The notes beneath the pieces are model-generated. The model saw nothing but the letters and a program-made list of their open reading frames with translations, did not search any database and was not told the origin of the DNA. A stretch of DNA of 64,000 nt, from assembly GCA_022340905.1 (NCBI GenBank), contig JAJDNB010000014.1, forward strand, positions 1,227 to 65,226, given 5' to 3'. This document shows positions 1-64,000 of this stretch, piece by piece; the stretch's first letter is position 1; every line of letters begins with the position of its first letter. A program made the translations under genes and the position numbers. The stretch is from Deltaproteobacteria bacterium. Its GTDB lineage: Bacteria; Desulfobacterota; Syntrophobacteria; BM002.

Positions 1-186
1 AACCTTCTCGATGTCTTTTTCAAGGTGTTGTCGAACCTTTGCTGCGAAAAACCAAGCGATCAAGTAACTGACTGCAATGGCCCCCACTTCCATAAAGCCG
101 ACAGGAGTAAGGAGATTTGTTTGGAACCATGTAACCAGAGATGTCATGGACATCGAAATGTTAGTGAAGTGTGCTGAATTCGCCAT
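1..186 (-). CDS. Partial CDS running off the window start; the N-terminus reads MANSAHFTNISMSMTSLVTWFQTNLLTPVGFMEVGAIAVSYLIAWFFAAKVRQHLEKDIEKV... (hypothetical membrane protein)
   Basis: Manual minus-strand translation gives ATG at 186..184, preceded by an AAGGAAA Shine-Dalgarno-like motif. A hydrophobic TM-like segment follows and the ORF stays open to position 1. It is absent from the track because it is incomplete. Track ORF 144..329(-) is the competing alternative. Confidence 0.3.
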   Translation of the reverse strand, partial: MANSAHFTNISMSMTSLVTWFQTNLLTPVGFMEVGAIAVSYLIAWFFAAKVRQHLEKDIEKV

Positions 187-850
187 GGCTCATTTCCTTT
201 GGGGAATTTTATGATGAGGGGGTCTTTAATCCTGCATCCTCCATCATTTTCTTTATCATATCTAGCTGATTCTGCTGAAGTAGCAACTGTTGCCAGTGCG
301 GAGAAACCTTTCATGTTAGGTCCTCTCATGTGATCCTCCAGGAGTTTGTTAGGATAGCATGATTAACTCTTTGGCTTGGCCAGGTTTCACCTTCTGAGAT
401 GGGATTATATGATTTTTCCGTAATTTGTACAAATTCTCCTGCAGGCTAATATCCGGATGCTATTTACCAGTTAATATCAAGGGAATCACTAGACCTGACC
501 ACAGGATCGCAATGAAGCAATGCTCAGCACCTCGATGCGAACTGCCAAATATGGGGGCAATATGTTGAGGATTGAAAGTTCACATCTCTTGCCAGTATGC
601 TAACATCAGGGCAATTCAAGATATGAAAAGAAGATCTGACTTCGATTAAGATCGAGTTATATGAAGTTTCCTATTGGTTCGCTAGGACTGAACATAACAT
701 CCCTTAATTTACACTTTGCTGAGATTTAGACTGGTACAACGTGTTGAGACTAAAAAAGTGGAACCAGATATTCCGCTCTGATTTTTTACCAAGTGAACAG
801 AAGTGCCAATGAAGAAATGGGGAGAGCCTCTTTTGTCCCTAGCTTTGCTG

Positions 851-1225
851 TTAGAGCTTATCTAATGTTCGTTCTATTGTACCGAGCACGGCAGATTTAT
901 CGACATGTTCTTTGGATGCCATTTTTTTCGAAGAGTAGGCGAATACTTTGAGGTTGAGTTCGTTACCAAACTTGACAATGTACTCGTCATTTAGCTCAGC
1001 TAACTGCACTTTTTGGCCGTTCACAAATGTGCCATTTCTGCTTGCTTTATCTAGGACAGTGAGTTTTTCTCCTATTCTTTCTATAATCGCATGGTGTTTA
1101 GAAACGGCTGCATCTTTGGGTACAATGTCATTGTCAGGATCCCGACCAATTCTTAGTCTATCTCCTTCCCTGAGAGTGTATTCTTTTAGCACGAGTTCTT
1201 TAAACCGCAATTCTAGTATGACCAT
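851..1225 (-). CDS. FHA (forkhead-associated) domain protein
   Basis: Carries the motif GRDPDNDIVPKDAAVSKHHAII...NGTFVNGQKV, typical of an FHA phosphopeptide-binding fold. Length is 124 aa. Confidence 0.8.
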   Translation of the reverse strand: MVILELRFKELVLKEYTLREGDRLRIGRDPDNDIVPKDAAVSKHHAIIERIGEKLTVLDKASRNGTFVNGQKVQLAELNDEYIVKFGNELNLKVFAYSSKKMASKEHVDKSAVLGTIERTLDKL

Positions 1226-1384
1226 GTTTTCCTCAGTCGATCCTAATTATCTCAGGTAAAGGCATCTGCATTGCTCCAGTTAAGTTTGTAGACTCTTCTG
1301 GAGAGTAAGTCACCGTTCGTTCAAGTATGCAGGAAATATGCCCGCTGATTTTTGATCTAATTTAAAAGTAGAAACACCGCCTAG

Positions 1385-1430
1385 AAATAAAAAAGCCCCC
1401 ACTGACTTGGGCATTGAAGTCAATGGGGGC
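1385..1430 (-). terminator. Putative Rho-independent terminator on the minus strand
   Basis: A roughly 14-bp GC-rich stem (gcccccactgactt / gaagtcaatgggggc, one mismatch) is followed on the minus strand by a T-run (aaataaaaaa on the plus strand). It lies downstream of the GYD gene on the minus strand. Confidence 0.45.
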
Positions 1431-1862
1431 GGGGGTTAGGGGCAGCAGGGCTTACCTATTGAAAAAACCCACCATATGAGAAGAGATAATAGGAGCAAAG
1501 CCCTACCAAGCTTTTAAGTGGCAAACACCGTGCCAGTTTGTTTAAAGATGACTTTTTCATTTGTTTTTAGCTTGTTAGGCCTCATGGACTAACCAGCAAC
1601 CTCTCTAAGACATGGTAAATGAGGTAATAGATGGAGAAAATAAATGCCCACTATTGTGAAATATCGTAACAAGTGCTTCTTGAGGTGGGCGGCTTGTAGG
1701 GGTAGGAGCGGAATGTGGACTACATCCCTTAATTCACACTGTTACCCTGAAAATTTTCGCACAAAATGTTAGGCTGATTCGCTAAGGCGCTGCGATTTTT
1801 CTACCGCACCACCTTAGCCGAACCAGCTGGCCTGATTAGAAGCCACGGTTTAGTTTTTTTGA

Positions 1863-2156
1863 CTACGGCAATTTCTTCACAATTTCTGCAAACTCCTCCT
1901 TTGTGAATGCCTTGAGTGTTCTTGTCCTGACAAATCCCTCAACTCCCAGGGCCAGAAAGAAGGCCACATGCGCCTCATCACTGGGTGCTTCACCAATTGC
2001 TACATAGTCATACTCCCCTAAGACAACGTAAAAAGCGATAAACTTGCCCCCCATAGCTTCATAGGCCTTAATGCCATTTTCAATCCGTTGCGGGGCTTCC
2101 TTGATGTTCTTAATCCCATGATCAGTCAGTTTCAATAAGCCGATATAAGTTGGCAT
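1863..2156 (-). CDS. GYD domain protein
   Basis: A 97-aa protein with conserved GYD-family blocks (GEYDYV..., FTKEEF). The 3' end lies roughly 430 nt upstream of the putative terminator at 1385..1430. Confidence 0.65.
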   Translation of the reverse strand: MPTYIGLLKLTDHGIKNIKEAPQRIENGIKAYEAMGGKFIAFYVVLGEYDYVAIGEAPSDEAHVAFFLALGVEGFVRTRTLKAFTKEEFAEIVKKLP

Positions 2157-2644
2157 AACACTAGCCTCCTTTCTCCTCTCTAAGAATGTTTCAGGTAGAT
2201 CACTGCTCTAGCAAATTACATGGAAGACAAAACGCAGAGGCCTCCAAGGAGTTGACAAACCCCTTAGAGGCTTCATATCGGCATCTTCTGGCAAACCCTC
2301 GACACGACTCCCTCCTAGAGGCTGAGGGCAATGTTTGCAGTAAGACAGAGATAGTCTGGTCCGAAAGAGGGCAGAACTGAAAGTATGATCTTTCTGAGAT
2401 GAGTTAGAAAAGGAGATAGAACTGGCTTTAGATTAAGCGAGGGAAGCCCTTGCTGTCAAGCAAAAGCACTATCCTCAGGCTATTTGGTCGTGTGATAAAA
2501 ACGGAGAGATCAGAGTGGAGATTACATCTCTTCGTTTACACTTTCGCCCTGGGACAACAACTACTAGGTGCGATCATGTGTTAGGAAAGGTGAAGGCTTG
2601 GGTTAAAGAGCAGAAATTAGATTGGGGATTGCAGAACGCGAAGC

Positions 2645-2795
2645 GCATGGCGCATAGCGATCAGCGAGAGATGTGTGAAAAGCGGGAAAGGCGAGAAAGG
2701 CAACCACTACTCTAGGCTGGGTATCCTTTCTCGCTTGTCCTGAGCAAAGTCGAAGGGCTTTTCTCGCCTGTCTAGCCTTTCTCGCACAATGCTAG
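2645..2795. repeat. Copy 1 of a palindromic intergenic element built on gcgagaaagg / cctttctcgc arms
   Basis: Near-identical to 13310..13425 (gcgatcagcgaga-atg-g-aaaagcgggaaaggcgagaaagg ... cctttctcgctt-tc...ctcgcctgtctagcctttctcgc). The internal inverted symmetry can fold into a hairpin. Track ORF 2515..2715 lies inside it and is likely spurious. Confidence 0.6.
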
Positions 2796-2871
2796 GTTAC
2801 GGCTTATGGCTCACTGCTTACGGTTTACTGGGCGAAGTCGAATGGGTCGAAGGACTCACCTTTTTCCTTTT

Positions 2872-3459
2872 TCACCTGTCCGAGTTGCAAAGAGAAAGGA
2901 AGTAGTGGTGCAGTGCAGGCGACTCGGAGAGTTCGGGATGGAAGGTAGTGACAAGGTGGTGGCGGTACTGCAAAGCCACTGGTTTGTCTTCATACTTCGC
3001 CAATACAGCGACATTGTCTTCCCATTCCACCACTTGCGGTGCCCGGATAAAAACACCTTCCTGTCGAATCGGCGACCCGCCAGGCAGGTTGAGCCCGAAT
3101 ACGGCTATGAAACTCTCGTTCTGGCGGCCATAGGCATTTCGACGCACACGGATCGGCACCAGGCTAAGGCTTTCCTGCGGTGGGTTCTCCACCTCCTTGG
3201 CCATGAGAATGGAGCCGGCGCACACACCCCAGACAGATTGCCTCTCGGCAAATGTGAGGATAGGCTGCAATAGATTATTTTCGTGAATGAGCTTCAGAAA
3301 GGTTGTGCTTTCTCCGCCGGGGATGATCAAGCCTTGGCAGTTTCGAAGTTCCTCGGCAGTGCGGACGCTCACTGCTTCCACACCCATGCTTTTAAGCTTA
3401 AGGTGGTGGGGCTCCACCGCTCCTTGCAGTGCTAGAATACCGATGGGCATTATTACCAT
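2872..3459 (-). CDS. pdxT: Pyridoxal 5'-phosphate synthase glutaminase subunit PdxT
   Basis: Class I glutamine amidotransferase with the motifs [16 protein letters not shown] and a catalytic His-containing C-terminus. It overlaps pdxS by 7 nt, the classic pdxST operon arrangement. Confidence 0.9.
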
Positions 3460-4352
3460 CCCCTTACTGCAAGACGTTGACCTTCTGCCAGCTCACCGAC
3501 GGACAAACCGGACATGGCCGAGCCCAGTCCGCTGGAGATCTTAAGCAGCTCTGCGGGCTTGTCATAGTAGGTTACCGCCTTGACGATCGCCTTGGCCCTT
3601 CTGGCGGGATCTTCCGACTTAAAGATACCAGAACCTACAAAGACTGATTCAGCCCCCATTTGCATGAGCATGGATGCATCTGCCGGCGTGGCGATGCCGC
3701 CGGCTGTAAACTTGGGAACTGGCAGCTTACCGTGCTCATGGACAAAACACACCAGCTCGTAGGGTGCCTGAAGACGCTTGGCCTCTGCCATCAATTCCGT
3801 GTCGTCAAGCTGAGTAACCGTCGCCATCTCCTTGTTAATGGCGCGCAGGTGGCGCACAGCCTCAATTACATCGCCAGTTCCAGCCTCACCCTTGGTGCGG
3901 ATCAGAGCTGCGCCTTCACCTATTCTCCGCAGGGCTTCACCCAGGTTCGTAGCACCACAGACGAAGGGAGTCTTAAAGGCAAACTTGTACACGTGATTGT
4001 GAGGATCGGCAGGGGTGAGGACCTCACTCTCGTCAATAAAATCCACCCCTAACTCCTGAATGATCTGGGCCTCGGCGAAGTGGCCGATGCGCACCTTCGC
4101 CATTACCGGTATGGAAACAGCCTTCATGATGCGGTCGATCATTTCCGGATCGGACATGCGGGCCACACCGCCGTCACGGCGGATGTCAGCCGGAACACGC
4201 TCCAGAGCCATTACCGCGCAGGCGCCTGCATCTTCTGCGATCTTTGCCTGGTCGGCATCGACCACATCCATGATAACCCCACCCTTCAACATTTCAGCCA
4301 GTCCTACCTTGAGCCGGAAGCTCTCACTGTTCCAGTACGTCTCTTTATGCAT
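3453..4352 (-). CDS. pdxS: Pyridoxal 5'-phosphate synthase lyase subunit PdxS
   Basis: Highly conserved PdxS/SNZ sequence, including [14 protein letters not shown] and GEAGTG. Length is 299 aa. Confidence 0.95.
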
Positions 4353-4489
4353 GACTTCCTCCTGTCATGACCTTGTCCTGATCAGAGGACATTTGATGGT
4401 GATCTGCAGCCGCAGACTGCCATATACGTTCAATACAGTTATTTTAACTCTTTCGAACCCTTGAATCTTTATTATTACCACGAATGGGC

Positions 4490-5030
4490 AACGCAGCATA
4501 GGGCACAATTCAGCAGACAGCTTGCAGCTGACAGCAGGCAGTCAGCGCTGCGCGTCATTTGCCTTCGGCGTCATTAGGTCACTACGCTGCGCTGTCATTG
4601 GTTGTAAAAGGTAGGATCAGGTTTCAGGTGTCAGGTGTCACATGACATTAGAAGCTCACGGCTCATAGCTCACAGAAGTTGGTCAATCGGTCGATTGGTC
4701 AAAAGGTTAATTCGTAGAAATCGTAGAAGGCGTAGAAGGTAAGCGGTCAATTACTTGCCCATTTGACCAATTTCCTATTCGACTAATTGACTAAACGTTA
4801 GGGATTGTGGATTGCGGATTTAAAATCAAGGAGACAGGAGACAGGGGTCGGAGGTCAGAGGTCGGAGGTCAGAGGACAGCAAGACAAATCGTCAAAAGGT
4901 CAAATGGTTAATTCGTAGAAACCGTAGAAGTCGTAGAAGGTAAATGGTGAACGGTCAATTACTTGCCTATTTGACCAAGTTCCTATTCGACTATTTGACT
5001 AATTTCCTAATTGACCGGCTACTGGATTAT
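4490..5030. repeat. Mosaic intergenic repeat block between pdxS and glgP
   Basis: A roughly 100-bp unit (ggtcaaa-ggttaattcgtagaaa-cgtagaag...cggtcaattacttgcc-atttgaccaa-ttcctattcgacta-ttgactaa) is internally duplicated around a core gggattgtggattgcggatttaaaatcaaggagacaggagacag-ggtcggaggtcagagg...gacagcaagacaaatcgtc. The block also contains the gcgtcatttgccttcggcgtcatta element at 4509..4615. Confidence 0.6.
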
Positions 5031-5170
5031 TTGATTTATTTTCCATTTTTTTCTCTAACCAAAAACTAACGATGGCCTGAAAGGGAATTACCGTATATAT
5101 TTTCCCCAGCTGAGTAGACAGGGTTCGACACCGCTTATTTTGGGTAAACCTGGCAGGGAGAAGAATAGCC

Positions 5171-7678
5171 ATGGCAACAGCAAAAAAAGCAAGGGCTAAG
5201 AAGCCGACAGTCGAGACGAGCCGCATCGGGCTCGAGGTGGAAACGCTAAAGCGAGCTTTCGAAGAGAACCTCTTTTACACTCAATTCAGAATTGCCGAGG
5301 TGGCAACACCCAACGACCTCTACATGGCTCTGGCTTATACTCTGCGCGACCGCTTGGCACACCGCTGGATCAACACGGTTGAAACCTATCTAAAAGAAGA
5401 CGTCAAGGTTGTCTGCTATCTGTCGGCAGAGTTCCTCCTGGGACCCCATCTGGGGAACAATCTGATCAACCTCGGCGTGTATGACAGAGCGCGCCAGGCT
5501 TTAGAGGAGATGAGGTTTGACCTCACTGAGCTCATTGACCAGGAGGAGGAGCCCGGCCTGGGCAATGGTGGTTTGGGGAGACTGGCCGCCTGTTATCTTG
5601 ACTCTCTGGCTACGCTGGAAATACCGGCTGTTGGATACGGTATACGTTACGAGTTCGGCATCTTTGACCAGGAAATCCGCGGCGGCTGGCAGGCAGAAGT
5701 TACCGACAAGTGGCTGCGCTTTGGCAACCCTTGGGAGATACCCCGATCAGAGATCACTTTTGATGTCAACTTTGGCGGACACACGGAAAATTACTACGAC
5801 GCGGACGGTCGCCTTCGGGTCCGCTGGTATCCCGACAGAGTCGTCAAGGGCGTTGCCTATGATACGCCCATTTTGGGTTACAAAGTAAACACCTGCAACA
5901 CCCTGCGTCTTTGGAAGGCAGAAGCATGTGAGTCCTTTGACTTTGAGGCTTTTAACGTAGGCGATTACTACGGTGCAGTGCACGAAAAGCTCTTTTCCGA
6001 AAACATCACCAAGGTCCTTTACCCCAACGATGAACCCATTGCAGGCAAGCAACTTCGCCTCGAGCAGCAATACTTCTTCGTGTCCTGTTCTCTCCAGGAC
6101 CTGATCCGCATGCACCTTCTCAGAGGGAATAGACTGGATACCTTCCATGAGAAGTATGCAGTGCAATTGAATGATACCCACCCTTCGGTGGGCGTAGCCG
6201 AATTGATGCGTCTTCTGGTGGATGAGCACGAGATGGATTGGGACAAGGCCTGGGAGGTGACCCGCAACACCTTTGCTTACACCAACCACACATTGTTGCC
6301 GGAAGCTCTGGAGAAGTGGCCTCTGCATTTGTTTCAAAGCCTTTTACCGAGACACCTGGAGATTATCTACGAAATCAACCGCCGGTTTCTCAATGAAGTT
6401 CGAGTGAAATATCCTCGCGACGGGGGTATAGTCTCACGCTTATCGCTCATTGAAGAAGGCGGGGAACAGTATGTGAGAATGGCCAATTTGGCATGCCTGG
6501 GCAGCCGAGCCATCAACGGAGTTGCAGCACTTCACACAGAGCTCCTCAAACAGGATGTTTTGAGAGACTTCTACGCACTCTGGCCCGAAAAATTCAGCAA
6601 CAAAACCAACGGGGTCACGCCGCGAAGATTTATGGTCTTGAGCAACCCCCACCTCAGCAAACTCATCTCCGATAGGATTGGTGACACCTGGATCAAGCAC
6701 CTGGATGAACTCAGGAAACTTGAGGCCTTCGCGGACAACAAAGAATTCCTCAACACATGGCAGAAGGTGAAACTCGAGAACAAGCGAACCCTTGCCAATA
6801 TCATCAAGGACCGCACAAACATTCTGGTCAACCCCGACTCCCTTTTTGACATCCTGGTGAAGAGGATTCATGAATACAAGCGACAACACCTGAAGGTGCT
6901 GCACATTATTACCCTTTTCAACCGGATCAAGGAGGACCCATCACTCCAGATTACCCCCAGGACCTTCATCTTCGGCGGCAAAGCAGCACCAGGCTATTTT
7001 ATGGCAAAGCTGATCATCAAGCTCATCACTTCGGTAGCGGCTGTGGTAAACAGGGACCCTGATGTGGCAGATCGACTGAAGGTGGTCTTCTTCCCTGACT
7101 TCAACGTGAAAAACGCCCAGCGCATCTATCCGGCCGCCGATCTTTCAGAGCAGATCTCCACTGCCGGCAAAGAGGCCTCGGGTACCGGCAACATGAAGTT
7201 TTCCATGAATGGTGCCTTGACCATCGGGACGCTCGATGGCGCCAACGTCGAGATCAGAGAGGAAGTTGGAGAGGAGAATTTCTTCCTTTTCGGGCTAACA
7301 GCCTCGGAGGTTCAGAAAGTAAAATCTCAGGGCTACAATCCCCAGAAATACTACAATTCCAACCGCGAGCTCAAAAAGGCGATCGATCTCATTTCCTCGG
7401 GCTACTTCTCTCGAGGTGACGGTACTCTGTTCAAAGCGCTGGTAGATTCGCTCCTCCACCACGATGAATATCTGGTCCTTGCCGACTATCAATCCTATGT
7501 TGAATGTCAGGAAAGGGTAAGCCAAGCTTATCTGGACAAGGAGCGGTGGAACAGGATGTCTGTCCTAAACGTGGCTCGCATGGGAAAATTTTCATCGGAC
7601 AGATCCATAAGTGAATACTGTGACGACATCTGGAAGGCGAAGCCCGTTCCGGTAACCCTACATGAGGATGAGCTATAG
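5171..7678 (+). CDS. glgP: Glycogen/alpha-glucan phosphorylase
   Basis: An 835-aa protein with the PLP-lysine motif EASGTGNMKFSMNGALTIGTLDGANVEI and full-length GT35 conservation. Confidence 0.95.
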   Translation: MATAKKARAKKPTVETSRIGLEVETLKRAFEENLFYTQFRIAEVATPNDLYMALAYTLRDRLAHRWINTVETYLKEDVKVVCYLSAEFLLGPHLGNNLINLGVYDRARQALEEMRFDLTELIDQEEEPGLGNGGLGRLAACYLDSLATLEIPAVGYGIRYEFGIFDQEIRGGWQAEVTDKWLRFGNPWEIPRSEITFDVNFGGHTENYYDADGRLRVRWYPDRVVKGVAYDTPILGYKVNTCNTLRLWKAEACESFDFEAFNVGDYYGAVHEKLFSENITKVLYPNDEPIAGKQLRLEQQYFFVSCSLQDLIRMHLLRGNRLDTFHEKYAVQLNDTHPSVGVAELMRLLVDEHEMDWDKAWEVTRNTFAYTNHTLLPEALEKWPLHLFQSLLPRHLEIIYEINRRFLNEVRVKYPRDGGIVSRLSLIEEGGEQYVRMANLACLGSRAINGVAALHTELLKQDVLRDFYALWPEKFSNKTNGVTPRRFMVLSNPHLSKLISDRIGDTWIKHLDELRKLEAFADNKEFLNTWQKVKLENKRTLANIIKDRTNILVNPDSLFDILVKRIHEYKRQHLKVLHIITLFNRIKEDPSLQITPRTFIFGGKAAPGYFMAKLIIKLITSVAAVVNRDPDVADRLKVVFFPDFNVKNAQRIYPAADLSEQISTAGKEASGTGNMKFSMNGALTIGTLDGANVEIREEVGEENFFLFGLTASEVQKVKSQGYNPQKYYNSNRELKKAIDLISSGYFSRGDGTLFKALVDSLLHHDEYLVLADYQSYVECQERVSQAYLDKERWNRMSVLNVARMGKFSSDRSISEYCDDIWKAKPVPVTLHEDEL

Positions 7679-7679
7679 G

Positions 7680-8010
7680 CATGGGGCATGGGGAAGAGAT
7701 TTCGAATTTCGAATTGCGGATTGGGAATTTAAAATCAAGGAGACAGCCCTTCGACCCATTCGACAAGCTCAGAGCTGGCAAGCTCAGGACAGGTAGGGCA
7801 TAGAGCATAGAGCATAGGGCATAGGGTCGGCCGACAGACGACAGAGGACAGACGACAGCAAGCAGAACTCAGAGGTCAGATATCAGAGGTCTGAGGTCAG
7901 GTATAAAGCTGATCTCTGATCTCCGACTTCTGACCTCTGCGATAAACGGTTTCCACGATTTGAACGATTTTAACGGTTTGAACGGTTTCAACGAATCACC
8001 GTTTACCTCA
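7680..8010. repeat. Mosaic intergenic repeat block
   Basis: Word runs include ttcgaatttcgaattgcggattgggaatttaaaatcaaggagacag, ccattcgac, catagagcatagagcatagggcatagggtc, gacagacgacagaggacagacgacagcaag, ggtcagat-tcagaggtctgaggtcagg with its inverted complement tctgatctccgacttctgacctctg, and gaacggtttcaacga. Confidence 0.6.
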
Positions 8011-8015
8011 GCTTC

Positions 8016-8444
8016 CTACCGCAAGAGTGCGTTTTGCACGATGCCGAGACCTGTATACACTTGTATAGCGGCCAGGATCAACAGGATAACATTGTTGACC
8101 AGATGCACTACAGGCAGGATATTTGATTGATCCCGGCGGCGGTCCAGTCGTCTACCGGTAAGGTAGGTTATGAGAAGAACTGGAAACATGATCATGCCGA
8201 TTCTGAAATGCAGACTACCCGTAAAAATCTTTCCGTAGGTCAGGTAGGTCACAGTCAGTCCACCAAGCGCACCCAGGGCCCAGACGGCGACAACCACCTT
8301 GCCGAGCATGACGTGGCGGTTCCACTTGAAGACAGTGTGCTTGCCAAGATGTCTCGAGGCAAACCTTGACAGCCCGAGTGTCAAAACGTAAAGCGCAAGA
8401 AGTGCTGTCAGTGCTTGTGCGATGGGATGAATCCAGAGTAGCAT
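8016..8444 (-). CDS. Hypothetical integral membrane protein (about 4 TM)
   Basis: A 142-aa protein with four hydrophobic segments. No family was recognised with confidence. Confidence 0.5.
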   Translation of the reverse strand: MLLWIHPIAQALTALLALYVLTLGLSRFASRHLGKHTVFKWNRHVMLGKVVVAVWALGALGGLTVTYLTYGKIFTGSLHFRIGMIMFPVLLITYLTGRRLDRRRDQSNILPVVHLVNNVILLILAAIQVYTGLGIVQNALLR

Positions 8445-8559
8445 GATATCTCCTTTTCTTGTGTCCTTTCATGGGAAAACGGGGCACGTCGTTAAATAAC
8501 TATATAACTTCAATTTCGGATCATGTAGCATTTTTTTAATTGGTTGCTCAGAAAATTAG

Positions 8560-8830
8560 AAAATTATTAGAAACCTTAGAAGTCGTCCAGTCCGAAGGTC
8601 AGAGATCAGGCGTCAGACGACAGCAAGTCAAATCCCGTGAGCATAGGGCATGGAGCATGGAGTTTAAAAACAAAAAAAGTTCCACTTCCCCTGGAATCGC
8701 GGCTAAAAGCCGCTCCCACAGTAATTAGTCGATTGGAGAATGAGATAATTGGTCAAAAGGTCAAAAGGTTAATTCGTAGAAGGTTAACGGTAGACGCTGA
8801 ATGGTCAAAGCGGCCAAGTAGGTACTACCC
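8560..8830. repeat. Mosaic intergenic repeat block
   Basis: Contains gaagtcgtccagtccgaaggtcagagatcaggcgtcagacgacagcaagtcaaatc, then catagggcatggagcatgg, then ggtcaaaaggtcaaaaggttaattcgtagaagg. The same module order is seen at 39540..39630 (inverted) and 17900..17965. Confidence 0.6.
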
Positions 8831-8949
8831 CCTTTCTCCTGCGGCGAATGGTCCCAATTTTGCATTTCTTTGCGGCCATACTGACAGCATCGCTTTGTAA
8901 CGATGGTTGATGAAGTGGTTTTTCATCTGACGGGCACCAAGATTTAACA

Positions 8950-9552
8950 ATGAAGGAGTGGGTTATGAATGATGTGCTGAATAGGAACCTTTTCCTCGTC
9001 AAAGAGCATGTTGGAATGTTCAAGGCAGCAAATAACTATGACATCTATGATCCCGACACCGGCAATATTATCATGGAATGCCGAGAAGAGCGCTTGGGAA
9101 CCTTAACGAAACTGTGCAGGTTTACCGACCTCAAGCGAATGACTCCTTTTGACATCCAGATAAGAAGCCCAGAAGGAAACCAGGTGGTTCGAGTCACACG
9201 AGGTATTGCGGTTCTCCTGTCAAAAGTCAACGTACTTGACCAACATGATCGCCCCCTGGGAGGTTTCAAACAGAAGTTCTTCTCCTTAGGCGGCGCTTTC
9301 AATGTCCTTGATGCAGACGACAACCCCATTTGTCAGTTGAAGGGCAAATGGACTGGCTGGAATTTCAGATTTATGGCCAACGGGGTCGAATTTGCCCATG
9401 TCACCAAAAAATGGGCGGGCATAGGCAAGGAATTCTTCACCAGTGCAGACAACTACGTGCTGAAGATATCCGAATCAGTCCCTAAAGACCATGTTGCTCG
9501 TCAGCTCATACTGGCTGCAGTCATGTGCATCGATATGGTGCTCAAGGAGTAG
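8950..9552 (+). CDS. LURP-one-related / DUF567 (YxjI, tubby-like) family protein
   Basis: A 200-aa protein. The block pattern FFSLGGAFNVLD...GKWTGWNFRF...VTKKW resembles the bacterial tubby-like DUF567 family. Confidence 0.5.
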   Translation: MKEWVMNDVLNRNLFLVKEHVGMFKAANNYDIYDPDTGNIIMECREERLGTLTKLCRFTDLKRMTPFDIQIRSPEGNQVVRVTRGIAVLLSKVNVLDQHDRPLGGFKQKFFSLGGAFNVLDADDNPICQLKGKWTGWNFRFMANGVEFAHVTKKWAGIGKEFFTSADNYVLKISESVPKDHVARQLILAAVMCIDMVLKE

Positions 9553-9559
9553 AGGAAGC

Positions 9560-9890
9560 GAGACGGGAGGTCGGGCCCTTCGACCCATTCGACCCATTCG
9601 ACTTCGCTCAGGGCAGGCGAGACGAGCTTAGAACTTAGAGGTCAGAGGTCTGAAGTCAGAGGTCCGAGGGCAGCAGTTCAAGGTTCCAAGTTTCAAGTTT
9701 CAAGTTAGGACAGGTTATGAAATGGAGTTGCCGTATAACGAATAACGGATAACGAATAACATCTCGTACTGTTTACCGTTTACCGCTCACCGTTTACGCC
9801 TTGACGATTTAACTAATTCCCTAATTCTCTAATTTTCTAATTACCTACCGGTTCACCATTTACCGCTCACCCCATATTTTGAAAATCTGT
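9560..9890. repeat. Mosaic intergenic repeat block
   Basis: Contains ccattcgacccattcgac, ggtcagaggtctgaagtcagaggtccgagg, caaggttccaagtttcaagtttcaagtt, ataacgaataacggataacgaataac, tttaccgtttaccgctcaccgtttac and ctaattctctaattttctaattacc. Confidence 0.6.
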
Positions 9891-9896
9891 GAATTT

Positions 9897-10571
9897 TTAA
9901 AAACGGAATGACACTCCAGTCAAGAAATAATGTGTGCTCAGAGGAGTCTCCACTTTCACCCTGGTGCGGGGTTCAAACCCAAGAATCCATTCCTCCGTTT
10001 CGTCTTTATACTTAATTTTATAGTGTGTATAGCGATACTCCCCAAACACACCGAAATTTTCGTGGAATTGCCACAAAAGACCCGCCCGAAAGTCCCATCC
10101 ATTTTCGAAACCCCAATCGGAGATTTTCTCCGATACTGTCGGTCTAAAATCTACGTCCATATCATAGTAGATTAGGCTCGGACCAACAGCCAGGTAGGGC
10201 TGAATCTTGCCGTCTGGATAACTATCACTAATCAGTAAAGGGTATCGGAGCATAAGTAAGAATGAAAAGGGAACTATGGAGAAGTCAACTTTTTCGGAAT
10301 CTGCTTGGAAATAGGACACATCACACGCCACGCCCAGATAGGGAAAAAGATATGGATAGTAGCCAAGTCGACCTCCAAAGGTAAATGAGGTATCGTAGCT
10401 TGTTTTGCCTGAAGCGCTTTCGTCAGGAAAGTGACTCTCAACCTCTATCTTTGAACCGTCAGTAATTGCTGCCCCGAGGTAGAGATCCGTGAAGAACTCG
10501 GCTCGTAAAATGGCAGGGAACGCGCACAAGAGAGCGAACACAGTAACTGACAGGAGCAGTTTGTATCTCAC
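9897..10571 (-). CDS. Outer-membrane beta-barrel protein (OmpW/OmpA-like porin family)
   Basis: Has a signal peptide (MRYKLLLSVTVFALLCAFPAILRA). Alternating aromatic/hydrophobic beta-strands run through the protein, and the C-terminus ...GVSFRF ends in Phe, an OMP signature. Confidence 0.6.
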   Translation of the reverse strand: MRYKLLLSVTVFALLCAFPAILRAEFFTDLYLGAAITDGSKIEVESHFPDESASGKTSYDTSFTFGGRLGYYPYLFPYLGVACDVSYFQADSEKVDFSIVPFSFLLMLRYPLLISDSYPDGKIQPYLAVGPSLIYYDMDVDFRPTVSEKISDWGFENGWDFRAGLLWQFHENFGVFGEYRYTHYKIKYKDETEEWILGFEPRTRVKVETPLSTHYFLTGVSFRF

Positions 10572-10612
10572 CTGCCACCCTCCGTTTATCCTTTAACGCG
10601 CACCGCCCCGGC

Positions 10613-11863
10613 TTATTGTTTAAGTTTTAGCATAGCGGCGATACCGGCATGGTCAGAGGGCCAGAGGCCGGAGGGTGTCTTGTCGCTCTGTCGATTTCCC
10701 GTCAACCACATCGGAGAGGGCAGGAACTGTGTATCTGACGCCGGACGCGTGAGTATCAAGTCGATACGCTTGAAGAGTTCTGACTCGAAATTGCTCAGAT
10801 CTGCTGCTTGACAGCAGGTGTCATCGGGACGCGCGCCGATCTGGGTCCAGACATCCGTGTAACCGGCACTGAGCATAAGCTCATAGGACAGAGTGACGTC
10901 CGCAGGGTCCGGGGACGAGTTGAAGTCTCCTGCCACCACCAGGGGCAAGGTTTCGGAGGCCAACGCCCCAATCAACTCCTGAGCCTGAGCGGCCTGAATG
11001 AGGTTGACAAAAGACCCTGGATTACTCTGGTCATCCACCTCCAGATGCGTGTTTACAAACCGGTAGGTGCGTCCTTGGTACGTCAGTTCCGTGGAACCGT
11101 AACCACGTACGATAAGTACCTGCACAAAGGGGTGGAGAGGATCGTCCGTAGAAATCCTAAATGGCAGCAGAACACTGTACTTGTGACTCTCTGCATCCTT
11201 CCCTATCTCAACATCCGATCTCACCAGGATCACGTCACGATCTTGTGCACGGACATCGGTGGGCAGAGCACCATCTGCGGGAACACAACCAAGTCCCGGG
11301 ACCATTACGAGATTCCATGAGGGGAACTCGAAGTCCGACTCGTTGGCAACAGCAGCCTCGACTACTCTGTATCGTAGACCTCTTACTTCCAAGGCAGCAA
11401 GCAGAAGATCCAGGTAGTCGAACGTAACGTCTTCAGCATCTGTGATAAAAGTTATACTGCCGTCATCATTTTCAGTAAAGTTAACGAACTCGCATCCAGA
11501 CTGATCACATGCCAGAGAGTTCGATAGCTCCGTCTTGATGAGATATACTTCTTGAAGGGCGATCACCTCGGGCTGCTTCTGCATGATTTCATCAGCAATG
11601 GCCTCCATCCTCTCTGGGGGGTTGGAGGCAATGATATCTTCAAAAAGCTCGTGCACCGCCTGCAGGGGCCCGCAGGGTGACACATCAGTGACCTTGAGGA
11701 TGTCTGCGCCTATATAGAGGTTTTTGGTCATTACCCGGAGTTGGTCCACCCGTCCTTTGTTTGCACCTTTGCCAGCTGCCCATACTCCACTCGCGAGTAC
11801 AACGCAGAGTAACGAGATAAACAAAAAAAGTAGAGATTTTCGCATCTTTTCCTCCTTTCTCAC
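10613..11863 (-). CDS. Secreted endonuclease/exonuclease/phosphatase (EEP) family protein
   Basis: Has a signal peptide and the EEP motifs ALQEV, VAGDFNS and PSDHAGIAAML. Length is 416 aa. Confidence 0.75.
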   Translation of the reverse strand: MRKEEKMRKSLLFLFISLLCVVLASGVWAAGKGANKGRVDQLRVMTKNLYIGADILKVTDVSPCGPLQAVHELFEDIIASNPPERMEAIADEIMQKQPEVIALQEVYLIKTELSNSLACDQSGCEFVNFTENDDGSITFITDAEDVTFDYLDLLLAALEVRGLRYRVVEAAVANESDFEFPSWNLVMVPGLGCVPADGALPTDVRAQDRDVILVRSDVEIGKDAESHKYSVLLPFRISTDDPLHPFVQVLIVRGYGSTELTYQGRTYRFVNTHLEVDDQSNPGSFVNLIQAAQAQELIGALASETLPLVVAGDFNSSPDPADVTLSYELMLSAGYTDVWTQIGARPDDTCCQAADLSNFESELFKRIDLILTRPASDTQFLPSPMWLTGNRQSDKTPSGLWPSDHAGIAAMLKLKQ

Positions 11864-12339
11864 TAGGGCTATAGAGCTTTAGGTTGATAATTTACAACTT
11901 TGTCTACAAAGCACATTGAGTGACCTGTATGGATAGTGAAATGCCATGATCAGAGCTTTCTGTTTTTCCCTGATTACGCAAGTGCCATTCCAAACAGGGC
12001 AACGGGCCTCCCTTTTAGCATCACACCATGGATGACAAGTCGAATTCGACCTGGAATCACTAAACATAGTTGAGCAATATTAAATACTTAAACGAGGAAC
12101 TTTTGGTAACGAGCGCAGGCTAAATATTCATGTATAGTCTCTAAGTAAGGAGATAATCGGTAGAGATATGCGGCTTGAAAGGGTGCAAAAAAACTTGACG
12201 ATTTCCTTGGCGGCTCCAGTTAAATTTGAAAAGTCAATTACTTATGGAGAAGCAAGCTATGTTTACAATGCAAGAAAGATTGCAGTGTCATTGTGCGGTT
12301 TGTTTTTTTGGCTTATCTTCTTTGAACATTGGAAGAGAT

Positions 12340-12625
12340 CCGCTAAGGAGACAGGGGTCAGGAGTCAGAGGTCAGAGGTCGGAAGTCAGAGATCAAATGA
12401 AGGATGGAAGTTGTATTTTACTCTTTGCGCTATGCTCTTTGCGCTATGCGAATGTCTACCGGCCACTGGCTACTGGATTCTTTGACTTCGAAATGCGGGC
12501 TGATGATGTGAAGGGGGGTAGGACATAATAAAAGGGCATAGAGTGAAGGATTGCACTTTCCTTCATGCTCTATGCCCTGTGCTATACTGCCTGCAAGCCC
12601 TGAGCGGAGTCGAAGGGCTGCTTGC
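12340..12625. repeat. Mosaic intergenic repeat block
   Basis: Contains ggtcaggagtcagaggtcagaggtcggaagtcagagatc, ctttgcgctatgctctttgcgctatgcg, catgctctatgccctgtgctatac and cctgagcggagtcgaagggc. Track ORFs 12168..12485 and 12226..12528 are translations of this repeat and are likely spurious. Confidence 0.55.
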
Positions 12626-12631
12626 TGTACC

Positions 12632-13165
12632 TTACGGTGTAACTTCGAAATCGAGACTCTTCAGGACCTTGCCGTCTGCGTCCAGTACATCCACACGCCA
12701 GGCACCAAGTTCATGTGCCTGAATGATCTTTGAGCTGAAGGTTCGCCAGCTGGCTGCATTCACCGCCAGCTCCACTCTGGCCCGCTCCGTCCCGTCAAAG
12801 TACCACACATGGGTTACATGTGTCGGAGACTCGGCACCCATGATTTGGGTGAAACAGTATAGTTTGCCCACATCGACCGTGAAACTGTTGCCGGAGTCCA
12901 CAGGTTCCCGATCCACCACATCTTTACAGATAGCTGCCACAGAAACCGTTAGCTCTGGGGCCATCTGCTCCTGCATTGCAGGTTCTTGCATCTCCCCAGT
13001 GGGTTGCTCTGACTTCATGGCGGGTTCTTGCATCTGGCCTGTGGGTTGTTCTGCCTTCATGGCAGGTTCTTGCATCTGGCCACTAGACTCCTGGGCCTGA
13101 CACACACCGTACAAACCGATAAACATGACTGCCAGGATTAAAACGGGAATAATTAGCTTCTTCAT
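12632..13165 (-). CDS. Secreted protein with three 15-aa tandem repeats and a C-terminal DUF2914-like domain
   Basis: Has a signal peptide. Three repeats of QMQEPAMK(A/S)EQPTG follow, then a conserved C-terminal domain (HVWYFDG...AW). The DUF2914 assignment is tentative. Confidence 0.6.
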   Translation of the reverse strand: MKKLIIPVLILAVMFIGLYGVCQAQESSGQMQEPAMKAEQPTGQMQEPAMKSEQPTGEMQEPAMQEQMAPELTVSVAAICKDVVDREPVDSGNSFTVDVGKLYCFTQIMGAESPTHVTHVWYFDGTERARVELAVNAASWRTFSSKIIQAHELGAWRVDVLDADGKVLKSLDFEVTP

Positions 13166-13309
13166 TTTGGTGACCTCCTTGTTTTGGAAGTTTACCTATA
13201 ACAATTCGGGGCAAAATAGCACAAGTTGGAATAAGTTTGCAAATCATTAGGCACAGGTCAGTTAATGATTGGTCAAATGACGTGAGCATAGGGCATGGAG
13301 CATGGGGCA

Positions 13310-13425
13310 TAACGCGCAGCGATCAGCGAGAAATGCGGGAAAAGCGGGAAAGGCGAGAAAGGTAAATGACTTTCCTGGCTAGGCACCCTTTCTCGCTTTT
13401 CTCGCCTGTCTAGCCTTTCTCGCGT
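13310..13425. repeat. Copy 2 of the palindromic gcgagaaagg element
   Basis: Near-identical to 2645..2795. It is preceded by catagggcatggagcatggggcat. A partial third copy lies at 45170..45245. Confidence 0.6.
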
Positions 13426-13445
13426 ACTGGCATCGCTGTCGGCTG

Positions 13446-14546
13446 CTAGTTGGCTCCTGGTTCGGATGGGAAAAGGTGGATGTGGGAAGAATCGAAGAGG
13501 AGGTGAACGGTGTCACCAAGGCGGAGTTCCTCGTCACTGCTCAGCACCAGCACGTTGCCGGCCCCGGTGCGCACATGATACAGCAGTTCCCGACCGAGAG
13601 GCTCGATGGTCTCTATATTGCCTGCCAGAGAGATTGATTCGCTTGTGGTAACCATGGAAATATGTTCCGGCCGAATACCCATGAGAGCCTTCCGGTCGAC
13701 CAGCCGCTCCAGCATCCATGCCTTGTCTTTTGGAAGCTCTGATTTTCCGTCTGCGTAAGTAATTACGGCAGCGTCACCCTCTTTATTTATTTCCGAGGGT
13801 ATCACGTTCATCGGTGGCGAACCAATAAAGGTGGCAGCAAAAGGGGTCTGAGGGCGGTTGTACAGATCATCGGGAGTACCCACCTGAACGAGACTACCGT
13901 CTCTAAACAGACCTATTCGGTCACCCAGAGTCATGGCCTCAGTCTGGTCATGGGTGACGTAGATGGTGGTAATTCCAGTATCTCTTTGTAACCGTTTAAT
14001 TTCAGACCGCATATTGGTGCGCAGTTGGGCGTCCAAATTGGAGAGAGGTTCATCCAGCAAAAACAGGTCGGGATTGCGCACCAGGGCCCGCGCAATGGCG
14101 ACCCTTTGACGCTGACCGCCGGAGAGTTCTGCTGGCTTCCGCTCAAGAAGATCATCTATGCCGAGCATGTCCGCAGTATTTCTCACCGGCTCATCGATCT
14201 CCCTCTCCCTCGCTATTCTCAGAGGAAAGGCAATATTCTCGAACACATTGAGGTGGGGGTAGAGGGCGTAGCTCTGGAAGACCATGGCAACATTTCGCTC
14301 TTTTGGAGAAAGGAATATCTTCCTCTCGGGAGACGATACGATCCTGTCGGCGAAACGGATTTCCCCCGCGGTAGGCCGCTCCAGGCCTGCAGTCAGGTTC
14401 AATGTGGTTGATTTACCACAACCACTCGGCCCGAGGAGAATGAAAAACTCGCCCTGTCCAATTTCCAGGTCAATGGACTTGAGGGCCTCCACCTTTCCGC
14501 GAAGGGTATAGAAAGTTTTCTGCAGTCTCCTGAAGGTAACATTCAT
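13446..14546 (-). CDS. ABC transporter ATP-binding protein (MalK/UgpC-type carbohydrate importer ATPase)
   Basis: Has Walker A (GPSGCGKST), the signature LSGGQRQRVAIARAL and Walker B (LLDEPLSNLD), plus a C-terminal TOBE-like domain. It overlaps the upstream permease by 4 nt. Confidence 0.9.
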   Translation of the reverse strand: MNVTFRRLQKTFYTLRGKVEALKSIDLEIGQGEFFILLGPSGCGKSTTLNLTAGLERPTAGEIRFADRIVSSPERKIFLSPKERNVAMVFQSYALYPHLNVFENIAFPLRIAREREIDEPVRNTADMLGIDDLLERKPAELSGGQRQRVAIARALVRNPDLFLLDEPLSNLDAQLRTNMRSEIKRLQRDTGITTIYVTHDQTEAMTLGDRIGLFRDGSLVQVGTPDDLYNRPQTPFAATFIGSPPMNVIPSEINKEGDAAVITYADGKSELPKDKAWMLERLVDRKALMGIRPEHISMVTTSESISLAGNIETIEPLGRELLYHVRTGAGNVLVLSSDEELRLGDTVHLLFDSSHIHLFPSEPGAN

Positions 14547-15373
14547 TGCTTGACCGCTCCCCGGGTTAGCCCCTGAACAATCCTTTTTTGGAAGATAAGG
14601 GTCAGAATGACCACTGGTATGGTAGTGATGGTTGCCGCCGCCATAATCTCTCCCCAGGGAATCTGACCGTGGATACCCTCAAAAAGCGCTATTCCCACTG
14701 GAATTGTCCGGGAGCGATAGTCCACGGTTAGCATCAAGGCGAAGAGAAACTCATTGAAGGCGAAAATAAATACGAGAAGCGCGGTGGAAAAGACCCCAGG
14801 GGCTGCCACTGGGAGAATTATTTTTATGAGCGTTTGAAATCTGGAAGCACCGTCAATTCGCGCCGATCTGTCCAAATCCATGGGCACCTGGGCAAAATAA
14901 CTCACCAGTATCCACAGGGACAAAGGCATGGTCCAGGCGATATAGGGCAGGATCAGGCCGGCATATGTGTTCACCCAACCCAAACCTGACATGATTTTGA
15001 AGAGATAGCTGATCAAACTTATGGGGGGAAACATGGACAAGGCCAGAATGGAGAGGAGCAGGACCGTTTTGCCCGGCAGAGGCAGCCGGGTCAAGGAATA
15101 GGCGGCAAGAGAAGCAAGAAAGACACTGGCTACAGCGGTAACCGCTGAAATGATCAGGCTGTTTCTAAGATAGGCCATAAAGTGGGCAGACTCCGAGAAA
15201 ATGACCGCCGTGAAGTTTGCCAGAGTTAGAGTAAAAGATTTTGTGGGCAGCAAGAAGTCAGGGTTGCCGCTCAGCGAGGTAAGGACCATGTAGATAAATG
15301 GAGCCAGACAAAATATACTGGTGAGGCCTGCAGCCGCTGCTAAAAGTATTTTTTTGAGTCTCTCTTCTCTCAT
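14543..15373 (-). CDS. Carbohydrate ABC transporter permease (MalG/UgpE-like)
   Basis: Six TM segments, with an EAA-like loop (...RIDGASRFQTLIKIILP...). Confidence 0.85.
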   Translation of the reverse strand: MREERLKKILLAAAAGLTSIFCLAPFIYMVLTSLSGNPDFLLPTKSFTLTLANFTAVIFSESAHFMAYLRNSLIISAVTAVASVFLASLAAYSLTRLPLPGKTVLLLSILALSMFPPISLISYLFKIMSGLGWVNTYAGLILPYIAWTMPLSLWILVSYFAQVPMDLDRSARIDGASRFQTLIKIILPVAAPGVFSTALLVFIFAFNEFLFALMLTVDYRSRTIPVGIALFEGIHGQIPWGEIMAAATITTIPVVILTLIFQKRIVQGLTRGAVKQ

Positions 15374-16293
15374 TTCAGTTCTTCACCGAAGCGAGCCATT
15401 TTGATGTAAGCCAGGGAAAATCCCAGGGCGACAAAAAAGAGCAGCACACTGATGGTAGCGCCATAGCCGAAGTCCCCGGCAGCATAATAGGTGTAGGCAA
15501 ACAAGGAAACGGCATCGGTACTGCCTCCAGGGCCGCCCCCGGTAAGAACAAAGATAACGTCAAACACCCGAAGCGCATCTACGGTCCTGAATAGAAGCGT
15601 CACCACCACCACCGGCTTAAGAACTGGCAGGGTGATCTTGAAAAACCTTTGCACGAAGTTGGCCCGATCCACCTGGGCCTGACGGTGGAGATCCTCATCA
15701 ATCGCCGCAAGACCGGCAAGCAGAATTATGGCAGCAAATGGGGTGGTCTTCCAAACATCGGCTAAGACAACAGCAGCAAATGCACCCAGGTCCGTGCCCA
15801 ACCAATTAACCGGCCCTACCCCCAATAGATGGGTAACATAATTGGCAACACCGTAGCTGTAATTGTAGATGAGCTCGAAAATACGACCGGAAACAGCGGC
15901 GGGAATGGCCCAGGGAATGAGAACCATTGCTCGCAGTGCTGCCCTCCCGGGAAATGTTTCATTGAGAACCAGGGCGATTATCATGCCGAGGGTGACCTCC
16001 AGAGGCACCGAGACGAGTACAAAGAGAGTGGTAAAGCGCACAGAATCCCAAAAACCACCGTCCCGAAAAATCGCCAGGTAGTTATCGAGGCCAACAAATG
16101 CAGTGGGGAGATAGGGGAGATCCCGCTGCAGGCTGTCCAAGAAAGTGCCTAAAACCGGCAGCAGGATCAGGGCAGAAATAAAGATTACAAGTGGGAGTAG
16201 AAAAGCGCAACCACTCAGAAACTCTCTGTCCAAAAATGACATTTTGGACACACGATCGAGGGCTGATTGTCGAGAGCCATTTCTAGTTGTCAT
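15370..16293 (-). CDS. Carbohydrate ABC transporter permease (MalF/UgpA-like)
   Basis: Polytopic membrane protein with an EAA loop (VDRANFVQRFFKITLP). It overlaps the neighbouring gene by 4 nt. Confidence 0.85.
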   Translation of the reverse strand: MTTRNGSRQSALDRVSKMSFLDREFLSGCAFLLPLVIFISALILLPVLGTFLDSLQRDLPYLPTAFVGLDNYLAIFRDGGFWDSVRFTTLFVLVSVPLEVTLGMIIALVLNETFPGRAALRAMVLIPWAIPAAVSGRIFELIYNYSYGVANYVTHLLGVGPVNWLGTDLGAFAAVVLADVWKTTPFAAIILLAGLAAIDEDLHRQAQVDRANFVQRFFKITLPVLKPVVVVTLLFRTVDALRVFDVIFVLTGGGPGGSTDAVSLFAYTYYAAGDFGYGATISVLLFFVALGFSLAYIKMARFGEELK

Positions 16294-16339
16294 GCGATTT
16301 CTTTAAGCGGCTACAATGGCATCACTCGTAAAGATAGCC

Positions 16340-16470
16340 ATCTGCATCAGAATATCAGAAATTCCAAATCACAAATCACAAAGATCAAACAAATCACAAT
16401 GACCAAAATCTGAAATTCCAAACATTTTTGGTGTCTTGGTAATTGAATATTGGAATTTGAAATTTGTTTG
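16340..16470. repeat. Intra-operon imperfect inverted repeat between the SBP and permease genes
   Basis: gaaattccaaatcacaaatcacaaagatcaaacaaatcacaatg ... ttgtaatttggtgcttggagtttgggatttaa. The (aaatcacaa)n words and their complement tttgtaattt / tttgggattt can fold as a hairpin. Confidence 0.5.
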
Positions 16471-16564
16471 TAATTTGGTGCTTGGAGTTTGGGATTTAAT
16501 TTTTTCTATCTTCCACCATTCTTATGTTTTCTCCTGGCTCCTGTCTCCCGGCTCCTTCGATTCT

Positions 16565-17839
16565 TTACCTCAGCTGATAGCGCGACAGCAATGCCTCTAT
16601 TTCTCTATCGGCTTCTGCAAGACCCATTTGAGGTGTAATTTTGTCGGCCAGGACAGCGTTTATCTGCTTCTGAGCGATGGCCGAAATTTGACTGTAATAG
16701 GGTACGAGGGGCCGCGGCCGCGAATTCTGAAAAACCGTCGTGAGCTCTTGAAGATGTGGCGCTTTTTTCAACACCTCCTCGTCTCTGTACAGATCCTGCC
16801 TCCCTGGATTCCAGCCCAGGGTGAGAACCATCTCCTTTTGGGCAGCGAAGGAGGTGACAAACCTGACGAATTCTTTGGCCGCACCTTTCATATCAGAAAA
16901 AACAGATACCCCTATGTGAAAACCTCCCAAGGTAGACGCGCTTGTGGTCTTCTGAGGACCCGGAACCGGGGCCACCCCTGTTTTGCCTCTGACCTTGGAG
17001 TCCTCTGCCTCATGCAATGACCAGGCGTAAGGCCAGTTTCTTTCGTACAGGGCTTTCCCTTCTTGGAAATAAGTGCGCACTTCCTCCTCCCGCATGGTCG
17101 TGTATGTGTTGGGTGGCGAGATCTTGTCTTTCCAAATCAGATCGTGCATGAAGGAAAGAGCTGATTGGTTCTCCGGCGAGGTGAGGTGAATTCCGGATCC
17201 ATCTCGAATGAAACCACCTTTGCTGCCGGCGAACTCCATAAAAACGGTAATGAGACCCTCGTATTGGGCGCCGGTCCAGACGAATCCATAGAAGTTCGGG
17301 TTTGTCGTGCGCATCTGCTCCTGGACCTTGTTCGCAGAGGCAAGGAGCTCACCCCAGGTTTTGGGTGGGCCATAAAGCCCGGCCTGTTTTAAGAGGTCCT
17401 TGCGATAGTAGAGAACCCCGCCGTCCATGTACACCGGCAAGGCAATGAGTTTGCCGTTTACGGTGTCAACCGACTGGATTACCGTTTGGAAGAAGGGAGT
17501 GGGATCAAAGTCCCCTCCAAGAGGTTCCAGCCAGTCTGCATCGGCAAAGAGTCCTACCCAGGCAACATCCATGAGAAATACGTCAGGATCGCTCATCCCA
17601 GCCTTCAGGGAGATAATGAGACTCTGACGCTGGTCGTCGGTATTGCTGGGTTTGCGGAGCATCTCCACCCGAATGTTGCTCTGTCGCTCAAATTCACCGA
17701 TGACCTTTTCCCAGTAAACCAATTCATTGGGAGCCCCGCCCACGGCGAATGTGAGTTTTGCTTTTTCTCCCTGGTTGCACCCAACGAGAAGGGACCACGC
17801 GAGAAGGAGGTAAATTGCTTTTTTTCGAAGGTTCATCAC
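16565..17839 (-). CDS. ABC transporter substrate-binding lipoprotein (extracellular solute-binding family 1, carbohydrate)
   Basis: Has a lipoprotein signal (LLVGC) and an SBP_bac_1-like sequence. It sits at the head of the permease-permease-ATPase operon. Confidence 0.85.
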   Translation of the reverse strand: MMNLRKKAIYLLLAWSLLVGCNQGEKAKLTFAVGGAPNELVYWEKVIGEFERQSNIRVEMLRKPSNTDDQRQSLIISLKAGMSDPDVFLMDVAWVGLFADADWLEPLGGDFDPTPFFQTVIQSVDTVNGKLIALPVYMDGGVLYYRKDLLKQAGLYGPPKTWGELLASANKVQEQMRTTNPNFYGFVWTGAQYEGLITVFMEFAGSKGGFIRDGSGIHLTSPENQSALSFMHDLIWKDKISPPNTYTTMREEEVRTYFQEGKALYERNWPYAWSLHEAEDSKVRGKTGVAPVPGPQKTTSASTLGGFHIGVSVFSDMKGAAKEFVRFVTSFAAQKEMVLTLGWNPGRQDLYRDEEVLKKAPHLQELTTVFQNSRPRPLVPYYSQISAIAQKQINAVLADKITPQMGLAEADREIEALLSRYQLR

Positions 17840-17844
17840 TACGG

Positions 17845-18055
17845 GTATTCTATCAAAGGAGGGAAGATGGTTGAAGTCGTTGAAATCGTTGAACTCGTTA
17901 AAATCGTAGAAACCGTAGAAGTCGTCCGGCCCAGATGTCAGAGGTCGGAGATCAGAGGTCAGAGAAAAGCGATTTATAGGCTGGGCTTCACCGTATAACG
18001 TATAACAAGTAACGGATAACGTTATATACCATTCACCGCTATCGGTTCACCCTAC
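17845..18055. repeat. Mosaic intergenic repeat block
   Basis: Contains gtcgttgaaatcgttgaactcgttaaaatcgtagaaaccgtagaagtcgtccggcccagatgtcagaggtcggagatcagaggtcagag ... cgtataacgtataacaagtaacggataacg. Confidence 0.55.
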
Positions 18056-18379
18056 CTACGGTATTTCCTCTCCGCCGCGGAAGATGAAGACATATGCCTG
18101 GTAATTTATGTCAACAGTGAAATCTCCTCCCCGTGATCGTGCGTATTCGACCCAGCCAGGTTTGCCCTCTACGCAGCAGTCAACATCCTGCGGGGAGTAT
18201 CTTTCTGCGCTCCTGTCGAACCAACTCAGAAGCATGGGCTCATGGTAAAGCTTCTTGGCAAGGTTTCTGGCAGCATCATGAGCACGCTCGAAGTCCAGCC
18301 CCGATTCATCAAGCAGCACATAAACCGGATTGGGCAGCATCTCCCCCTTTGGGATTTCACATGCTTCCATGGACTTCAC
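18056..18379 (-). CDS. Hypothetical protein
   Basis: A 107-aa ORF immediately downstream of the ABC operon. No confident family was assigned. Confidence 0.4.
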   Translation of the reverse strand: MKSMEACEIPKGEMLPNPVYVLLDESGLDFERAHDAARNLAKKLYHEPMLLSWFDRSAERYSPQDVDCCVEGKPGWVEYARSRGGDFTVDINYQAYVFIFRGGEEIP

Positions 18380-18797
18380 CCCCCTTTTATCCGCAATTTA
18401 GGACAAATAAGCATAACACCCACTTGGGATGAGGACAACACTCTCTTCCTGTCATTAGCAAGCCTCATCTAGATAACTACTACATAAGCTAGTAGAATTT
18501 CAAACAGAAAATGGACGCTTTGCCAGTAGTCTACATGTGTGTCGATTAAAGTATAGAGTATCAAATGCAGGTGGGAACCATCGGGGGGTGGTAAAACTCG
18601 TCAGGCAGCCTCCCCAAATGGCCGATAAAAGGACAATGAATCATCTACAGAGACGAATTTTCCATCACAGCGCTCGCTGATAGTATTTGCTTTTGGGTAT
18701 AAGACACATCCAGATACTACGCCTTATTCTGTATCTTTCAACGCTCTCGCATTTTGGACATTTCTTGTTAATGACCAATATCGACATTTCTGCACCA

Positions 18798-18971
18798 TTA
18801 AGCAGGAGTTAGTTCTTCTGGTGCGGACTCCTTATCTGGAATGAGGGGAAAAACCCATTTGTCTCTGCAATCTTTACTGCAAAACAGATGGATTGCACTA
18901 TCTGTACAGTGCGTCATGTTTTCTTCGATTCCTTCGAATACTTCCATGCAGTTCATACAGGCAAATCTCAT
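18798..18971 (-). CDS. Small (57 aa) FCS/TRASH-type zinc-finger protein, not in the ORF track
   Basis: Manual translation gives MRFACMNCMEVFEGIEENMTHCTDSAIHLFCSKDCRDKWVFPLIPDKESAPEELTPA. The pattern CxxC...(19)...FCSxxC matches the TRASH/FCS metal-binding motif. GGAGG sits 10 nt upstream of the ATG. Confidence 0.4.
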   Translation of the reverse strand: MRFACMNCMEVFEGIEENMTHCTDSAIHLFCSKDCRDKWVFPLIPDKESAPEELTPA

Positions 18972-19391
18972 GGCAATGAAGCCTCCGTCTGAGGAGTCCT
19001 ACCAGTTAATAGTTCGATATGCCTAGAGGAGCAAAGGCCATGCCATAAAAATAAATTTCATATTATTATTGAAATTACCGGTGGTTATCTCGATGCTCAG
19101 AAAAGCAAACCCAGGACAATGTGAAAGACACTTCCCCAAATAAGGGAAAAAAATTTCCACTTCCGACTAAAAAGACAAAAACAGCAAGGGAGAAAGCGAG
19201 GTGGGTAGCATGGAGGATGGGGGCGAACTATGCATCCCATCCCGTAATACACACTCTGCACCCTGCGACCCTAACCCAACATGTGGGAGATATTCCGAAG
19301 TATCCATAGGTGGATTAAGGTTTATTCACTCCGTGTCAGAAAACCAACGAAACTGTTTGCCCCGTCATCTGTAGCGGCGACTTAGCCAACG

Positions 19392-19730
19392 CTACGCCCA
19401 CTTCTTGCCCAGTTCGTCGAGTCCAGAGCGCCCTAGTTCATCAGGGGTCATTACAATATGGAACTGCACGTCAGCGTTGAACGAGAGAAACCAGGGTTCC
19501 GCATAGACTGGAACCTGCGAAGGCTCCCCCACGTCCACGATCATGATGGCCCCCCGCTGGCCGTTATACTCTGTGAAATAGACTGACTCGGGCTTTGTCT
19601 CTTCCAGAATACGCCTTATCTTTTTCCCAACACTGCCGTCCCTGACGGCTGCATTGAACTCGCGATGAGGAAGTTTTACATGTAGAAGCATTCTCATTTT
19701 GATCTCCCTGTATTGTTGGCCCTTTCTCAT
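19392..19730 (-). CDS. Hypothetical small protein (possibly an alpha/beta-barrel, Dabb/DUF3303-like)
   Basis: A 112-aa ORF. Its likely true start is the internal MRMLLHVKLPHREF. Fold assignment is tentative. Confidence 0.4.
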   Translation of the reverse strand: MRKGQQYREIKMRMLLHVKLPHREFNAAVRDGSVGKKIRRILEETKPESVYFTEYNGQRGAIMIVDVGEPSQVPVYAEPWFLSFNADVQFHIVMTPDELGRSGLDELGKKWA

Positions 19731-20006
19731 CCAATAGAAAGTGTAATCTTATTAACTTCCAGTAACAAACGGGCAATCCACGGTCAATACGAAAAACCAC
19801 TATTGCTGTGGGAATTTCGTACAAAAGAAGTGAAGGCAATCCTTCTAAATACCTCCTTTAATTTGTGCTTGGATGGATTTCATTATGGCGGCAGGGAATG
19901 CTGAACATCTGTGTCCTGAGAAGGGAACCAGAACACTTGCCACATTGGGTTTAGGTTGGGAGGCGGTCCACCCCTTGAAAGAGAGGACCTGCCTCCCAAC
20001 CTCACG

Positions 20007-20576
20007 TTAGGCTTTTTCGACTCGGAGCGACACAGGTGTTCCGTGGCGCACTACATCTAGAACCGCTGAAAACTCTGCCAGTTCCCTAATCTCCTCAGGC
20101 GAGGCATCTGATTTAACCTTGAAGGTTACACTGATGTTCTGATAGCCCTTACGCTCCTCGTCGCTCACTTCGAGAAAAGCACGGGCGTCAAGCTCACCCT
20201 CTAGTGTCGATTCTAATGACTCAATGGTGATGCCTCTGATAGCGGCTTTGTAGATAATGGTACTCGTCAAACAGCCCGCCAGTGAGTGGAGCAGATACTC
20301 CACCGGATTGGGGGCCCGATCCTCTCCCAACAGAACAGGCGGTTCATCGGCATCCACTACAAAGGTTCGATCTTCCGCTCCATGTTCCTCGCCAGCACCG
20401 TAGAACCCTTTGATTGTCGTCCGGTTGTAACCACCCCAATCCCAGCGATTGCTGGCACGGAATTGAAATTTTGCCAGTTCCGCCTCTTCCTTCACCGCCT
20501 GAATGGTCTCCTCATATTCGGTCACATTGATCCCGTTGGTGAACATCGCTTCAGTTGCTTTTGCTTGCTCTTTCAT
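20007..20576 (-). CDS. OsmC/Ohr family protein (organic hydroperoxide / osmotically inducible peroxiredoxin-like)
   Basis: A 189-aa protein with the OsmC-fold conserved region LAGCLTSTIIYKA. Confidence 0.75.
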   Translation of the reverse strand: MKEQAKATEAMFTNGINVTEYEETIQAVKEEAELAKFQFRASNRWDWGGYNRTTIKGFYGAGEEHGAEDRTFVVDADEPPVLLGEDRAPNPVEYLLHSLAGCLTSTIIYKAAIRGITIESLESTLEGELDARAFLEVSDEERKGYQNISVTFKVKSDASPEEIRELAEFSAVLDVVRHGTPVSLRVEKA

Positions 20577-20702
20577 GACGTTCCTCCTTGTTTTTATGAC
20601 CAGCCACTTTTGCGGCCGACGAGTTAATCACTCTCTTGCCCTATAGACTAATATTTGCCCCGGCCTACCGTAAGAGCTAGAATGGCCAAAATAGGTTGAT
20701 TC

Positions 20703-21788
20703 GTGCCAGGGGAGAATAAAATGACCAGTAACAAAAAGCCCATTCACGTTAGTCTGCTAGCGATTCCTGATGCCATGCTCTCAACGCTGAGCAGCCTCTA
20801 CGATGTGCTCAACTGCTTTGAGCTACTGGGCACCTTTGCTGACGGTGTGCCCAACGAGAACCCTTTCCGGCCCGAAATTGTCGCACCCACCCGGGAGCAA
20901 ACCTCCACAGCAAGCGGCTTGCCTGTCACTGCCCATCGCAGCGTGGACAAAATAGACCGCACGGACATCATCATCATTCCTTCTATAATGGTAGAGGGCG
21001 GTGAGTGGCATTCCGGGCGCTACCCGAAAGTGGTAAGCTGGCTGTCGGAGATGCACGCCCAAGGCGCCATGTTGTGTTCAGCCTGTTCTGGGGTTCTGCT
21101 GCTTGCAGAGACAGGTCTCCTCGACGGCGGCGAAGCCACAATTCACTGGGCCTACGCCCGGACCTTCCGGCGGAACTTTCCCAACGTCCGCCTTCGCCTC
21201 GAGAAGGTCCTGGTGGTCACGGGGGAGCGTCAGCAGTTTGTCATGTCGGGTGCATCGGCGTCATGGCACGACCTGGTGCTCTACCTGGTTGCCAGGCATG
21301 TGGGTCCGCCGGCGGCACAAGCGATTGCCAAGTTCATGCTTTTGCAGTGGCATCTGGAAGGACAGGCACCTTACGTCGTATTCGAGAGACCAACAGACCA
21401 CGGAGATGCTGTTGTTCTTGATGTCCAGCAATGGTTGGACGATCATTTCTCTGTTGCATCTCCAGTCGATGAAATGGTCAAGCGGTCTGGCCTGGCGGAG
21501 AGAAGCTTTAAGCGCCGTTTCAAGAAAGCAACGGGTAATACTCCCATAGCATACGTCCAGTCCCTGCGGGTTGAGGAAGCCAAGCGGAGGCTAGAGAGAA
21601 CCGGCGCGCCGATCGACGAGATCGGCTGGAATGTGGGCTACGAGGATCCGGCCTTTTTTCGTCGTTTATTCAAGCGGATCACAGGGATTACCCCGGGTGC
21701 TTACAGAAGGAAATTTCGGCTGCCGGACTTTGCTGTCAATGCAGCCAGTGATGTACAGCAGGCAGCGGGCAGCGAGCAGTTTTTATAG
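20703..21788 (+). CDS. GlxA-type transcriptional regulator: DJ-1/PfpI domain fused to an AraC-family HTH
   Basis: The N-terminus is class-I glutamine amidotransferase-like (DJ-1/PfpI). The C-terminus carries a double HTH (IAYVQSLRVEEAKRRL...VGYEDPAFFRRLFKRITGITPGAYRR). It is divergent from osmC across a 126-bp shared promoter region. Confidence 0.85.
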   Translation: MPGENKMTSNKKPIHVSLLAIPDAMLSTLSSLYDVLNCFELLGTFADGVPNENPFRPEIVAPTREQTSTASGLPVTAHRSVDKIDRTDIIIIPSIMVEGGEWHSGRYPKVVSWLSEMHAQGAMLCSACSGVLLLAETGLLDGGEATIHWAYARTFRRNFPNVRLRLEKVLVVTGERQQFVMSGASASWHDLVLYLVARHVGPPAAQAIAKFMLLQWHLEGQAPYVVFERPTDHGDAVVLDVQQWLDDHFSVASPVDEMVKRSGLAERSFKRRFKKATGNTPIAYVQSLRVEEAKRRLERTGAPIDEIGWNVGYEDPAFFRRLFKRITGITPGAYRRKFRLPDFAVNAASDVQQAAGSEQFL

Positions 21789-21789
21789 G

Positions 21790-22130
21790 ACACAGATTTA
21801 CACAGATATTTATCTAAACAACAAGCCACAATCTCAGGTCGATTCGTCGATTGGTCAAATCACGCAAGCATAGAGCATAGGGTCAGACGACTGAGGACAG
21901 CAGGGTTACGCGGCGAAAAAGGCGGAGATCGGAGGTCAGAGGTCGGAGGTCAGAGGGCAGAAGACAGAGGACAGACGACAGAAGGTCAAATCGTCAATAT
22001 GTCAAATAGTCAAATGGTTATGAATGACCACGATGACTAATTAACTATTTGCCTAATTTCCCAATTGACCAATCGACCATTTGACTAATTCTCTCATTCC
22101 CTAATTCCCTACCTGCTTGTCGCTTACTGT
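21790..22130. repeat. Mosaic intergenic repeat block including an inverted copy of the roughly 100-bp conserved element
   Basis: Contains catagagcatagggtcagacgac, ggtcagaggtcggaggtcagagggcagaagacagaggacagacgacagaaggtcaaatcgtcaatatgtcaaatagtcaaatggtta-tgaatgaccacgatgac-aatt...gcctaatttcccaattgaccaatcgacc. That last run is the reverse complement of 39471..39570 and 57137..57240. Confidence 0.65.
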
Positions 22131-22140
22131 TTGAGCAGCA

Positions 22141-22464
22141 TCAGAAGCCGAATCCAATATGGATTTGGGTTCCGTAGGGAGAAACAGAAAGCCCAAAGAG
22201 AGAGTAGTGGCCATAGCCGTAATAGTTTGGTCTGTAGTTATATCTATAACGGTAATAGGGGTGCCTCGCATAAGGGTGATTGTAGCCGTAGAATCTGTGG
22301 TTTCTGTAAACCCTTTGGTAGTGACTTCTGTTGGCCTTTTTGTACACACCACTGTGACCGGAGCGATAGTGGCCATCCCGTGCCTTCGCAGGAGACCCCC
22401 AAGCGACCAGAGAGATTGCCAAAAGAGCGGCTATTATAATCTTAGTAATGTTTTTCATTTTCAT
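22141..22464 (-). CDS. Small secreted Tyr/Arg/His/Asn-rich low-complexity protein
   Basis: Has a signal peptide (MKMKNITKIIIAALLAISLVAWGSPAKA). The mature region of about 79 aa carries roughly 17 Tyr plus many Arg, His, Asn, Gly and Pro (HPYYRYRYNYRPNYYGYGHY). The C-terminus ends ...IHIGFGF. Confidence 0.5.
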   Translation of the reverse strand: MKMKNITKIIIAALLAISLVAWGSPAKARDGHYRSGHSGVYKKANRSHYQRVYRNHRFYGYNHPYARHPYYRYRYNYRPNYYGYGHYSLFGLSVSPYGTQIHIGFGF

Positions 22465-22650
22465 CCCCCTTTCATAACTATTAATCGGATGAACAACGAA
22501 AAAGGTTACACCTTGATCAAGAAATTTTACCCAGCTCTAAGCCAGGATATTGCAGCTCGACCTTGAAGGAAAAAGTAGGGATAGAAGTATAATATATGGA
22601 TTTTTGGGAGATGAATGCGGATTTACTATAGTGACGAATAACCGATTTAA

Positions 22651-23073
22651 TTATTTATTTTCAGCCTTCTCAAAATGCCTGAGGGGCCTTGAAAATTTTA
22701 CTGCAACTCCTTCGTTATCCCCAGTGAGTCTGACGATTCGTGCTGAACCTTGAAGGCCAATAGTCTCCTCTTGGCCCGAGAAACTGGGTGGAATAAATAG
22801 GGTTAGGATTATCTGATCGTGGAGTTGGAAGGCATGCAAGTCATTGAGCCTGATAAAAGCTCCACAGGGCCCAATGTTTTCGGTGACTCCGTCGATTGGA
22901 AAATACACCCCCACCTTGCAAAACTTTGCCGAAAAGTGGCGGTTCAATCTCACAGTTTTTCTACGTTCAGCGAATTCCCCTTGAAGCTGGGTACTATCTT
23001 GGGCTGCATCAGGAGCGGCACAATAGCCTTGCTCTTTATCTTTATGGGCCTTAGCTTTCATAATCCATCTCAA
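22651..23073 (-). CDS. PilZ domain protein (putative c-di-GMP receptor)
   Basis: Has an RRKTVRL (RxxxR) motif followed by a D-x-S-x-x-G-like motif (DGVTENIGPCG), typical of PilZ. Length is 140 aa. Confidence 0.6.
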   Translation of the reverse strand: MRWIMKAKAHKDKEQGYCAAPDAAQDSTQLQGEFAERRKTVRLNRHFSAKFCKVGVYFPIDGVTENIGPCGAFIRLNDLHAFQLHDQIILTLFIPPSFSGQEETIGLQGSARIVRLTGDNEGVAVKFSRPLRHFEKAENK

Positions 23074-23395
23074 GAAAAGAATGAAAAAGATTTCAGGTTC
23101 TCTTTACTAAGAATAGTCAAAATGGCTTCAAAAAAGTTCCATCTCGCCAAAGAAAGCTCCCACTTACCCGCCCAGTGAAAGCCGATTGGAGTCATCGCTA
23201 ACATTCAGATGACATCCCTTGCTTCACTATTTGTTCTAAAATTTCAACTCAAAATATAGCTGGTTGGTCTCAGGTGGCCAACTGTTCAAATGATATCATG
23301 CTTAGACTTCTCAGAGAGCAGTGCGGATTCTAATTTGGTGACCCACCTGGACGAAAGGCCCATTCCAACTTCTTCTCTTTTCTTTTGATTCTGTC

Positions 23396-23647
23396 TTACC
23401 GCAACTGAAAGGTGGTTATGCACGTCTTGCTGTCATTGAACGTTTCGATCGTACCCTTCGCACTTCGATTCAATCCTTTGATTTCCAGTTCGATCTTGCG
23501 GTCCCTCGGCAGCCACAGTTCAAAAAAACCATTTCGCATGGTTGAAATTGTCCTATCGACCAAAACATTTCCCTTTTGATCAACAGCTTTTACCTGAAAC
23601 TTCTTCTGGACCAATTCCCCCTGACAGGAGGACATGTAATGAATCAT
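23396..23647 (-). CDS. Hypothetical protein: C-terminal half of the split gene, or a translationally coupled small ORF
   Basis: Starts MIHYMSSCQGE... directly after the upstream TGA, in the same frame, with no Shine-Dalgarno motif. Length is 83 aa. Confidence 0.4.
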   Translation of the reverse strand: MIHYMSSCQGELVQKKFQVKAVDQKGNVLVDRTISTMRNGFFELWLPRDRKIELEIKGLNRSAKGTIETFNDSKTCITTFQLR

Positions 23648-23941
23648 TCAGCGATGCGTTTGATTTATGTAGGGAGCCACCGCCACTACCATTCTGTCTT
23701 TTGGCAGGGGAATCCCTTTGACTCTCTTGTCAGGGAAAATAAATATTACCCCCTGCGGGGTAACGTAGCTCTTGACCTCCTTTCTGGTCCACTTCCATTG
23801 GTTAGCGATTTCCATTGCTTGAACGGCATCAATGTTATCCAGTGAAACATATGCTGATTTTTCATCGCCTTTTACGGCATACGCCGGAAGCGACACGCTC
23901 ATTCCCCAAAAAACAACAAGGAGTATCATCGAATATCTCAT
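23648..23941 (-). CDS. Secreted hypothetical protein: N-terminal half of a gene split by an in-frame TGA
   Basis: Has a signal peptide (MRYSMILLVVFWGMSVSLPAYA). The ORF ends ...NQTHR at a TGA codon at 23648..23650, immediately followed in the same frame by the ATG at 23645..23647. Confidence 0.45.
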   Translation of the reverse strand: MRYSMILLVVFWGMSVSLPAYAVKGDEKSAYVSLDNIDAVQAMEIANQWKWTRKEVKSYVTPQGVIFIFPDKRVKGIPLPKDRMVVAVAPYINQTHR

Positions 23942-24305
23942 CTTTCTCCTCCAAATCTTTTGACCATTCAGTTTTGCCCTAGAGGTGATCAGCAGAACAT
24001 TAACATAGTTAACCTTCGTGGTTAAATGTAGAGGCTAAAAAACCTCATATCATCAGCGCATTTTAAGAAAATTCACTTGAGCTTCTTAGTCAAGGTGAAC
24101 ACAGCAGAATTCCCTAGTTAGTCGATTGCATGAGAAGGTACAGATCCGCTTTGAGCCAGATTCCCTGCCGGTTTGGCACAGATGGTTGAAGACTGACCGT
24201 TGAACTCTGCACCTCAATGCTTACATTGATCGGAAAACAGGGTCAGATAAAGAAGTATTTGTTTGAATCCCAAAAGGACGACGAGCAGCTCAAAGGAGAA
24301 ATGTC

Positions 24306-25043
24306 ATGAAGTATGCTTTCACCCTTTTTTTTATACTGGCTATGGTGTCCACTGCAGATGGTGCCGGGGAGTTCGTCTCTTATGAAGTGGAGGGAAAACC
24401 CTATGAGGGATATTTTATCAGTCCTTCTGCCGATGCCCCACTGGTACTGCTTATCCATGACTGGGACGGTCTGACTGATTATGAGGTGAAGCGTGCCAAC
24501 ATGTTGGCCAAAATGGGGTATACGGTTTTTGCCGCCGATTTGTTTGGCGCCGGAGTTAGACCGACCGAGGTTCAGGACAAACGTCAGCACACGGGTGAGC
24601 TGTACCAAGACCGTGCTAAAATGCGCGCCTTGATACAAGCTGCACTGGCAACTGCCGAGTCCAAAGGCGGTAATGTCCACAATGGAGTGGCAATGGGATA
24701 CTGCTTTGGTGGAGCTGCCGTACTCGAGTTCGCCAGGTCAGGGGCAAACATGAAAGGGTTTGTCACCTTTCATGGTGGACTGAGCACACCAGCAGGCCAG
24801 GATTACTCGAAGACGAAGGGAAAACTGCTCATTCTGCACGGCACAGCAGACAAAAACGTCACCATGGATCAGTTTGCCAAGCTTGCCGTCGAGTTAGAAG
24901 AAGCAGGTGTTTCACACGAAATGATTACCTACGGCGGAGCACCACACGCCTTCACTGTGTTTGGACAGGAGCGGTATCGAGAAGATGCCGACAAAAAATC
25001 ATGGAAACGTTTTTCGGAATTTCTTACGGAGACACTTGATTGA
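24306..25043 (+). CDS. Dienelactone hydrolase family protein (secreted)
   Basis: Has a signal peptide and a DLH-fold alpha/beta hydrolase with the nucleophile motif GYCFGG and a His-containing C-terminus (GAPHAF). Confidence 0.85.
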   Translation: MKYAFTLFFILAMVSTADGAGEFVSYEVEGKPYEGYFISPSADAPLVLLIHDWDGLTDYEVKRANMLAKMGYTVFAADLFGAGVRPTEVQDKRQHTGELYQDRAKMRALIQAALATAESKGGNVHNGVAMGYCFGGAAVLEFARSGANMKGFVTFHGGLSTPAGQDYSKTKGKLLILHGTADKNVTMDQFAKLAVELEEAGVSHEMITYGGAPHAFTVFGQERYREDADKKSWKRFSEFLTETLD

Positions 25044-25058
25044 CCACCCTGTACGTTG

Positions 25059-25901
25059 TCAATTGCTCCCTACTTCGGGACAGTGGCTGATGGCCTCGGC
25101 GACAGCTCGCATGTGTGCTTTTTCGGCCTGGGCAATGGAAAGAAAAGCACTTTTTGCCTCCTCAATCTCAGTCTGTTCAGACATGGTGCGGTAGAGATCA
25201 TAGGCGCAATACTCGATATCCAATGCCATCTCCAACAGAGTGAGGCAAACGTTTTCCTCTATTGTTTCCAGCCGCCGCAAAACATCTTCCAGACGTTCGC
25301 CCCCCTCGAGGACTTCTCCCTTGAGTTCGCTGAACAGGGAATCGAATGGTGGAGGCTGAGGCTCACTCTCCTTCCAGAACCGGTAGATAATCTTGGCGTG
25401 ATCCGTCTCTGCCTGACCCAGATGTTCTATTGTCTTTGCAAACCGTTCTCTGCCAAACTTATCTTGAACACAGGTGTAGAATCGGTAGGCACCTTTTTCC
25501 AGATCCATGGATTTGAAAAGGAGTTCTGCAAGCCCCTTCCCTTTGTCAAAAACCTCCACCTTGGGAAAACCAGGAAGCGCTTTTCCGTCCCAGGCCATAA
25601 TACCGCCGGCCAGGTTGTAGATCTTTTTGCCCGAGACTTCACCTTCGGCGGCCAGGGCAGACGCTGCTCGGGAGCGGTTGCCACTTCGGCAGTAGAAAAT
25701 CATCTCTCTATCTTCGGGCAGTTCAAGCAGCCTGGATTCAAGTCCCATGAGGGGTATGAGATTCGCTCCCGGGATGTGACCAGCAGTGTATTCCTCCGGT
25801 TGGCGAACGTCTATGAGCAAATAGTCGCTCTCCTTCTTCTTTTGCGCGTACTCTTTGAACTGCTCGGGTGAGAGTTCGGCAAACCCCCATTTGTTCTCCA
25901 T
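25059..25901 (-). CDS. Rhodanese-domain protein fused to a C-terminal ferritin-like (rubrerythrin-like) helical domain
   Basis: The N-terminus is a rhodanese fold (LIDVRQPEEYTAGHIPGANLIP...FYCRSGNRS, with a catalytic Cys). The C-terminal 150 aa carry E/H-rich helices (GQAETDHAKI, EMALDIEYCAYDLYRTM, AQAEKAHMRAV). Confidence 0.75.
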   Translation of the reverse strand: MENKWGFAELSPEQFKEYAQKKKESDYLLIDVRQPEEYTAGHIPGANLIPLMGLESRLLELPEDREMIFYCRSGNRSRAASALAAEGEVSGKKIYNLAGGIMAWDGKALPGFPKVEVFDKGKGLAELLFKSMDLEKGAYRFYTCVQDKFGRERFAKTIEHLGQAETDHAKIIYRFWKESEPQPPPFDSLFSELKGEVLEGGERLEDVLRRLETIEENVCLTLLEMALDIEYCAYDLYRTMSEQTEIEEAKSAFLSIAQAEKAHMRAVAEAISHCPEVGSN

Positions 25902-26115
25902 AAGAACTCCTCTTTAAGTGCGGGCAATGATTTTACCACAACGGTTCCAAATTAGCTCTTGGTGCTCTCTGTTTTGGAGTGATTTTCACAAGAGAGCTCT
26001 CACGGGGATGAAAAGTGGAAGGCCGTTCCGATCAAAACTGATAGGGGAGACCTGGTAAACATTTTTACGGAGCTGCTGCGAGGTCATGGGCGATTGAAAT
26101 CAGGAATTACTAGCA

Positions 26116-26298
26116 TCATTTGGGAGTTTCAGGCGGCTGCTTAAACTCTTTCTGCAGCGCCTCTTCAACAGCTTGCCGGTGGCAAACGTTGCAGAGAAAG
26201 TAAGTTCCCCACGGAATGAAATACTCTCTTCTGCCTTGCTCTACGTGAGAATAACTAACCTCACACTGGGCACACTTTGTCTGAGAGTTGGTTTTCAT
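26116..26298 (-). CDS. Small zinc-ribbon-like protein (CxxC...CxxC)
   Basis: A 60-aa protein with two CxxC pairs (CAQCE ... CNVCH). Confidence 0.4.
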   Translation of the reverse strand: MKTNSQTKCAQCEVSYSHVEQGRREYFIPWGTYFLCNVCHRQAVEEALQKEFKQPPETPK

Positions 26299-26375
26299 AT
26301 TGACTCTTCCTCACTCTCAGGTCCTTCAAGTTCTCGGACCCTTTTTAATGGAAGGGGTAATGAAAACTACTGGCC

Positions 26376-26681
26376 TCAGCCTACATCTTCAGCGCAGTCC
26401 TCGCAGATGACGATGGTCTCGCGCCCCTTGAAGCCCTCCACTTTCACTTCGTACCTCTCCAGGTAGACCGCATCACTTGAAGTCTCACCTTCAGGCTGTT
26501 CGACCTGAGCGTAGAAGGCCAATGCAGGAAGCCAGCGTTTGCACAGGTTGCAGTGAAGCCTGAGAGTGTTCAAGCTTTCGAGCTTTTCTTTCGAGACCCG
26601 GATAAGACTGCGGCTGTGGATTCCATACTTTGCAGATGACTTATTGTATTCATGAATTTTACGAGTCTTTCTAAAGGCCAT
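26376..26681 (-). CDS. Small cysteine-containing hypothetical protein (CxxC...CxxC)
   Basis: A 101-aa protein with CNLCKR ... CEDCAED, on the same strand as and adjacent to the 60-aa zinc-ribbon ORF. Confidence 0.4.
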   Translation of the reverse strand: MAFRKTRKIHEYNKSSAKYGIHSRSLIRVSKEKLESLNTLRLHCNLCKRWLPALAFYAQVEQPEGETSSDAVYLERYEVKVEGFKGRETIVICEDCAEDVG

Positions 26682-26851
26682 CAGGTTGTGTACCTCCTTT
26701 AGCGCTATCTGTAATTATCACGACAATGAAGATTCGAGCTAGTTGTGTGCCTCAAGCAAATGTTTGGTCAAATCTTTTGCCGATTCAGGCACATTGCCAA
26801 GCGGACCGGCAAGAGCAAACAGAGCGGGTTATGAACAAAAAAACCCCTCGA

Positions 26852-26880
26852 CTCGGAGGGGTACCAGGCCTTTCTTTGCT
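26852..26880 (-). terminator. Putative Rho-independent terminator on the minus strand
   Basis: The plus-strand sequence aacaaaaaaacccctcgactcggaggggtacc gives, on the minus strand, a 6-bp GC stem (cccctc/gagggg) followed by a T-run. It lies roughly 290 nt downstream of the 27166..27477 gene. Confidence 0.4.
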
Positions 26881-27165
26881 CCTTGTGAGCCGCATCGTTC
26901 CACTTTGGGTCTGGTTTTGGCACCTTGGCGGCTAGTCCAGGTTGCCGTGACAGTCATTGAGCCAGTTCTCTCGCGTCACTCTCAATGCTATGTTTGTCGA
27001 CTCCGCTGCGGAGACCTAATAACACCCTCCTACTACAATGAATAGGCCGTTGTTGGCTGACGAGCCTTTCACGTACCATAGATAAGAAGTCCATGTCAAA
27101 TAGCAATTCGGAAAGATCCTCCCAATTCTGCCCGCTGAGTTCCATTCCACAGGGTAATAGGAAAA

Positions 27166-27477
27166 TTAGGTGATCACTGAAGGGCGTTTCCCGTGCGGAT
27201 TTATGCCGTCGTTCGTTACCAAGACCTCTTTGCTCCCGAATATTTCGAGATAAGCCTTGAGATTATCAACTTTAAGGGAAATGACGATATCCTCCAGTTC
27301 ATTTTCACTGAGAAAATCACTTGCAACACCTATCAAATGTTTTGTCTCACCAGTTGGTGCTGAAACATGAAACATATATCTACCCAATGTGGCGTCCCAT
27401 ACGTTCTCGACAACGCACCCAGGAAACAACTCTGTTAAGTAGTTTTCGATTGCTGACAGTTTGTCCTTTTCGGCCAT
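27166..27477 (-). CDS. Hypothetical protein
   Basis: A 103-aa acidic ORF with coding-like composition. No family was recognised. Confidence 0.45.
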   Translation of the reverse strand: MAEKDKLSAIENYLTELFPGCVVENVWDATLGRYMFHVSAPTGETKHLIGVASDFLSENELEDIVISLKVDNLKAYLEIFGSKEVLVTNDGINPHGKRPSVIT

Positions 27478-27629
27478 CCAGTCGCCTCCTGATTTTCTGG
27501 TTACGTGGAATAATCGTCAGCGGGGCAAGCAAGACAGGTGGTGGGACTCCGCAATCCCTACCCGCCACCACGTCCGACGCCGCGCCCGCCATGCGAGCAA
27601 GGCGAGGCGGGCGGGCTCAATCCGAATCT

Positions 27630-29522
27630 CTACTTTTTTTCTATCTCTCGCATTTTCAAGCGCAAATAGCTATCCTGAGCTTCGGGGTTTTCAGGATCTA
27701 CTTCGAGCACTCTATTATAGGTAGATAATGCCTTTTCGGTCTTGCCGATCTGCTCATAAAGCCCGGCCAGGTGCATTAAATAGCTGGTATTTTTTGGCGC
27801 CAGTTTTACCAGAGCCTCAAATTGGTGAATCGCCTCCACCAGAAGATTCCGTTTTTCGTAGGAAACGGCGAGAAAATATCGAAGTTCGGGTTGCTCAGGC
27901 AGCTTGCCCACGGCGCTAGCAAGGGTCTTGGTCATCTCCTCGTAGGCCTCCAGTTGATCGTAAAGCTCAAATGCCTTCACATAGTAATGCCAATAGTTGG
28001 GGCGTAGTTTCATAAGCTCTTCTAGAACCGCCAGTGCTTTGCGGGGTTTTTTCTCCTGACGATAAATCTCCACCAAATATTCTCTGGCGTCAATGTCCTT
28101 TTTGTCCAGTTTCAATACCGCTGCGAATGCTTTAGCAGCCTGGTCGTATTGCTTCATTTCATAGTAGAGGACTCCTTTGTTGTAGTGCACTACCTTGTTG
28201 TCGGGTGCCAGTGCAGCTATGGCCTCGTAGGTAGCCGCGGCCTCCTTGTCCATTTTTAATTTCTCATAGATGTCAACCAGCGCCAGATGTGCCTTGAGCG
28301 ATTGGGGATTGTCCTTGATAATCTCCTTGAGGGTTTTTATTGCCTGTTGATCCTTTTTCCTTTTTTGGTACACCGCTGCCAGACGCATTCTCGCATCTAC
28401 ATCCTTAGGTTTTTCTTTGAGGTAGGTGAGTATGCTCTTTTCTGCCTGGCGATAATTTCCAACCCTGCTATAGGCCTCACCTAAATTCAGCTGGATGAGA
28501 GGGTTATCAACTCCACCGGCCAAGGCTCTTTTGTAAAATTCTATGGCCTTTCGCCACTCTCCCTGCTGACCATACAGCGTACCAAGGTAAGCGTAGACCT
28601 CCGGCTGGTAGGGTTTTGGAAAATCATTCAAGTTGGTGGCGAGGAAAGAGGCCGCTTGCTCTGGATTTCTTTTCGCGTTCAGATATGAAATAAATCCGTA
28701 AAATGGTACTTTGTCGTTACCGCTTGCTTCGATGAGTCTGATATAGGAAGTAAGGACTTGCTCGGTCTTGCCCGCCTTCTGGTAAGCTTCAACCAGTTTT
28801 TGCAGGATGGATGCGGTCTTGCTGGTGGCCGCAACCTTTTCATAAGTAGAAGCCGCCTTTGCCCATTCGTCCTGTTCAGCGTAAAGCTGGGCGAGATTTG
28901 TCAAAATCAAGGCATTGTGCGAGGCCAAGCGAGCGGCTCGTTCATAGTAGCGCAGCTTCTCTTGAGGACTTGTTGCCTGTTGCGCTTTGAATACCCAGTC
29001 TTTCGCTAGAAGTCGTACGACCATGTTGAAGTGACCAATGGGCTGAGATCCCGATATTACCTCCACCACAGCTTTCAAGGGTTTTTCTTGATCGAAATCG
29101 GGCCAGAATTTCCTAATCTCCCGACGGCCCTCCAGCAGTTCATTAGCCGGAAACTCGCTGGAGCTCAGTCTCAAGCCCCAGTTAAATCTGCCATCAGTGT
29201 GGATGTCATCGACTTCGACCACATCTGCCGGGTTTACCACCAGGGTGCCTTCAGCTGGCACGGTGTGTGAGACCCCGTTTACAATTAAATCAACTGAAAT
29301 GAGCTTGCCGGGCACGGGGAACATGTCTCGGAGGGCGGTGTAGGGCGCAAAGACAACAACATAAATAACCCCGGCAATAACGCCCGCGAGCATCAAGAGC
29401 ACAATGGACCATTTAACTTTGCGAGAAATTGTCCGACGCCTCTCTCTCGCCTGCAAGGCCGCGAGCCGTTCCTGCTCCAACCGTCTGATAGGAATCCTCT
29501 TTCGCGTTGTTTTATTCTGCAT
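27630..29522 (-). CDS. Membrane-anchored tetratricopeptide (TPR) repeat protein
   Basis: Has an N-terminal TM segment (WSIVLLMLAGVIAGVIYVVVF) followed by more than 10 TPR units (AxxxYxxA... patterns). Length is 630 aa. Confidence 0.8.
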   Translation of the reverse strand: MQNKTTRKRIPIRRLEQERLAALQARERRRTISRKVKWSIVLLMLAGVIAGVIYVVVFAPYTALRDMFPVPGKLISVDLIVNGVSHTVPAEGTLVVNPADVVEVDDIHTDGRFNWGLRLSSSEFPANELLEGRREIRKFWPDFDQEKPLKAVVEVISGSQPIGHFNMVVRLLAKDWVFKAQQATSPQEKLRYYERAARLASHNALILTNLAQLYAEQDEWAKAASTYEKVAATSKTASILQKLVEAYQKAGKTEQVLTSYIRLIEASGNDKVPFYGFISYLNAKRNPEQAASFLATNLNDFPKPYQPEVYAYLGTLYGQQGEWRKAIEFYKRALAGGVDNPLIQLNLGEAYSRVGNYRQAEKSILTYLKEKPKDVDARMRLAAVYQKRKKDQQAIKTLKEIIKDNPQSLKAHLALVDIYEKLKMDKEAAATYEAIAALAPDNKVVHYNKGVLYYEMKQYDQAAKAFAAVLKLDKKDIDAREYLVEIYRQEKKPRKALAVLEELMKLRPNYWHYYVKAFELYDQLEAYEEMTKTLASAVGKLPEQPELRYFLAVSYEKRNLLVEAIHQFEALVKLAPKNTSYLMHLAGLYEQIGKTEKALSTYNRVLEVDPENPEAQDSYLRLKMREIEKK

Positions 29523-29541
29523 TCGTAGATCTATTCCTCTC

Positions 29542-30279
29542 TCACATCAGCCCCACAGCCTGCCTCAGAGCTCGCACTTCGCTGGCTTTAAGTCTTCGAC
29601 TTTTGCCTGATTGCAGGTTGCCCAGGTCTATTGGGCCTATCTGAGTCCTGCGCAATTTCAGCACCGGACATCCAACAGCTGCACACATTCGTTTCACTTG
29701 ATGATTGCGCCCCTCCCTCAAGGTTAAGGTGAGCCAGGTTGCCTTGTTGTCATGTTCTAGAACACGCAACTCTGCAGGCGCGGTCACGCCGTCTTCCAGC
29801 CTAATTCCTTGCTGTAACCGGGTCAAACCGTCTTCACCTGGATGACCGCGCACCTTTACCATGTAGGTCTTGGGGACCTTATATCTTGGGTGCTGTAGCC
29901 GGTGAGCCAACTCGCCATCATTTGTCATCAACAGCAATCCTTCTACATCATAGTCCAGTCGCCCCACTGGATACACCCTCAGTGAGATACTTTTAACCAA
30001 ATCCGCCACCGTGGGTCTGCCCTGGGGATCCTGAAGGGTGGTTACATAATTTTTAGGCTTGAAAAGCGCCACAACCAACTTCTCAGTTGCGGGCTTGACT
30101 GCCTTGCCGTCCAGACAAATATCATCCTTACCCAAGACAGCTTTCGCCCCCAGTTCACTTACGACTCTCCCGTTGACAGACACCCGGCCCTGAAGTATTA
30201 GCTCCTCCGCCTTACGGCGAGAAGTAATCCCGGCTTTAGAAAGGATTTTTTGCAATCTCTCAGCCTGCATCTGACTCAT
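29542..30279 (-). CDS. rluB: RluB/RsuA-family rRNA pseudouridine synthase
   Basis: Has an N-terminal S4 RNA-binding domain (GITSRRKAEELILQGRVSVNG) and an RsuA catalytic core (VGRLDYDVEGLLLMTNDGELAHRL). It overlaps scpB by 20 nt. Confidence 0.85.
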   Translation of the reverse strand: MSQMQAERLQKILSKAGITSRRKAEELILQGRVSVNGRVVSELGAKAVLGKDDICLDGKAVKPATEKLVVALFKPKNYVTTLQDPQGRPTVADLVKSISLRVYPVGRLDYDVEGLLLMTNDGELAHRLQHPRYKVPKTYMVKVRGHPGEDGLTRLQQGIRLEDGVTAPAELRVLEHDNKATWLTLTLREGRNHQVKRMCAAVGCPVLKLRRTQIGPIDLGNLQSGKSRRLKASEVRALRQAVGLM

Positions 30280-30832
30280 GCGGTTTCCGTTGTTTTTCTC
30301 CTGGGCTTGCTTGTTCTATCAGCTCTTCCATTTCTTCCAGGGTAGGCAGTGAAGCGATGTCTTTAAGATTGAAAAACTCCAAAAACTTATGGGTAGTACC
30401 GTATATAATGGGGCGGCCTGGGACATTCTTGCGGCCTAAGATTTTGATGAGATTTTTCTCCAGAAGCAACCGCAGTATGCCACCAACATCCACTCCTCTA
30501 ATGCTTTCGATCTCCGATCTGAGAATGGGCTGCCTATAGGCAACGATAGCAAGAGTTTCCAAAGACGCCTGGCTCAACCTGGTTGGAATAATTTTCTTCA
30601 GTTTGCGAATCCAATCTCCATATTCCGGCTTAGTGCGAAACTGATATCCCTGCGCCACCTCGGCCAGGAAAAAACCGTGCCCGTGGTCAGCATACTCCTG
30701 GCGCAATTCCTCCAGTGCCTGGATTATTTCCCCGTGAGTGTGCATGGAGAGGATGGCCTTGATTTTTACCAGGCTCAGCGGAACCTCAGAGACGAAAAGA
30801 AGGCTTTCAATGATGGCACGCAGTTCTGCCAT
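30260..30832 (-). CDS. scpB: Segregation and condensation protein B
   Basis: ScpB signature: N-terminal AIIESLLFVSEVPLS, a tandem winged helix, and GRPIIYGTT. Confidence 0.9.
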   Translation of the reverse strand: MAELRAIIESLLFVSEVPLSLVKIKAILSMHTHGEIIQALEELRQEYADHGHGFFLAEVAQGYQFRTKPEYGDWIRKLKKIIPTRLSQASLETLAIVAYRQPILRSEIESIRGVDVGGILRLLLEKNLIKILGRKNVPGRPIIYGTTHKFLEFFNLKDIASLPTLEEMEELIEQASPGEKQRKPHESDAG

Positions 30833-30894
30833 ACAGCAATTCTCCTGACTTGTCTCAGAGCGGGATGTCTTTATAGCTCACAACAGCTTTGATG

Positions 30895-30990
30895 TGACCT
30901 GTGGGATTTAGCATGGGGCATAGAGCATAGGGCATAGAGTAAAAAACCTATTTCGCAATTTTAAATCTCGCATCTCAGATCTCACATCTC
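30895..30990. repeat. Left arm of an inverted repeat flanking scpA
   Basis: The sequence gcatggggcatagagcatagggcatagagtaaaaaacctatttcgcaattttaaatctcgcatctcagatctcacatctcg has its reverse complement at 31815..31900, near-perfect over about 70 bp. A third related copy lies at 44870..44975. Confidence 0.7.
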
Positions 30991-31024
30991 GTTTACCATA
31001 TCCCACATCAGATAGAAACTAGAC

Positions 31025-31771
31025 CTAGTGCGGGCCTGTCGCTATGTCACCATCAGCAGCAAGATAGAGCCGGATGATACCACTGGGTTGATGCTGAAAA
31101 GCCCGGACCATCCGCAAGCGCACCAGTTCAAGGATTGACAGAAAAGTAAGGATTATGTCCATCTTCCTAACTTTTCCCTGAAAAAGTTCGTGGAAGGTTA
31201 TACTGCTCACTCCCGACAAAACCTCCATAACTTGGGCTATTCTGTCCCTGAGCCGCATACCCTCTACATTCACTTCCATGAAATCTCCCGGTTCCGCCCT
31301 TTTTAAGACTTCTTGGAGGGCATTGACCAGGGCAAACAGGCCCACCTCCGCAATTTCCTCGCTTCCTTCCGTGCCCCACAACTCTTCGGTGGGGATGTTT
31401 CGCACATAGACATCCCGATCCAACTGCAGACTGTTTGCAAGAATTTGAGCGGCCTCTTTTATCTTGGCGTACTCCAGCAAGGGCCTCACCAATTCCATGC
31501 GCGGATCTTCCTCCAGGTCCTCTTCCTCAGAGCCAACCCGCGGCACCAGCATGCGTGATTTGATATAAGCCAAAGTGGCCGCCATTTCCAAAAACTCTCC
31601 AGCAACATCTATGTTGAGGCTTCTCATCATGTCCAGGTACTTCAGGTATTGGCCCATAATGAGTGCTATAGGGATGTCGTAGATGTCCACTTTGTTCTTT
31701 CTGATCAAATGGAGTAGCAGATCCATGGGACCTTCAAAAATTTCCAGTTTTATCTCATAATCTTGCAGCAT
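31025..31771 (-). CDS. scpA: Segregation and condensation protein A (kleisin)
   Basis: ScpA family: N-terminal FEGPMDLLLHLI and a winged-helix C-terminus. Length is 248 aa. Confidence 0.85.
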   Translation of the reverse strand: MLQDYEIKLEIFEGPMDLLLHLIRKNKVDIYDIPIALIMGQYLKYLDMMRSLNIDVAGEFLEMAATLAYIKSRMLVPRVGSEEEDLEEDPRMELVRPLLEYAKIKEAAQILANSLQLDRDVYVRNIPTEELWGTEGSEEIAEVGLFALVNALQEVLKRAEPGDFMEVNVEGMRLRDRIAQVMEVLSGVSSITFHELFQGKVRKMDIILTFLSILELVRLRMVRAFQHQPSGIIRLYLAADGDIATGPH

Positions 31772-31799
31772 GGCTCTCCGGCTTTATCTCCCTCGGGAT

Positions 31800-31915
31800 C
31801 TAAACTTATGTGTGATCTGAGATCTGAGATTTAAAATTGCGAAATAGGTTTTTTACTCTATGCCCTATGCTCTATGCCCCATGCTAAATCTCACATCTCA
31901 GATCACAGATCGGTT
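31800..31915. repeat. Right arm of the inverted repeat flanking scpA
   Basis: The sequence tgtgatctgagatctgagatttaaaattgcgaaataggttttttactctatgccctatgctctatgccccatgctaaatctcacatctcagatcacagatcg is the reverse complement of 30901..30985. Confidence 0.7.
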
Positions 31916-31957
31916 AATTCAAAATACTCAGCGCACGGGATTTTCACTTTCTCGCCT

Positions 31958-34597
31958 TCAGCTCTGACCTGCCTGCAAAAAATGCTGCTGAACAAACTCC
32001 ACCTCCTCTTCTCTGCTCGACAGCTCCCCATTCAGTCGGCCGTCCAGAAGTTGATTGAGGATCCGGCGGTAGACAGGTCCAGGTGTAATGCCCATATCCT
32101 TCAAGTCTTTACCGCGCAGTTTTGGCCGCACTTCTTTCAGATCGCGGAAATAGTGACTTATAGCACGTCGGGTTTCTTCCTGCTGGGATTTCGCCATTAT
32201 GAACAGTAACCACTCCGTACTGACGCTTTCCAATAGGTGGTAAATGTCGCTGGCTTTGAGGTCAGGTTTTCGGTAGAACACTTTGCCGACAGAAATAGCA
32301 TTTTCCCTCCCCTCTCCCAGCAAGCTTGCGAGGCGGGGCGGAAACTCCATCCTAACAATGAAATTTTCAAGCTCTGGGGGGGCCAAAGGATCAAGGAGAG
32401 CCAAAAGGTAAACCAGCCACCTGTCACAACCGTTTTTGATAAAGCTGAGATCGTACCAGGCAAGCACTGAGCCGATCTCTCTCAAAAGCCGCTCGACGGG
32501 AGGCCCGTAATGGATGTCAGGATGGAGAAAAGGCAACAGGTTATATTCATTCATTCTCTTGATCGCAGGAATGGGATCCTCCTCGCTGAGTATATACTTG
32601 AGCTCGTTTGTGAGTCGCCTGCCGCTCAACTCCACAAGCAGTTTCATCTTCACGGCGTTCTCAATCAAATTGGAGGTATGTTTCATAATGCGAAAACCCA
32701 AGCGTTGCTCATAACGGATCGCCCGGAGAACCCGCGTGGGATCCTCCACAAAGCTGTAATTGTGAAGAACCCTGATGGCCTTATCCTTGAAATCCCTCTG
32801 CGCTCCAAAATAATCTATCAGCTGACCGAACCTATCTGGATTCAACTCCACCGCCAGGGTGTTTATAGTGAAATCCCGTCGGTAAAGATCCAGTTTTAGA
32901 GAGCTCAGTTCAACTGTGGGCAAAGCCGCAGGGTATTCGTAATACTCCAGCCGGGCTGTGGCCACATCAATTTTGAAGCCGTCCGGAAAGATCACTACCG
33001 CCGTGCCGAACTTCTTATACGATCTCACCCGGGCATCATAGCTTTGAGCAAAATCCTTGGCAAAGACAATTCCGTCGCCTTCCACCACAATATCAATGTC
33101 CAGGTTGGGACGTCGCAACATGAGGTCGCGGATGAAACCTCCCACTGCGTAAGCTCTGTAATCATGCTTTGCGGCAACCCTTCCAGCTTCCTGCAATATT
33201 TCGTTTATCTGGCGGGGCAACTGTTCTCTCATTACATTAGAGACATTTTTGCGCCGTTTTTTCTCTGTCTGCTGGACCGGTTCGTAGACGTAGGTGGGAA
33301 TACGACTCGGATCGTGTAAAAGCGTGTTGAGCAGATCCTTGCGGGTAATAACTCCAACCACCTTACGATCCTCCACCACGGGAAGCAATCGCTGCTGCAG
33401 ATCCACCAAGTGCTCCTGAATTTCAATCAAAGAAGCATTAGGGGATACGCTAGTGAATTCTGTCCCCATGAACTCACTTACAGCCACGTTCTTGAAACCG
33501 TGATATATGCCTTTGTCTATCATTTGACGGGATAGTATGCCCACCAAGCGTTCCCCGTCCAGCACCGGAGCAGCGTTGATGTTGTAACGCGTTAGCAGGT
33601 CAGCGGCCTCTTGCAAGCTAAGGCTGGGTGATACGGAGATGACCGGGGACGACATCAGGTTTTTCGCCCTTTGCTTAGGATTAATCCAGCTCTGGAGAAT
33701 TCGAAAAAGTTCTTCCTCAACCTGGATCAGGGTGAGGTCTTTTATGGTTGCCGAGGCAGCACTGGAGTGGCCACCTCCGCCAAAGACCGCAGCGATCTCT
33801 CCCACGTTAACTTCAGGCAACCGGCTACGCGCCACCATGTATATACGATCTTCCATTCGGGCAAGGGCAAAGAGAACATTGAGGTTTTCCATGTCCATAA
33901 GCTTATGAACCAGTAGGGCAAAATCGCCGATGTACTTATCCACGGAAGCCCGGGCCATGCAAACGGGGATGGTGTTGATAGTGTGCGATGTGGCCGAGTG
34001 GATCAGATCATTTAGAAGCGAAATTTGCTCTGCTGTCAACTCACGAGTGAGCATATCAGATACCAAATTAAGATTTGCTCCCTGGGTGAGAAGAAAGCGG
34101 GCGGCTTCGTAGTCCTCTGGAGTAGTGGATGAAAAGGTAAATGAACCGGTATCTTCGTAAATACCCAAGGTGAGGATGGTGGCCTCATCGGGGGTGAGCT
34201 GAATGCCACGCTCCCTGATGAGTTCGGTGAGGATGGTAACCGTAGCCCCGACCGGCTTTACCACCTCAATGGATCCAGAGACATCATCTTCAGAATCGGG
34301 GTGATGATCATATATGTGGATGTCGACTTTTTTCTCTTTTACCGCCTTTTCGAATTTACCGATACGTCCCGCCTGTCTGGTATCGACCAGAATGAGACGG
34401 CTAATTTTAGTGAATTCCACATCTCTTATTTTGGCAAAATCAAAAAAGTAGAAAGTGGATTCCACCAAAAACTCTCGGAGGTTGTGTTCCTGCGAGCCTG
34501 GAAACACCATGACTGCCTCTGGATACAGTTTTTTTGCGGCAATCATGGACGCCATGGCGTCGAAGTCGGCATTTATGTGAGTGGTTATGATTTCCAC
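31958..34597 (-). CDS. Multidomain DHH/DHHA1 phosphoesterase - CBS pair - polyA-polymerase/CCA-adding tRNA nucleotidyltransferase fusion
   Basis: The N-terminus has DHH (THINADFDAMASMIAA) and DHHA1 (GGGGHSSAASAT) domains. A central CBS pair follows, then a nucleotidyltransferase head (AYAVGGFIRDLMLRRPNLDIDIVVEGDG) and a C-terminal HD-like region. Length is 879 aa. Confidence 0.8.
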   Translation of the reverse strand: MEIITTHINADFDAMASMIAAKKLYPEAVMVFPGSQEHNLREFLVESTFYFFDFAKIRDVEFTKISRLILVDTRQAGRIGKFEKAVKEKKVDIHIYDHHPDSEDDVSGSIEVVKPVGATVTILTELIRERGIQLTPDEATILTLGIYEDTGSFTFSSTTPEDYEAARFLLTQGANLNLVSDMLTRELTAEQISLLNDLIHSATSHTINTIPVCMARASVDKYIGDFALLVHKLMDMENLNVLFALARMEDRIYMVARSRLPEVNVGEIAAVFGGGGHSSAASATIKDLTLIQVEEELFRILQSWINPKQRAKNLMSSPVISVSPSLSLQEAADLLTRYNINAAPVLDGERLVGILSRQMIDKGIYHGFKNVAVSEFMGTEFTSVSPNASLIEIQEHLVDLQQRLLPVVEDRKVVGVITRKDLLNTLLHDPSRIPTYVYEPVQQTEKKRRKNVSNVMREQLPRQINEILQEAGRVAAKHDYRAYAVGGFIRDLMLRRPNLDIDIVVEGDGIVFAKDFAQSYDARVRSYKKFGTAVVIFPDGFKIDVATARLEYYEYPAALPTVELSSLKLDLYRRDFTINTLAVELNPDRFGQLIDYFGAQRDFKDKAIRVLHNYSFVEDPTRVLRAIRYEQRLGFRIMKHTSNLIENAVKMKLLVELSGRRLTNELKYILSEEDPIPAIKRMNEYNLLPFLHPDIHYGPPVERLLREIGSVLAWYDLSFIKNGCDRWLVYLLALLDPLAPPELENFIVRMEFPPRLASLLGEGRENAISVGKVFYRKPDLKASDIYHLLESVSTEWLLFIMAKSQQEETRRAISHYFRDLKEVRPKLRGKDLKDMGITPGPVYRRILNQLLDGRLNGELSSREEEVEFVQQHFLQAGQS

Positions 34598-34604
34598 CAG
34601 TTCA

Positions 34605-34800
34605 GCTCTTATTGTTTAACTAAGCATAGGGCATAGCGATAAAATTTCGAAATTCGAATTTCGAAATTCGAAATTAAAAATCCCCAATCCTCAATCCCAA
34701 ATCCCATCTTCTCCCTATTACAACAAATGGCAGCGAAGCGTAATGACCTAATGACGCCGAAGGCAAGTGACCTGCAGCGCTAGCTGCTCTACGCCCGCGG
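34605..34800. repeat. Mosaic intergenic repeat block including an inverted copy of the gcgtcatttgccttcggcgtcatta element
   Basis: Contains catagggcatagcg, aaatttcgaaattcgaatttcgaaattcgaaattaaaaatccccaatcctcaatcccaaatccc, then gcagcgaagcgtaatgacctaatgacgccgaaggcaagtgacctgcagcgc. That last run is the reverse complement of 4545..4612 and 47371..47430, and it overlaps the xerD stop. Confidence 0.6.
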
Positions 34801-35703
34801 GTGGTACTTCCTGTGCACCTCTCTCAGTCTCTCCCTGGCCACATGAGTGTAGATCTGCGTGGTGCTGATGTCGGCGTGTCCGAGCATCATTTGCACTGAA
34901 CGCAAATCGGCCCCACGCTCGAGGAGATGGGTGGCAAAAGAGTGCCTCAAGCTATGGGGGGTCAGATCTTTATTGAGACCAGCTTCACGTCCATATTTTT
35001 TGATTAACTTCCAAAACCCCTGCCTGGTCATTGACGTTCCTCGATTGGTCACAAAAAGGATCTCAGTCATCCTTCCTTTTAATAAGCGAGGGCGGGACTC
35101 CAACACATAGCGCCGCACGGCCTCCGTAGCGGCCTCACCCGCTGGAACGATGCGTTCTTTGGATCCTTTTCCCAGCACAACCAGAAAACCGACCTCGAGG
35201 TTGACCCTCCCCAACGTGAGGCTGACCAACTCTGAAACTCGCAGTCCGGTTCCGTAGAGAAGCTCGAGCATGGCAGCGTCTCTCTGACCCAACGGCAATC
35301 TGGTGTCGGGGCGAACCAGAAGTCGTTCTACTTCAGCAACACTCAACACAGACGGAAGCTGGCGCCGGAGTCGGGGAGAGGTTAAGTTTGCCACCGGACT
35401 CTCTTTCAGGTGGCTGTCCCGTACCATAAATTTAAAAAAGCCACGGAGGGCCGAAAGTAGTCTCGCCCTGCTTCTAGGGGCCAAACCCTCTTTCTGGGCG
35501 TGGGAAAGGAAACCCATGATCTCGGAGTAACCAACCTGACTCCAACTACTCATCCCCTGCTCTCTGAGGTAATTCATAAATTTTAGCAAATCAGCACTGT
35601 AGGAGGCTCGGGTATTAGAGGCAAGACCTTTTTCTACGGTGAGGTAGTCCAAGTAAAGATCAAGCTGGGTATCCATGGTCATTGGTTGTTCCGCAGTCAA
35701 CAT
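34789..35703 (-). CDS. xerD: Tyrosine recombinase XerD/XerC (chromosome dimer resolution)
   Basis: Phage-integrase fold with the catalytic block HSLRHSFATHLLERGADLRSVQMMLGHADISTTQIYTHV. Co-located with scpAB. Confidence 0.88.
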   Translation of the reverse strand: MLTAEQPMTMDTQLDLYLDYLTVEKGLASNTRASYSADLLKFMNYLREQGMSSWSQVGYSEIMGFLSHAQKEGLAPRSRARLLSALRGFFKFMVRDSHLKESPVANLTSPRLRRQLPSVLSVAEVERLLVRPDTRLPLGQRDAAMLELLYGTGLRVSELVSLTLGRVNLEVGFLVVLGKGSKERIVPAGEAATEAVRRYVLESRPRLLKGRMTEILFVTNRGTSMTRQGFWKLIKKYGREAGLNKDLTPHSLRHSFATHLLERGADLRSVQMMLGHADISTTQIYTHVARERLREVHRKYHPRA

Positions 35704-35819
35704 ATTTTGTGAAGGGGAAGTTTCTGTTTACCCTCACATAATTCTATTTTTCCTAAAATCGTCGAGAACATAGCAAATGGACCTTGCAGAGTCAACTGCT
35801 AACGGGTCTCGCAACAAGC

Positions 35820-36000
35820 GGTTCGAGGGAGAGAAGGCTCTGGTCAATTGGTCGATCTGTCAAATGGTCAAAAGGTTAAATGGTTAATTCGTAGAAATCG
35901 TAGAAATCGTTAAAACCGTTGAAATCGTTCAAGTCGTGAATGGTAGATAATAAACGGTCAATTACTTGCCTATTTGACCAATTCCCTATTTGACTACTTG
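35820..36000. repeat. Mosaic intergenic repeat block
   Basis: Contains ggtcaattggtcgatctgtcaaatggtcaaaaggttaaatggttaattcgtagaaatcgtagaaatcgttaaaaccgttgaaatcgttcaagtcgtgaatgg...cggtcaattacttgcctatttgaccaattccctatttgactacttgacgacttgac. Confidence 0.6.
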
Positions 36001-36014
36001 ACGACTTGACTTGC

Positions 36015-36183
36015 TGTCCTCTGTCCTCTGTCATCTGTCGTCTGTCATCTGTCATCTGTCATCTGTCGTCTGCCATCTGTCGTCTGTCATCTGTCATCTG
36101 TCATCTGTCATCTGTCATCTGTCGTCTGTCATCTGTCGTCTGTCATCTGTCGTCTGTCATCTGTCCTCTGTCATCTGACCTCT
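36015..36183. repeat. Microsatellite: about 21 tandem copies of the 8-mer gtc(a/g/c)tctg
   Basis: gtcctctgtcctctgtcatctgtcgtctgtcatctgtcatctgtcatctgtcgtctgccatctgtcg... located in the divergent xerD/nrnA intergenic region. Track ORF 36006..36209 (SSVICRLSSVICHL...) is its translation. Confidence 0.85.
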
Positions 36184-36312
36184 GGCCTCCATGCCCCATG
36201 CTAACATAGGAAAAATGCGCTTGACCTGGGCCCTCGCTTATGGCACTGTTGAGTAGTTGTCGACACAATCTTCAACTTGCTGATATATTTAGAAAAATAG
36301 AGAGACTACGAC

Positions 36313-37335
36313 ATGGCCGTCAACAATCCGCGACTCCGCTCCGCAAAACCTCGATCTATCAGCGAAAACCTCAACAAGCTCTTGAAACTCTTTGATTCCA
36401 AAGACCGTGTTCTCATTACTATTGATGCCGACCCTGACTCTTTGGCATCCGCCATGGCCCTAAAACGGCTCCTGTGGCGCAAAGCTCAATCAGTCACCAT
36501 TGCTCACTTCAATGAAATTGTTCGGTTCGACAACGCCACTATGGTTCGGCTTTTAAAGATCCCTTTGGTCAAGCTTCAACAGGTTGATCCCAAAGATTTC
36601 TCCAAAGTCCTTCTTGTCGATAGCCAACCCCACCATCATGAGGCCTTCGGTGATTTTACTTACGACGGCGTCATAGATCACCATCCCGTAACCATGCCTG
36701 TGGAAGCTGAATTTGTGGACATCCGGCCCAACTACGGCGCGACCGCCAGCATAATGACCGAATATTTGCGTTCTGCCAAAATTCGCCCATCCAAGAGTCT
36801 TGCCACCGCCCTTCTTTATGCCATCCGGGTGGACACTCACAATTTTGAGTTACAGGCATTGGAAGAGGACGTGAAGGCCTTTCGCTATATTTTCCCCTTG
36901 GCCAACATGAACTTGCTGCGGAAAATAGAGATGTCCGATATGGGGATCAAAGATCTTAGATATTTCCAGCAGGCTTTGGATAACAAGCGGATTACAAAAG
37001 GCAAGATCTTCTCCCATCTCGACACTGTTCACTCAACAGATATCCTCGTATTGGTTGCGGATTTTTTTATGAGATGTCACGAGGTGGCCTGGACAATAGT
37101 TTCAGGAGTTTGCAACAAAAACCTGGTGGTGGTGATACGCAACGATGGGTTTAGAAAAAACGCCGGAAACTGGGCGATTAAGGCCTTCGGCAAGCTGGGA
37201 AGTGCCGGTGGTCATCGGGCCATGGCTCGCGCTGAAATCCCTATGGCCAATCTCGATTCCCACCTCACTAAAGCCGAGGTTTCTAATCTCGGCCGCTTTG
37301 TAATCCGCCAGTTTAAGAAGAGCGTTGAGAGCTAG
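36313..37335 (+). CDS. nrnA: DHH-family phosphoesterase NrnA (bifunctional oligoribonuclease / pAp phosphatase)
   Basis: Has DHH motifs (ITIDADPDSLASAMAL; DHHP) and a DHHA1 C-terminus (GSAGGHRAMA). Length is 340 aa. Confidence 0.8.
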   Translation: MAVNNPRLRSAKPRSISENLNKLLKLFDSKDRVLITIDADPDSLASAMALKRLLWRKAQSVTIAHFNEIVRFDNATMVRLLKIPLVKLQQVDPKDFSKVLLVDSQPHHHEAFGDFTYDGVIDHHPVTMPVEAEFVDIRPNYGATASIMTEYLRSAKIRPSKSLATALLYAIRVDTHNFELQALEEDVKAFRYIFPLANMNLLRKIEMSDMGIKDLRYFQQALDNKRITKGKIFSHLDTVHSTDILVLVADFFMRCHEVAWTIVSGVCNKNLVVVIRNDGFRKNAGNWAIKAFGKLGSAGGHRAMARAEIPMANLDSHLTKAEVSNLGRFVIRQFKKSVES

Positions 37336-37396
37336 CCTGGATATTTCATGAATCAATTCAACAAATATCCAGGCCAGGAGAGGAGGAAAAAGGGGT

Positions 37397-37645
37397 TTAG
37401 TTTTTTTCCCTGTTTGCTTGGTTGGTCAAACCCGCAGCTATTTTTTCGGTGTGATACATCATCTCTTGAATATGCTTGTCCTTTTTCTCTAGCCGCTGCT
37501 TGAGAGTTCGATTTTCTTGCCGTAATTTAGTGGCTTCCGACCTGGCAAAGAAGCCGCGAATCTTTCCATAGATCAGTGTTCCAACCACCCCGACAACGGC
37601 TCCCAGAGCAGTACCTATCCAAAAATAGAAGCTGGGATTTTCCAC
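37397..37645 (-). CDS. Small membrane-anchored coiled-coil protein (hypothetical)
   Basis: A single N-terminal TM (FYFWIGTALGAVVGVVGTLIYG) precedes a charged coiled-coil tail. Length is 82 aa. Confidence 0.45.
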   Translation of the reverse strand: MENPSFYFWIGTALGAVVGVVGTLIYGKIRGFFARSEATKLRQENRTLKQRLEKKDKHIQEMMYHTEKIAAGLTNQANREKN

Positions 37646-37800
37646 CAGATATGACCCTCATTCCATATAGTTAAAGTTCAAACTGCAAGCATCAATTCCC
37701 AAGGTTTCAGCTATTCGCAGAGCGCTAAGCGCGTAGCGTTGTGTCAACTAGTCGATTCGTCGAATGGTAAAATCGTTAAAACCGTAACCGGTGATAGGAG

Positions 37801-38550
37801 TTAACCCTTTTTAGAATTACCGGCAACCATGGGCAAACGTTTGCGCAAAAGCACATACATAGCCCCGGCGCCGCCGTCACAGGGTTGCGCCGTAGCAAAT
37901 GCGAGAACCAAACGCTTTAGTTGACCACGTTTGAGCCAACTTGACATACGTTCTTTGAGAACCGGCATTTGATCCCGTGAATTGAGTCCCCGGCCGTGGA
38001 TGATGAGAACACATCGGAGCCCTTTGATCACACTGGAGAGGACAAATCGTTCCACAGCCTTCCTGGCCTCGGCTGTCGTCATACCGTGGAGATCAAAATG
38101 TGCCTGAATGGAAAAATCACCCCGCCGCAACTTCGGTAACAGCTCAGGATCAGTTCCTGCGACCGCGCCCTCGATATACTCGTCCGTATATTGAATATCA
38201 AAACTTCCATCCCCGCTAACCAGATCAACCAGCTGAGCATAGGCCTCCAGTTCTTCCTCCAGCATCGGTCGCCGACTGGGCTTGGCCAGCGGGCCAGGCT
38301 TTCTCGGTTCCACTGTGTTGCAGGTGAGAGTCTCCACACCAGTCATTGCTTCTCGGAACAAATGATCTTCTTCTTGAAGGCCGACTTTCTCTGTTTCAAC
38401 TTCATCGCTTGATGATGACGGTTGGATTTCTCCCTGTTTCAGCATTTCATCTAACCCGGCGAAAGGGGTATTGAAGTTCTCGTCGGATACCGGGTTAGAG
38501 GTAGCAGAGTTCTTCTGTTTGCGTCTCTTTTTCATCGCGAACTCGCACAA
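37801..38550 (-). CDS. Smr (MutS2 C-terminal-like) domain protein
   Basis: The C-terminal Smr domain reads LHGMTTAEARKAVERFV...LIIHGRG, as in small MutS-related nicking endonuclease domains. Confidence 0.75.
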   Translation of the reverse strand: MCEFAMKKRRKQKNSATSNPVSDENFNTPFAGLDEMLKQGEIQPSSSSDEVETEKVGLQEEDHLFREAMTGVETLTCNTVEPRKPGPLAKPSRRPMLEEELEAYAQLVDLVSGDGSFDIQYTDEYIEGAVAGTDPELLPKLRRGDFSIQAHFDLHGMTTAEARKAVERFVLSSVIKGLRCVLIIHGRGLNSRDQMPVLKERMSSWLKRGQLKRLVLAFATAQPCDGGAGAMYVLLRKRLPMVAGNSKKG

Positions 38551-38576
38551 ATATTATTCTTTTATAGCATAGGAGA

Positions 38577-39464
38577 TTGTGTTATGAAAGGCCCATGAAT
38601 TCTCCCAAACTCATTGCAGCGCAGCGTGAATTTGACAGGTTTATCGAACAGATTAGCAGGGTAAAGTATTTGGCTGTGGACTCGGAGTCAAATAGCTATT
38701 TTGCCTACAGACCGCGCATCTGCCTCATCCAAATTTCCGCAAACAACACAGACTTTATCCTCGATCCCCTGACCCTGAAAGACTTCACTGGCCTGGGTCG
38801 CATTCTCTCAGACCCTTCTGTGGAGAAAATAATTCACGCTGCTGAAAACGACATTATTGGCTTCAAAAGGGACTATCGTTTCCAGGTAATTAACATCTTC
38901 GACACCTCGGTAGCTGGTCGCCTGCTGGGTCGCAAAAGATTGGGGCTTGCCACCATTCTCTCCGAGGAATTCGGCATTACCGTGGACAAAAAATATCAGC
39001 GCTGCAATTGGGAAAAGCGTCCTCTTAACCCAGAGCAACTCTGTTACGCCCAGCAGGACACACATTTTCTCAAAAAATTGCGGGACCTACTCCACAACCA
39101 GCTCGTAGAACGCAATCTTTGGCACCAGGCAAAGCGGGATTTTGCTCGATTGGAAAAAGTTCGGGTCAGACCTCCGAGAGAGTGGGATCCAGATGGTCAC
39201 CTCCGTCTAAGGGGTGCAGAGCAATTGTCCCAAACCTCTTTGGGAGTTCTCAAAGAGCTGTTTGCCCACCGGGAGCATTTAGCCCGAAAAACCAACAAGG
39301 CTCCCTTTCGGATAATGAACAACGAATTTATGGTGAGGTTGGCTAGGGAGATGCCGGAGAGGAAAAGCGACCTGCTGAGGATTAGAGGACTGCCTGCCCC
39401 CTTCAAGGGAAAAAAGTCAGCTCAACTCCTTCGAGTCATCAAGAAGGGAAAATCGGTTAATTAG
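38577..39464 (+). CDS. rnd: Ribonuclease D (3'-5' exoribonuclease with HRDC domain)
   Basis: DEDDy exonuclease motifs (LAVDSESNSYFAYRPRICLIQIS; YAQQDTHFL) and a C-terminal HRDC domain. The start may instead be the internal ATG at 38595 (MNSPKL). Confidence 0.85.
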   Translation: MCYERPMNSPKLIAAQREFDRFIEQISRVKYLAVDSESNSYFAYRPRICLIQISANNTDFILDPLTLKDFTGLGRILSDPSVEKIIHAAENDIIGFKRDYRFQVINIFDTSVAGRLLGRKRLGLATILSEEFGITVDKKYQRCNWEKRPLNPEQLCYAQQDTHFLKKLRDLLHNQLVERNLWHQAKRDFARLEKVRVRPPREWDPDGHLRLRGAEQLSQTSLGVLKELFAHREHLARKTNKAPFRIMNNEFMVRLAREMPERKSDLLRIRGLPAPFKGKKSAQLLRVIKKGKSVN

Positions 39465-39467
39465 GAA

Positions 39468-39700
39468 ATTGGTCGATTGGTCAATTGGGAAATTAGGCAA
39501 ATCGTTATTTCGTCATCGTGGCATTCATAACCATTTGACTATTTGACATATTGACGATTTGACTTGCTGTTGTCTGACGTCTGACCTCTGACCTTTGGGC
39601 TGGACGACTTCTACGATTTCTACGACCTGCTGAATTCTCTAATTCCCTAATTCTCATTTGTCCTCCGGACTCGGGTCCGGAAGGTGGGGTCGCTTGACAT
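39468..39700. repeat. Conserved roughly 100-bp intergenic element (plus-orientation copy) with flanking mosaic
   Basis: ggtcgattggtcaattgggaaattaggcaaatcgttatttcgtcatcgtggcattcataaccatttgactatttgacatattgacgatttgacttgctgt, followed by tgtctgacgtctgacctctgacc and cgacttctacgatttctacgac. Near-identical copies are at 57137..57240 and 47584..47645. A reverse-complement copy is at 21984..22080. Confidence 0.7.
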
Positions 39701-39754
39701 CATGCCTCCCTTGGCTTATAAGCGATAATCCTACACCGCCACTAGGAAAGGAAA

Positions 39755-41482
39755 TTGATGGGTGACTGTTCTTACCTGAAAGATGCGCTCAAATCATACA
39801 CTTACGATCAGGACAAGGTGCGAACCCCGGAGGAAACGGTGGCTCATGTACGACAGAGGTTCGCCAGCGTGGACATGGACATTTTGCAACAGACAATGCG
39901 CATCGACACAGGACGCCTGGACATACCCGTATACATAAGCCTCTGCGGCTCAGATGCTGTGGTTCTCACAGGAACCAAGAAACAGATGGGCAAAGGAGGT
40001 ACGCCAATCCAAGCGGAGGCCAGCGCTTTGATGGAGCTCGCTGAACGTTTCAGCTTCTTTTCCTTTATCAAGAACACGCTCTTCCCCTTGGCCACTTACT
40101 CAGAGTTGGACGGCAACAGCCTGCCAGTAGAAATGCTCTGGCAGTCTCTCCACGACACTGTAACCGATCCGAATTTGGGCGCCGCCGTTATCAGAGGAAT
40201 GCCTTTTCGCTGGACCCGAGCCTGCAACCTAACGCGCAATGAAGAGTTATTGATTCCTATCGATTGGTTTTACACTATCAACGAGTACAACGGACCTGCA
40301 GCAGGCAATGTGCGGGAGGAGGCCATCCTCCAGAGCATCTGCGAGGTAGTCGAGCGGCACGTCTCCTCGGTGATCAGCAACGAACGCATGGTTACTCCCA
40401 GTATCGATCCAGCCAGCGTTCAAGATCCGGCAGCAAGGGAACTCCTCGACAAGTTTGCTGCACAGTCGATTCGCCTTTTCATAAAAGACTTCTCTTTGGA
40501 AACCGGCATTCCCACAGTAGGAACTCTGGCCTGGGACCCCAGAACCTTTCCCGAAAAAAGCGAGATCGTCTTCACAGCTGGCACCACACCCAATGCAGAC
40601 AAATCTCTCGTCCGAGCCCTCACCGAGATAGCTCAGTTGGCAGGAGATTTCGAACTTCGTACCAGTTATCGGCCGACTTTGCCCAAGTACAAGAGTCTCG
40701 AGGAAGCAGAGTACATTACGACCGAGGCTCCCGTAGTGTCCATAAAAAGTCTGCCCGATCTCAGCGACAACAACTTCAAGACCGAAATTGAACGATGTGT
40801 ATCCACCCTTTCTCATTTAGGCATGGAGGTCTTGGTCGTTGACGTGACCCACCCGCAGCTGGGTATCCCGGCCGTCTACACCATTATACCGGGAGCTCAT
40901 TTTAGAGATCGCACCAGGGACAGCAACGTAATCTTCCATGCGGCCAAGATTATCAGTCAGTCTGTGGAAGGGGGTCGCGCTGTTGGCGCGATCCAAAGGT
41001 TGATTGATGGTTTTCCCGGACGTTACGATCTCCATTTTTTTCTGGGCTTGGTTTTGGAATACCAAGGCGAAGCGGGTGAAGCTCTGGGGGAGTTTCAAAG
41101 GGCTCTGGACTTAAATCCCGGTCCCCTCGATATTGCCAGCGTCCACACGCACATAGGGGTCTGTCTGAAGGATCTAGAGGACTACAAGGGAGCCATCGGA
41201 GCTCTCGAACAAGCGAGGGAGTTTGATCCTAATCTCAAGGAAATCTACAATGTTCTGGGCTTTTGCTATTTCAAGCTCAAGGAGCATGAGCAATCTATCC
41301 AGCAGTTCGAAAAAGCCATAGAGATTGATCCCGGCTCTGCCATTGACTACGCCAACATCGGTTCGAATCTGAGGGAGATGGGTCACAAAAAAGAAGCAAT
41401 CCGCCTTTATCGGATAGCCCTCGAGATTGATCCCACCATTGATTTTGCCAGGGAAAGTTTGGCCAAGTTGGAGGGGAAGTGA
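39755..41482 (+). CDS. ycaO: YcaO-domain protein with C-terminal TPR repeats (E. coli YcaO-type, non-TOMM)
   Basis: YcaO ATP-binding signature (TGTKKQMGKGGTPIQAEASALMELAERFS) and a roughly 170-aa C-terminal TPR region. The 575-aa length and architecture match E. coli YcaO, which is linked to RimO-dependent S12 methylthiolation. Confidence 0.8.
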   Translation: MMGDCSYLKDALKSYTYDQDKVRTPEETVAHVRQRFASVDMDILQQTMRIDTGRLDIPVYISLCGSDAVVLTGTKKQMGKGGTPIQAEASALMELAERFSFFSFIKNTLFPLATYSELDGNSLPVEMLWQSLHDTVTDPNLGAAVIRGMPFRWTRACNLTRNEELLIPIDWFYTINEYNGPAAGNVREEAILQSICEVVERHVSSVISNERMVTPSIDPASVQDPAARELLDKFAAQSIRLFIKDFSLETGIPTVGTLAWDPRTFPEKSEIVFTAGTTPNADKSLVRALTEIAQLAGDFELRTSYRPTLPKYKSLEEAEYITTEAPVVSIKSLPDLSDNNFKTEIERCVSTLSHLGMEVLVVDVTHPQLGIPAVYTIIPGAHFRDRTRDSNVIFHAAKIISQSVEGGRAVGAIQRLIDGFPGRYDLHFFLGLVLEYQGEAGEALGEFQRALDLNPGPLDIASVHTHIGVCLKDLEDYKGAIGALEQAREFDPNLKEIYNVLGFCYFKLKEHEQSIQQFEKAIEIDPGSAIDYANIGSNLREMGHKKEAIRLYRIALEIDPTIDFARESLAKLEGK

Positions 41483-41650
41483 GAGGTCAGCAGTAAGCGG
41501 TAAACGGTACAAGATGTTATTCGTTATTTGTCATACGTTATCCCTTATACGTTACTCGGAAAACATCAGCCTATAACTCGCTGTCGTCTGTCATCTGGTC
41601 CGACGATTCCTACGAACTAACCTTTTGACCATTTGACCAATCGACTAATT
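41480..41650. repeat. Mosaic intergenic repeat block
   Basis: Contains ggtcagcagtaagcggtaaacgg, ttattcgttatttgtcatacgttatcccttatacgttac, ctgtcgtctgtcatctggtccgacgattcctacgaactaaccttttgaccatttgaccaatcgactaattgac. Confidence 0.55.
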
Positions 41651-41721
41651 GACTTGAGCCTTACGTCTTGCACCTTTCTGCCAATCCGCGATTGCCTTTC
41701 CAGCCTTTCTCGCTTCGAACA

Positions 41722-42252
41722 TCAAGCCCTTTGGGCGAAGAAGATGGCCCAGATATCCAACCCAATCATGGTCACAATCGTCGCACCCTTGAAAACCAGA
41801 GCAAAAACCCGTCCCAACAAGCCGCCCCACCCTACTCGCATTGCCTGGCTCATTTTTCTTTGCTCCAGATAGGTAACCATAAATCCACCCACGAATGCAC
41901 CGAAAAAAGCCCCCACCACAGAGCCGAACCCAAAGAGCATGGGTGTCAAAATAATTGCACCTATGAATCCGCCTATCAACGTCCCCAACATTGCTCTTCT
42001 TGAACCCCCATATCGTCGGGCTCCCCAGAGACCAGACCAAATCTCCAGAACTTCCGCCACAACCGCAAGCACTAGGAGGCCCAAAAGCATCTGATAGGTG
42101 ATTACCGAGAATCCGGTCACCCAACTATAAAAGACAGATGCGACCAGTACTAACCAGGTTCCTGGAAGACCGAGGACAACCGCGATCAAACCCACAGGCA
42201 TGGCAAGAATCAGTATGACCAGGGCCACGATCGTGAGAACTTGTGCGCTCAT
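41722..42252 (-). CDS. DUF456-family membrane protein
   Basis: Four to five TM helices with Gly-rich packing (GTLIGGFIGAI...GAFFGAFVGGF). Length is 176 aa. Confidence 0.65.
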   Translation of the reverse strand: MSAQVLTIVALVILILAMPVGLIAVVLGLPGTWLVLVASVFYSWVTGFSVITYQMLLGLLVLAVVAEVLEIWSGLWGARRYGGSRRAMLGTLIGGFIGAIILTPMLFGFGSVVGAFFGAFVGGFMVTYLEQRKMSQAMRVGWGGLLGRVFALVFKGATIVTMIGLDIWAIFFAQRA

Positions 42253-42383
42253 GTATCAACTCTCATTTTCAAGCTGTCAGGTGTCAGAAACGATAGACCA
42301 CATCGCTGAAACCTGACACCTGTTGGAGCGAAGCGGAAATCCCGTCTGCAGCGAAGCGGCAGCGGGGAACACTGAAACCTAAA

Positions 42384-43556
42384 TTAGAAACGGCTAGGCA
42401 TCCTCTGAGGCAGAAGCCGCAGTTGACACTGTCTCATGAAGAACTTATCAGTCATTCCGGCGATGAAATCACGGACCACCTCTGCAGGTGAGTGGGAGTC
42501 GATGTACTCCGCTGACATGCCATCAAGAAAACCACTGAAAAGGTCGGAGTCGCGGTTCTCTTCGGCAAAATCCTCCATGTAGATCTCAAAGAGGGTCTCG
42601 AACATGCGACCAATCTTTGCCACTTGCCCTTTAATTTTGGGGTTTTGATAAATTCTTTCGTAATTGAAAGATTTGAGCTCCCGGAGGGATTCGGAGACCT
42701 CGGGACTGAAACCAACCCCGGCTTTGTCCATGCTGTTTTTAATCACATCTTCCACGAGATTGTAAACAATTGCGCCGTTGGTGGTTCCCAAGAGAGTGCC
42801 GCAGTTCGGGGGTATTTCTTCTCGACGAATGAGATTGAGTCTGATGGCATCTTCTATGTCACGGCCAATGTAACTAATTGTGTCGGCAAGGCGCACCACG
42901 CAACCTTCTAAGGTCATGGGCGTCAACTTGGCCTCTGGATCGTCACTTTTCATTTTCATTTCTCGGTCGAGGTCAGTAAAAGTCTTGCCCGGTTGAGGCC
43001 TCAAGCTCTGCTCGTGGATCTCCCCATCGTGACAGATAATACCATCCAACACCTGGAGAGTGAGGTTCCAACCTTTGCCCTTTTTCTCTATGCGGTCCAG
43101 GAAGCGAACGCTCTGAATGTTGTGTTGAAACCCACCAATCCCATGGCGACGACAGATGTGGGAAAGATACCTCTCACCATCGTGTCCGAAGGGAGCGTGG
43201 CCGATATCATGACCGAGGGCAATGGCCTCGATGAGGTCCTCGTTCAAACGGAGAAAGCGGCCAACGTCCCTGGCTATCTTGGAAAGGAATTGGACATGCA
43301 GCACCCTGTGGGTAATGTGGTCATTGTCCACCAAATAGAAAACCTGGGTCTTGTCAATGTAGCGCGTGTAAGCCAGCGAATGGAGTATCCTGTCTCCATC
43401 AAGAGAGAAGTTTTGCCTGTGTCCTCTGTCAACCCTTTCCTCTGGTCGTCTGCGGATGGCTGCCGTACTAAGGGTGGCGTATGGGGAAAGCACACTTGCT
43501 TCACGCTCGATAAGCTCCTCTTTGGCCCCCAGCAAGGGCGAAATTCTCTTTTCCAT
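42384..43556 (-). CDS. dGTPase-like HD-domain deoxynucleoside triphosphate triphosphohydrolase
   Basis: Has the HD motif ...HDIGHAPFGH... and dGTP triphosphohydrolase-family conservation. Length is 390 aa. Confidence 0.85.
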   Translation of the reverse strand: MEKRISPLLGAKEELIEREASVLSPYATLSTAAIRRRPEERVDRGHRQNFSLDGDRILHSLAYTRYIDKTQVFYLVDNDHITHRVLHVQFLSKIARDVGRFLRLNEDLIEAIALGHDIGHAPFGHDGERYLSHICRRHGIGGFQHNIQSVRFLDRIEKKGKGWNLTLQVLDGIICHDGEIHEQSLRPQPGKTFTDLDREMKMKSDDPEAKLTPMTLEGCVVRLADTISYIGRDIEDAIRLNLIRREEIPPNCGTLLGTTNGAIVYNLVEDVIKNSMDKAGVGFSPEVSESLRELKSFNYERIYQNPKIKGQVAKIGRMFETLFEIYMEDFAEENRDSDLFSGFLDGMSAEYIDSHSPAEVVRDFIAGMTDKFFMRQCQLRLLPQRMPSRF

Positions 43557-43632
43557 GGCTCAAAAATTCCTCTGTTTTCCGGCAGAAATGGTGTCATTTG
43601 TTCATTTCGAACTTTAACACAGTCAACTGACA

Positions 43633-44025
43633 CTACAGCCGAATTTTTTCCAGGGCAGAGATCACATCCAGATCGGCCTCGACAAAAGTGTACTCATTCA
43701 TCTCTGGAACAGTCACCCAAAGAACTTGTTCATGGTCCACCAATTTCATTTTACCGCCTACAATCGAGCACCAGAAGGCGATAAGCTCGATGTTGAAGTC
43801 AGGGTACTGGTGATGTGTTGTGCAGAAGTGTTTTTCTACACTAATTTCCAGATTGAGTTCCTCTTTGATCTCCCGACGCAAACAGTCCTCAGGAGTCTCA
43901 TCCGGTCTTACCTTGCCTCCGGGAAATTCCCACTTCCAGCCAAAACGCTTGCGCCTGCCTCTCTGGGCAATTAAGATCTTATCTTCATCTCTGATCAACG
44001 CCGCGGTCACCAAGCCCATATTCAC
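43633..44025 (-). CDS. NUDIX hydrolase, MutT-like (8-oxo-dGTP diphosphatase type)
   Basis: Nudix box GGKVRPDETPEDCLRREIKEELNLEI. Length is 130 aa. Confidence 0.8.
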   Translation of the reverse strand: MNMGLVTAALIRDEDKILIAQRGRRKRFGWKWEFPGGKVRPDETPEDCLRREIKEELNLEISVEKHFCTTHHQYPDFNIELIAFWCSIVGGKMKLVDHEQVLWVTVPEMNEYTFVEADLDVISALEKIRL

Positions 44026-44034
44026 CCTATACTC

Positions 44035-44811
44035 TCATTCTTTCCCTGTACCTTGAAATTCACCAGCGCCTAGCCCGAGGGAACGAACCTTCCTGCGCAG
44101 CTCAGTCGGCAACTCATTCTGCCATGACCCAAGCTCAGGCTGGTAGCCGAGATAATTTGCCAGGCGGTAAAGACCTATCTCTGTCTTGGCGTCTTCTATC
44201 TCGCCCGAACGACACCAAGAAATCGCTTTGGAAAGTTCATGGAACTGGAAATCGCCTAGCTCTTCCATAGGATGACCATCGCCTTCCGGTTCCATTCCCT
44301 TACGGGGGTCAACCTTTACAGCCCGATAATATATTTTCTCCATGCCGAAACCCGGTGATGAGAAGGAGCCTCCACCGAGTTCCACCAGCTCTTCGGGCTC
44401 TACCTCATATCCCGCCTCTTCCTTGACTTCACGAACTGCCCTGCCGTTAATTCCTATGGTGTCCAAATCATTGTACTCGATTCCGCCTGCCACCAACTCA
44501 AGGTAAATTAAACGCGGCATACCATCCAGAGAGACCTTGGCAGGATTGTTTTTCCTCAGGTAAATTGAAGGCCTAACTCCACGTCGGAGACCAACACACA
44601 CCTTTCCGTCCTCATCGATGTAGTAGAGGACAACTGCTACGGCGTCAGCAAAATGACCTTCTATGACATCGAAGATGTAGGGCTGAGAATACAGACCGTT
44701 ATCATAACGATGTCTTAGCCGCAACCTGCGGAGCCGCACAAAGGGTGGAACTGATTCACCAGTTTCCTCTCCGACGACTTCAATATCCATTAACCGTTCA
44801 GGGCTGATCAC
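44035..44811 (-). CDS. NUDIX-like hydrolase (divergent)
   Basis: A degenerate Nudix box (GGIEYNDLDTIGINGRAVREVKEEAGY) within a 258-aa protein. It is adjacent to and on the same strand as the MutT-like gene. Confidence 0.55.
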   Translation of the reverse strand: MISPERLMDIEVVGEETGESVPPFVRLRRLRLRHRYDNGLYSQPYIFDVIEGHFADAVAVVLYYIDEDGKVCVGLRRGVRPSIYLRKNNPAKVSLDGMPRLIYLELVAGGIEYNDLDTIGINGRAVREVKEEAGYEVEPEELVELGGGSFSSPGFGMEKIYYRAVKVDPRKGMEPEGDGHPMEELGDFQFHELSKAISWCRSGEIEDAKTEIGLYRLANYLGYQPELGSWQNELPTELRRKVRSLGLGAGEFQGTGKE

Positions 44812-44859
44812 TACAGCTCCTTCTAAAAAAAGTACAAAATTTTAAGGACGAAACAAGCT

Positions 44860-45250
44860 CAAAGGGCTAATCTGAGATATGAGATACGAGATGCGAGATT
44901 TAGCATTGCGAAATAGGTTTTTACTCTATGCCCCATGCTCCATGCTAAATCTCACATCTCTGATCACACGTCAGTCGCCAAGGAGTTCGATGCTACTTGT
45001 GCCTGGACTATGCCCCAATTGTTGTGGGCAAGTCAAGAGAAGGACTGGATGCTGGATGCTGGATGCTTGATGCCGGCAAAGCTCTGGCAGACAGAGACAT
45101 CTACCCTGCTGGATGCCGGGGCAGACAAGAAGTGTATCATGCGAGAAAGGATACTCGCCCGAGATGCTTAATTCCCTTTCTCGCATTTCTCGCCCTTAAC
45201 GCTATGCGCCATGGGCTATGCTCAATGCGCAGGAGGCCATACTTCTGCGT
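44860..45250. repeat. Mosaic intergenic repeat block
   Basis: Carries a third copy of the scpA-flanking element (gagatgcgagatttagcattgcgaaataggtttttactctatgccccatgctccatgctaaatctcacatctc). It also contains ggatgctggatgctggatgcttgatgccgg and a partial gcgagaaagg element (ccctttctcgcatttctcgccc...gctatgcgccatgggctatgc). Confidence 0.6.
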
Positions 45251-45310
45251 CTGCTGGACTGAAAAGAGGCCAGCCTAGGTCACCCATTAGTTGAAGAGCG
45301 GTTGTCTGGC

Positions 45311-45640
45311 TTACCTGATGGAGCGCTTGGAAGCTTTGAGAGGATTCAGCTTCACAACCTTCTCGGCACCAAGCTTTACGTGGGTGGCGAGATTACAGGA
45401 GCCGTTTTTCCACTTGATCTGTGGTTCTGGGCAGGACTGGCAAAAAACGCCTTGCGGTAAGGTCACAGCCTTGCCGCAACCTTGGCAGGATTCGACGATG
45501 GGGTGACAGACGCCACCATTGTAGGTGCATCCTTGCTTGCCCATGAAAAAACATTCTGTGCCTACTTTGATCGTTTGACAGAGCATTGTCCGTCCCTCCT
45601 CTAATGTAAAGGATTTATCGCTTTCTTTCCAATCATGCAT
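45311..45640 (-). CDS. Cysteine-rich small protein (12 Cys), putative metal-binding
   Basis: A 109-aa protein with CxxC/CxC arrays (CQGCGKAV...CQSCPEP). Family uncertain. Confidence 0.5.
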   Translation of the reverse strand: MHDWKESDKSFTLEEGRTMLCQTIKVGTECFFMGKQGCTYNGGVCHPIVESCQGCGKAVTLPQGVFCQSCPEPQIKWKNGSCNLATHVKLGAEKVVKLNPLKASKRSIR

Positions 45641-46132
45641 CTCCCCACGCCGAGTGTTGAGACCCGCTTGGGAAGGCGAACAAAAAGCCGGGGTTTACTC
45701 AGTACCGAAGGAAACCCCGGCTTGGAACCGTAGATATATAACAAAAGTGAATCTAATTTCCAAGCTTAAATACGTTACACACGTTTACTTTTTTCTTTGA
45801 GCGAAAAATTAATTCCTCTCTGCATCGTCTTCAACCATATTCCTCTCAATTAGAACAATTACCTCTGGCTATCAGTAAACCATCCAAGCCAAGGTTTCAG
45901 TGTTCAGGTACAATTATTCAGGGTACAAGTTTGGCGTTTCTGTCTTTTTCTTCCTGACCCCTGACACCTGAAACCTCAGTCTTTCCAATACGCCGATCTC
46001 ACTTTTTTGCGCCGCCCCCACTTCAATAGAAAAGCCAAAAATGCTAGGATTGGGTATTTTTGAACTTTCAGTATGAACCCTGTCCCATTCAGTGGGTCGT
46101 AAATGATGATATAAAAGGACTGGAGTAAAAAT

Positions 46133-46429
46133 ATGGAAGTTATCAAGTCGGTTGTGGAGGATCCCAGTTTGAGCCCGGCAGAGAAGGTTCTCTTTGCTAT
46201 CATCTATTGTCACCGACAGGGAAAGGAATGCAACCTGTCCGTTCAAGACCTTATAGACCGTGTGGGCATAGAACTGGAAACAGTGCAGAAATCTTTGCAG
46301 CATTTGGAAAAGGGAGGATTCATAAGGGTGAAGGAAAATTGTCAAATAACTGACGCCAGCAGCTTTCTCAATTGCGCGGTTTTGACAGAAGAACTGAAAG
46401 GCAAAGGTCCTGATGTCCCGCGCCCATGA
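46133..46429 (+). CDS. Small winged-helix (MarR/ArsR-like) DNA-binding protein, putative regulator of the downstream transporter
   Basis: A 98-aa protein with an HTH-like stretch (LSVQDLIDRVGIELETVQKSLQHLEKGGFIRV). It overlaps the EamA gene by 4 nt (ATGA). The antisense track ORF 45914..46471 is judged spurious. Confidence 0.5.
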   Translation: MEVIKSVVEDPSLSPAEKVLFAIIYCHRQGKECNLSVQDLIDRVGIELETVQKSLQHLEKGGFIRVKENCQITDASSFLNCAVLTEELKGKGPDVPRP

Positions 46430-47346
46430 GCCCCAGGGTAAAGGTGAAAACCCCTGACAAGTCCGCTCCAACTGTTGGTGCCCTTTTGATGCTGGCTGCC
46501 GCCTTACTCTTCGCGGTCCTCGACGGTCTCATCAAGCTTCTCGGCCCACCGTTCCGGGTGTGGGATATAGCCTTCTACCGATTCGCCTGCGGTCTGGCTG
46601 TTTTACTGCCTATTTTAGGCTGGAAGGGTAATCCATTCTCGGGTCATAATCGAAGGCTATTAGTAGTCAGGGGAATAACCGGGTGCTGTGCTTTCTTGGC
46701 ACTCGTTGCAGCCATTCGTCTAATTCCAATTTCCACCGCCCTAGTCCTTTTTTTTTCTTTTCCCGCTTTCGCCGCCTTTTTCTCGCCTCTGATCTTTAAG
46801 GAGGCCATTTCCCGAGATGAAATTTTGTTTGTCCTTGCTGCTTTAGCCGGAGTAGCCGTTCTCTTCGATTTTAGTCTGCACTCGGCTCTTTTGGGGCAAG
46901 CATTGGCTGTCTTGGGCGGCAGTTTCGCAGGCCTGACCATCTCTATTATCAAAAAGTTGAGGGAGACAAACGGTTCGGCAGTAATCTATCTTTACTTCTG
47001 CCTCCTTGGTGCCGGTATCTCATTGCCGCCATTTATTGCCAACCCGCAGGTTCCCAGCGTTCCGGTGGAATGGCTCATGCTCGGTGGGATTGTCTTCTCG
47101 GCCTTGGCCGCCCAACTCCTGATGAATCAGGGATTTCACTATTGCAAGAGCTGGGAGGGCGGCCTTTTCCTCATGGCTGAAGTAGTCTTCACTTCAACGC
47201 TCGGCATACTCCTTCTCGGTGAACCGGTGACTTGGCGTTTTTGGGTGGGAGGGGCTATGGTTCTCGGCAGTGCTGTGGCTCTCAACCGAGGCAATGCCAG
47301 AAGGATTTCCTACCGGGGCGTGGGGCACAATTCAGCAGGCAGCTGA
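46426..47346 (+). CDS. DMT superfamily transporter (EamA family, 10 TM)
   Basis: Two EamA repeats, polytopic hydrophobic. Length is 306 aa. Confidence 0.8.
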   Translation: MSPRVKVKTPDKSAPTVGALLMLAAALLFAVLDGLIKLLGPPFRVWDIAFYRFACGLAVLLPILGWKGNPFSGHNRRLLVVRGITGCCAFLALVAAIRLIPISTALVLFFSFPAFAAFFSPLIFKEAISRDEILFVLAALAGVAVLFDFSLHSALLGQALAVLGGSFAGLTISIIKKLRETNGSAVIYLYFCLLGAGISLPPFIANPQVPSVPVEWLMLGGIVFSALAAQLLMNQGFHYCKSWEGGLFLMAEVVFTSTLGILLLGEPVTWRFWVGGAMVLGSAVALNRGNARRISYRGVGHNSAGS

Positions 47347-47680
47347 CAGCGGGCAGCAGGCAGATAGCACTAAGCGTCATTTGCCTTCGGCGTCATTAAG
47401 TCACTACGCTGCGCTGTCATTTATTGTAAAAGGAGGAAGCCCAAGGTCAGAGGTCAGAGGAGAGATTGCGGATTTCGGATTGTGGATTGCGGATTTAAAA
47501 TCAAGGAGACAGGAGACAGAAGTCAGAGATCAGAGGACAGCAAGTCAAATCGTCAATATGTCAAATAGTCAAATGGTTAAATGGTCAATTGGGAAATTAG
47601 GCAAATCGTTATTTCGTCATCGTGGCATTCATAACCATTTGACTAGTTATCTAATTGACTGGCTACCGGATTTTTTGATT
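47340..47680. repeat. Mosaic intergenic repeat block with copies of three conserved elements
   Basis: At 47341..47430 it carries the gcgtcatttgccttcggcgtcattaagtcactacgctgcgctgtcatt element. It then has ggtcagaggtcagagg, gattgcggatttcggattgtggattgcggatttaaaatcaaggagacaggagacag, and gacagcaagtcaaatcgtcaatatgtcaaatagtcaaatgg. It ends with the roughly 100-bp element core ggtcaattgggaaattaggcaaatcgttatttcgtcatcgtggcattcataaccatttgact. Confidence 0.65.
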
Positions 47681-47685
47681 GGGAA

Positions 47686-47928
47686 TTATTTTTCTCTATT
47701 GATCTTATTGTAGAGAGCAATCTGCTCTTGAAGAGAAAGTTTCTCTTCAGATTTCCTTCCAGTTCCTTTACAAACCTGGCAGCGAGAAGGTGAGCACTCC
47801 TGACAGAAATGGCAATCCGGGCAAGGGTGCTTCTTAGATCCTTCCCTGCAGCAGGGATCGAAGAAAAGGCCCTGATACATTGGCAGACGCTGAAATTTCT
47901 TTTCCGAGTCGGGCACCGTTTCTCCCAA
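47686..47928 (-). CDS. Small cysteine-rich protein with a DnaJ CR-type zinc-finger-like motif
   Basis: CQVCKGTG matches CxxCxGxG. Further Cys clusters are CCREG and CPDCHFCQEC. Length is 80 aa. Confidence 0.45.
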   Translation of the reverse strand: MGETVPDSEKKFQRLPMYQGLFFDPCCREGSKKHPCPDCHFCQECSPSRCQVCKGTGRKSEEKLSLQEQIALYNKINREK

Positions 47929-48088
47929 AAATCAATCTATTAGAAAATCATCTTAAGTTTATCTTATTGTCATGCAGGGGGCAACAGCTGGGGTATGGTC
48001 AATTGGCTCAGCCGTTATTGGGCAGAGAGCATAGGATCCAAATTTCGAATTGCGAAATTAAAAATCCGCAATCTGAAATCCGAAATCG

Positions 48089-49573
48089 TCAGCTAGCTTC
48101 TTGCAGGTAGAATTGTGCAGGTTGGAGTCCTAGCTTGGTCGGATGGTGACACTCCAAAACATTCCTCAAAAATGAGCCGGTTTTCTCATCCCGCTCCTCG
48201 AGGCTCAGGGTTTTGCCACCCTTGAGGCCGCCCTGGCCATCGTCTTCCAAAAGTAGTACCTCGGGTCGCGTTCTCTCATCATCCCTCGGGTAATCCACCA
48301 CAAGGCCCATTTCACCAGTATCGAGTTTCAGTATTGTCCCCACAGGATAAAGCCCCAGCATGTTGACAAACATCTTGAGCAGGATGGGATCATAATCTTC
48401 TCCCACCTTGCTCCACATCAACCTCAGCGCTTCATCCGGGCTGAAGGCTCGGGGTCGGTACTTGCGTTCTGAGGTAAGGGCGTCATAGGTATCTGCTATG
48501 CGCAGGATCTTGCCAAATAACGTCACCTTGTTCACAAAGTGGGTTTTGGGATAACCGGTTAGATTGTAGTTGAGATGATGTTCGAAAGGCCCGACGGCGG
48601 CCCTCGATTTCATTTCACGAGATGCGTGCAGGTTGAGCACCCTGTGCACTCCTATTAACGGGTGCTTCCGCATCTGATCCCACTCGCCAGTGTTCAGCAT
48701 GTCAGGTTTGAGAAGGATCTCTTTGGGCACCTCTACTTTGCCTAAATCGTGGAACATGCCACAAATGCCAAGCTGCTCGAGAAAGATCTGAGAAAGACCG
48801 ATCCTTTTGCCTAGGGCCATGGCCAGCAATGCCACATTCACCGAGTGAGTATAGGTATAATCGTCATAGTCGCGAATAGTGGTCAAACCCAGCATAAGAG
48901 ACTCATCGTCAAGCACCAGGTCCACCATGGTTTGTGCCAGACGTCTCGCTTTGCGAATTCCGGCAACACTTCGCTGGGAAACCTTCTGAGCCACCTCCTT
49001 GACTGCGACCATGGCGTGCATGTAACTTTGTCGAGCCTGTTCCTTCTTTTTCAATTCGAGCTCCGGTGGCTCCTCCATTTCCTTGAGAATCTCTACCCAA
49101 CTGATTTCATAGGCTTTAAATTGTTTCTCAAGCCAGCCTGGGGGATCTTCCCGCCCTGCCGACTCATTAAGCAACCGGGCAAAGATGACGAATTCCTTGA
49201 GTGAGCTCTGTTTAAAGTTTGGGCGGAAGATTAATCCACGGAGACCTCGCTGAGGGAAGTAGTCGAGCATCTCATTGATCAAGGAGAAAATTTCCTTGCG
49301 GTAATGGAGCTTTTCGCCCTGGATAAAGAATCTCCCCCGCCAAAGGAGCATTTCCAGTTCCATGCCACCAGAAATCTCCGAGAGGGCCTTGGCGAAATGC
49401 GTAATGGACTCCTTTATCAACTGGTTGTTTTCCTGATGAATCTTGACTGTGCTGATCATGTGGTGGAAGGCCTTGATAAACCTTCCTCCCAACACGCTCA
49501 GTTCTGCCTTTTGCTCCGTCACCTCAGTATCCTTGTCTCTGTTTTGCCTGGCCTTCCAATATTTTTCGGGCAA
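48089..49573 (-). CDS. HD-GYP domain c-di-GMP phosphodiesterase with an N-terminal DUF3391-like domain
   Basis: HD motif (MFHDLGK) and GYP motif (NLTGYPK) in the C-terminal half. Length is 494 aa. Confidence 0.8.
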   Translation of the reverse strand: MPEKYWKARQNRDKDTEVTEQKAELSVLGGRFIKAFHHMISTVKIHQENNQLIKESITHFAKALSEISGGMELEMLLWRGRFFIQGEKLHYRKEIFSLINEMLDYFPQRGLRGLIFRPNFKQSSLKEFVIFARLLNESAGREDPPGWLEKQFKAYEISWVEILKEMEEPPELELKKKEQARQSYMHAMVAVKEVAQKVSQRSVAGIRKARRLAQTMVDLVLDDESLMLGLTTIRDYDDYTYTHSVNVALLAMALGKRIGLSQIFLEQLGICGMFHDLGKVEVPKEILLKPDMLNTGEWDQMRKHPLIGVHRVLNLHASREMKSRAAVGPFEHHLNYNLTGYPKTHFVNKVTLFGKILRIADTYDALTSERKYRPRAFSPDEALRLMWSKVGEDYDPILLKMFVNMLGLYPVGTILKLDTGEMGLVVDYPRDDERTRPEVLLLEDDGQGGLKGGKTLSLEERDEKTGSFLRNVLECHHPTKLGLQPAQFYLQEAS

Positions 49574-51287
49574 TACCCTTCACGCTTGGAAAAAGGCTTT
49601 TGCTGGCCTCTTGCAACACCTCCCGAGACTCCTCTGTTCCCATGGACTGCAAGGCAAAGGCGGCGCCCTGTCTGTATGAGGTCTTCTTGAAACTTGGCAG
49701 CCAACCACGACCGAGCAGCATTTTTTTCAGAAAGGGAATCGACCGTTGTGAACCACACCTGCCGAGGGTTCTGAAGCAGGCAATAATGTGCTCGTCATCC
49801 GACCGCTTCATCTTACCCTCCTCGAGGTACTCCAACAGGAGGGTCTCTGAAACTTTGTTTCTCTCCTGTCCCATGTAACGCAGAAATAAGCGGCGAATAG
49901 CGTCGTTCTTGTCCTCGATGAGATGAAATAGCCCTTTGACGTCTATAGTTCCCCTGTTCAACAGAGGCTTCAATGCCTCGTGGCGGACCCGCGGTGAGGG
50001 ATGGTGGATCATTTTTGCTAGAATCTGTGTAGACCTCTCACCATCTATACGGCCCAGCACATAGACAAGTTTTTGTACCAACTCTTCCTCCGGCCTTGCC
50101 AGCATGGTCTCCAGGGGCTTAACATCTCGGTGGGCGAGCACAAGGATTACCTCCAGAAGCATTTTTTGCAGCGCTAAAGAGCTGGTTTCAATGAGCATTG
50201 CACCGAGAGTTTGGATGGCTTCAGGTTGAAGGAGAATCAGGACCTGCTTAATTTGGCTTATCTCGTCGGTATCCATGTCCAGCCAGGCTGTTTGTAAAGG
50301 CCTGAGGGATTTGGCGCTTGAGGCAGTGAGAAAGAAATTGTCAATCAATGGCAGAGCCCAGGTTGTCTCTGTCGCACAGGTTTTGCGAACGAAGTGTAAA
50401 CTTTTGAGAATTTTTAAGGTGACCTCGAATTGCTTGCGAGCAAGAGAATCGTGAAATACATCCTCCAGTGATTCGAGAACAGGAACAAAATTCTCCTTTT
50501 CTCGGAGCTCCATAAGGCTGTCCAAAAGGATATCCAAGTATTCGACTACGGGATCGCGCTTTTCCTCCGTGCGAACCATCTCCCGGAGTTCGGCCTCTTC
50601 CTCCGGCGTCATCTTTAGTGCTGACTGCTCTATGGGAGGAAAGCACTCCGACTTTGCACTTTCCTTGTCCTCTTCCTCCACCGCCTCACCATCTTCTTCG
50701 GCAGCACCAGGAGAAACCGTGAGGTCAAATTCCGGTTCAGCCCCCCAGAACATATCTGCAACGTAATACTGAATGTGGGGAAATTTTGCCTCCCATAGAG
50801 CGGTGACCAGGTCACCCTCAGGTTCGGCTGAAAGAACACGGTATCTATTGAGAAGCCGCAGGAACTGTTCTACCTCATCCGAGTCAATGCCTCTTTGCAG
50901 TTCCAGCCACTGAATGCCATCCCGGAAAAGGGTAAACGGGAGGTTACCTTCCTCCGGTGGCTCTGAGAGGATGACTTCACCCTGGAATATAAGTTTGTCT
51001 TTATCCAGATCGAATCGGAGATCGCCGTAGACTCTCAGGAACGTATCAAGCTGGAGCCAAAATTGCTCTAAAGCTCTTTCACAATTGACATGGTTTTCCG
51101 GATAGAGGGAATAGTTCTTTCGGGCGAGCTGCAAGCTGGTGAGCACCTTTTCGGCAGCCTGCCATTCCTCCTCACTGGGGCCGGTTAGCGTGTTATCAGA
51201 CTGTCTTTCCTCGACCGATGCCAATTGAATATCCTCTTTAGAGTCACTATCGCCCATGGGTAAGCCTTTTAAGTCCTTGCCCTGCAC
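49524..51287 (-). CDS. HEAT/PBS-lyase-like repeat protein with an acidic linker
   Basis: C-terminal HEAT-like repeats (SPRVRHEALKPL...; AIRRLFLRY...). Length is 587 aa. It overlaps the downstream HD-GYP gene by 50 nt, a likely operon. Confidence 0.6.
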   Translation of the reverse strand: MQGKDLKGLPMGDSDSKEDIQLASVEERQSDNTLTGPSEEEWQAAEKVLTSLQLARKNYSLYPENHVNCERALEQFWLQLDTFLRVYGDLRFDLDKDKLIFQGEVILSEPPEEGNLPFTLFRDGIQWLELQRGIDSDEVEQFLRLLNRYRVLSAEPEGDLVTALWEAKFPHIQYYVADMFWGAEPEFDLTVSPGAAEEDGEAVEEEDKESAKSECFPPIEQSALKMTPEEEAELREMVRTEEKRDPVVEYLDILLDSLMELREKENFVPVLESLEDVFHDSLARKQFEVTLKILKSLHFVRKTCATETTWALPLIDNFFLTASSAKSLRPLQTAWLDMDTDEISQIKQVLILLQPEAIQTLGAMLIETSSLALQKMLLEVILVLAHRDVKPLETMLARPEEELVQKLVYVLGRIDGERSTQILAKMIHHPSPRVRHEALKPLLNRGTIDVKGLFHLIEDKNDAIRRLFLRYMGQERNKVSETLLLEYLEEGKMKRSDDEHIIACFRTLGRCGSQRSIPFLKKMLLGRGWLPSFKKTSYRQGAAFALQSMGTEESREVLQEASKSLFPSVKGIARKILEGQAKQRQGY

Positions 51288-51515
51288 TCGAGGTGGAGCA
51301 AAAAATTGGCTAGAAGATTCTCTGCAAATTCCAGACCAAAGTCATTTCTCATTTCCCCATTCGGGAAATGGTGTCAGGTGTCAGGAAGAAAAAAACAGAA
51401 CCGCTAAACTTATACGCTGAATAGTCATCGCTGAACACTGAAACCTGAACCCTGAAACCTTACCGCCAAATTCATTCGCGTTTGATCTGGCCAAGGAGAT
51501 CTGGTTTCAGAGACC

Positions 51516-52802
51516 TTAAAGGGAGTGGATCAGTCCCAAAACAACCATCCAGGTCACCATAAGTGCAACCGCGGGTTTATAGATGTGCCGATAACTAGCC
51601 GCCAGGCTGGCCTTGAAATAGTCTTTTGTGACCAGCAGGCAAAGGTGAACAGGAGACAGCATCATGCCTACGTAGCCTGAAACATAGGCAAGGGACGCAT
51701 GCAGCAAAAAGTCAAGGGGTGAAAGTCCGGCAAAGAGAGGTACCAGAAGAGGGAATGTTGCGCCGACAAAACCAATGGCGATTCCGGTGATAAGACCGGA
51801 AATAAAGGGCATGCCCATAACGACCATAAGAAATGGAACTCGGTATCGGACCATTTCTTCTCTAATCTGCAACACGGCCTGGCTGTCTATGAGAGCTCCC
51901 TTAAAGGCCATAATGCCAAAAATGAGAAGAACCATCAGAAGGGTGTTACGATTCACCAAAGCTCTCCATAGGTCCATCAGGCCGAGCCTATTTGCCCCCA
52001 TGACCCAAATCGAGCACACCGCCAATCCAAGGATAAGGGGCAAGGAGTTGGGCAGATTCACTTTAATCCCTGCCCATGAAAGGCAGCTGCGCAACAAGGC
52101 CAGGAAAACGATGGACCCCACCACCAGCAAAATCGGCATGACTTCCCAGAGAAATGGAGCCAAAAGCCGTACTCCCCCGTTGCCAGCTTCATCTCTGTGG
52201 TTGTTAACTCGGAGAGGTTTCAGGAGAAAGATACTGCCCGCCGCTACAGAGAACAGGGTGAGGGGCGCCTGGATTAAAATGAAGCGCCACATTTCCACCT
52301 GCAATAGACTTACCGCCAAAACTACGCCGGGATAAAGCGGCCACCAGAACTCCCAGATATGACGAAACCAGTAATTCACCGCGGTTTTTCGATCCTGCGT
52401 CAGGGAGCACCCAGTAACAGCCGTCTCTACCATGGGAGCCGAAAAGAGCGCACCACCAGGCATGGGCAATAGCCCGATAAGGGCGGGCATGACCACACTT
52501 ACGGTGGAAGCACTTTTTACCATGGCAACAAAATTTTTGACAATACGGTCCAGCTGCCCCGAAACCTTCATCAGTTGACTCACCACCAGAATGAGACAAA
52601 TTATCGCCACCAGCTGTAGGGTCTCCATGCGGGTGAAACTTATTGCCAAACCGCGACCGATTTGTACCACCGGCTGCCCCATCCACAACCCCACCGCCAC
52701 AGCACCAACCAATAGGCTCAGGCTCAGGTGAAGCCGCAAGCGATTCAAGGTCAGGATTAGCCCGAAGCAGCAAAGAACTTTAATAAGAGCTGGAATGTGC
52801 AT
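51516..52802 (-). CDS. DUF401-family polytopic membrane protein
   Basis: A 428-aa protein with more than 10 TM segments. The DUF401 assignment is tentative. Confidence 0.55.
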   Translation of the reverse strand: MHIPALIKVLCCFGLILTLNRLRLHLSLSLLVGAVAVGLWMGQPVVQIGRGLAISFTRMETLQLVAIICLILVVSQLMKVSGQLDRIVKNFVAMVKSASTVSVVMPALIGLLPMPGGALFSAPMVETAVTGCSLTQDRKTAVNYWFRHIWEFWWPLYPGVVLAVSLLQVEMWRFILIQAPLTLFSVAAGSIFLLKPLRVNNHRDEAGNGGVRLLAPFLWEVMPILLVVGSIVFLALLRSCLSWAGIKVNLPNSLPLILGLAVCSIWVMGANRLGLMDLWRALVNRNTLLMVLLIFGIMAFKGALIDSQAVLQIREEMVRYRVPFLMVVMGMPFISGLITGIAIGFVGATFPLLVPLFAGLSPLDFLLHASLAYVSGYVGMMLSPVHLCLLVTKDYFKASLAASYRHIYKPAVALMVTWMVVLGLIHSL

Positions 52803-52887
52803 AGAAACGATTACCGCGGAACGACGAACGGGGAAGGCGGAATGTAAAAGACAGGATCCGCGTTCCCCGTTCCGAATTCCGAATTTT

Positions 52888-55800
52888 TTAGAACTTATAG
52901 CGTTCTGCCACTATCCGTTCCACTTCTTCCTCAGAGGGCATAGTGTCACGATACCCAGCCTGGTATTGATTTCTGAGCCACCTAAATAGGCTCACTGTTT
53001 CATTGACCAGGACTATTTCGGGGATATCCTCACCTTCATGGGTCTTTATATGGCGATTGTACTGCCCCAACATACTTACCACATCGTAAAAGGTTGCCGG
53101 CTCCCGCTTAATTTTCCTCTTGAAAGATCTCCCTTCGGTCGGATAAATGGACTCGGGCTCAGGGTTGGCCGAAATGTCCAGCCGATGAAATGGCCTTCGC
53201 ACTGCCACCTGCCATTTCCTCGACTCCACCATCATCCGTGACAGGAGAGGACCGGCCCAATCGTGGGTTTGGTGGCCCTGGGGACACACCGAAAAAAATT
53301 CCACCACTGATGGCCCGCTATAGGCAATGGCCTCCTTTAAAATCTTTATGGCGTAAAAGGGATTGTCAATACTCAGTTTGGCAGCATAGACATGAGAAAT
53401 TCCCATGGCCTGGCTAACAATCCTTCGATGGAGAGTGTTTTTGCCGCCATACTTCTGGCCTATGGGAGAGGTGGACCGGTCACAGCCGTAACGGGTGGCA
53501 CCGGATTTCTGAGCCCCCGTGTTCATATAGCCCTCATTATTATAGATTATCCAGGTAATATCATAATTTTCGCCAAGAGCGTAGTTGAAGGGGCCATTGC
53601 CTATATCGTAGATGGCACCGTCGCCGGCAAAGACTATTATCTTGCTCAGCACATTGTTAAAACCGTTGATGTAAGCTTGGTCCAGACTAAATTTAGCCCC
53701 CAGAGCTGCAGCAGAGGCTGTGCCGAAGCCGTAGTGGCCTGCCTGATAAATGCGGTCGTTGAAAGGATTTGCCAGCTCCGAAACTTCACTGCAGCCGGTG
53801 GCGGTAACAGTGTAAATATTGAAGCCGTAATCCAGCATGTGATCGATAGCTCGTCGGCTCTGTTCCGACAGAACCTTTATTCCCTGATAGAAGGTTGCTA
53901 TCCCCTGGGGATTATTGCGCAGGGATTCAGCGGCGAAGAAAGACAACAACCCAATTGTTCCCTCGCTGCAACCTGGACACAGGGTGTGTCTACCCGGGTA
54001 AAGTTTCGAGAATACGAAAAGAACCTGATGGTTGAGGGCCATCTGGTTCACATAAGGAGCTGCCTCGAGTGTCATGTCCAAATCTTGGTATTTTTCAGGG
54101 AGAAAATCAGCTTCGCTCGCCTGAAGCTTGTCAACCATTGTCAGTGCATCGACTGGGCACACCTGGGTACAGATGGCGCAGCCTTTACAGGCTTCGGGAA
54201 TGACGTTTATGTTCATGGCGAACCTATCCCAGGGGATTCCTCTGGGCGGTTTCTTGAATACCCGAAAGTAAGGTTTGGCACCATCTGGGATGGGCTGATC
54301 GGTAACGGTGGAATATAGTGCAGAGTCCGGGCAGGATGCAGCGCAGAGACCGCAGGAGGTACATTTTGATGGGTCGTACCTCGGAAGTTGAGTTCCTACG
54401 TGACTCATATCCCGGTACCTGCTGGTGGCAGCAGGCACCACGGAGAGAAACTTGTCCCATGGGACCTTTTTCCCTTCCACGATGGGCTGGACTATATGGT
54501 CATGGAAGGTCTGCTTGTAGTTATCTATAATGTTCACTGGTTTGATGGTGCCCATTTCATCCTTTTCTGTGAGGGAGACAGGAAGTCCAGCTGCCCTGCG
54601 CTTCTGTCCAAAGTTTTCCGGCTCTGCCACCTGATAGGGCAGGCAGGTTGTATCAACACCAACTTCGGAGGAAGAGCCGGTAGTTGCTAGAGAAGCTCCA
54701 TATCTAAGAAGAGCAATGTTGGACTCAATTACCTCTCTGCCCTTTTTAACTCCCATTTTTTCTTCAAAAACGCTTTTCAAGCGGCTCTCGAACTCGTCCT
54801 CCGGCAAAATGTTTCTTTCTTTATTGATCAATCCCAGCACGGCAGCGCCCGGCAAATTCCGATTCAAATGCTGGAGCGCTGCCCTGGTTGCATCTAGGGC
54901 TACAAGTTGGACTCGGCGATTTTTGATTAGTTTTTTCACCTGGGGAGGAAAAGAGCCCAGGATTTCCTTGGTGGTTCTGGGACTATTGATCACAAAGAGC
55001 CCGTGTGGCTTCAACCCTTCCACATTTTCCTGCAGGATGTGCCCAGAGGCAAACTTCTCGTTGAAGAAAGCCAACACGTCATACTCACTGAGTTGCGAAC
55101 TGTTACGAATGGGGTGGTTGCTTATTCGCATGTTCATGAAAACGGCAGCCCCTTTCCGCGCTGCACCATACCGTGCCCCTGACTGGATATATTTGCAACC
55201 TTCGCCCTTGTCTTGGGCGTAAACCAAGGCGGCTGTCTCCAGCGCTGTTTTCACTCCTTCGGCACCAATGCCGATAAAGTTCATCCCCAGTTCGCGCTCC
55301 TGGTAATCGGGGAGTTCAACCGGCTTCAACGTGTAAGGGCCTTTAATGCCCGCAAAAAAATCCCGGTGGAACCGGCCCCGCTTCCGGTCGAGACAGGCCC
55401 TCATATTCTCTATTACTGCTGCCGCATCATATTTGTTGAAATCTTTGCTTCCCAGACCGTAAACTCCGTGCAGAAGTGTGGGCATATCCTGGCGACCATA
55501 GGTCCGGTGTTCTTTCTTGCCCTCGCGGCCGGCCCTGTTGGAAACTTGCAGAGCGGCCTGGATATCTGCCATGAGTAGCTGATTGTGGGCCGTTCCACTC
55601 CGTTCAAGTACAGTAATAATCTTGGCGTTACGCACACCGTAAGCGAGCTCTTCGTAGCAGGGCGGAGTAAAGAGAACGGGGCGCACCAGACCCACTTTCC
55701 AGCCCTTGGTGTTTCGGTAGTAATCCACCACGTCTTTAACCACACCAGCCGCTGACCCCAAAATCAGAATGACCATGTCGGCGTCTTCGGTGCGGTAGCA

Positions 55801-56757
55801 TTCCACTACCTTGTGGTTGGTATCCAAAATCTGGTTCATCATTTCCATGGCCGCAACAAAACACCTTTTGATAAACCTGTAGGCCAGGTCCTGAGCCACC
55901 TGCCCTTCCATGGTTAGATCCATGTCGGTAAAAGTACCGGCAAGGTATCGCTGCTCAAAGTCAGGCTGGTACAAGCGATTTGCAGATCCCACAAAATAGG
56001 TGAGAAAAGAGTCAGAAAGGAGTTTGATGTTTTCCAAAGCGTGGCTTTTGATAAAACCGTCTCCAATGACCATGCAAGGGAGCATCACCTGCCTGGTCTC
56101 TGCCACTTTGAAGGCAACAGCCATAAGATCGTGCAGTTCTTGATTATCAGCCGACACCAGTTGGGCCCAGCCAGCATTTCTTACACCGTAGAAGTCTGTG
56201 TGGCCACAGTGTATGCTCAGTGAGCCTTTGTTTACCTCACGGGCCATAACGCTCATGACCACCGGCAGACGCTTTCCCGCCACAGAGAAAAGATTTTTTG
56301 TCTTGAGCACCAATCCTTGTGACGACGTATTGTCAGCGTAGCGGCCCCCCTGGCAAGCCATGGCCTCCACTGCCGCAATGGCTGACAGTTCGTCACTAGG
56401 CTGGAAATACATCAGTTCCCGGCCGAAAAGGTTCTCCTTCCCGTCTGCGGCAGCCTTGGCAAAATCTTCGGCAATGGCCGTTGACGGGGTTATGGGATAG
56501 CCGCAAAGCCCGTCTACAACCCTTTCAAACACAGACAGGGCTGCATGATTACCGTCCAACAGGACCTCCTCCCGACGCCGCATTTCCCCGAGGTCCTTTT
56601 TTGAGATGGAGGAAACGTCGAAGTTAAAGATATTTTTGGCATCAAACCTATCCCACTCATTCTTCCAATCGAATTCTCTTTTCTTGGCTTGCTCCAGCCT
56701 GATTTTGTAGAAAGGCAACTGTTTCTGCAAAGCCTCAATATCAACCCTTTGCTCCAT
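52888..56757 (-). CDS. Pyruvate:ferredoxin (flavodoxin) oxidoreductase family 2-oxoacid oxidoreductase, single-chain 1289 aa
   Basis: Domain I begins LDGNHAALSVFERVVDGLCGYPITPST. Two 4Fe-4S motifs are present (CTSCGLCAASCP; CKGCAICTQVCP). The TPP-binding motif is GDGAIYDIG. There is about 65 aa of extra N-terminus and about 200 aa of extra C-terminus relative to a typical NifJ. Confidence 0.85.
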   Translation of the reverse strand: MEQRVDIEALQKQLPFYKIRLEQAKKREFDWKNEWDRFDAKNIFNFDVSSISKKDLGEMRRREEVLLDGNHAALSVFERVVDGLCGYPITPSTAIAEDFAKAAADGKENLFGRELMYFQPSDELSAIAAVEAMACQGGRYADNTSSQGLVLKTKNLFSVAGKRLPVVMSVMAREVNKGSLSIHCGHTDFYGVRNAGWAQLVSADNQELHDLMAVAFKVAETRQVMLPCMVIGDGFIKSHALENIKLLSDSFLTYFVGSANRLYQPDFEQRYLAGTFTDMDLTMEGQVAQDLAYRFIKRCFVAAMEMMNQILDTNHKVVECYRTEDADMVILILGSAAGVVKDVVDYYRNTKGWKVGLVRPVLFTPPCYEELAYGVRNAKIITVLERSGTAHNQLLMADIQAALQVSNRAGREGKKEHRTYGRQDMPTLLHGVYGLGSKDFNKYDAAAVIENMRACLDRKRGRFHRDFFAGIKGPYTLKPVELPDYQERELGMNFIGIGAEGVKTALETAALVYAQDKGEGCKYIQSGARYGAARKGAAVFMNMRISNHPIRNSSQLSEYDVLAFFNEKFASGHILQENVEGLKPHGLFVINSPRTTKEILGSFPPQVKKLIKNRRVQLVALDATRAALQHLNRNLPGAAVLGLINKERNILPEDEFESRLKSVFEEKMGVKKGREVIESNIALLRYGASLATTGSSSEVGVDTTCLPYQVAEPENFGQKRRAAGLPVSLTEKDEMGTIKPVNIIDNYKQTFHDHIVQPIVEGKKVPWDKFLSVVPAATSRYRDMSHVGTQLPRYDPSKCTSCGLCAASCPDSALYSTVTDQPIPDGAKPYFRVFKKPPRGIPWDRFAMNINVIPEACKGCAICTQVCPVDALTMVDKLQASEADFLPEKYQDLDMTLEAAPYVNQMALNHQVLFVFSKLYPGRHTLCPGCSEGTIGLLSFFAAESLRNNPQGIATFYQGIKVLSEQSRRAIDHMLDYGFNIYTVTATGCSEVSELANPFNDRIYQAGHYGFGTASAAALGAKFSLDQAYINGFNNVLSKIIVFAGDGAIYDIGNGPFNYALGENYDITWIIYNNEGYMNTGAQKSGATRYGCDRSTSPIGQKYGGKNTLHRRIVSQAMGISHVYAAKLSIDNPFYAIKILKEAIAYSGPSVVEFFSVCPQGHQTHDWAGPLLSRMMVESRKWQVAVRRPFHRLDISANPEPESIYPTEGRSFKRKIKREPATFYDVVSMLGQYNRHIKTHEGEDIPEIVLVNETVSLFRWLRNQYQAGYRDTMPSEEEVERIVAERYKF

Positions 56758-57039
56758 GTTACTTCTCTCCTTAGCCTGTTAATCCTGCCGTAACGCTCTG
56801 ATTATTGAGAAACGAATTCACTGTGCCACCTTGACTGCAGGGTGTTTCTAACCACCCTGGGGAGTTCAAGGTCGCTTAGTCTGTGCCATGCCCTCGAGCA
56901 GGGAGGTTAATAGATCGCCCTCTTTGGAGTGGGGTAGTAGAGGGGTTGCATACACCGTGGCAAACGCCCTTGGTAAGGGAGAGGAAAATTCTAGATTAAG
57001 GACTAAGATTTGTCAACGTTCTGCCAGTGCTCAGGGTCA

Positions 57040-57265
57040 AGTGGTCAGATGGTTAAATCTTCAAACGGTGAGCGGCAAGCAGTAAGCATTTAGTTAATTA
57101 GGACATTAGAAAATTAGGGAATTAGGGCATTAGTCAAATGGTCGATTGGTCAATTGGGAAATTAGGCAAATCGTTAATTCGTCATCGTGGCCATTCATAA
57201 CCATTTGACTATTTGACATATTGACGATTTGACTTGCTGTCGTCTGTCCTCTGTTGTCTGTCTCT
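57040..57265. repeat. Mosaic intergenic repeat block containing a copy of the roughly 100-bp conserved element
   Basis: Contains ggtcagatggttaaatcttcaaacggtgagcggcaagcagtaagc, ttaggacattagaaaattagggaattagggcattag, and the core element at 57137..57240. It ends with gtcgtctgtcctctgttgtctgtc. Confidence 0.65.
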
Positions 57266-57270
57266 TGACC

Positions 57271-58158
57271 CTATGCCCCTGAATTCTGAAAGAATCTCAA
57301 CACGGTTCCATGAAAAGCCTCAGCAGACTCGAGGTAAATCAGATGACCACCGCTGAATTCCTCTAGGTCGGCGTCTGGGATTCGGTCAGCCAGAATGCGA
57401 CCATTTTCTGGCGGCACCAAAAAATCTTGCTCTGCTGTGAGAATCAGGGCCGGAGCTCTTATACGATTGAGACGGTCACAGGTTTGAAAGTCGCGGATCG
57501 CCTCGAGCTGTCTCTGTAGGGCATAGTCTGGTTGCCATGGAGCTTTAACCTGTCTTTCCCTATAGCGCTGTAACAACTCCGAACCGCTCTGCAGAAACTC
57601 AGGCGTGACCAAGAGATGGAGATTTTTATCAACGATTTCTTCTGGTGAGAGTCCTTTATTATCGGCAAACCGCCGGATCACCTCGGGAGCAGGTGGAATA
57701 CGCTCACTGCCGCCGCAATGGGTGCACCCCAACACCAGACGGGAAACTCTCTGTGGATGGTTAAGTGCCAGTTCCTGGGCAATCATACCACCCATAGATA
57801 ATCCCACCACGTAGGCCTGCTCCACCGCAGCAGCATCTAGTATGGCCGCGGCGTGATCGGCCATCTCCCCAATCCGGTAGGTTCGATCCGGCTTGGTGGA
57901 ACGGCCGGCACCTATATTATCGAAGACCATTACCCGGAAATAAGGAGACAATGCCTTGATACTTTCTTCCCAGGACCAGGTGCCGCCACTCACCCCGCTT
58001 ATCAAAAGCAACGGCTCGCCCCGGCTGTGACTCTCCCAATAGATTCGTACATCATCCACTAGTGCGTAAGGCATCACTATACTCCAGGACCGCACGGTGC
58101 ATAGGGCATAGGGCAGAGAGAAAGTAGTCAGGAGATAGTAGCCAGATTCAAGTTGCAA
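57271..58158 (-). CDS. Alpha/beta hydrolase fold protein
   Basis: Nucleophile elbow GLSMGG, preceded by HGxxGG-like and with a C-terminal His. Length is 295 aa. Confidence 0.85.
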   Translation of the reverse strand: MQLESGYYLLTTFSLPYALCTVRSWSIVMPYALVDDVRIYWESHSRGEPLLLISGVSGGTWSWEESIKALSPYFRVMVFDNIGAGRSTKPDRTYRIGEMADHAAAILDAAAVEQAYVVGLSMGGMIAQELALNHPQRVSRLVLGCTHCGGSERIPPAPEVIRRFADNKGLSPEEIVDKNLHLLVTPEFLQSGSELLQRYRERQVKAPWQPDYALQRQLEAIRDFQTCDRLNRIRAPALILTAEQDFLVPPENGRILADRIPDADLEEFSGGHLIYLESAEAFHGTVLRFFQNSGA

Positions 58159-58603
58159 GAGAATTTCAATTGACTTTATCTGAGCTACCGCCTCTTCGAA
58201 CCGCAGAATATCGAAGTAATCACTTCATCATTCTGCGGTTCCTTGTTCTGCTGTTCGATATTCAGTACTTTAGACCATCTTTGCCCGTCTCGCCCGACAT
58301 CCCTTCTCGCTGTACTCTATGCCCTGAGCTTTTGAGAGTCACAATGGCTGCCACATCTTTCCAGATTGAGAATTCACGGTCAAATAATTTTTGCCGGGCC
58401 TAGCCCGGATCTTTCATGAATGGGTGTAACAAGAATAAACCCTGGCAGACTTATGGAAAAGGTTATTTTCAACTCTCTTTTTCCGTGTCTTGACAGAAGG
58501 CCAAGAGGACGGATATTTTTAGGTGAGGACAGCATGCAATCCAGGGAAGCTCACCTACCGTTCACAGCATCTTTTACTGAGACAGTGTAACTAAGAGGTA
58601 TCG

Positions 58604-59497
58604 ATGCCGTCTACTCACAAAGGTTTTCTGTTCGTCTGGTCCCTGTACTTTTTGCTCACGTTGGGAGGTTGTATACCTACTAAGCAGGCCAGAGTTGCAG
58701 CTGTGGCCTATACTGCAGAGGACGTGCTGCGCGCAGCAGCGAAACAGTCCGACCCCGCAATCATCCGTGATGGCAGTCCTGCCTATCTCATGCTGGTGGA
58801 CGGCCTCATAGAAGCATATCCAAACAACCGCGAGTTGTTAACCTCTGGCTGCCAGGCATATACCGTTTATGCCTCATCTTTCGTGGAGGATACTGACCCA
58901 GAAAAGGCAGAGAAACTCTATGCAAAGGCCAAGATCTACGGGTTCAGGGCTCTTTCCCGAAAGCAGGACTTCCAGCAGGCCGCCTCTGGCACTCTTGATA
59001 ATTTTGCACTTTTTCTCAAGGACTACGACAAGGAGTACGTGCCTGCACTTTTCTGGACTACCAGTGCCTGGGCAAAGTGGATCAGCCTCAATCCGGACAG
59101 CTTGGAGGCCCTGGCTGATTTGCCCATGCTGGAAGCTACTATGCAAAGGGTGATAGAACTGGACGAAGGATTCTACTACGGCAGCCCCCAGCTGCATATG
59201 GCTGTATATCTGGCGGCAAAACCCTCAATTGCTGGTGGCAACCTGGATAAAGCTAAAGAGCATTTCGATAGGGCCTTTTCTCTGGGAGCAGATAAGCTTT
59301 TTTCCGCCAAAGTACTTTTTGCCAGATATTATGCAGTCAGTCGCAAGGACCGCGTCCTTTTCGTAAAAACCTTGCAAGAAGTGTTGGCAGCACCTGTGGA
59401 TGAAGTGCCAGAGCTGACCTTGTCAAACACCTTGGCCAAGGAAAAGGCCAGAGAGTTGCTGGGGAGAGCAGATGAATACTTTATGGCATCACCTTGA
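58604..59497 (+). CDS. tatT: TRAP transporter TatT component (TPR-like lipoprotein)
   Basis: Lipoprotein signal (LLTLGGC) and an all-helical TPR-like protein of TatT length (297 aa). It sits immediately upstream of dctP-dctQ-dctM. Confidence 0.65.
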   Translation: MPSTHKGFLFVWSLYFLLTLGGCIPTKQARVAAVAYTAEDVLRAAAKQSDPAIIRDGSPAYLMLVDGLIEAYPNNRELLTSGCQAYTVYASSFVEDTDPEKAEKLYAKAKIYGFRALSRKQDFQQAASGTLDNFALFLKDYDKEYVPALFWTTSAWAKWISLNPDSLEALADLPMLEATMQRVIELDEGFYYGSPQLHMAVYLAAKPSIAGGNLDKAKEHFDRAFSLGADKLFSAKVLFARYYAVSRKDRVLFVKTLQEVLAAPVDEVPELTLSNTLAKEKARELLGRADEYFMASP

Positions 59498-59519
59498 GAC
59501 GGCCGGTCATGGGAAACCG

Positions 59520-60539
59520 ATGAAACGAAGGGGAAAGTATCTTCTTGTGATCGTAGTTATCTTTCTGCTCCTACTCCTTGGTTCTTTACCCGGCGAGGCA
59601 GAGGAGCTGCAGCACGAGATCAAACTGGCCACTCTTGCTCCGGAAAACAGCTCCCTGATGGAAATCTTCCGGGAGATGGACAGGGAGCTAAGAAAAGAGA
59701 CTGAAGGCCGGGTGGGATTCAAGCTCTATTCAGGCTTTGCTCTAGGTGATGAGCAGGATATCTTCAGAAAGCTGCGGTTCGGTTTAATTCAGGCAGCGAC
59801 TTTCACTTCTACTTTTCTTGCCGATATCAACCCTGATATTCGCGCCCTTCAGATCCCCTTTCTCTTCAACAATTACCAGGAAGTCGATTACGTTCTGGGA
59901 AAAATGGTGGGTGAATTCAACCAGAGTTTTTCTAAACAGGGCTACCAAGTATTGGGCTGGTCTGAGGTCGGCTTTATTCACTTTATGAGTACCATCCCAA
60001 TTACAAAGGTTGAGGACCTCAAGGGCAAGAAGGTGTGGAGCAGGGCCAAGGCACCTCTTGCCAACGCGGTCTTCTATAAGGCTCACGCCTCTCCCGTGAC
60101 CATCGGCGCTCCGGACGTTTTGGTGGGCCTGCAAACTAACCTGGTGGAGGTAGTCTATAACTCGCCCTATTACGCTCTGGTGACTCAGTGGTACACTAAG
60201 GTAAAGTATATAAATGATCTACCCCTTGCCTACGTAGGCGGCGCTCTACTCGTGAGCAATAAGGCTTTTTCCCGTCTTTCGTCTCAAGATCAGGAGATCA
60301 CCAGAAAAGTCTGCATGGAATACACGCGACGTCTCACTGAGAAAACCAGAAAAGATAATAGTGAGGCACTGAAGATTATTCTGAGCCGCGGCGTGACAAG
60401 CATATCACATGCACCGGGAGAATTGGAAAAATTCAAGAAACTGCTTGATCAAGCACTGCTTGAAGTTGATCCGGAGAGTCTCCCTAGGGACACCTTGCAA
60501 AAGGTCAGGGATATACTCAAAGAATACCGGGCCAGATAG
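59520..60539 (+). CDS. dctP: TRAP transporter substrate-binding protein (DctP/TatP-like)
   Basis: Signal peptide from MKRRGKYLLVIVVIFLLLLLG. DctP-family conservation (GFKLYSGFALGDE...). The track ORF starts at 59472, and 59520 is the more likely start. Confidence 0.75.
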   Translation: MKRRGKYLLVIVVIFLLLLLGSLPGEAEELQHEIKLATLAPENSSLMEIFREMDRELRKETEGRVGFKLYSGFALGDEQDIFRKLRFGLIQAATFTSTFLADINPDIRALQIPFLFNNYQEVDYVLGKMVGEFNQSFSKQGYQVLGWSEVGFIHFMSTIPITKVEDLKGKKVWSRAKAPLANAVFYKAHASPVTIGAPDVLVGLQTNLVEVVYNSPYYALVTQWYTKVKYINDLPLAYVGGALLVSNKAFSRLSSQDQEITRKVCMEYTRRLTEKTRKDNSEALKIILSRGVTSISHAPGELEKFKKLLDQALLEVDPESLPRDTLQKVRDILKEYRAR

Positions 60540-60544
60540 AGGGA

Positions 60545-61060
60545 GTGTCTGTGGCTGTATCTGTCTCCAGGTATGTCAAGAAGATTGTCCAGTTCTTTGA
60601 AAATCTGGAGACATGGTTGTTTGTAATTATCTTGGGCTCCCTTGCCGCTTTCGCCGTCTTGCAAATCATTTTGCGGAATTTCTTCTCAACCGGGCTGGTC
60701 TGGGGTGATGACCTTTTGAGACACGGGGTACTCTGGATTAGCGTCTTGGGGGCATCCCGCGCCACCCTCGAGAGGAAGCACATCAGGATTGACCTTCTGC
60801 CCAGGGTCATGCCGGCCCGGATAGGCTTCATTTCAGACTTTATCTGCTGTTTCGTTTCCTTCCTTGTGTGTGTCGTTCTCTTTTGGGCCTCCTGGAACTT
60901 TGTCCGGGGAGAACGGCTCGCCGGGGATGTTGCCTTTGCCTCAATTCCCTACTGGTGTCTTGAACTAATCTTTCCTATTGGTTTTGCGCTGATGGCACTC
61001 AGATTCGGCTTTCGCATTGCCGGCGGGCTGGCCGGCAAACAGGAGGGGGTGGAGACATGA
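60545..61060 (+). CDS. dctQ: TRAP transporter small permease (DctQ)
   Basis: A 171-aa, 4-TM DctQ-like protein. It overlaps dctM by 4 nt. Confidence 0.8.
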   Translation: MSVAVSVSRYVKKIVQFFENLETWLFVIILGSLAAFAVLQIILRNFFSTGLVWGDDLLRHGVLWISVLGASRATLERKHIRIDLLPRVMPARIGFISDFICCFVSFLVCVVLFWASWNFVRGERLAGDVAFASIPYWCLELIFPIGFALMALRFGFRIAGGLAGKQEGVET

Positions 61061-62319
61061 AAGCAACACTGCTCACCCTCCTTTTTATACTGATAGCATT
61101 TTCCGGCGCTCCCCTCTTCGTGGTCATCTCTGCCGCCGCCTTATTTTGTTTCTACTTCATTGGGGTGGACCTCTCCGTTGTCATCATCGAAATGTACCGG
61201 TTGGCTGCCAATCCCCTGCTCATTGCTTTATTGTTTTTTGCCTTCGCTGGATATGTCTTGGCAGAAAGTGCTGCCGGTCAAAGGCTGGTTAAGCTATCCT
61301 CTGCAATCTTCGGCTGCGTCCGCGGCGGTCTTGCACTGGTTTCCTTACTCTCCTGCGCTTTTTTCACTGCCCTTACCGGCGCCTCAGGGATCACCATTGT
61401 CGCCCTGGGAGGGTTGCTTCTGCCTGCCCTTTTGCAAGAAAAATATGCAGAAGACTTCTCTTTAGGATTGCTTACCAGCTCGGGAAGCCTCGGTCTCCTC
61501 TTTCCTCCCAGTTTACCAATGATTATCTATGGTGTTGTCGCTGGGGTCAGTATTCCTAAACTTTTCCTTGCCGGACTTATACCGGGTATATTTTTGCTGG
61601 TCTTGCTTGGCGGATACAGCATCTATAAGGGCGTCCGCGGTGACTGCACGGTGTTGACCTTTGATTTTAAAAAACTCTTGGACACTGTTCGGGAGACAAT
61701 TTGGGAAATATTGCTTCCCGTGGTGGTGTTTGGCGGGATATACAGCGGGTTTCTTGCAGTTAGCGAGGCTGCAGTGGTTACCCTGGTTTATGTACTTGTG
61801 GTCGCACTTGCCATCAATCGCGACGTGAAGCTTCGCCAGGTGCCCACAATTGTTGGCAACACCGTGGTCATGGTTGGGAGCATCATCATCATTCTCGGCG
61901 CCGCCCTCGCCTTCAACAGTTTCTTGATTGATCAACAAATACCCAGCAGGATTCTCCTTTGGATCCAGAGTCAGGTACAGAGTAAATTCTTTTTCTTGAT
62001 TATCCTAAACGTATTCCTGCTGCTGGTGGGCTGCTTTCTCGATGTTTATTCTGCCCTAGTAGTCGTTGCACCACTTGTCATCCCTATTGCCCAAGGTTAC
62101 GACCTCAATTTATTCCATCTGGGTATTATTTTCCTAACCAACCTGCAGATCGGTTATACTACCCCACCTGTGGGAATGAACCTATTCATTGCCAGCCTAC
62201 GGTTCGAAAAGTCCGTAATCCGACTGGGTATTGCTTCCCTGCCTTTTCTGGGTATTCTCCTTGTGGCCCTCGCTATAATCACCTATGTTCCCGCCTTGAG
62301 CCTTCTTCTTGTCAGGTAA
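61057..62319 (+). CDS. dctM: TRAP transporter large permease (DctM)
   Basis: A 420-aa, roughly 12-TM DctM-family protein. Confidence 0.85.
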   Translation: MKATLLTLLFILIAFSGAPLFVVISAAALFCFYFIGVDLSVVIIEMYRLAANPLLIALLFFAFAGYVLAESAAGQRLVKLSSAIFGCVRGGLALVSLLSCAFFTALTGASGITIVALGGLLLPALLQEKYAEDFSLGLLTSSGSLGLLFPPSLPMIIYGVVAGVSIPKLFLAGLIPGIFLLVLLGGYSIYKGVRGDCTVLTFDFKKLLDTVRETIWEILLPVVVFGGIYSGFLAVSEAAVVTLVYVLVVALAINRDVKLRQVPTIVGNTVVMVGSIIIILGAALAFNSFLIDQQIPSRILLWIQSQVQSKFFFLIILNVFLLLVGCFLDVYSALVVVAPLVIPIAQGYDLNLFHLGIIFLTNLQIGYTTPPVGMNLFIASLRFEKSVIRLGIASLPFLGILLVALAIITYVPALSLLLVR

Positions 62320-62334
62320 GCTCACTTCGACAGA

Positions 62335-62600
62335 TACTTCATGGAGGTTAGAGGTCAGAGGTCAGAGGTCAGATGACAGCAGGTAGAACTCAGAGGTCAG
62401 ACATCAGAGATCAGAGGTCAGAATTCAGATTAGAGATGACAGACGATAGCAAGCGGCGTCCTTATCCGTTATTGGTTATTCGTTATTCGGGAGTTTTGCT
62501 CCTGTGAGCTTTGAGCCGTGAGCTGTGAGCTGAATTGACGGTTTCTACGAATTCTACGAATCAACCTTTTGACCATTTGACCGGAGCGTTATCGCTGCTT
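62335..62600. repeat. Mosaic intergenic repeat block
   Basis: Contains ggaggttagaggtcagaggtcagaggtcagatgacagcaggtagaactcagaggtcagacatcagagatcagaggtcagaattcagattagagatgacagacgatagcaagc, ccgttattggttattcgttattcgg, gtgagctttgagccgtgagctgtgagctg, and ctacgaattctacgaatcaaccttttgaccatttgacc. Confidence 0.6.
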
Positions 62601-62891
62601 GTCCTGAGCGACTCGACCTGAGGACTTCGTGTGAGCCTCAGTCGAACTCCTCGTCGACAGGTCTCGTCGGAGGATGGTCTCTGCGAGTTGGTCTCTCTAC
62701 TTCTATAGACAAGCTCCTCGCCACAGTCAGAGGCTTCTTGGGTTGATTCTGTGGTCCCTCCTTGCATCACATCATTCGACTCATTTTGACTAACTTCTTT
62801 CAGTTGTGGTAGGTTGATCCACCCTCGAGGGTAAGTGGGCAAGAGGGAAAGGGAGTTTCCGCATCTACCAGCAGTTAATGGAGGAGCGATT

Positions 62892-63308
62892 ATGATACGC
62901 ACACCACTTATTGTCTCAGTGATTTTGTTGGCCAGCGCTTCATTTTCCCTCGCCGGGTCAAAGCCGAACGTCAAGCCAGGCAAATGGGAAGTTACTACAA
63001 GGATGGAAATGCCAGGCATGCAGATGAACATGCCACCTATGACTCATACCCAGTGTATTACGGAAACCGACTACGTTCCCCAAACCGGCCAACCTGGGGA
63101 GGAATGCGAAGTCACCAGGACAAGGGTGTCTGGCGACACGGTAACCTGGACCATGCATTGCCTCGGCGAAGGCGGTGAAATGAATGGTACCGGTAAAGTG
63201 ACCTACCAGGGCGACAGTTTCAAAGGTGAGATCAGCATGTCTGTGGTCCCAACCGGTATGTCGATGACCATCTACACAAATGGCCGTCGTATTGGGGCCT
63301 GTGATTAA
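62892..63308 (+). CDS. DUF3617-like secreted protein
   Basis: Signal peptide MIRTPLIVSVILLASASFSLA, then KPGKWEVTTRMEMPGMQ... The pattern resembles DUF3617. GGAGG sits 7 nt upstream of the ATG at 62892. The track ORF starts earlier at a GTG. Confidence 0.6.
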   Translation: MIRTPLIVSVILLASASFSLAGSKPNVKPGKWEVTTRMEMPGMQMNMPPMTHTQCITETDYVPQTGQPGEECEVTRTRVSGDTVTWTMHCLGEGGEMNGTGKVTYQGDSFKGEISMSVVPTGMSMTIYTNGRRIGACD

Positions 63309-63381
63309 AAGTGGAATAGTGGAAGTTTGGGATGATGGAATGATGATGGGGTTTAAGCGAGAAAGGGCCCAGCCTAGATCT

Positions 63382-64000
63382 CTACCAGGGAATCGCGGAG
63401 GCAATGAAGCAACCACCTCCGCCGCCACCAGAGGATGATGAACCACCAGATGATCCCAAGCCACTGGGGTCGATAATAACACCGTTAGCTACGCCATCAG
63501 CATCGCCGTAACCGCCATCCTGTAGCTCAAGAATGACTGATCTTCTATCTGCACTGAACCAGGAATGGGCTGAATAATCCTGCCAGCCGTTAACCGAGTC
63601 GTACTTATACCACTTATCCCCTGATTTGGCAGGCTCGGACAAATACACGACTACTTCAGCTTCATCCCCGGGAGTGCCAACTGCCAGGCTGAAACTGAGA
63701 AGTCCGAAGGGCAGGGTCTCAGGTTTGTCAATTTTATCCATAATAGTATTCGGGTCTACAGACGAAAGAGAATCGATTTTGGTAACATTCTTTTTGCCCC
63801 TGATTCCTATCCGTGCTCCATCGACAACTGTGTTCACCCACTCCACTTCATCCGAAATGTGAGAGACAAACTTGCCGAAACTGTACGGGTCTGCTCCCAC
63901 AGGCACAACGTCTGTAGTAAGATTGTCTATCGTTCTAACGACTGTGACTGTGTCATCGGCGATATTTGATACATAGCAGTAGTCACCCTCGGGACTGACC
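63382..64000 (-). CDS. C-terminal part of a secreted YVTN beta-propeller repeat protein (5' end off-window), with a Gly/Ser linker and short hydrophobic C-terminal tail
   Basis: The reading frame stays open upstream of the track's GTG start through to position 64000. It translates as ...PEGDYCYVSNIADDTVTVVRTIDNLTTDVVPVGADPYSF..., a YVTN-type propeller blade. The C-terminus reads ...PSGLGSSGGSSSSGGGGGGCFIASAIPW*. Confidence 0.6.
   Translation of the reverse strand, partial: VSPEGDYCYVSNIADDTVTVVRTIDNLTTDVVPVGADPYSFGKFVSHISDEVEWVNTVVDGARIGIRGKKNVTKIDSLSSVDPNTIMDKIDKPETLPFGLLSFSLAVGTPGDEAEVVVYLSEPAKSGDKWYKYDSVNGWQDYSAHSWFSADRRSVILELQDGGYGDADGVANGVIIDPSGLGSSGGSSSSGGGGGGCFIASAIPW

What the first reader, a model, noticed from the sequence alone, without database searches (positions are those of the whole stretch)
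22141..22464. Small secreted protein made almost entirely of Tyr, Arg, His, Asn, Gly and Pro
After a clean signal peptide, the mature 79 residues contain about 17 Tyr in YxYxY / YGY / HPYY patterns. They have no hydrophobic core, and the protein ends in a short beta-like GLSVSPYGTQIHIGFGF tail. Such aromatic and basic low-complexity secreted peptides are reminiscent of adhesive, mineral-binding or phase-separating proteins and are rarely annotated. It sits next to a PilZ c-di-GMP receptor gene.
Basis: seen in the sequence. Interest (0 to 1): 0.55.

Follow-up and report, generated by a model that had tools for sequence, protein, structure and literature searches.

The report
Secreted basic tyrosine-rich envelope protein
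This is a real but uncharacterised gene for a small exported protein that is strongly positively charged, has no stable fold and ends in a short tail like those of outer-membrane proteins; it belongs to a rare family known only from uncultured sediment bacteria, and its function is still a guess.

Summary
The ORF is real. On the minus strand (22464/22458..22141) it encodes 107/105 aa. It has a classical Sec signal peptide and a 79-aa mature part with 17 Tyr, 10 Arg, 10 Gly, 8 His, 12 K+R and 1 D+E. The annotated frame is under purifying selection (dN/dS 0.30-0.64). The overlapping antisense and +1 ORFs are not (about 0.8-2.4). An 11-codon in-frame repeat indel and a strong Shine-Dalgarno also support it. 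About 30 relatives exist, all in metagenomes. No Pfam, NCBIfam, PDB, PADLOC or GTDB-genome match was found. Three things are conserved across the family: the signal peptide, a polycationic His/Arg-rich composition with almost no acidic residues, and a C-terminal amphipathic beta-hairpin ending in Phe that resembles an OMP beta-signal. High Tyr is specific to this subfamily, and the YxY patterns do not exceed what composition predicts. AlphaFold models the mature part as disordered. All family loci carry a conserved upstream TGTAAC-CTTT...CGA(T/C)/CGTC block typical of ECF-sigma promoters. PilZ genes lie nearby in only two of about seven contexts. Best guess: an ECF-controlled, exported polycationic disordered protein tethered at the outer membrane by its tail. 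Moderate interest. In passing, the neighbouring CueP gene appears to encode selenocysteine.

The parts
22141..22458 (-). Coding sequence of the exported polycationic Tyr/Arg/His-rich protein. It is 105 aa from the second ATG, with stop TGA at 22143..22141. The ORF as listed starts two codons earlier, at 22464.
   Evidence: dN/dS is 0.30-0.64 in this frame against about 0.8-2.4 in the overlapping antisense and +1 ORF frames. Homologs. L002 has ATC at the first ATG.
22381..22458 (-). Signal peptide MKNITKIIIAALLAISLVAWGSPAKA. The n-region has 2 Lys, the h-region is 14 residues, and the c-region has Pro at -4 and A-x-A at -3/-1.
   Evidence: Read directly from the sequence. AlphaFold models helix 2-20 at pLDDT about 80. 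This is the most conserved block of the family (A3, A5). About 80% nucleotide identity holds even between the most distant members.
22204..22380 (-). Mature polycationic low-complexity region, residues 27-85 (RDGHYRSG...NYYGYGHY). It includes the 11-residue unit YRYxYxY[RK]PNx, which is duplicated in L001 and L004.
   Evidence: Composition. pLDDT is about 40 with no secondary structure. 33-nt in-frame indel.
22144..22203 (-). Conserved C-terminal module SLFGLSVSPYGTQIHIGFGF. It is predicted as a beta-hairpin whose last strand alternates hydrophobic and polar residues and ends in Phe, like an OMP beta-signal.
   Evidence: Family consensus: S-x-[FLI]-G-[LI]-x-x-S-x-x-G-T-x-[ILV]-[HRQ]-[IV]-x-[FLVI]-[GR]-F. 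AlphaFold strands 87-92 and 99-104 at low confidence. It is the only one of 373 window ORF segments of 60 aa or more with this C-terminal pattern.
22465..22472 (-). Shine-Dalgarno sequence AAAGGGGG (AAAGGAGG in relatives), 6 nt upstream of the second ATG.
   Evidence: The ATGAAAGG block is invariant and the next three positions are A/G, G, G/A across the nine lineages.
22484..22510 (-). Candidate alternative-sigma (ECF-type) promoter. It has -35 TGTAAC (22510..22505), a C+T-tract (22504..22499), and -10 CGAT (22487..22484), 17 nt after the -35 hexamer and 25 nt before the start codon.
   Evidence: The -35 block TGTAA[C/A]CTTT is invariant in 9 lineages, the spacer varies, and the -10 is CGAT/CGAC/CGTC in 8 of 9. 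Consensus is from PMC5758882. This is an inference; no transcript data were available.
22651..23073 (-). Upstream neighbour on the same strand: a single-domain PilZ protein. RxxxR is present as RKTVR. The D/NxSxxG motif is degenerate, NIGPCG.
   Evidence: PF07238, E = 2.5e-4, just below the cutoff. Homologous PilZ genes lie within about 1.5 kb of the family gene in L046-48, at 34-40% identity.
21789..22140 (.). Intergenic region between the 3' ends of this gene and the convergent AraC/DJ-1 regulator gene. It holds 7-8 nt microsatellite arrays that form an imperfect 38-nt inverted repeat, possibly a bidirectional terminator.
   Evidence: No canonical intrinsic terminator was found for this gene.

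Best explanation
The ORF is a genuine, independently transcribed gene. Its product is exported by the Sec pathway and the signal peptide is cleaved after A-K-A. The 79-residue mature protein has two parts. The first is a disordered tail of about 59 residues rich in Arg, His and Tyr, with net charge about +11 before counting His. The second is a conserved 20-residue C-terminal beta-hairpin whose last strand (I-x-I-x-F-x-F-COOH) imitates the C-terminal strand of outer-membrane beta-barrel proteins. My proposed mechanism is as follows. The gene is switched on by an ECF-type alternative sigma factor, as part of an envelope response. The hairpin docks the protein at the inner face of the outer membrane, either by pairing with an exposed strand of a barrel protein or of BamA/BamD, or by shallow insertion. 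The polycationic Tyr/His tail then binds anionic envelope material (phospholipid or LPS phosphates, acidic glycans, possibly metal ions through His) and so buffers or stiffens the envelope. Shown: the gene is real, and the signal-peptide features, composition, predicted disorder, conserved C-terminal motif and conserved upstream block are all present. Inferred: export itself, which sigma factor acts, outer-membrane docking, and the ligand.
For: Real gene. dN/dS is 0.30-0.64 in the annotated frame against about 0.8-2.4 for the overlapping antisense 135-aa ORF and the +1 ORF. For the mature part alone it is 0.25-0.43, with dS similar to neighbouring genes. The 33-nt indel is in frame. The search of 1.84 billion cluster representatives gave 14 proteins at E <= 1e-3; the two profile searches of the 5.8-billion-protein database gave 26 and 29. 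Export. The n/h/c signal peptide has A-x-A and is the most conserved block of the family. AlphaFold gives helix 2-20. The same N-terminal cassette is fused in relatives to a 17-kDa outer-membrane surface-antigen domain (P0016, PF16998, E = 9e-11). Disorder and polycation. pLDDT is about 40 over residues 22-93. Family-wide, K+R is 10-27, His 5-26 and D+E 0-3 in nearly all members that keep the C-terminal tail. OMP-like tail. Hydrophobic residues at -1, -3, -5 and -7 with terminal Phe are conserved in nearly all members. The pattern is unique among 373 window ORF segments. The genuine OMP_b-brl protein of the same window ends ...GVSFRF. Free beta-signal peptides bind BAM components (PMC10945584). 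Own promoter. A terminator-like hairpin in L001, L002 and L044 separates the gene from its upstream neighbour. TGTAA[C/A]CTTT, a variable spacer, then CGAT/CGAC/CGTC is conserved at a fixed distance in 9 lineages. That motif occurs almost only at family genes: 15 of 16 hits in 491 kb of loci. This matches the ECF hallmarks of AAC at -35, a proximal T-tract and CGT/CGAC at -10 (PMC5758882). Genomic context varies, as expected for a stand-alone unit.
Against: There are no expression or localisation data. The promoter assignment rests on conserved blocks in homologous sequence. A single match to the motif is expected about 1.4 times per window by chance. A sigma-28-type reading (TAAAGTTT-N11-GCCGATAA, recalled from memory) fits the window lineage about as well. 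No ECF sigma gene was seen in the window, although the RpoE tblastn used was a weak test. The beta-signal consensus zeta-x-G-x-x-[aromatic/hydrophobic]-x-[aromatic/hydrophobic] is only partly met: the Gly position is His. The hairpin prediction has low confidence (pLDDT about 46-50). Arg at or near +1 and a +11 chain are unfavourable for Sec export (established knowledge). No ligand is indicated by any conserved neighbour.
Confidence: 0.35

Rival explanations
1. It is a periplasmic metal buffer or metallochaperone-like 'sponge'. In this reading the many His (and Tyr) side chains of a disordered exported protein bind Cu, Ni, Zn or Co ions, as SilE/PcoE-type proteins do. The gene would then be part of a metal or oxidative stress island.
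For: His makes up 10% of the mature part here and reaches about 20-25% in relatives. The window lineage places the gene beside a periplasmic copper chaperone CueP homolog, with OsmC peroxiredoxin-like and rhodanese-rubrerythrin genes nearby. OsmC is again adjacent in the distant locus L052. The protein is predicted to be disordered.
Against: CueP is not linked in L004/L044, L046-48, L049-51, L053 or L055. No Met or Cys and no fixed His motif of a known metal site is present. The mature N-terminus has His at position 4, not position 3, so it is not an ATCUN motif. The conserved blocks are the signal peptide and the C-terminal hairpin, not a His cluster. This reading is compatible with the best explanation rather than exclusive of it.
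Confidence: 0.2
2. It is a matrix or adhesive component under c-di-GMP control. Once exported, the Tyr/Arg-rich polycation would cross-link acidic exopolysaccharide or extracellular DNA, or coacervate, in biofilms. The adjacent PilZ receptor would couple it to c-di-GMP.
For: A PilZ gene lies immediately upstream on the same strand in the window and in L004 and L042-44. Homologous PilZ genes (34-40% identity) flank the 54%-identical family member in L046-48, which sits among four or five PilZ genes. The Tyr+Arg composition is the classic 'sticker' composition of phase-separating proteins (general knowledge).
Against: The close relatives L001 and L002 have replaced PilZ with unrelated 246-aa and 85-aa genes and kept the family gene. 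Four other contexts have no PilZ. The gene has its own conserved promoter. No route across the outer membrane is evident. Tyr is not conserved across the family. The window PilZ has a degenerate D/NxSxxG motif (NIGPCG) and scores below the Pfam cutoff.
Confidence: 0.12
3. It is a natural beta-signal mimic that acts on the outer-membrane protein assembly or stress-sensing machinery. Its C-terminal strand would occupy BamA/BamD or the PDZ domain of a DegS-like protease, either to tune OMP assembly or to amplify the ECF envelope-stress signal.
For: The conserved terminal Phi-x-Phi-x-Phi-x-F-COOH is the best-conserved mature segment. Peptides carrying beta-signals bind BamA/BamD and inhibit assembly (PMC10945584). 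The upstream block is ECF-like.
Against: This is purely by analogy. The Gly of the consensus is missing. A 59-residue polycationic tail is unexplained by this role alone. Some members end in H, Y or R (P0029, P0030, P0017).
Confidence: 0.12
4. It is a Sec-dependent cationic antimicrobial peptide or bacteriocin-like toxin, with a conserved leader and promoter cassette and a rapidly diverging cationic mature peptide.
For: The promoter, 5'UTR and signal-peptide region keep about 80% nucleotide identity between members whose mature parts are only 35-55% identical. The composition is strongly cationic and His-rich, reminiscent of histatins (from memory).
Against: No immunity, transporter or processing genes occur in any context. 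The mature part is under purifying, not diversifying, selection (dN/dS 0.25-0.43). A Sec substrate in a diderm ends up in the periplasm. There are no PADLOC hits, and the only PHROGs matches are weak, confined to the signal-peptide half and of unknown function.
Confidence: 0.06
5. It is a spurious ORF created by low-complexity DNA, or the real gene is the overlapping antisense ORF (22159..22566, +, 135 aa).
For: Both strands are open here. The antisense ORF is also open in L004 (146 aa) and partly in L002.
Against: The antisense frame has dN/dS of 0.84-2.44, and the +1 frame 0.95-1.43. The annotated frame has a Shine-Dalgarno, a signal peptide, an in-frame indel, and homologs conserved to 31-38% identity with the same N- and C-terminal blocks.
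Confidence: 0.02

Closest known systems
C-terminal beta-signal of outer-membrane beta-barrel proteins (recognised by BamA/BamD)
   Same: The last strand alternates hydrophobic and polar residues and ends in Phe (QIHIGFGF here; IHIRLGF, LHIGVRF and FDFGFRF in relatives). It is comparable to the genuine OMP of this window (...LTGVSFRF) and to the L005 OMP (...KIGYSF).
   Different: The mature protein is only 79 residues, of which at most about 20 are predicted as strand, so it is too short to form a barrel on its own. The consensus Gly at position -6 is His. There is no OMP_b-brl or other barrel Pfam hit.
Periplasmic disordered metal-binding proteins SilE/PcoE
   Same: These are small, Sec-exported, intrinsically disordered and His-rich. 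In some lineages this gene is also found near copper-handling genes.
   Different: There is no sequence similarity. This protein has no Met and no MxxH/HxxM motifs. It is strongly cationic rather than near-neutral, and its conserved parts are not His clusters.
Histatins and other His/Arg/Tyr-rich cationic peptides
   Same: The composition is similar (His, Arg, Lys, Tyr, Gly, with almost no acidic or aliphatic residues), and both are secreted and disordered.
   Different: Histatins are eukaryotic salivary peptides of 24-38 residues with an N-terminal ATCUN site. They are not homologous. This protein has a C-terminal hairpin and is bacterial. The comparison is recalled from memory and was not tested.
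Sulfur globule proteins SgpA-C, and Tyr-rich structural proteins such as Bacillus spore-coat CotC/CotG and squid-beak His-rich proteins
   Same: They are small, rich in Tyr/Gly (or His), of low complexity and lack a hydrophobic core. The Sgp proteins are also signal-peptide exported.
   Different: No homology was detectable (no database hits). Sgp proteins are not polycationic. Coat proteins are not exported. Tyr is not conserved across this family. The comparison is from memory.
Relatives sharing the same N-terminal cassette but with other C-terminal modules (P0016; P0033-P0041)
   Same: They share the signal peptide MKNI.KIMIAALLA..LVAWASPSEA and the following basic GH.R..GH region.
   Different: Their C-termini are a 17-kDa surface-antigen domain (PF16998) or a Cys-containing YWYYC..GYYPYV..CP.GW module, instead of the beta-hairpin. 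These proteins are equally uncharacterised.

Membership tests
Sec (SPase I) signal-peptide-bearing exported proteins | A positively charged n-region, a 7-15 residue hydrophobic h-region, and a polar c-region with small residues at -3 and -1 | tested here: met
   MKNITK / IIIAALLAISLVAW / GSPAKA|R, read from the sequence. The arrangement is conserved in all relatives. AlphaFold gives helix 2-20. No dedicated predictor such as SignalP was available.
Sec (SPase I) signal-peptide-bearing exported proteins | Actual cleavage and periplasmic or outer location | not testable with these tools
   This needs N-terminal sequencing, proteomics or a fusion reporter.
Outer-membrane beta-barrel proteins (BAM substrates) | C-terminal beta-signal zeta-x-G-x-x-[aromatic/hydrophobic]-x-[aromatic/hydrophobic], as quoted from PMC10945584 | tested here: inconclusive
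   For the last eight residues QIHIGFGF, positions 1, 6 and 8 are met and the Gly at position 3 is His. The result is the same across the family.
Outer-membrane beta-barrel proteins (BAM substrates) | Enough amphipathic strands (8 or more) to close a barrel, or a match to a barrel family model | tested here: not met
   The mature part is 79 aa. AlphaFold shows only two short strands and the rest is disordered. There is no Pfam or NCBIfam barrel hit. There is no similarity to the OMP at the equivalent position in L005.
ECF-sigma-dependent genes | A promoter with an AAC-containing -35, a proximal T-tract and a CGT/CGA-type -10 at 16-18 nt spacing (PMC5758882) | tested here: met
   TGTAAC-CTTTTT-N11-CGAT lies at 22510..22484. 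The -35 block is invariant in 9 lineages and the -10 is CGAT/CGAC/CGTC in 8 of 9. Caveat: this is a sequence match only, and a sigma-28-like reading is not excluded.
ECF-sigma-dependent genes | Transcription that depends on a specific ECF sigma factor | not testable with these tools
   No transcript data were available. No sigma or anti-sigma pair was found in the window or in related loci (a weak test).
PilZ / c-di-GMP-linked gene pair | Conserved adjacency of the family gene to a PilZ gene | tested here: not met
   Adjacency is present in the window, L004, L042-44 and L046-48. It is absent in L001, L002, L049-51, L052, L053 and L055.
Known protein families (Pfam, NCBIfam, PDB, PADLOC, PHROGs) | A significant profile match | tested here: not met
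   There were no hits in Pfam or NCBIfam for the window protein, or in PDB with the family profile at E <= 10, or in PADLOC. PHROGs hits are weak, cover only the signal-peptide half and have unknown function.
ATCUN (N-terminal X-X-His) Cu/Ni site | His at position 3 of the mature N-terminus | tested here: not met
   The predicted mature N-terminus is R-D-G-H (family consensus R/W-x-G-H), which puts His at position 4. This depends on the assumed cleavage site.

The most novel reading that the evidence does not exclude
The family is a previously unrecognised class of envelope proteins: an ECF-induced, exported polycationic disordered chain carrying a free-standing OMP beta-signal. This would be an endogenous 'beta-signal decoy or tether' that docks on BAM or on barrel edges to modulate outer-membrane assembly or stress signalling. 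It would be a natural protein counterpart of beta-signal peptide inhibitors and of darobactin-like strand mimics.
Probability: 0.1. Interest if true: 0.7.

Novelty: new variant of a known kind. Interest (0 to 1): 0.35.

Why it matters
Small exported low-complexity proteins are routinely lost or left as 'hypothetical' in annotation. Here one is shown to be a selected, conserved family of about 30 clusters among billions of metagenomic proteins, so far seen only in uncultured, apparently Desulfobacterales-like sediment bacteria. It has a modular build: a conserved promoter, leader and signal-peptide cassette, a polycationic disordered spacer, and exchangeable C-terminal modules. If the C-terminal strand really engages the outer-membrane assembly machinery or barrel edges, the family would be a natural example of beta-signal mimicry. 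It would also give a handle on envelope-stress physiology in sulfate-reducing sediment bacteria. If the protein is instead a metal or polyanion binder, its unusual Tyr/Arg/His chemistry could interest materials and coacervate research. At present the value is mainly as a well-delimited candidate for experiment.

Tried and rejected
(1) Pfam, NCBIfam, PADLOC, PHROGs and PDB searches with the protein, with relatives and with the family profile gave nothing meaningful. (2) Pattern scans of GTDB genomes, JGI metagenome contigs and IMG/VR with the family alignment, plus one promoter-pattern scan, found no relatives. The relatives came only from the protein databases. (3) I tested whether the gene descends from the OMP at the equivalent position next to the AraC regulator in the closest MAG (L005). 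BLASTP shows no similarity, so this was rejected. (4) The antisense 135-aa ORF and the +1 91-aa ORF as the real gene were rejected on dN/dS. (5) YxY periodicity as a designed amphipathic Tyr ladder is not above composition. (6) A second copy in the window or in the loci was not found. (7) A sigma-70 promoter was not found by consensus scan, and neither was a canonical intrinsic terminator. A sigma-54 reading was rejected by eye because there is no GG/GC motif. A sigma-28 reading fits the window lineage (6/8 + 6/8 at N11 spacing, consensus from memory) but fails at the -10 of L049 and L052, so the ECF reading is preferred without excluding sigma-28. (8) An ECF sigma gene in the window was not detected by tblastn with E. 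coli RpoE, which is a weak test. (9) Rfam found nothing at the locus. (10) No fold search was run, because the model is too low in confidence (pLDDT 49.7) to give meaningful matches. (11) Literature searches for a described family of this kind returned nothing relevant.
Full report
OBSERVATION. The minus strand carries an ORF at 22464..22141 (107 aa). In relative L002 the first ATG is ATC, and a strong Shine-Dalgarno (AAAGGGGG; AAAGGAGG in relatives) lies 6 nt before the second ATG. The likely start is therefore 22458, giving 105 aa. The N-terminus MKNITK-IIIAALLAISLVAW-GSPAKA|R has the n/h/c layout of a Sec signal peptide, with A-x-A at -3/-1. The predicted mature part is 79 aa: Y17, R10, G10, H8, S6, N5, P4, F4, with K+R 12 and D+E 1. 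Two points need adjusting. 'Almost entirely' corresponds to 68% Y/R/H/N/G/P. The YxY, YY and YxYxY motifs are no more frequent than in shuffles of the same composition (P = 0.22, 0.92, 0.15).

IS IT A GENE? Yes, on five lines of evidence.
- Against the three diverged syntenic relatives (L001, L002, L004; 72-78% aa identity), the annotated frame has dN/dS of 0.30-0.64. The frame of the overlapping antisense 135-aa ORF (22159..22566) gives 0.84-2.44, and the +1 frame gives 0.95-1.43. The only other low-omega frame is the antisense frame that shares wobble positions, a known artefact.
- The mature part alone has dN/dS of 0.25-0.43. Its dS (0.19-0.32) is like that of the neighbouring AraC, DLH and CueP genes, whose omega is 0.16-0.37.
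- L001 and L004 carry a 33-nt in-frame insertion that duplicates an 11-residue unit, YRYGYKYKPNx.
- An exhaustive HMMER search of 1.84 billion cluster representatives found 14 relatives at E <= 1e-3. Two profile searches of the 5.8-billion-protein collection found 26 and 29. All came from metagenomes or MAG-type sources, and all are unnamed or 'hypothetical'.
- One relative (L044/P0006) has a 1-nt deletion inside the repeat and reads into the +1 frame. This is a pseudogene or an assembly error.

WHAT IS CONSERVED. Alignments A3 and A5 show three conserved blocks.
- The signal peptide, consensus MKNIGKIMIAALLAMxLVAWASPSEA.
- The first mature residues, R/W-x-G-H-x-R-S-G.
- The C-terminal 20 residues, S-x-[FLI]-G-[LI]-x-x-S-x-x-G-T-x-[ILV]-[HRQ]-[IV]-x-[FLVI]-[GR]-F-COOH.
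The middle is conserved only in composition. K+R is 10-27, His 5-26 and D+E 0-3 in nearly all members that keep the C-terminal tail. Tyr is 17-18 in the window subfamily but only 3-6 in the P0014/P0025-P0030 subfamily. The family trait is thus a polycationic His/Arg-rich chain, and Tyr richness is a local variation.

AlphaFold2 with the 22-sequence alignment gives mean pLDDT 49.7. The signal-peptide helix scores about 80, residues 22-93 score about 40 with no secondary structure, and there is a weak C-terminal hairpin (strands 87-92 and 99-104). No Pfam, NCBIfam, PADLOC or PDB match exists, and PHROGs gives only weak matches over the signal-peptide half.

THE C-TERMINAL TAIL. The last strand has hydrophobic residues at -1, -3, -5 and -7 and ends in Phe. 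Among 373 stop-to-stop segments of 60 aa or more in all six frames of the window, only this ORF has that pattern. The bona fide OMP_b-brl protein of the window (9897..10571) ends ...LTGVSFRF. The published beta-signal consensus is zeta-x-G-x-x-[aromatic/hydrophobic]-x-[aromatic/hydrophobic], and free peptides carrying it bind BamA/BamD (PMC10945584). Here positions 1, 6 and 8 fit, but the Gly is replaced by His. The tail therefore works like, or at least looks like, an OMP C-terminus. The protein cannot itself be a barrel: it is 79 aa with at most two short strands. The idea that it descends from the OMP at the equivalent place in the closest MAG (L005) was tested and rejected.

TRANSCRIPTION UNIT. 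In L001, L002 and L044, a terminator-like hairpin followed by a T-run ends the upstream gene. About 60 conserved nucleotides then lead to the start codon. Across nine independent lineages the block TGTAA[C/A]CTTT is invariant. A 13-14-nt variable stretch follows, then CGAT/CGAC/CGTC in eight of nine lineages (CAAT in L053), then about 25 nt including the Shine-Dalgarno. In 491 kb of fetched loci the motif occurs 16 times, 15 of them in front of family genes. These are the hallmarks reported for ECF-sigma promoters: AAC in the -35, a -35-proximal T-tract, and CGT/CGAC in the -10 (PMC5758882).

There are caveats. A single match is expected by chance about 1.4 times per window, so the weight lies in the conservation pattern. 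The sigma-28 consensus (TAAAGTTT-N11-GCCGATAA, from memory) fits the window lineage 6/8 + 6/8 but fails at the -10 of L049 and L052. No sigma-70 promoter or canonical terminator was detected.

The promoter-to-signal-peptide cassette is also conserved at nucleotide level. Identity is about 80%, and about 70% at third codon positions, between members whose mature parts share only 35-55% of residues. Synonymous changes in the signal-peptide codons are nearly absent among the close relatives, though the counts are small.

CONTEXT. The window is syntenic with L001 and L002 from about 28380 to 20760. The gene order is TPR protein, SAM riboswitch region, rhodanese-rubrerythrin, dienelactone hydrolase, CueP, a variable segment, this gene, and then a convergent AraC/DJ-1 regulator and OsmC.

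The variable segment differs between lineages. It is a PilZ gene in the window, L004 and L042-44. It is unrelated 246-aa and 85-aa genes in L001 and L002. The 54%-identical member P0020 (L046-48) lies among four or five PilZ-domain genes, two of them 34-40% identical to the window PilZ. Four further contexts (L049-51, L052, L053, L055) have no PilZ. OsmC recurs in L052, and a transposase is adjacent in L055. PilZ linkage is therefore real in two lineages, possibly by common descent, but it does not define the family.

The closest genome-level relatives of the flanking AraC/OsmC pair are Desulfobacteraceae/Desulfobacterales MAGs (87-76% identity). They lack the family gene at that place.

MODULARITY. 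The same signal peptide and basic N-terminal stretch are fused in other proteins to different C-terminal modules. These include a 17-kDa outer-membrane surface-antigen domain (P0016, PF16998), a Cys-containing YWYYC..GYYPYV..CP.GW module (P0033-P0041), and a Trp-rich module (P0031). This supports an envelope location and a 'cassette plus exchangeable anchor' architecture.

MECHANISM. My best-supported reading (confidence about 0.35) is an ECF-controlled, Sec-exported, intrinsically disordered polycation. Its OMP-like C-terminal hairpin tethers it at the outer membrane, and its Arg/His/Tyr chain binds anionic envelope components and possibly metal ions. Shown: gene reality, the signal-peptide features, composition, predicted disorder, the conserved tail and the conserved upstream block. 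Inferred: export, sigma dependence, docking and ligand. The rivals are:
- a periplasmic His-based metal sponge (0.2; CueP and OsmC are neighbours in some lineages only);
- a c-di-GMP-linked matrix or adhesive protein (0.12);
- a beta-signal decoy acting on BAM or a DegS-like sensor (0.12);
- a cationic antimicrobial peptide (0.06);
- a spurious ORF (0.02, effectively refuted).

NOVELTY AND SCORE. The family is undescribed and has no homology to any curated family or solved structure. The kind of object is familiar, though: a small exported low-complexity basic protein. I rate it a new variant of a known kind, with interest 0.35. The most novel reading not excluded is a natural free-standing beta-signal tether or decoy under ECF control (probability about 0.1, interest 0.7 if true).

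SIDE FINDING. The CueP-family gene at 23941..23396 (-) is interrupted by an in-frame TGA (23650..23648). That codon aligns exactly with a Cys of Salmonella CueP (4GQZ: RTHPC-FNHSLSGCQGE against QTHR-TGA-MIHYMSSCQGE; E = 3e-22). The TGA is conserved in L002 and, by its split gene calls, apparently in L001. A small hairpin follows it (energy not significant). This looks like a selenocysteine-containing CueP. A full-text search found no paper linking CueP and selenocysteine.

Noticed in passing
window 23396-23941 (-), TGA at 23648-23650; L002 3660-4235: The CueP-family periplasmic copper-chaperone gene is split by an in-frame TGA. That codon aligns exactly with a conserved Cys of Salmonella CueP (PDB 4GQZ, E = 3e-22), and the two other Cys are conserved. 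The TGA is kept in L002 and apparently in L001, and a small hairpin (CCUCCUGUCAGGGGG) starts about 20 nt downstream. This is likely a selenocysteine-containing CueP. No paper in the library links CueP and selenocysteine.
   Followed up: partly
window 21789-22140: The intergenic region between the two convergent genes consists of short tandem arrays: GAGGTCA x8 at 21932-21988, GTCAAATA x4 at 21985-22015, and CCAATTGA/CTAATTCC x3-4 at 22061-22111. Together they form an imperfect 38-nt inverted repeat. Relatives L001 and L004 have a different AATTAG-type 8-nt array at the same place. Its function is unknown; it may be a terminator or a recombination hot spot.
   Followed up: partly
window 22465-23395 vs L001 5110-6560 / L002 4290-5740: The segment between CueP and the family gene varies between otherwise syntenic close relatives. 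It is a PilZ gene in the window, L004 and L042-44. In L001 and L002 it is an unrelated 246-aa protein plus an 85-aa membrane protein, neither with a Pfam hit.
   Followed up: partly
window 22381-22540 (-) and the same region of L046, L049, L052, L053, L055: The promoter, 5'UTR and signal-peptide cassette is conserved at nucleotide level (about 80% identity, about 70% at third codon positions) between members whose mature parts are only 35-55% identical. Synonymous changes in the signal-peptide codons are almost absent among close relatives. The invariant ATGAAAGG(A/G)G block also opens a 4-6-codon mini-ORF (MKGG*) that ends at or overlaps the main start. The significance is unknown.
   Followed up: partly
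proteins P0016, P0031, P0033-P0041 (no window coordinates): The family's signal peptide and basic N-terminal stretch are fused in other metagenomic proteins to different C-terminal modules. These are a 17-kDa outer-membrane surface-antigen domain, a Cys-containing YWYYC..GYYPYV..CP.GW module with no Pfam model, and a Trp-rich module.
   Followed up: partly
L044 1016-1381: Relative P0006 has a 1-nt deletion inside the 11-codon repeat and reads into the +1 frame for its last about 40 residues. It is a pseudogene, a slippage variant or an assembly error.
   Followed up: no
window 26889-26991 (-): A SAM riboswitch (RF00162, 45.2 bits, just above the gathering score) is the only Rfam match in the window.
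   Followed up: no
window 39755-41482 (+); 31958-34597 (-); 25059-25901 (-): Three unusual domain fusions were seen while surveying the window: YcaO fused to TPR repeats; DHH-DHHA1-CBS fused to a poly(A) polymerase/CCA-adding head domain; and rhodanese fused to a rubrerythrin-like domain.
   Followed up: no

What the first reader, a model, noticed from the sequence alone, without database searches (positions are those of the whole stretch)
30895..31915. scpA is bracketed by a near-perfect inverted repeat of about 70-80 bp
The sequence gcatggggcatagagcatagggcatagagtaaaaaacctatttcgcaattttaaatctcgcatctcagatctc at 30901.. reappears as its exact reverse complement at 31815..31890. The two copies enclose only the scpA CDS (31025..31771). 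A third copy sits at 44870..44975.

A single kleisin gene framed by long inverted repeats could be an invertible or excisable segment. It could form a stem that insulates scpA from scpB/rluB transcription. It could equally be coincidental insertion of two elements.
Basis: seen in the sequence. Interest (0 to 1): 0.6.

Follow-up and report, generated by a model that had tools for sequence, protein, structure and literature searches.

The report
Hairpin repeat copies flanking scpA
The inverted repeat around scpA is real, but its arms are two copies of a small hairpin-forming intergenic repeat that comes, goes and flips among closely related strains while scpA keeps its orientation, so it looks like repeat-element turnover and not a gene switch.

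Summary
The inverted repeat is confirmed. The arms are 30887-30987 and 31808-31908: 101 nt, 93/101 complementary, with a 65-nt exact run. Only scpA lies between them. A diverged third copy (about 81%) sits at 44868-44978.

Each arm is a roughly 105-nt polar hairpin element. Its stems are made of GAGATNT heptamers and its core is an asymmetric 56 nt. The window is full of such short-tandem-repeat palindromes: they cover 17% of intergenic bases and 0.56% of coding bases.

In 30 contigs from related genomes and strains, the order xerD, A-adding tRNA nucleotidyltransferase, scpA, scpB, rluB is constant and scpA is never inverted. The two spacers vary freely. They are empty, deleted, filled with unrelated palindromes, or hold the same element in the opposite orientation. 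The bracket is one haplotype among at least seven.

The neighbouring tyrosine recombinase is the housekeeping XerD.

Best reading: ancestral hairpin elements occupied both spacers, and their cores were homogenised in inverted orientation. By-products are a predicted 100-bp RNA duplex around scpA and a substrate for rare homologous recombination.

One 930-bp closed-loop metagenomic contig (scpA, hybrid element, scpA) hints at repeat-mediated excision or duplication in a sister haplotype. It may be an assembly chimera. Interest is low to moderate.

The parts
30887..30987 (+). Arm L: hairpin repeat element in the scpA-scpB spacer. Element polarity (GAGATGTGAGATTTA-GCATGGGG...CGCAAT-TAAATCTCGCATCTC) reads on the + strand.
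   Evidence: Its outer stems are orthologous to the elements at the same site in L003, L014 and L027. It forms a weak local hairpin on the mRNA strand (-18.1 kcal/mol, z +1.3).
30905..30969 (.). 65-nt segment of L that is the exact reverse complement of 31826-31890 (inner stems plus the 56-nt core).
   Evidence: The probability of so long an exact run, given 8 mismatches in 101 positions, is 0.0014.
31808..31908 (-). Arm R: hairpin repeat element in the spacer between the A-adding tRNA nucleotidyltransferase gene and scpA. Element polarity reads on the - strand.
   Evidence: Strong local hairpin: -41.1 kcal/mol, z -5.9. Its right stem and flank are orthologous to L002, L003 and L004.
44868..44978 (-). 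Third, diverged family copy (T): an intact hairpin lying about 60 nt upstream of the start codon of ORF 44035-44811 (-).
   Evidence: about 81-82% identity to L and R. -50.3 kcal/mol, z -5.6. GAGATNT stems occur only at L, R and T in the window.
31025..31771 (-). scpA (kleisin subunit of SMC-ScpAB), the only gene between the arms.
   Evidence: Pfam SMC_ScpA, E = 6e-27. Identical to NCBI MCG6979966.1.
30260..30832 (-). scpB, downstream of arm L.
   Evidence: Pfam SMC_ScpB, E = 5e-56.
29542..30279 (-). rluB-type pseudouridine synthase, overlapping the end of scpB.
   Evidence: Pfam S4 plus PseudoU_synth_2.
31958..34597 (-). DHH-CBS-PolyA_pol fusion protein (A-adding tRNA nucleotidyltransferase type), upstream of arm R.
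   Evidence: Pfam. NCBIfam NF041569 scores 1077 bits, below its cut-off of 1440.
34789..35703 (-). XerD tyrosine recombinase, first gene of the conserved string. Housekeeping, not a dedicated invertase.
   Evidence: TIGR02225 scores 373.5 bits, above its cut-off of 329.6. Found at the same position in L001-L003, L005 and L007-L012.

Best explanation
The two arms are copies of one polar, non-coding, roughly 105-nt hairpin repeat. Its stems are built from GAGATNT heptamers and its core is an asymmetric 56 nt: four GCATRGR heptamers followed by TAAAAAACCTATTTCGCAATTT. The copies sit in the two spacers on either side of scpA, inside the conserved gene string xerD, A-adding tRNA nucleotidyltransferase, scpA, scpB, rluB.

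Shown:
- Hairpin elements with the same type of stem occupy the orthologous sites on both sides of scpA in several related genomes.
- The outer stems are site-specific. The inner stems and core are identical between the two arms of this genome.
- The spacers are hypervariable among strains, and the element occurs in either orientation at the same site.
- scpA orientation is constant.

Inferred:
- The core of the upstream element was copied onto the downstream one in antiparallel register. The palindromic stems allow pairing in either orientation, so gene conversion or template switching could do this. The result is the 101-bp inverted repeat.
- The bracket is therefore a by-product of repeat-element turnover in a genome whose intergenic DNA is saturated with short-tandem-repeat palindromes. 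It is not a programmed device.
- Likely side effects: local hairpins, or at equilibrium a roughly 100-bp duplex, in any transcript that spans both arms. That would be a plausible RNase III or stability determinant, as described for Correia and REP elements. At the DNA level the repeat is a substrate for rare RecA-type recombination.
For: - The repeat is real and each arm is itself a hairpin.
- There are three family copies in the window, and GAGATNT stems occur only at those three sites.
- Tandem arrays of 7-9-nt units (TRF periods 7, 8, 9 and their doubles or triple) cover 17% of intergenic bases against 0.56% of coding bases, and are present in 21 of 39 spacers of at least 80 nt.
- Flanks and outer stems at both sites align with L002, L003, L004, L014 and L027, whose cores differ (X-type). 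In L003 and L027 the X-type elements sit on both sides of scpA in direct orientation.
- All orthologous elements fold as strong hairpins, z -2.8 to -13.
- The 65-nt exact centre within diverged outer stems has P = 0.0014 under uniform divergence.
- Strain-level alleles: the DOWN site is empty in L025, an unrelated GTCATT-type palindrome in L026, L031, L033 and L036-L041, and a truncated core of opposite orientation in L028, L029 and L035. The UP site holds an element inverted relative to the window in L028, L029, L031, L033 and L034, an X-type element in L035, and a deleted hairpin in L036-L043.
- scpA is collinear with its neighbours in 30 of 30 contigs.
- XerD is an equivalog and positionally conserved.
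- No other recombinase or transposase was found among the scanned window proteins.
- There is no Rfam hit, and no promoter or terminator signal above the shuffle expectation.
Against: - The direction and mechanism of core copying are inferred, not observed.
- Both haplotypes that carry this core on both sides (window +/-; L028 -/+) keep the two cores mutually inverted. That could hint at selection for pairing, but it rests on two cases and the L028 downstream core is truncated.
- Only three copies are visible, and one scan of metagenome contigs found the core only at this locus. A dispersed family is therefore poorly sampled.
- Contig L030 closes on itself through a hybrid element. This could mean real excision or duplication, which would make the elements more than passive.
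- No expression data exist.
Confidence: 0.7

Rival explanations
1. RNA-level device. The two arms pair in the polycistronic transcript into a roughly 100-bp duplex that loops out the scpA coding region. This creates an RNase III processing site or an insulating stem that uncouples scpA expression from the genes on either side, much as the stems flanking 16S and 23S rRNA do.
For: The full 1081-nt fold closes scpA in the long stem. The R:L duplex is -157.8 kcal/mol against -59.2 for the two local hairpins combined. Arm L is a poor local hairpin on the mRNA strand (z +1.3), so it is free to pair at long range. Both double-core haplotypes keep the cores mutually inverted. Correia elements are known RNase III targets (PMC2649163).
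Against: The bracket is absent from most close strains. L025 has an empty DOWN site and no element UP; L031, L033 and L036-L043 have unrelated DOWN elements; L028 has a truncated DOWN core. L003 and L027 carry direct, not inverted, cores. Co-transcriptional folding favours the local R hairpin. Co-transcription of the genes has not been shown.
Confidence: 0.12
2. Two independent transposition events of a mobile MITE-like element landed, in opposite orientations, in adjacent spacers. This could reflect local hopping or a preference for GAGAT-repeat targets. No gene conversion between the resident elements is needed.
For: The element has terminal inverted repeats, a defined polarity, occurs in both orientations, and shows presence/absence polymorphism within about 95-98% identical strains. 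MITEs commonly insert in either orientation (PMC10969869).
Against: No target-site duplication is seen: compare the filled site in L027 with the empty site in L004, TTCTG|TTTGGAC. No transposase was found in the window. The outer stems are orthologous to elements with a different core in other species, so the sites were already occupied. Stem length varies by whole heptamers, which suggests slippage and not cut-and-paste transposition.
Confidence: 0.13
3. Programmed DNA inversion or excision switch for scpA, catalysed by the neighbouring tyrosine recombinase acting on the arms.
For: A tyrosine recombinase gene lies 3 kb upstream. The arms are long inverted repeats. The L030 loop and the L026 and L032 palindromic contigs show that unusual junctions exist around scpA.
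Against: The recombinase is a XerD equivalog, conserved at this position in relatives without the repeat. None of 30 contigs has scpA inverted. The unusual junctions are not those expected from L x R inversion: they join scpA to scpA and combine different strain haplotypes, and all three are 1.0-1.4-kb MEGAHIT contigs with consecutive ENA accession numbers, apparently one study.
Confidence: 0.03
4. Assembly artefact: the inverted repeat was created by misassembly of a repeat-rich MAG contig.
For: The locus does tangle metagenome assemblies, giving palindromic and circular short contigs.
Against: L024, an independent JGI contig at 97.5% identity, reproduces scpB-L-scpA with the same element and orientation. 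L026 carries an R-type element with the same core upstream of scpA. The flanks of both arms are orthologous to many genomes.
Confidence: 0.02

Closest known systems
Correia repeat-enclosed elements (CREE) of Neisseria
   Same: Both are intergenic non-coding elements of about 100-150 bp, with terminal inverted repeats around an asymmetric core. Both are transcribed within operons as hairpins and occur in either orientation, with strain-level presence or absence. Correia elements are documented RNase III targets and promoter donors (PMC2649163, PMC2229807).
   Different: Correia inverted repeats are a fixed 26-bp sequence with a TA target duplication and hundreds of copies. Here the stems are variable-length arrays of degenerate heptamers, no target duplication is seen, and only three copies are visible in 64 kb. 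RNase III cleavage and promoter activity were not tested.
REP / BIME / REPIN elements (RAYT-mobilised palindromes)
   Same: Both are extragenic palindromes that populate spacers inside operons, form mRNA hairpins, evolve in concert within a genome, and differ between related genomes at the same sites (PMC3733652, PMC3184786).
   Different: REPs are 20-40 bp with GTAG or CGTC tags and an associated RAYT transposase. No such tag and no RAYT gene were found here, and these elements are longer and built from tandem heptamers.
Intergenic heptanucleotide repeats of cyanobacteria (STRR) and marine Beggiatoaceae (TAACTGA repeats)
   Same: Short tandem 7-mers are strongly enriched in intergenic DNA, often just upstream of start codons, in a subset of bacterial lineages (PMC4679880). 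That STRR elements are of this kind is from my own knowledge.
   Different: Those are mostly simple direct arrays. Here, arrays of different 7-9-mers are arranged as nested palindromes around unique cores. The host is an uncultured Desulfobacterota (Syntrophobacterales-like) lineage.
Inverted-repeat-flanked invertible segments (Hin, Gin, Fim, shufflons)
   Same: A DNA segment lies between inverted repeats, with a recombinase gene nearby.
   Different: No dedicated invertase is present. The arms are about 100 bp where the recombination sites of those systems are short (my own knowledge). The enclosed gene is a housekeeping kleisin without an outward promoter logic, and no inverted form was seen in 30 contigs.

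Membership tests
MITE (miniature inverted-repeat transposable element) | Terminal inverted repeats enclosing a short non-coding core | tested here: met
   Stems of 25-45 bp flank a 56-nt core. Hairpin z-scores are -5.6 to -13 for R, T and L026.
MITE (miniature inverted-repeat transposable element) | Target-site duplication flanking each copy | tested here: not met
   Empty site in L004 (TTCTG|TTTGGAC) against the filled site in L027 shows no duplication. The ATCTG and CTG repeats next to L003 and the window copy pre-exist in the empty sequence.
MITE (miniature inverted-repeat transposable element) | Related autonomous insertion sequence or transposase sharing the terminal repeats | tested here: inconclusive
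   No transposase was found among 46 window proteins, but only 64 kb of the genome is available.
MITE (miniature inverted-repeat transposable element) | Many dispersed copies in the genome | tested here: inconclusive
   Three copies in 64 kb. The metagenome scan for the core found only this locus.
Site-specific invertible DNA segment | Dedicated invertase (serine or tyrosine recombinase) linked to the segment | tested here: not met
   The only recombinase is a XerD equivalog (373.5 bits, cut-off 329.6), conserved in relatives without the repeat.
Site-specific invertible DNA segment | Both orientations of the enclosed segment occur in populations or relatives | tested here: not met
   None of 30 contigs has scpA inverted relative to polyA or scpB.
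Correia-like RNase III-targeted repeat | The transcribed hairpin is cleaved or protected by RNase III and alters the stability of neighbouring mRNA | not testable with these tools
   Only predicted structures are available.
REP/REPIN | Conserved GTAG or CGTC tetranucleotide tag and an associated RAYT transposase | tested here: not met
   No tag at the element ends. No Y1-transposase domain in the scanned proteins.
Rfam RNA families | Match to a curated covariance model | tested here: not met
   No hits at E <= 1 over 29000-46000.

The most novel reading that the evidence does not exclude
The hairpin elements on either side of scpA form a recombination-active cassette system in natural populations. 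They flip, swap cores between the two sites and, in haplotypes where the two copies are direct, loop out or tandemly duplicate the 930-bp scpA unit. Contig L030 would be that junction: scpA 3' end, hybrid element, scpA 5' end, closed at k = 119. This would give repeat-mediated copy-number or on/off variation of a chromosome-condensation gene. The mutually inverted configuration seen in the window (+/-) and in L028 (-/+) would be the stable, non-excising state.
Probability: 0.1. Interest if true: 0.6.

Novelty: new member of a known kind. Interest (0 to 1): 0.3.

Why it matters
As found, this is mainly a caution. In this lineage, long inverted repeats around a gene arise as a by-product of abundant hairpin repeats, and they tangle metagenome assemblies into palindromic and circular short contigs.

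It also documents an uncharacterised repeat class in uncultured Desulfobacterota: nested palindromes built from tandem heptamers, with within-species polymorphism in orientation and presence.

If the long-range RNA duplex or the loop-out junction proved real, it would be a natural example of repeat elements modulating expression or copy number of the SMC kleisin.

Tried and rejected
- Exact look-up of the window ScpA in the gene-position index returned nothing, although the protein equals NCBI MCG6979966.1.
- The metagenome scan for the core pattern returned only the same locus, L024, so dispersal across the family could not be measured.
- Rfam in E-value mode over 17 kb gave no hits.
- The promoter and terminator scan gave nothing above the shuffle expectation. 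The elements lack a T-run, so they are not intrinsic terminators.
- I considered XerD as an invertase and rejected it on equivalog status and positional conservation.
- I considered L026 and L032 as L x R inversion products and rejected this. The expected junctions (arm, rc scpA 3' end; rc scpA 5' end, arm, scpB) are not what they contain. They join opposite-orientation haplotypes through the shared core. L032 has an extra fold-back at a 3-nt microhomology.
- I did not attempt covariation analysis of the stems, because the heptamer register makes alignments ambiguous. Individual folds were used instead.
- The target-site-duplication candidates ATCTG and CTG were rejected after comparison with empty sites.

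Full report
**Observation**

The inverted repeat exists. Its arms are 30887-30987 and 31808-31908, 101 nt, 92% complementary and 820 nt apart. An ungapped comparison gives 93/101 matches and a 65-nt exact run, 30905-30969 against 31826-31890. Core probes never matched in 100 shuffles.

Only its first 59 nt are exactly mirrored.

All genes here are on the minus strand. In order they are:
- XerD (34789-35703);
- a DHH-CBS-PolyA_pol protein of the A-adding tRNA nucleotidyltransferase type (31958-34597);
- arm R;
- scpA (31025-31771);
- arm L;
- scpB (30260-30832);
- an rluB-type pseudouridine synthase (29542-30279).

The third copy, T (44868-44978), is real but only 81-82% identical to the arms.

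**Anatomy of an arm**

Each arm is itself a hairpin element (pairs I2 and I5). The stems are arrays of degenerate GAGATNT heptamers ending in ATTTA/TAAAT. They enclose an asymmetric 56-nt core: four GCATRGR heptamers followed by TAAAAAACCTATTTCGCAATTT.

The element has polarity. The GCATGGGG end abuts GAGATGTGAGATTTA, and the CGCAAT end abuts TAAATCTCGCATCTC. This holds in L, T and the related strain copies. R has TAAATCTCAGATCTC at the CGCAAT end instead.

On the mRNA strand:
- R folds at -41.1 kcal/mol (z -5.9);
- T folds at -50.3 (z -5.6);
- L folds at only -18.1 (z +1.3).

GAGATNT stems occur in the window only at L, R and T. There is no Rfam match. No terminator-like or promoter-like signal exceeds the shuffle expectation.

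**Genomic background**

The window is saturated with short tandem arrays of 7-, 8- and 9-mers arranged as palindromic mosaics. Against a crude ORF map, such arrays (TRF periods 7, 8, 9 and their doubles or triple) cover 17% of intergenic bases and 0.56% of coding bases. They are present in 21 of 39 spacers of at least 80 nt. The two scpA spacers are therefore typical of this genome.

Enrichment of intergenic heptamer repeats in some bacterial lineages is known (PMC4679880).

**Related genomes**

Twelve related Desulfobacterota (Syntrophobacterales-like) MAGs, with 76-90% ScpA identity, keep the order and orientation nucleotidyltransferase, scpA, scpB, rluB. XerD lies upstream in the ten of their loci that reach that far. 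Spacer lengths vary from 46 to 481 nt.

Alignments show that the flanks and outer stems of both arms are orthologous to hairpin elements at the same sites in L002, L003, L004, L014 and L027. Those elements carry a different core, called X-type here: GAGATGAGACRGG...CAATTTGT...CATCCCACATC. L003 and L027 have X-type elements on both sides of scpA in direct orientation. L004 has an empty downstream site. All these elements fold as strong hairpins.

Hairpin elements of this stem type therefore occupy both sites in several related genomes, which points to ancestral occupancy. The window's core is lineage-specific.

Within the window, the centre of the arms is identical and the outer stems are diverged. 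This pattern has P = 0.0014 under uniform divergence. It points to recent copying of the core and inner stems between the two resident elements. Because the stems are palindromic, antiparallel pairing is as easy as parallel pairing, which explains the inverted outcome. That last step is inferred.

**Strain-level variation**

A protein search, cluster listing and contig look-ups gave 19 contigs at roughly 83-99% nucleotide identity to this locus.

Upstream (UP) alleles:
- the window type (core '+');
- the same element inverted (core '-') in L028 (13.4 kb), L029 (from a sample set with differently named accessions and scaffolds), L031, L033 and L034;
- an X-type element in L035;
- a hairpin deleted down to a right-stem remnant in L036-L043;
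- a different leader without an element in L025.

Downstream (DOWN) alleles:
- the window type in L024;
- a left stem plus a truncated core of the opposite orientation in L028, L029 and L035;
- an unrelated GTCATT-type palindrome in L026, L031, L033 and L036-L041;
- an empty 68-nt site in L025.

At least seven UP/DOWN combinations exist. The full inverted bracket is seen only in the window; L024 shows the window-type DOWN element but does not reach UP.

In every contig that links scpA to a neighbour (13 loci, 17), scpA is collinear: 0 of 30 are inverted.

**The recombinase**

The tyrosine recombinase 3 kb upstream passes the XerD equivalog cut-off (373.5 against 329.6 bits). It occupies the same position in relatives that lack the repeat. 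No other recombinase or transposase was found among the 46 window proteins scanned. A dedicated inversion system is therefore not supported.

**RNA consequences (predicted only)**

A transcript spanning both arms folds, at equilibrium, into a roughly 100-bp duplex that loops out scpA. The duplex is -157.8 kcal/mol against -59.2 for the two local hairpins.

Such a duplex would be a plausible RNase III substrate, by analogy with Correia elements (PMC2649163). However, the bracket is missing from most close strains, so it cannot be a conserved requirement.

**Unresolved**

Three short MEGAHIT contigs with consecutive ENA accession numbers, apparently from one study, contain scpA-scpA junctions.

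- L030 (1049 nt) has identical first and last 119 nt. That makes it a closed 930-bp loop: scpA, window-type left stem, hybrid core, L028-type right stem, leader, scpA. This is the junction expected for a circle or tandem duplication formed between direct copies. It could equally be a chimera of two co-occurring haplotypes.
- L026 and L032 are palindromic about the element. They join opposite-orientation haplotypes through the shared core. L032 also folds back at a 3-nt microhomology near the scpA stop codon.

None of these is the junction expected from L x R inversion.

**Verdict**

The headline interpretation, an invertible or excisable scpA, is not supported for this arrangement. The 'two family members' reading is closest, refined to ancestral occupancy of both sites plus homogenisation of the cores.

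The elements resemble MITE, Correia and REP-type repeats functionally. They fail the target-duplication and transposase criteria and are built from tandem heptamers, so I file them as a new member of the known kind 'small palindromic intergenic repeats'. Interest is low to moderate. The population-level flipping and the L030 loop are the parts worth a read-level follow-up.

Noticed in passing
window, whole; e.g. 4496-5015, 7678-7994, 21830-22115, 35840-36210, 47318-47660, 57030-57290, 62330-62590: Intergenic DNA is saturated with mosaics of tandem 7-, 8- and 9-mers (GAGGTCA, TGGTCAAA, CGTAGAAGG, GCATAGG and others), arranged as nested palindromes. They cover 17% of intergenic bases against 0.56% of coding bases. 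The modules recur at different sites in related genomes.
   Followed up: partly
window 36014-36177: A long, pure heptamer array, (CTGTCAT) x 23.4, lies in the 609-nt spacer upstream of xerD.
   Followed up: no
window 21929-22111 and 57107-57289; also 39451-39555, 47555-47659, 57120-57224; and 4496-4611 with 47318-47433: Larger composite repeat families are present. One is an inverted pair of 183 nt at 86%, 35 kb apart. There are also direct families of 105-116 nt. They belong to a different family from the scpA arms.
   Followed up: no
L028:2854-2990, L029, L031, L033, L034 against window 31808-31908: At the same upstream site, close strains carry the whole hairpin element, inner stems included, in the opposite orientation to the window. 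The flanking genes are unchanged.
   Followed up: yes
L030 (ERZ27284373 k119_2308741), whole contig: The first 119 nt equal the last 119 nt, so this is a closed 930-bp loop holding one scpA and one hybrid element. It is a circle, a tandem duplication, or an assembly chimera.
   Followed up: partly
L026:1-340 and L032:1-300, 1000-1189: These are palindromic contigs: the reverse complement of the scpA 5' end and leader, then the element, then the leader and scpA. The two arms come from different haplotypes. L032 also folds back at GGTGAC|CTAGTG near the scpA stop codon, which produces the 279-aa 'protein' P0132.
   Followed up: partly
ScpA proteins P0001, P0121-P0137; L025:283-310: ScpA has two N-terminal alleles (MLQDYEIK and MTQEYQVH) and two C-terminal alleles (...DGDIATGPH and ...DGDIMPS/DIMAS). 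In the contigs examined these track the type of flanking spacer. Recombination breakpoints therefore seem to lie just inside the gene ends.
   Followed up: no
window 34789-35703 to 29542: The conserved string xerD, DHH-CBS-fused A-adding-type tRNA nucleotidyltransferase, scpA, scpB, rluB is present across the clade. The nucleotidyltransferase scores below the NCBIfam equivalog cut-off (1077 against 1440 bits).
   Followed up: partly
window 31874-32209 (+): A 111-aa ORF starts inside arm R and runs antisense into the nucleotidyltransferase gene. It has no Pfam hit and is probably spurious.
   Followed up: partly
window 12970-13082: A 42-nt tandem repeat (2.7 copies, 84% matches) lies inside the coding region of the DUF2914 protein at 12632-13165.
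   Followed up: no
window 39755-41482 (+): A YcaO domain is fused to C-terminal TPR repeats in a 575-aa protein.
   Followed up: no

What the first reader, a model, noticed from the sequence alone, without database searches (positions are those of the whole stretch)
36015..36183. A 170-bp microsatellite of about 21 copies of the 8-mer gtcNtctg sits in the xerD/nrnA divergent promoter region
Long perfect or near-perfect short tandem repeats are rare in bacterial intergenic DNA. When they sit in promoters they can act as contingency loci, varying spacing or expression by slipped-strand mispairing. This one lies between the divergently transcribed xerD and nrnA genes. The same 8-mer word is also a building block of the dispersed mosaics, for example at 41581 and 57241.
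Basis: seen in the sequence. Interest (0 to 1): 0.55.

Follow-up and report, generated by a model that had tools for sequence, protein, structure and literature searches.

The report
Expanded seven-base repeat between two genes
A 175-base run of about 25 copies of the seven-base word CTGTCNT lies between the xerD gene and a DHH-family gene of an uncultured deltaproteobacterium; its copy number differs between near-identical strains, but it sits outside both conserved promoters, so it looks like an overgrown member of this lineage's many small intergenic repeats and not a dedicated genetic switch.

Summary
It has period 7 (CTGTCNT), not 8. It holds 25 in-register units at 36014-36188 (TRF 23.4 copies, score 258; the pattern hits 43 times in the window against 0.01 expected).

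It is the terminal module of a dispersed, partly palindromic mosaic of short tandem words. Such mosaics occupy 22 of the window's 42 intergenic spacers and are also dense in related MAGs. The same module has 3-7 units at 14 other places in the window.

Across 29 orthologous xerD/DHH loci, two conserved promoter blocks flank a stretch that varies from 61 to 424 bp. The array lies wholly inside that stretch.

Strains compared by DHH-gene DNA identity:
- 99.7%: the same array with two extra 14-bp double units.
- 98.2%: only 3 units.
- 97.9-98.5% (five contigs): an unrelated palindromic element in its place.

It is dispensable and not embedded in a promoter, which argues against a contingency switch. 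The best explanation is slipped-strand expansion of a heptanucleotide simple repeat. This kind is already known from cyanobacteria, Beggiatoaceae, Xanthomonas and Geobacter metallireducens. I rate it a new member of a known kind, of moderate to low interest.

The parts
36014..36174 (+). Core of the heptanucleotide array: 23 units of CTGTCNT (13 CAT, 6 CGT, 3 CCT, 1 CTGCCAT). All but one difference fall at unit position 6. Runs of alternating units (CGT CAT x3) point to duplication of 14-bp double units.
   Evidence: TRF period 7, 23.4 copies, score 258
36175..36188 (+). Two terminal units, CTGACCT and CTGGCCT. The same CTGACCT-CTGGCYC junction next to the CYATGCY module is present in L003, a different species with 82% DNA identity, so this end of the array is old.
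36189..36202 (+). CCATGCC CCATGCT: a second heptamer module (CYATGCY)n. It keeps its position next to the DHH promoter block in L002, L003, L004, L008, L034 and L037, with 2-5 units.
35977..36013 (+). TTGAC-word module (tatttgaccaattccctatttgactacttgacgacttgacttg). The junction ...GACGAYTTGACTTG|CTGTC is shared by six places in the window, where it is followed by only 3-7 heptamers.
   Evidence: (alignment A1)
35841..35976 (+). Left part of the mosaic: (TGGTCAAA) x5.5, (AAATGGTT) x3, a 9-mer (TCGTAGAAA / AAATCGTTG) x6.8, and a unique core. With 35973-36002 it forms an imperfect palindrome (arms 35843-35872 / 35973-36002, 70% complementary; folding z = -2.3). The heptamer array is outside this palindrome.
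35704..35812 (-). Conserved xerD-proximal block holding the candidate xerD promoter: -35 TTGACT 35795-35790, 17-nt spacer, TG-extended -10 TATGTT 35772-35767. The motifs GAGAACATAGCARATG and GTCAAC were found in 29 orthologous loci.
36203..36312 (+). Conserved DHH-proximal block: invariant AAATG..CTTGACCT (TTGACC 36221-36226), TGGCAC, the 8-bp palindrome TGTCGACA 36258-36265, the candidate promoter (-35 TCGACA 36260-36265, 18-nt spacer, TG-extended -10 TATATT 36284-36289), the invariant GATAT, and the ribosome-binding region GAGAGA.
34789..35703 (-). xerD, a tyrosine recombinase. The longest ORF starts at 35703. Orthologues suggest the real start is the ATG at 35682.
36313..37335 (+). DHH-family phosphoesterase (340 aa), identical to NCBI MCG6979969.1 from a 'Deltaproteobacteria bacterium' MAG. 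It is NrnA-like only at COG level.

Best explanation
The feature is a heptanucleotide simple-sequence repeat, (CTGTCNT)25. It arose by slipped-strand expansion of a module that is normally 3-7 units long. That module is the terminal part of a dispersed, partly palindromic mosaic of 7-9-nt tandem words, and such mosaics fill a large share of the intergenic DNA of this uncultured deltaproteobacterial (Desulfobacterota / Syntrophobacteria-like) lineage.

The array sits in a dispensable, fast-changing stretch between two conserved divergent promoter blocks (xerD and a DHH-family gene). There it can grow and shrink in steps of 7 or 14 bp without touching either promoter.

Shown:
- period, unit count and boundaries of the array;
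- membership in a window-wide word family;
- copy-number and presence/absence differences between strains of 97.9-99.7% identity;
- conserved promoter blocks outside the array;
- no single-strand structure.

Inferred:
- that replication slippage is the mechanism (loops of 7 or 14 nt are too large for MutS, which is established knowledge and was not tested here);
- that the expansion is neutral or nearly so;
- that the predicted promoters are the ones actually used.
For: 1. Anatomy. Period 7, 25 in-register units. Variation is confined to one unit position and shows 14-bp higher-order runs.

2. It is one module of a family. Six loci in the window share the junction GACGAYTTGACTTG|CTGTC. Fourteen other CTGNCNT arrays have 3-7 units and the same order, CTGTCNT units then CTGACCT units.

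3. The habit is genome-wide and lineage-wide.
- Short arrays cover 17% of non-coding DNA against 0.6% of coding DNA.
- They occur in 22 of 42 spacers of all orientations.
- 55 of 93 arrays have period 7.
- Relatives carry 20-50 array bases per kb; distant loci carry 0-7.
- 8 of 27 and 8 of 31 canonical heptamer words in relatives are shared with the window; none of 5 is shared by the distant group.

4. Modules slip in place. The mosaic after rnd (39465-39754) is orthologous in L024 (93% identity), and each module has a different copy number there.

5. This array varies.
- L001 (99.7%): two extra 14-bp double units.
- L037 (98.2%): 3 units.
- L022, L034, L036, L038, L039 (97.9-98.5%): a different element and no array.

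6. Promoters are outside. Conserved blocks flank a variable stretch of 61-424 bp in 29 loci; the window's is the longest.

7. No structure and no known RNA. The DNA fold gives z = +1.5, and Rfam finds nothing there.

8. Precedent in the literature.
- Heptanucleotides are the commonest long simple repeats in many prokaryotes, and polymerase slippage has been proposed (Mrazek 2007, as summarised in PMC4679880).
- GGGNATC repeats have 2-26 units with a mode of 4 (PMC4692102).
- TAACTGA arrays reach 43 copies (PMC4679880).
- Geobacter metallireducens has tandem heptanucleotide multicopy elements (PMC2700814).
Against: - No reads were available, so heterogeneity within one population and the exact copy number in the source genome are unverified.
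- Promoters are consensus predictions supported by conservation, not mapped transcription starts.
- Five of the seven unit positions are near-invariant across independent arrays, and the word vocabulary is shared between genomes. Both could reflect recognition by a protein and not only common descent plus slippage.
- The array ends only 32 bp upstream of the invariant TTGACC, so an effect on an upstream promoter region cannot be excluded.
- Why this one copy grew to 25 units while 14 others stayed at 3-7 is unexplained.
Confidence: 0.75

Rival explanations
1. It is a contingency (phase- or rheostat-variable) locus. Changes in unit number alter the spacing or supercoiling coupling between the divergent xerD and DHH promoters, or the DNA just upstream of the DHH -35, and so tune expression.
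For: - Copy number differs between near-identical strains.
- The array lies between divergent genes and ends 32 bp from the invariant TTGACC.
- Promoter-upstream heptad repeats of variable number do modulate ctxAB in Vibrio cholerae.
- Heptamer repeats affected recO and recF reporter activity in Nostoc.
Against: - Both predicted promoters lie in conserved blocks outside the array.
- The intervening stretch ranges from 61 to 424 bp with unrelated content, and five strains at about 98% identity have no array.
- The same word family sits in convergent spacers that lack promoters.
- The flanking genes are housekeeping-type, not surface or restriction-modification genes.
- Steps of 7 bp rotate the helix face by about 240 degrees, so there is no simple on/off phasing.
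Confidence: 0.1
2. It is an array of binding sites for a lineage-specific DNA-binding or nucleoid-associated protein: one protein per heptamer, with every third unit on the same helix face. Under this reading the mosaics act as nucleoid-organising or insulating elements, and the expansion adds binding capacity.
For: - Unit positions 1, 2, 3, 5 and 7 are near-invariant across 66 units in 14 independent arrays.
- The heptamer vocabulary is shared with genomes whose arrays lie at other positions.
- Similar paired tandem heptamer sites in Geobacter metallireducens (for example MTYCTGA x5, close to CTGACYT here) were proposed, without a test, as IHF/HU or global-regulator sites.
- H-NS and ToxT occupy the TTTTGAT heptads at ctxAB.
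Against: - No candidate protein was identified.
- Word conservation is equally explained by spread of a common element followed by slippage.
- Modules change copy number freely, and whole mosaics are replaced between close strains.
- The two arms of a palindromic mosaic do not keep matching copy numbers.
Confidence: 0.1
3. It is an assembly artefact. The long array, or its exact length, comes from mis-assembly of short metagenomic reads in a repeat-rich genome.
For: - The source is a MAG contig.
- Related short-read contigs break in or next to this array (L001 starts inside it; L021 and L035 end about 85 bp before the DHH start codon).
- The first 29 nt of L037 are identical to window 58239-58267, so chimeric joins at repeats are possible.
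Against: - An independent assembly from another sample (L001) carries at least 18 units joined to the same unique right flank, within one k-mer length (k = 141), so the array exists in reads.
- The pattern of unit variants is aperiodic enough to give unique long k-mers.
- Only the exact count of 25 stays unverified.
Confidence: 0.04
4. It encodes a repeat peptide. ORFs at 36006-36209 (67 aa) and 36011-36178 (55 aa) read the heptamers in all three frames as (LSSVICH)n.
For: Open reading frames span the array on the + strand.
Against: - The ORFs use TTG starts and have no Shine-Dalgarno sequence.
- There is no Pfam match.
- Any 7-nt repeat free of stop codons gives such a frame.
- The sequence is absent from strains at 98% identity and lies upstream of both predicted promoters.
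Confidence: 0.01

Closest known systems
Long simple sequence repeats with 5-11-nt units, especially heptanucleotides (Mrazek, Guo and Shah 2007, as summarised in MacGregor 2015, PMC4679880)
   Same: Head-to-tail units of 7 nt, much longer than chance allows, mostly intergenic, and abundant only in scattered lineages. Slippage is the proposed origin. This window shows the same predominance of period 7.
   Different: The lineage (uncultured Deltaproteobacteria / Desulfobacterota) and the word CTGTCNT are not among those described. Here the arrays are also strung together into recurrent mosaics with palindromic arms.
Cyanobacterial STRR sequences and Nostoc heptamer repeats (Mazel et al. 1990, from my own knowledge; Pradhan et al. 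2022 preprint)
   Same: Families of tandem heptamers dispersed through intergenic DNA, with a word vocabulary shared across related genomes and no settled function. STRR2 (TTGGTCA, recalled from memory) resembles the TTGGTCAA module here.
   Different: A different phylum and different words. STRR membership is defined by cyanobacterial sequences. No transcript or reporter data exist for this lineage.
GGGNATC heptamer repeats of Xanthomonas and Nostoc (Rehm et al. 2015, PMC4692102)
   Same: Genome-wide intergenic heptamer arrays, usually about 4 units with rare expansions to 26. That is the same length distribution as here: 3-7 units usual, 25 in this copy.
   Different: Those repeats are G-rich and form G-quadruplexes. 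CTGTCNT has no G tracts and shows no single-strand structure.
TAACTGA direct repeats of marine Beggiatoaceae, cyanobacteria and Bacteroidetes (MacGregor 2015, PMC4679880)
   Same: Intergenic heptamer arrays, mostly 2-6 copies with occasional arrays of up to 43. Related genomes have shorter spacers that lack the repeats.
   Different: TAACTGA arrays in the Maribeggiatoa genome lie within a few nucleotides of start codons, which suggests translational control. Here the array is upstream of both promoters, and the family occurs in spacers of every orientation.
Multicopy intergenic elements of Geobacter metallireducens built from tandem heptanucleotides (Aklujkar et al. 2009, PMC2700814)
   Same: A deltaproteobacterium with many intergenic multicopy sequences. 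These include paired inverted sites of 3-5 tandem 7-9-mers (MTYCTGA x5, TCTCCGTS x3, GGGACCG x4). MTYCTGA is a rotation of CTGAMTY, close to CTGACYT here, and CACGGAGA-type units occur in L024.
   Different: The Geobacter sites have fixed small copy numbers and were interpreted, without a test, as regulator or IHF/HU sites. No long expansion or strain variation was reported. Homology to the present mosaics was not tested.
Promoter simple-repeat contingency loci, and the ctxAB TTTTGAT heptad repeats of Vibrio cholerae (Naha et al. 2021 preprint; examples reviewed in PMC4679880)
   Same: A tandem repeat near a promoter whose unit number differs between strains.
   Different: In those systems the repeat lies within the promoter, the activator/H-NS binding region or the 5' leader, and expression has been shown to depend on copy number. 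Here the repeat lies outside the conserved promoter blocks and is absent from close relatives.

Membership tests
Heptanucleotide long simple sequence repeat (LSSR / STRR-like) | Head-to-tail tandem copies of a 5-11-nt unit with no spacers | tested here: met
   Period 7, 25 in-register units, no indels
Heptanucleotide long simple sequence repeat (LSSR / STRR-like) | Array longer than expected by chance in that genome | tested here: met
   43 matches to three consecutive units against 0.01 expected from shuffles
Heptanucleotide long simple sequence repeat (LSSR / STRR-like) | Part of a genome-wide, mainly intergenic population in which 7-nt units predominate | tested here: met
   17% of non-coding against 0.6% of coding bases; 55 of 93 arrays have period 7; relatives carry 20-50 array bases per kb
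Heptanucleotide long simple sequence repeat (LSSR / STRR-like) | Copy number polymorphic between related genomes (slippage) | tested here: met
   Window 25 units; L001 has two extra double units; L037 has 3 units. Modules of the rnd mosaic differ between the window and L024
Cyanobacterial STRR families proper | Cyanobacterial host and one of the defined STRR words | tested here: not met
   The host is a 'Deltaproteobacteria bacterium' MAG and its relatives are Desulfobacterota or Syntrophobacteria MAGs. The word CTGTCNT is not an STRR word (STRR words recalled from memory)
Promoter simple-repeat contingency locus (phase variation) | Hypermutable repeat with strain-to-strain differences in unit number | tested here: met
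Promoter simple-repeat contingency locus (phase variation) | Repeat lies between -35 and -10, in a regulator binding site, in the 5' leader or in the reading frame, so that unit changes alter expression | tested here: not met
   Predicted promoters and all conserved blocks lie outside the array, 219 bp and 32-72 bp away. The intervening stretch is 61-424 bp with unrelated content across 29 loci. The promoters are predictions, not mapped starts
Promoter simple-repeat contingency locus (phase variation) | Expression of the adjacent gene switches or scales with unit number | not testable with these tools
   No reads, transcriptomes or reporters were available
Promoter simple-repeat contingency locus (phase variation) | The repeat is a maintained feature of the locus in the population | tested here: not met
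   Five of eight informative contigs at 97.9% identity or more carry a different element and no array
Geobacter metallireducens-type paired tandem-heptamer multicopy elements | Multicopy intergenic sites of 3-5 tandem 7-9-mers, mostly as inverted pairs | tested here: inconclusive
   Other mosaics in the window have inverted pairs of the same word family (for example 7866-7900 against 7909-7939). The left part of this mosaic is an imperfect palindrome. The 25-unit array itself has no inverted partner. Sequence homology to the Geobacter elements was not tested; only their published consensus words were compared
NrnA (bifunctional oligoribonuclease / pAp phosphatase), for the neighbouring gene | Match to the NrnA equivalog model, with DHH plus DHHA1 domains | tested here: not met
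   No NrnA model hit at E <= 0.001. Only Pfam DHH was found (36.8 bits) and no DHHA1. The names given by sources are generic

The most novel reading that the evidence does not exclude
The mosaics are not just slippage debris. Under this reading they form a lineage-wide system: a limited vocabulary of 7-9-nt words (CTGNCNT, CYATGCY, TTGGTCAA, TCGTAGAAA, GGTGTCA and others) arranged in recurrent, partly palindromic orders. The words would either be read by a dedicated heptad-recognising protein or be propagated as a non-autonomous mobile element family whose arms grow by slippage. The xerD/DHH spacer would then be a hot spot where such elements replace one another, and the 25-unit array would be a runaway arm. 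This would be a deltaproteobacterial counterpart of the still unexplained cyanobacterial STRR sequences, and possibly related to the Geobacter metallireducens 'global regulator sites'.
Probability: 0.15. Interest if true: 0.65.

Novelty: new member of a known kind. Interest (0 to 1): 0.33.

Why it matters
On its own, the array is a good length-polymorphic marker for telling apart strains of an uncultured deltaproteobacterium. It also explains why short-read assemblies of this lineage break here: contigs L001, L021 and L035 end in or next to it.

More broadly, it shows that the dense heptamer-repeat habit known from cyanobacteria, Beggiatoaceae, Xanthomonas and Geobacter metallireducens also exists in this lineage. 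Here it takes a modular form that can be followed module by module between strains. That gives a natural system for measuring slippage rates of 7-nt units, and for asking whether the shared words are bound by a protein.

It does not provide evidence for a new regulatory switch at xerD.

Tried and rejected
- An 8-nt period was rejected. TRF and in-register reading give 7.
- A hairpin, terminator or RNA structure in the array was rejected. The DNA fold gives z = +1.5, no inverted partner exists, the terminator scan found none, and Rfam's only hit in the window is a SAM riboswitch elsewhere.
- A sigma-54 promoter at the conserved TGGCAC was considered by eye and rejected, because the -12 TTGC element is not at the right spacing.
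- A promoter running from the TTGACT words into the array was considered. The best -10 candidate, TGTCAT, lacks the key A at position 2 and the scan did not call it.
- A coding repeat peptide was rejected.
- A dif-like XerC/D recombination site next to xerD was considered and rejected by eye; the heptamer has no resemblance to dif (dif sequence recalled from memory).
- A scan of JGI metagenome contigs for the conserved DHH promoter word GGCACTGTKGARTAGTTGTCGACA found nothing. That collection evidently lacks the samples holding L022 and L024, so I did not run a second scan.
- An exact look-up of the window's XerD protein found no contig.
- Looking up the NCBI cluster member P0128 only returned L001 again.
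- Literature searches for tandem heptamers in Deltaproteobacteria by keyword combination found nothing. The Geobacter paper surfaced only through a search for 'heptanucleotide repeats'.

Full report
OBSERVATION

Window 36014-36188 holds a near-perfect tandem repeat. Tandem Repeats Finder reports 36014-36177, period 7, 23.4 copies, 89% matches, no indels, score 258 and consensus CTGTCAT. This is by far the strongest of its 125 rows for the window.

Read in register there are 25 units: 13 CTGTCAT, 6 CTGTCGT, 3 CTGTCCT, 1 CTGCCAT, then CTGACCT and CTGGCCT. These are followed by CCATGCC CCATGCT.

The last g belongs to the next unit, so the true description is a 7-mer in about 25 copies.

Three consecutive CTGNCNT units with at most one mismatch occur 43 times in the window, against 0.01 expected from dinucleotide shuffles.

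The flanks are as follows.
- On the left is xerD on the minus strand (TIGR02225, 373.5 bits against a cutoff of 329.6).
- On the right is a 340-aa DHH-family protein on the plus strand. It has a Pfam DHH domain only and no NrnA equivalog hit. Sources name it 'DHH family phosphoesterase' or the COG-level 'nanoRNase/pAp phosphatase'. 'nrnA' is therefore not established.
- The DHH protein is identical to NCBI MCG6979969.1 from a 'Deltaproteobacteria bacterium' MAG contig of 67,885 bp.

WHAT IT IS PART OF

The array is not an isolated oddity.
- Short tandem arrays of 6-9-nt units cover 2,491 of 14,715 non-coding bases (17%) but only 306 coding bases (0.6%).
- They occur in 22 of 42 intergenic spacers: 4 divergent, 4 convergent and 14 co-directional.
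- Period 7 predominates, in 55 of 93 arrays.

The arrays are strung into mosaics that use a limited vocabulary: CTGNCNT, CYATGCY, TTGGTCAA, TCGTAGAAA, CTAATTCC, GGATTGC and others.

In the xerD/DHH spacer the order is (TGGTCAAA)n, (AAATGGTT)n, a 9-mer array, a unique core, TTGAC-words, then (CTGTCNT)23, (CTGACCT, CTGGCCT) and (CCATGCY)2.

The part left of the heptamers is an imperfect palindrome, with arms at 35843-35872 and 35973-36002 (70% complementary; folding z = -2.3). The heptamer array has no inverted partner and is less structured than shuffled sequence (z = +1.5).

Six places in the window share the junction ...CCATTTGACTATTTGACATATTGACGATTTGACTTG|CTGTC... (alignment A1). Fourteen other CTGNCNT arrays have 3-7 units. 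They show the same order, CTGTCNT units before CTGACCT units, and the same two variable unit positions, 4 and 6.

The target is therefore a normal terminal module that has grown to 25 units. It is the longest short-unit array seen in the window or in about 240 kb of related DNA. The next longest are 79 bp at 62344-62422 and 69 bp in L009.

RELATIVES

A scan of species-representative genomes with the DHH protein found 19 loci, all in uncultured Deltaproteobacteria, Desulfobacterota or Syntrophobacteria-type MAGs. Most have the same divergent xerD/DHH arrangement.
- Relatives at about 80-89% protein identity carry 20-50 array bases per kb, again mostly period 7. More distant or paralogous loci carry 0-7.
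- Exact heptamer doublets run at 16-25 per 10 kb in the repeat-rich group, against 1.6 in the distant group.
- Of the canonical heptamer words in relatives, 8 of 27 and 8 of 31 are shared with the window. None of 5 in the distant group is shared.

The vocabulary is therefore a trait of the lineage, while positions and lengths are not.

PROMOTERS

The consensus scan places a xerD promoter at -35 TTGACT (35795-35790) and TG-extended -10 TATGTT (35772-35767). It places a DHH promoter at -35 TCGACA (36260-36265) and TG-extended -10 TATATT (36284-36289).

Both lie in blocks conserved across the orthologues.
- GAGAACATAGCARATG...GTCAAC, on the xerD side, was found in 29 loci.
- AAATG..CTTGACCT, TGGCAC and GATAT, on the DHH side, are invariant or nearly so in 17 aligned sequences.

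Between the blocks lies a stretch of 61 to 424 bp with unrelated content in different genomes. The window's stretch is the longest, and 175 bp of it is the array.

The array starts 219 bp from the xerD -35 and ends 32 bp before the invariant TTGACC (36221-36226). These promoters are predictions backed by conservation; no transcription start was mapped.

STRAIN ALLELES

Contigs carrying identical or near-identical DHH proteins gave eight informative alleles. Percentages are DNA identity of the DHH gene to the window.
- L001 (99.7%, another sample) starts inside the array. It shows at least 16 CTGTCNT units plus CTGACCT CTGGCCC joined to the same right flank. Against the window's right end it has two extra (CTGTCCT CTGTCAT) double units and one CGT/CAT difference. 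The contig extends less than one k-mer (141 nt) into the repeat, so this arrangement exists in reads.
- L037 (98.2%) has only CTGTCGT CTGTCCT CTGTCTT, followed by five CYATGCY units, next to the same promoter block.
- L022, L034, L036, L038 and L039 (97.9-98.5%) have no array. They carry a different palindromic element rich in GTCATT, which itself differs by one unit between contigs.
- L024-L033 (93%, ten samples) carry an inverted pair of (CATTTNN)n arrays that is identical in all ten.

The expanded array is therefore confined to the window's sublineage, is younger than about 2% sequence divergence, and already differs at 0.3% divergence.

The CTGACCT-CTGGCYC-(CYATGCY)n junction is older. It is present in L003 at 82% DNA identity.

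Elsewhere, the mosaic after rnd (39465-39754) is orthologous in L024, and each module has a different copy number there: AATTAGNN about 1.5 against 6, CTGNCNT 4 against 5, the 9-mer about 2.5 against 5, and CTAATTCN 3 against 4. By contrast, the spacer between the tRNA nucleotidyltransferase gene and xerD is wholly replaced.

Two processes are thus visible: slippage within modules, and replacement of whole elements.

MECHANISM

The most likely account is slipped-strand mispairing during replication of a 7-nt module. The runs CGT-CAT-CGT-CAT-CGT-CAT in the window and CCT-CAT-CCT-CAT-CCT-CAT in L001 are what duplication of 14-bp double units produces. The restriction of variation to one unit position fits amplification of variants already present in the short seed arrays (CTGTCGT, CTGTCCT and CTGTCAT occur at 57237, 41577 and 7831).

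Loops of 7 or 14 nt escape MutS-based mismatch repair. That is established knowledge and was not tested here. The array lies in DNA that is evidently free to vary.

I put this explanation at about 0.75.

The rivals are as follows.
- A rheostat or contingency role (0.10). This is weakened by the placement of the promoters, the dispensability of the array, and the presence of the word family in convergent spacers.
- A protein-binding array (0.10). It is kept alive by the near-invariance of five unit positions and the shared vocabulary, and by untested proposals for similar Geobacter elements.
- An assembly artefact (0.04). The existence of the array is confirmed independently; the exact count is not.
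- A repeat peptide (0.01).

COMPARISON WITH WHAT IS KNOWN

- Heptanucleotides are the commonest long simple repeats in many prokaryotic genomes, and polymerase slippage has been proposed as their origin (Mrazek et al. 2007, as summarised in PMC4679880).
- Families with a usual length of a few units and rare long expansions are documented. GGGNATC in Xanthomonas and Nostoc has 2-26 units with a mode of 4 (PMC4692102). TAACTGA in Beggiatoaceae, cyanobacteria and Bacteroidetes reaches 43 copies (PMC4679880).
- In Deltaproteobacteria, Geobacter metallireducens carries many intergenic multicopy elements, including paired inverted sites of tandem 7-9-mers (MTYCTGA x5, TCTCCGTS x3, GGGACCG x4; PMC2700814). 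The first two resemble words seen here (CTGACYT; CACGGAGA in L024). I compared only the published consensus words, not the sequences.
- Promoter heptads of variable number do regulate ctxAB, and heptamer repeats affected recO and recF reporters in Nostoc. In those cases the repeats overlap the promoter, the regulator region or the translation start.

The present array meets every defining feature of a heptanucleotide long simple repeat. It fails the positional and maintenance criteria of a promoter contingency locus.

VERDICT

This is a real, hypervariable 7-mer microsatellite. It is a new member of a known kind.

Interest is 0.33. Most of that comes from the lineage-wide modular mosaics and not from this one array.

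The main caveats are these.
- No reads were available.
- The promoters are not mapped experimentally.
- MAG and short-read contigs may contain errors at repeats. For example, the first 29 nt of L037 equal window 58239-58267.

Noticed in passing
window 26889-26991 (-): SAM riboswitch (RF00162), 45.2 bits against a gathering score of 44.4. It is the only Rfam family found in the window.
   Followed up: no
window 35743-35759 and 36285-36301: Both divergent genes carry the same motif in the same orientation relative to transcription, at or just after their predicted -10: ATTTTAGGAAAAATAGA on the xerD strand and ATATTTAGAAAAATAGA on the DHH strand (17 nt, 82% complementary as an inverted pair). Versions of it are conserved in orthologues. 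It may be a shared operator or initiation region for co-regulation.
   Followed up: partly
window 36258-36265 (and 36221-36252): The 8-bp palindrome TGTCGACA (TTGTCGACAA in L002-L005) overlaps the predicted DHH -35. Upstream of it, the invariant CTTGACCT and TGGCAC are conserved in all 17 aligned orthologues. These could be a second promoter or a regulator site. The spacing does not fit sigma-54.
   Followed up: partly
window 39465-39754; L024 6036-6409: The mosaic downstream of rnd is orthologous in a strain at 93% identity, but every tandem module has a different copy number. The left and right arms of the palindrome do not change in step.
   Followed up: yes
window about 4500-4612, about 47320-47432 (+), 34718-34788 (-); L022, L034, L036, L038, L039 spacers; L004, L020: A dispersed palindromic element of about 110-200 bp, rich in GTCATT words and flanked by CAGC-type heptamers. 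In five close strains it occupies the xerD/DHH spacer in place of the heptamer array, which suggests whole-element replacement or mobility.
   Followed up: partly
window 30910-30990 (-), 31814-31885 (+), 44874-44946 (+): Three copies of another composite element: (GAGATNT)n, a unique core (ttaaaattgcgaaataggtttttta), then (CTMTGCY)n.
   Followed up: no
window 62344-62449: The second-longest array in the window: (GAGGTCA) x11.3, the reverse complement of the CTGACCT word, right after the stop codon of the gene at 61057-62319.
   Followed up: no
window 12970-13082: A 42-bp (14-codon) tandem repeat, 2.7 copies, 84% matches, score 170, inside the ORF 12632-13165 (-). It is probably a repeat within a protein.
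   Followed up: no
L037 1-29 and window 58239-58267: The first 29 nt of L037 are 100% identical to a stretch in a different spacer of the window, next to an inverted repeat (58198-58250). This is either another dispersed element or a chimeric short-read contig joined at a repeat.
   Followed up: partly
window 37397-37645 (-): An 82-aa ORF downstream of the DHH gene is called in every strain contig examined and has no Pfam family. It is a conserved small protein of unknown function with a predicted N-terminal hydrophobic stretch.
   Followed up: no
window 31958-34597 (-): An 879-aa DHH-DHHA1-CBS-polyA-polymerase fusion matches the 'A-adding tRNA nucleotidyltransferase' equivalog end to end, but below its cutoff (1076.8 against 1440 bits).
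   Followed up: no
L001, L021, L035 contig ends: Short-read metagenome contigs of this species end inside the array or about 85 bp before the DHH start codon. Most contigs carrying this gene are under 4 kb. The mosaics appear to fragment assemblies of this lineage.
   Followed up: partly
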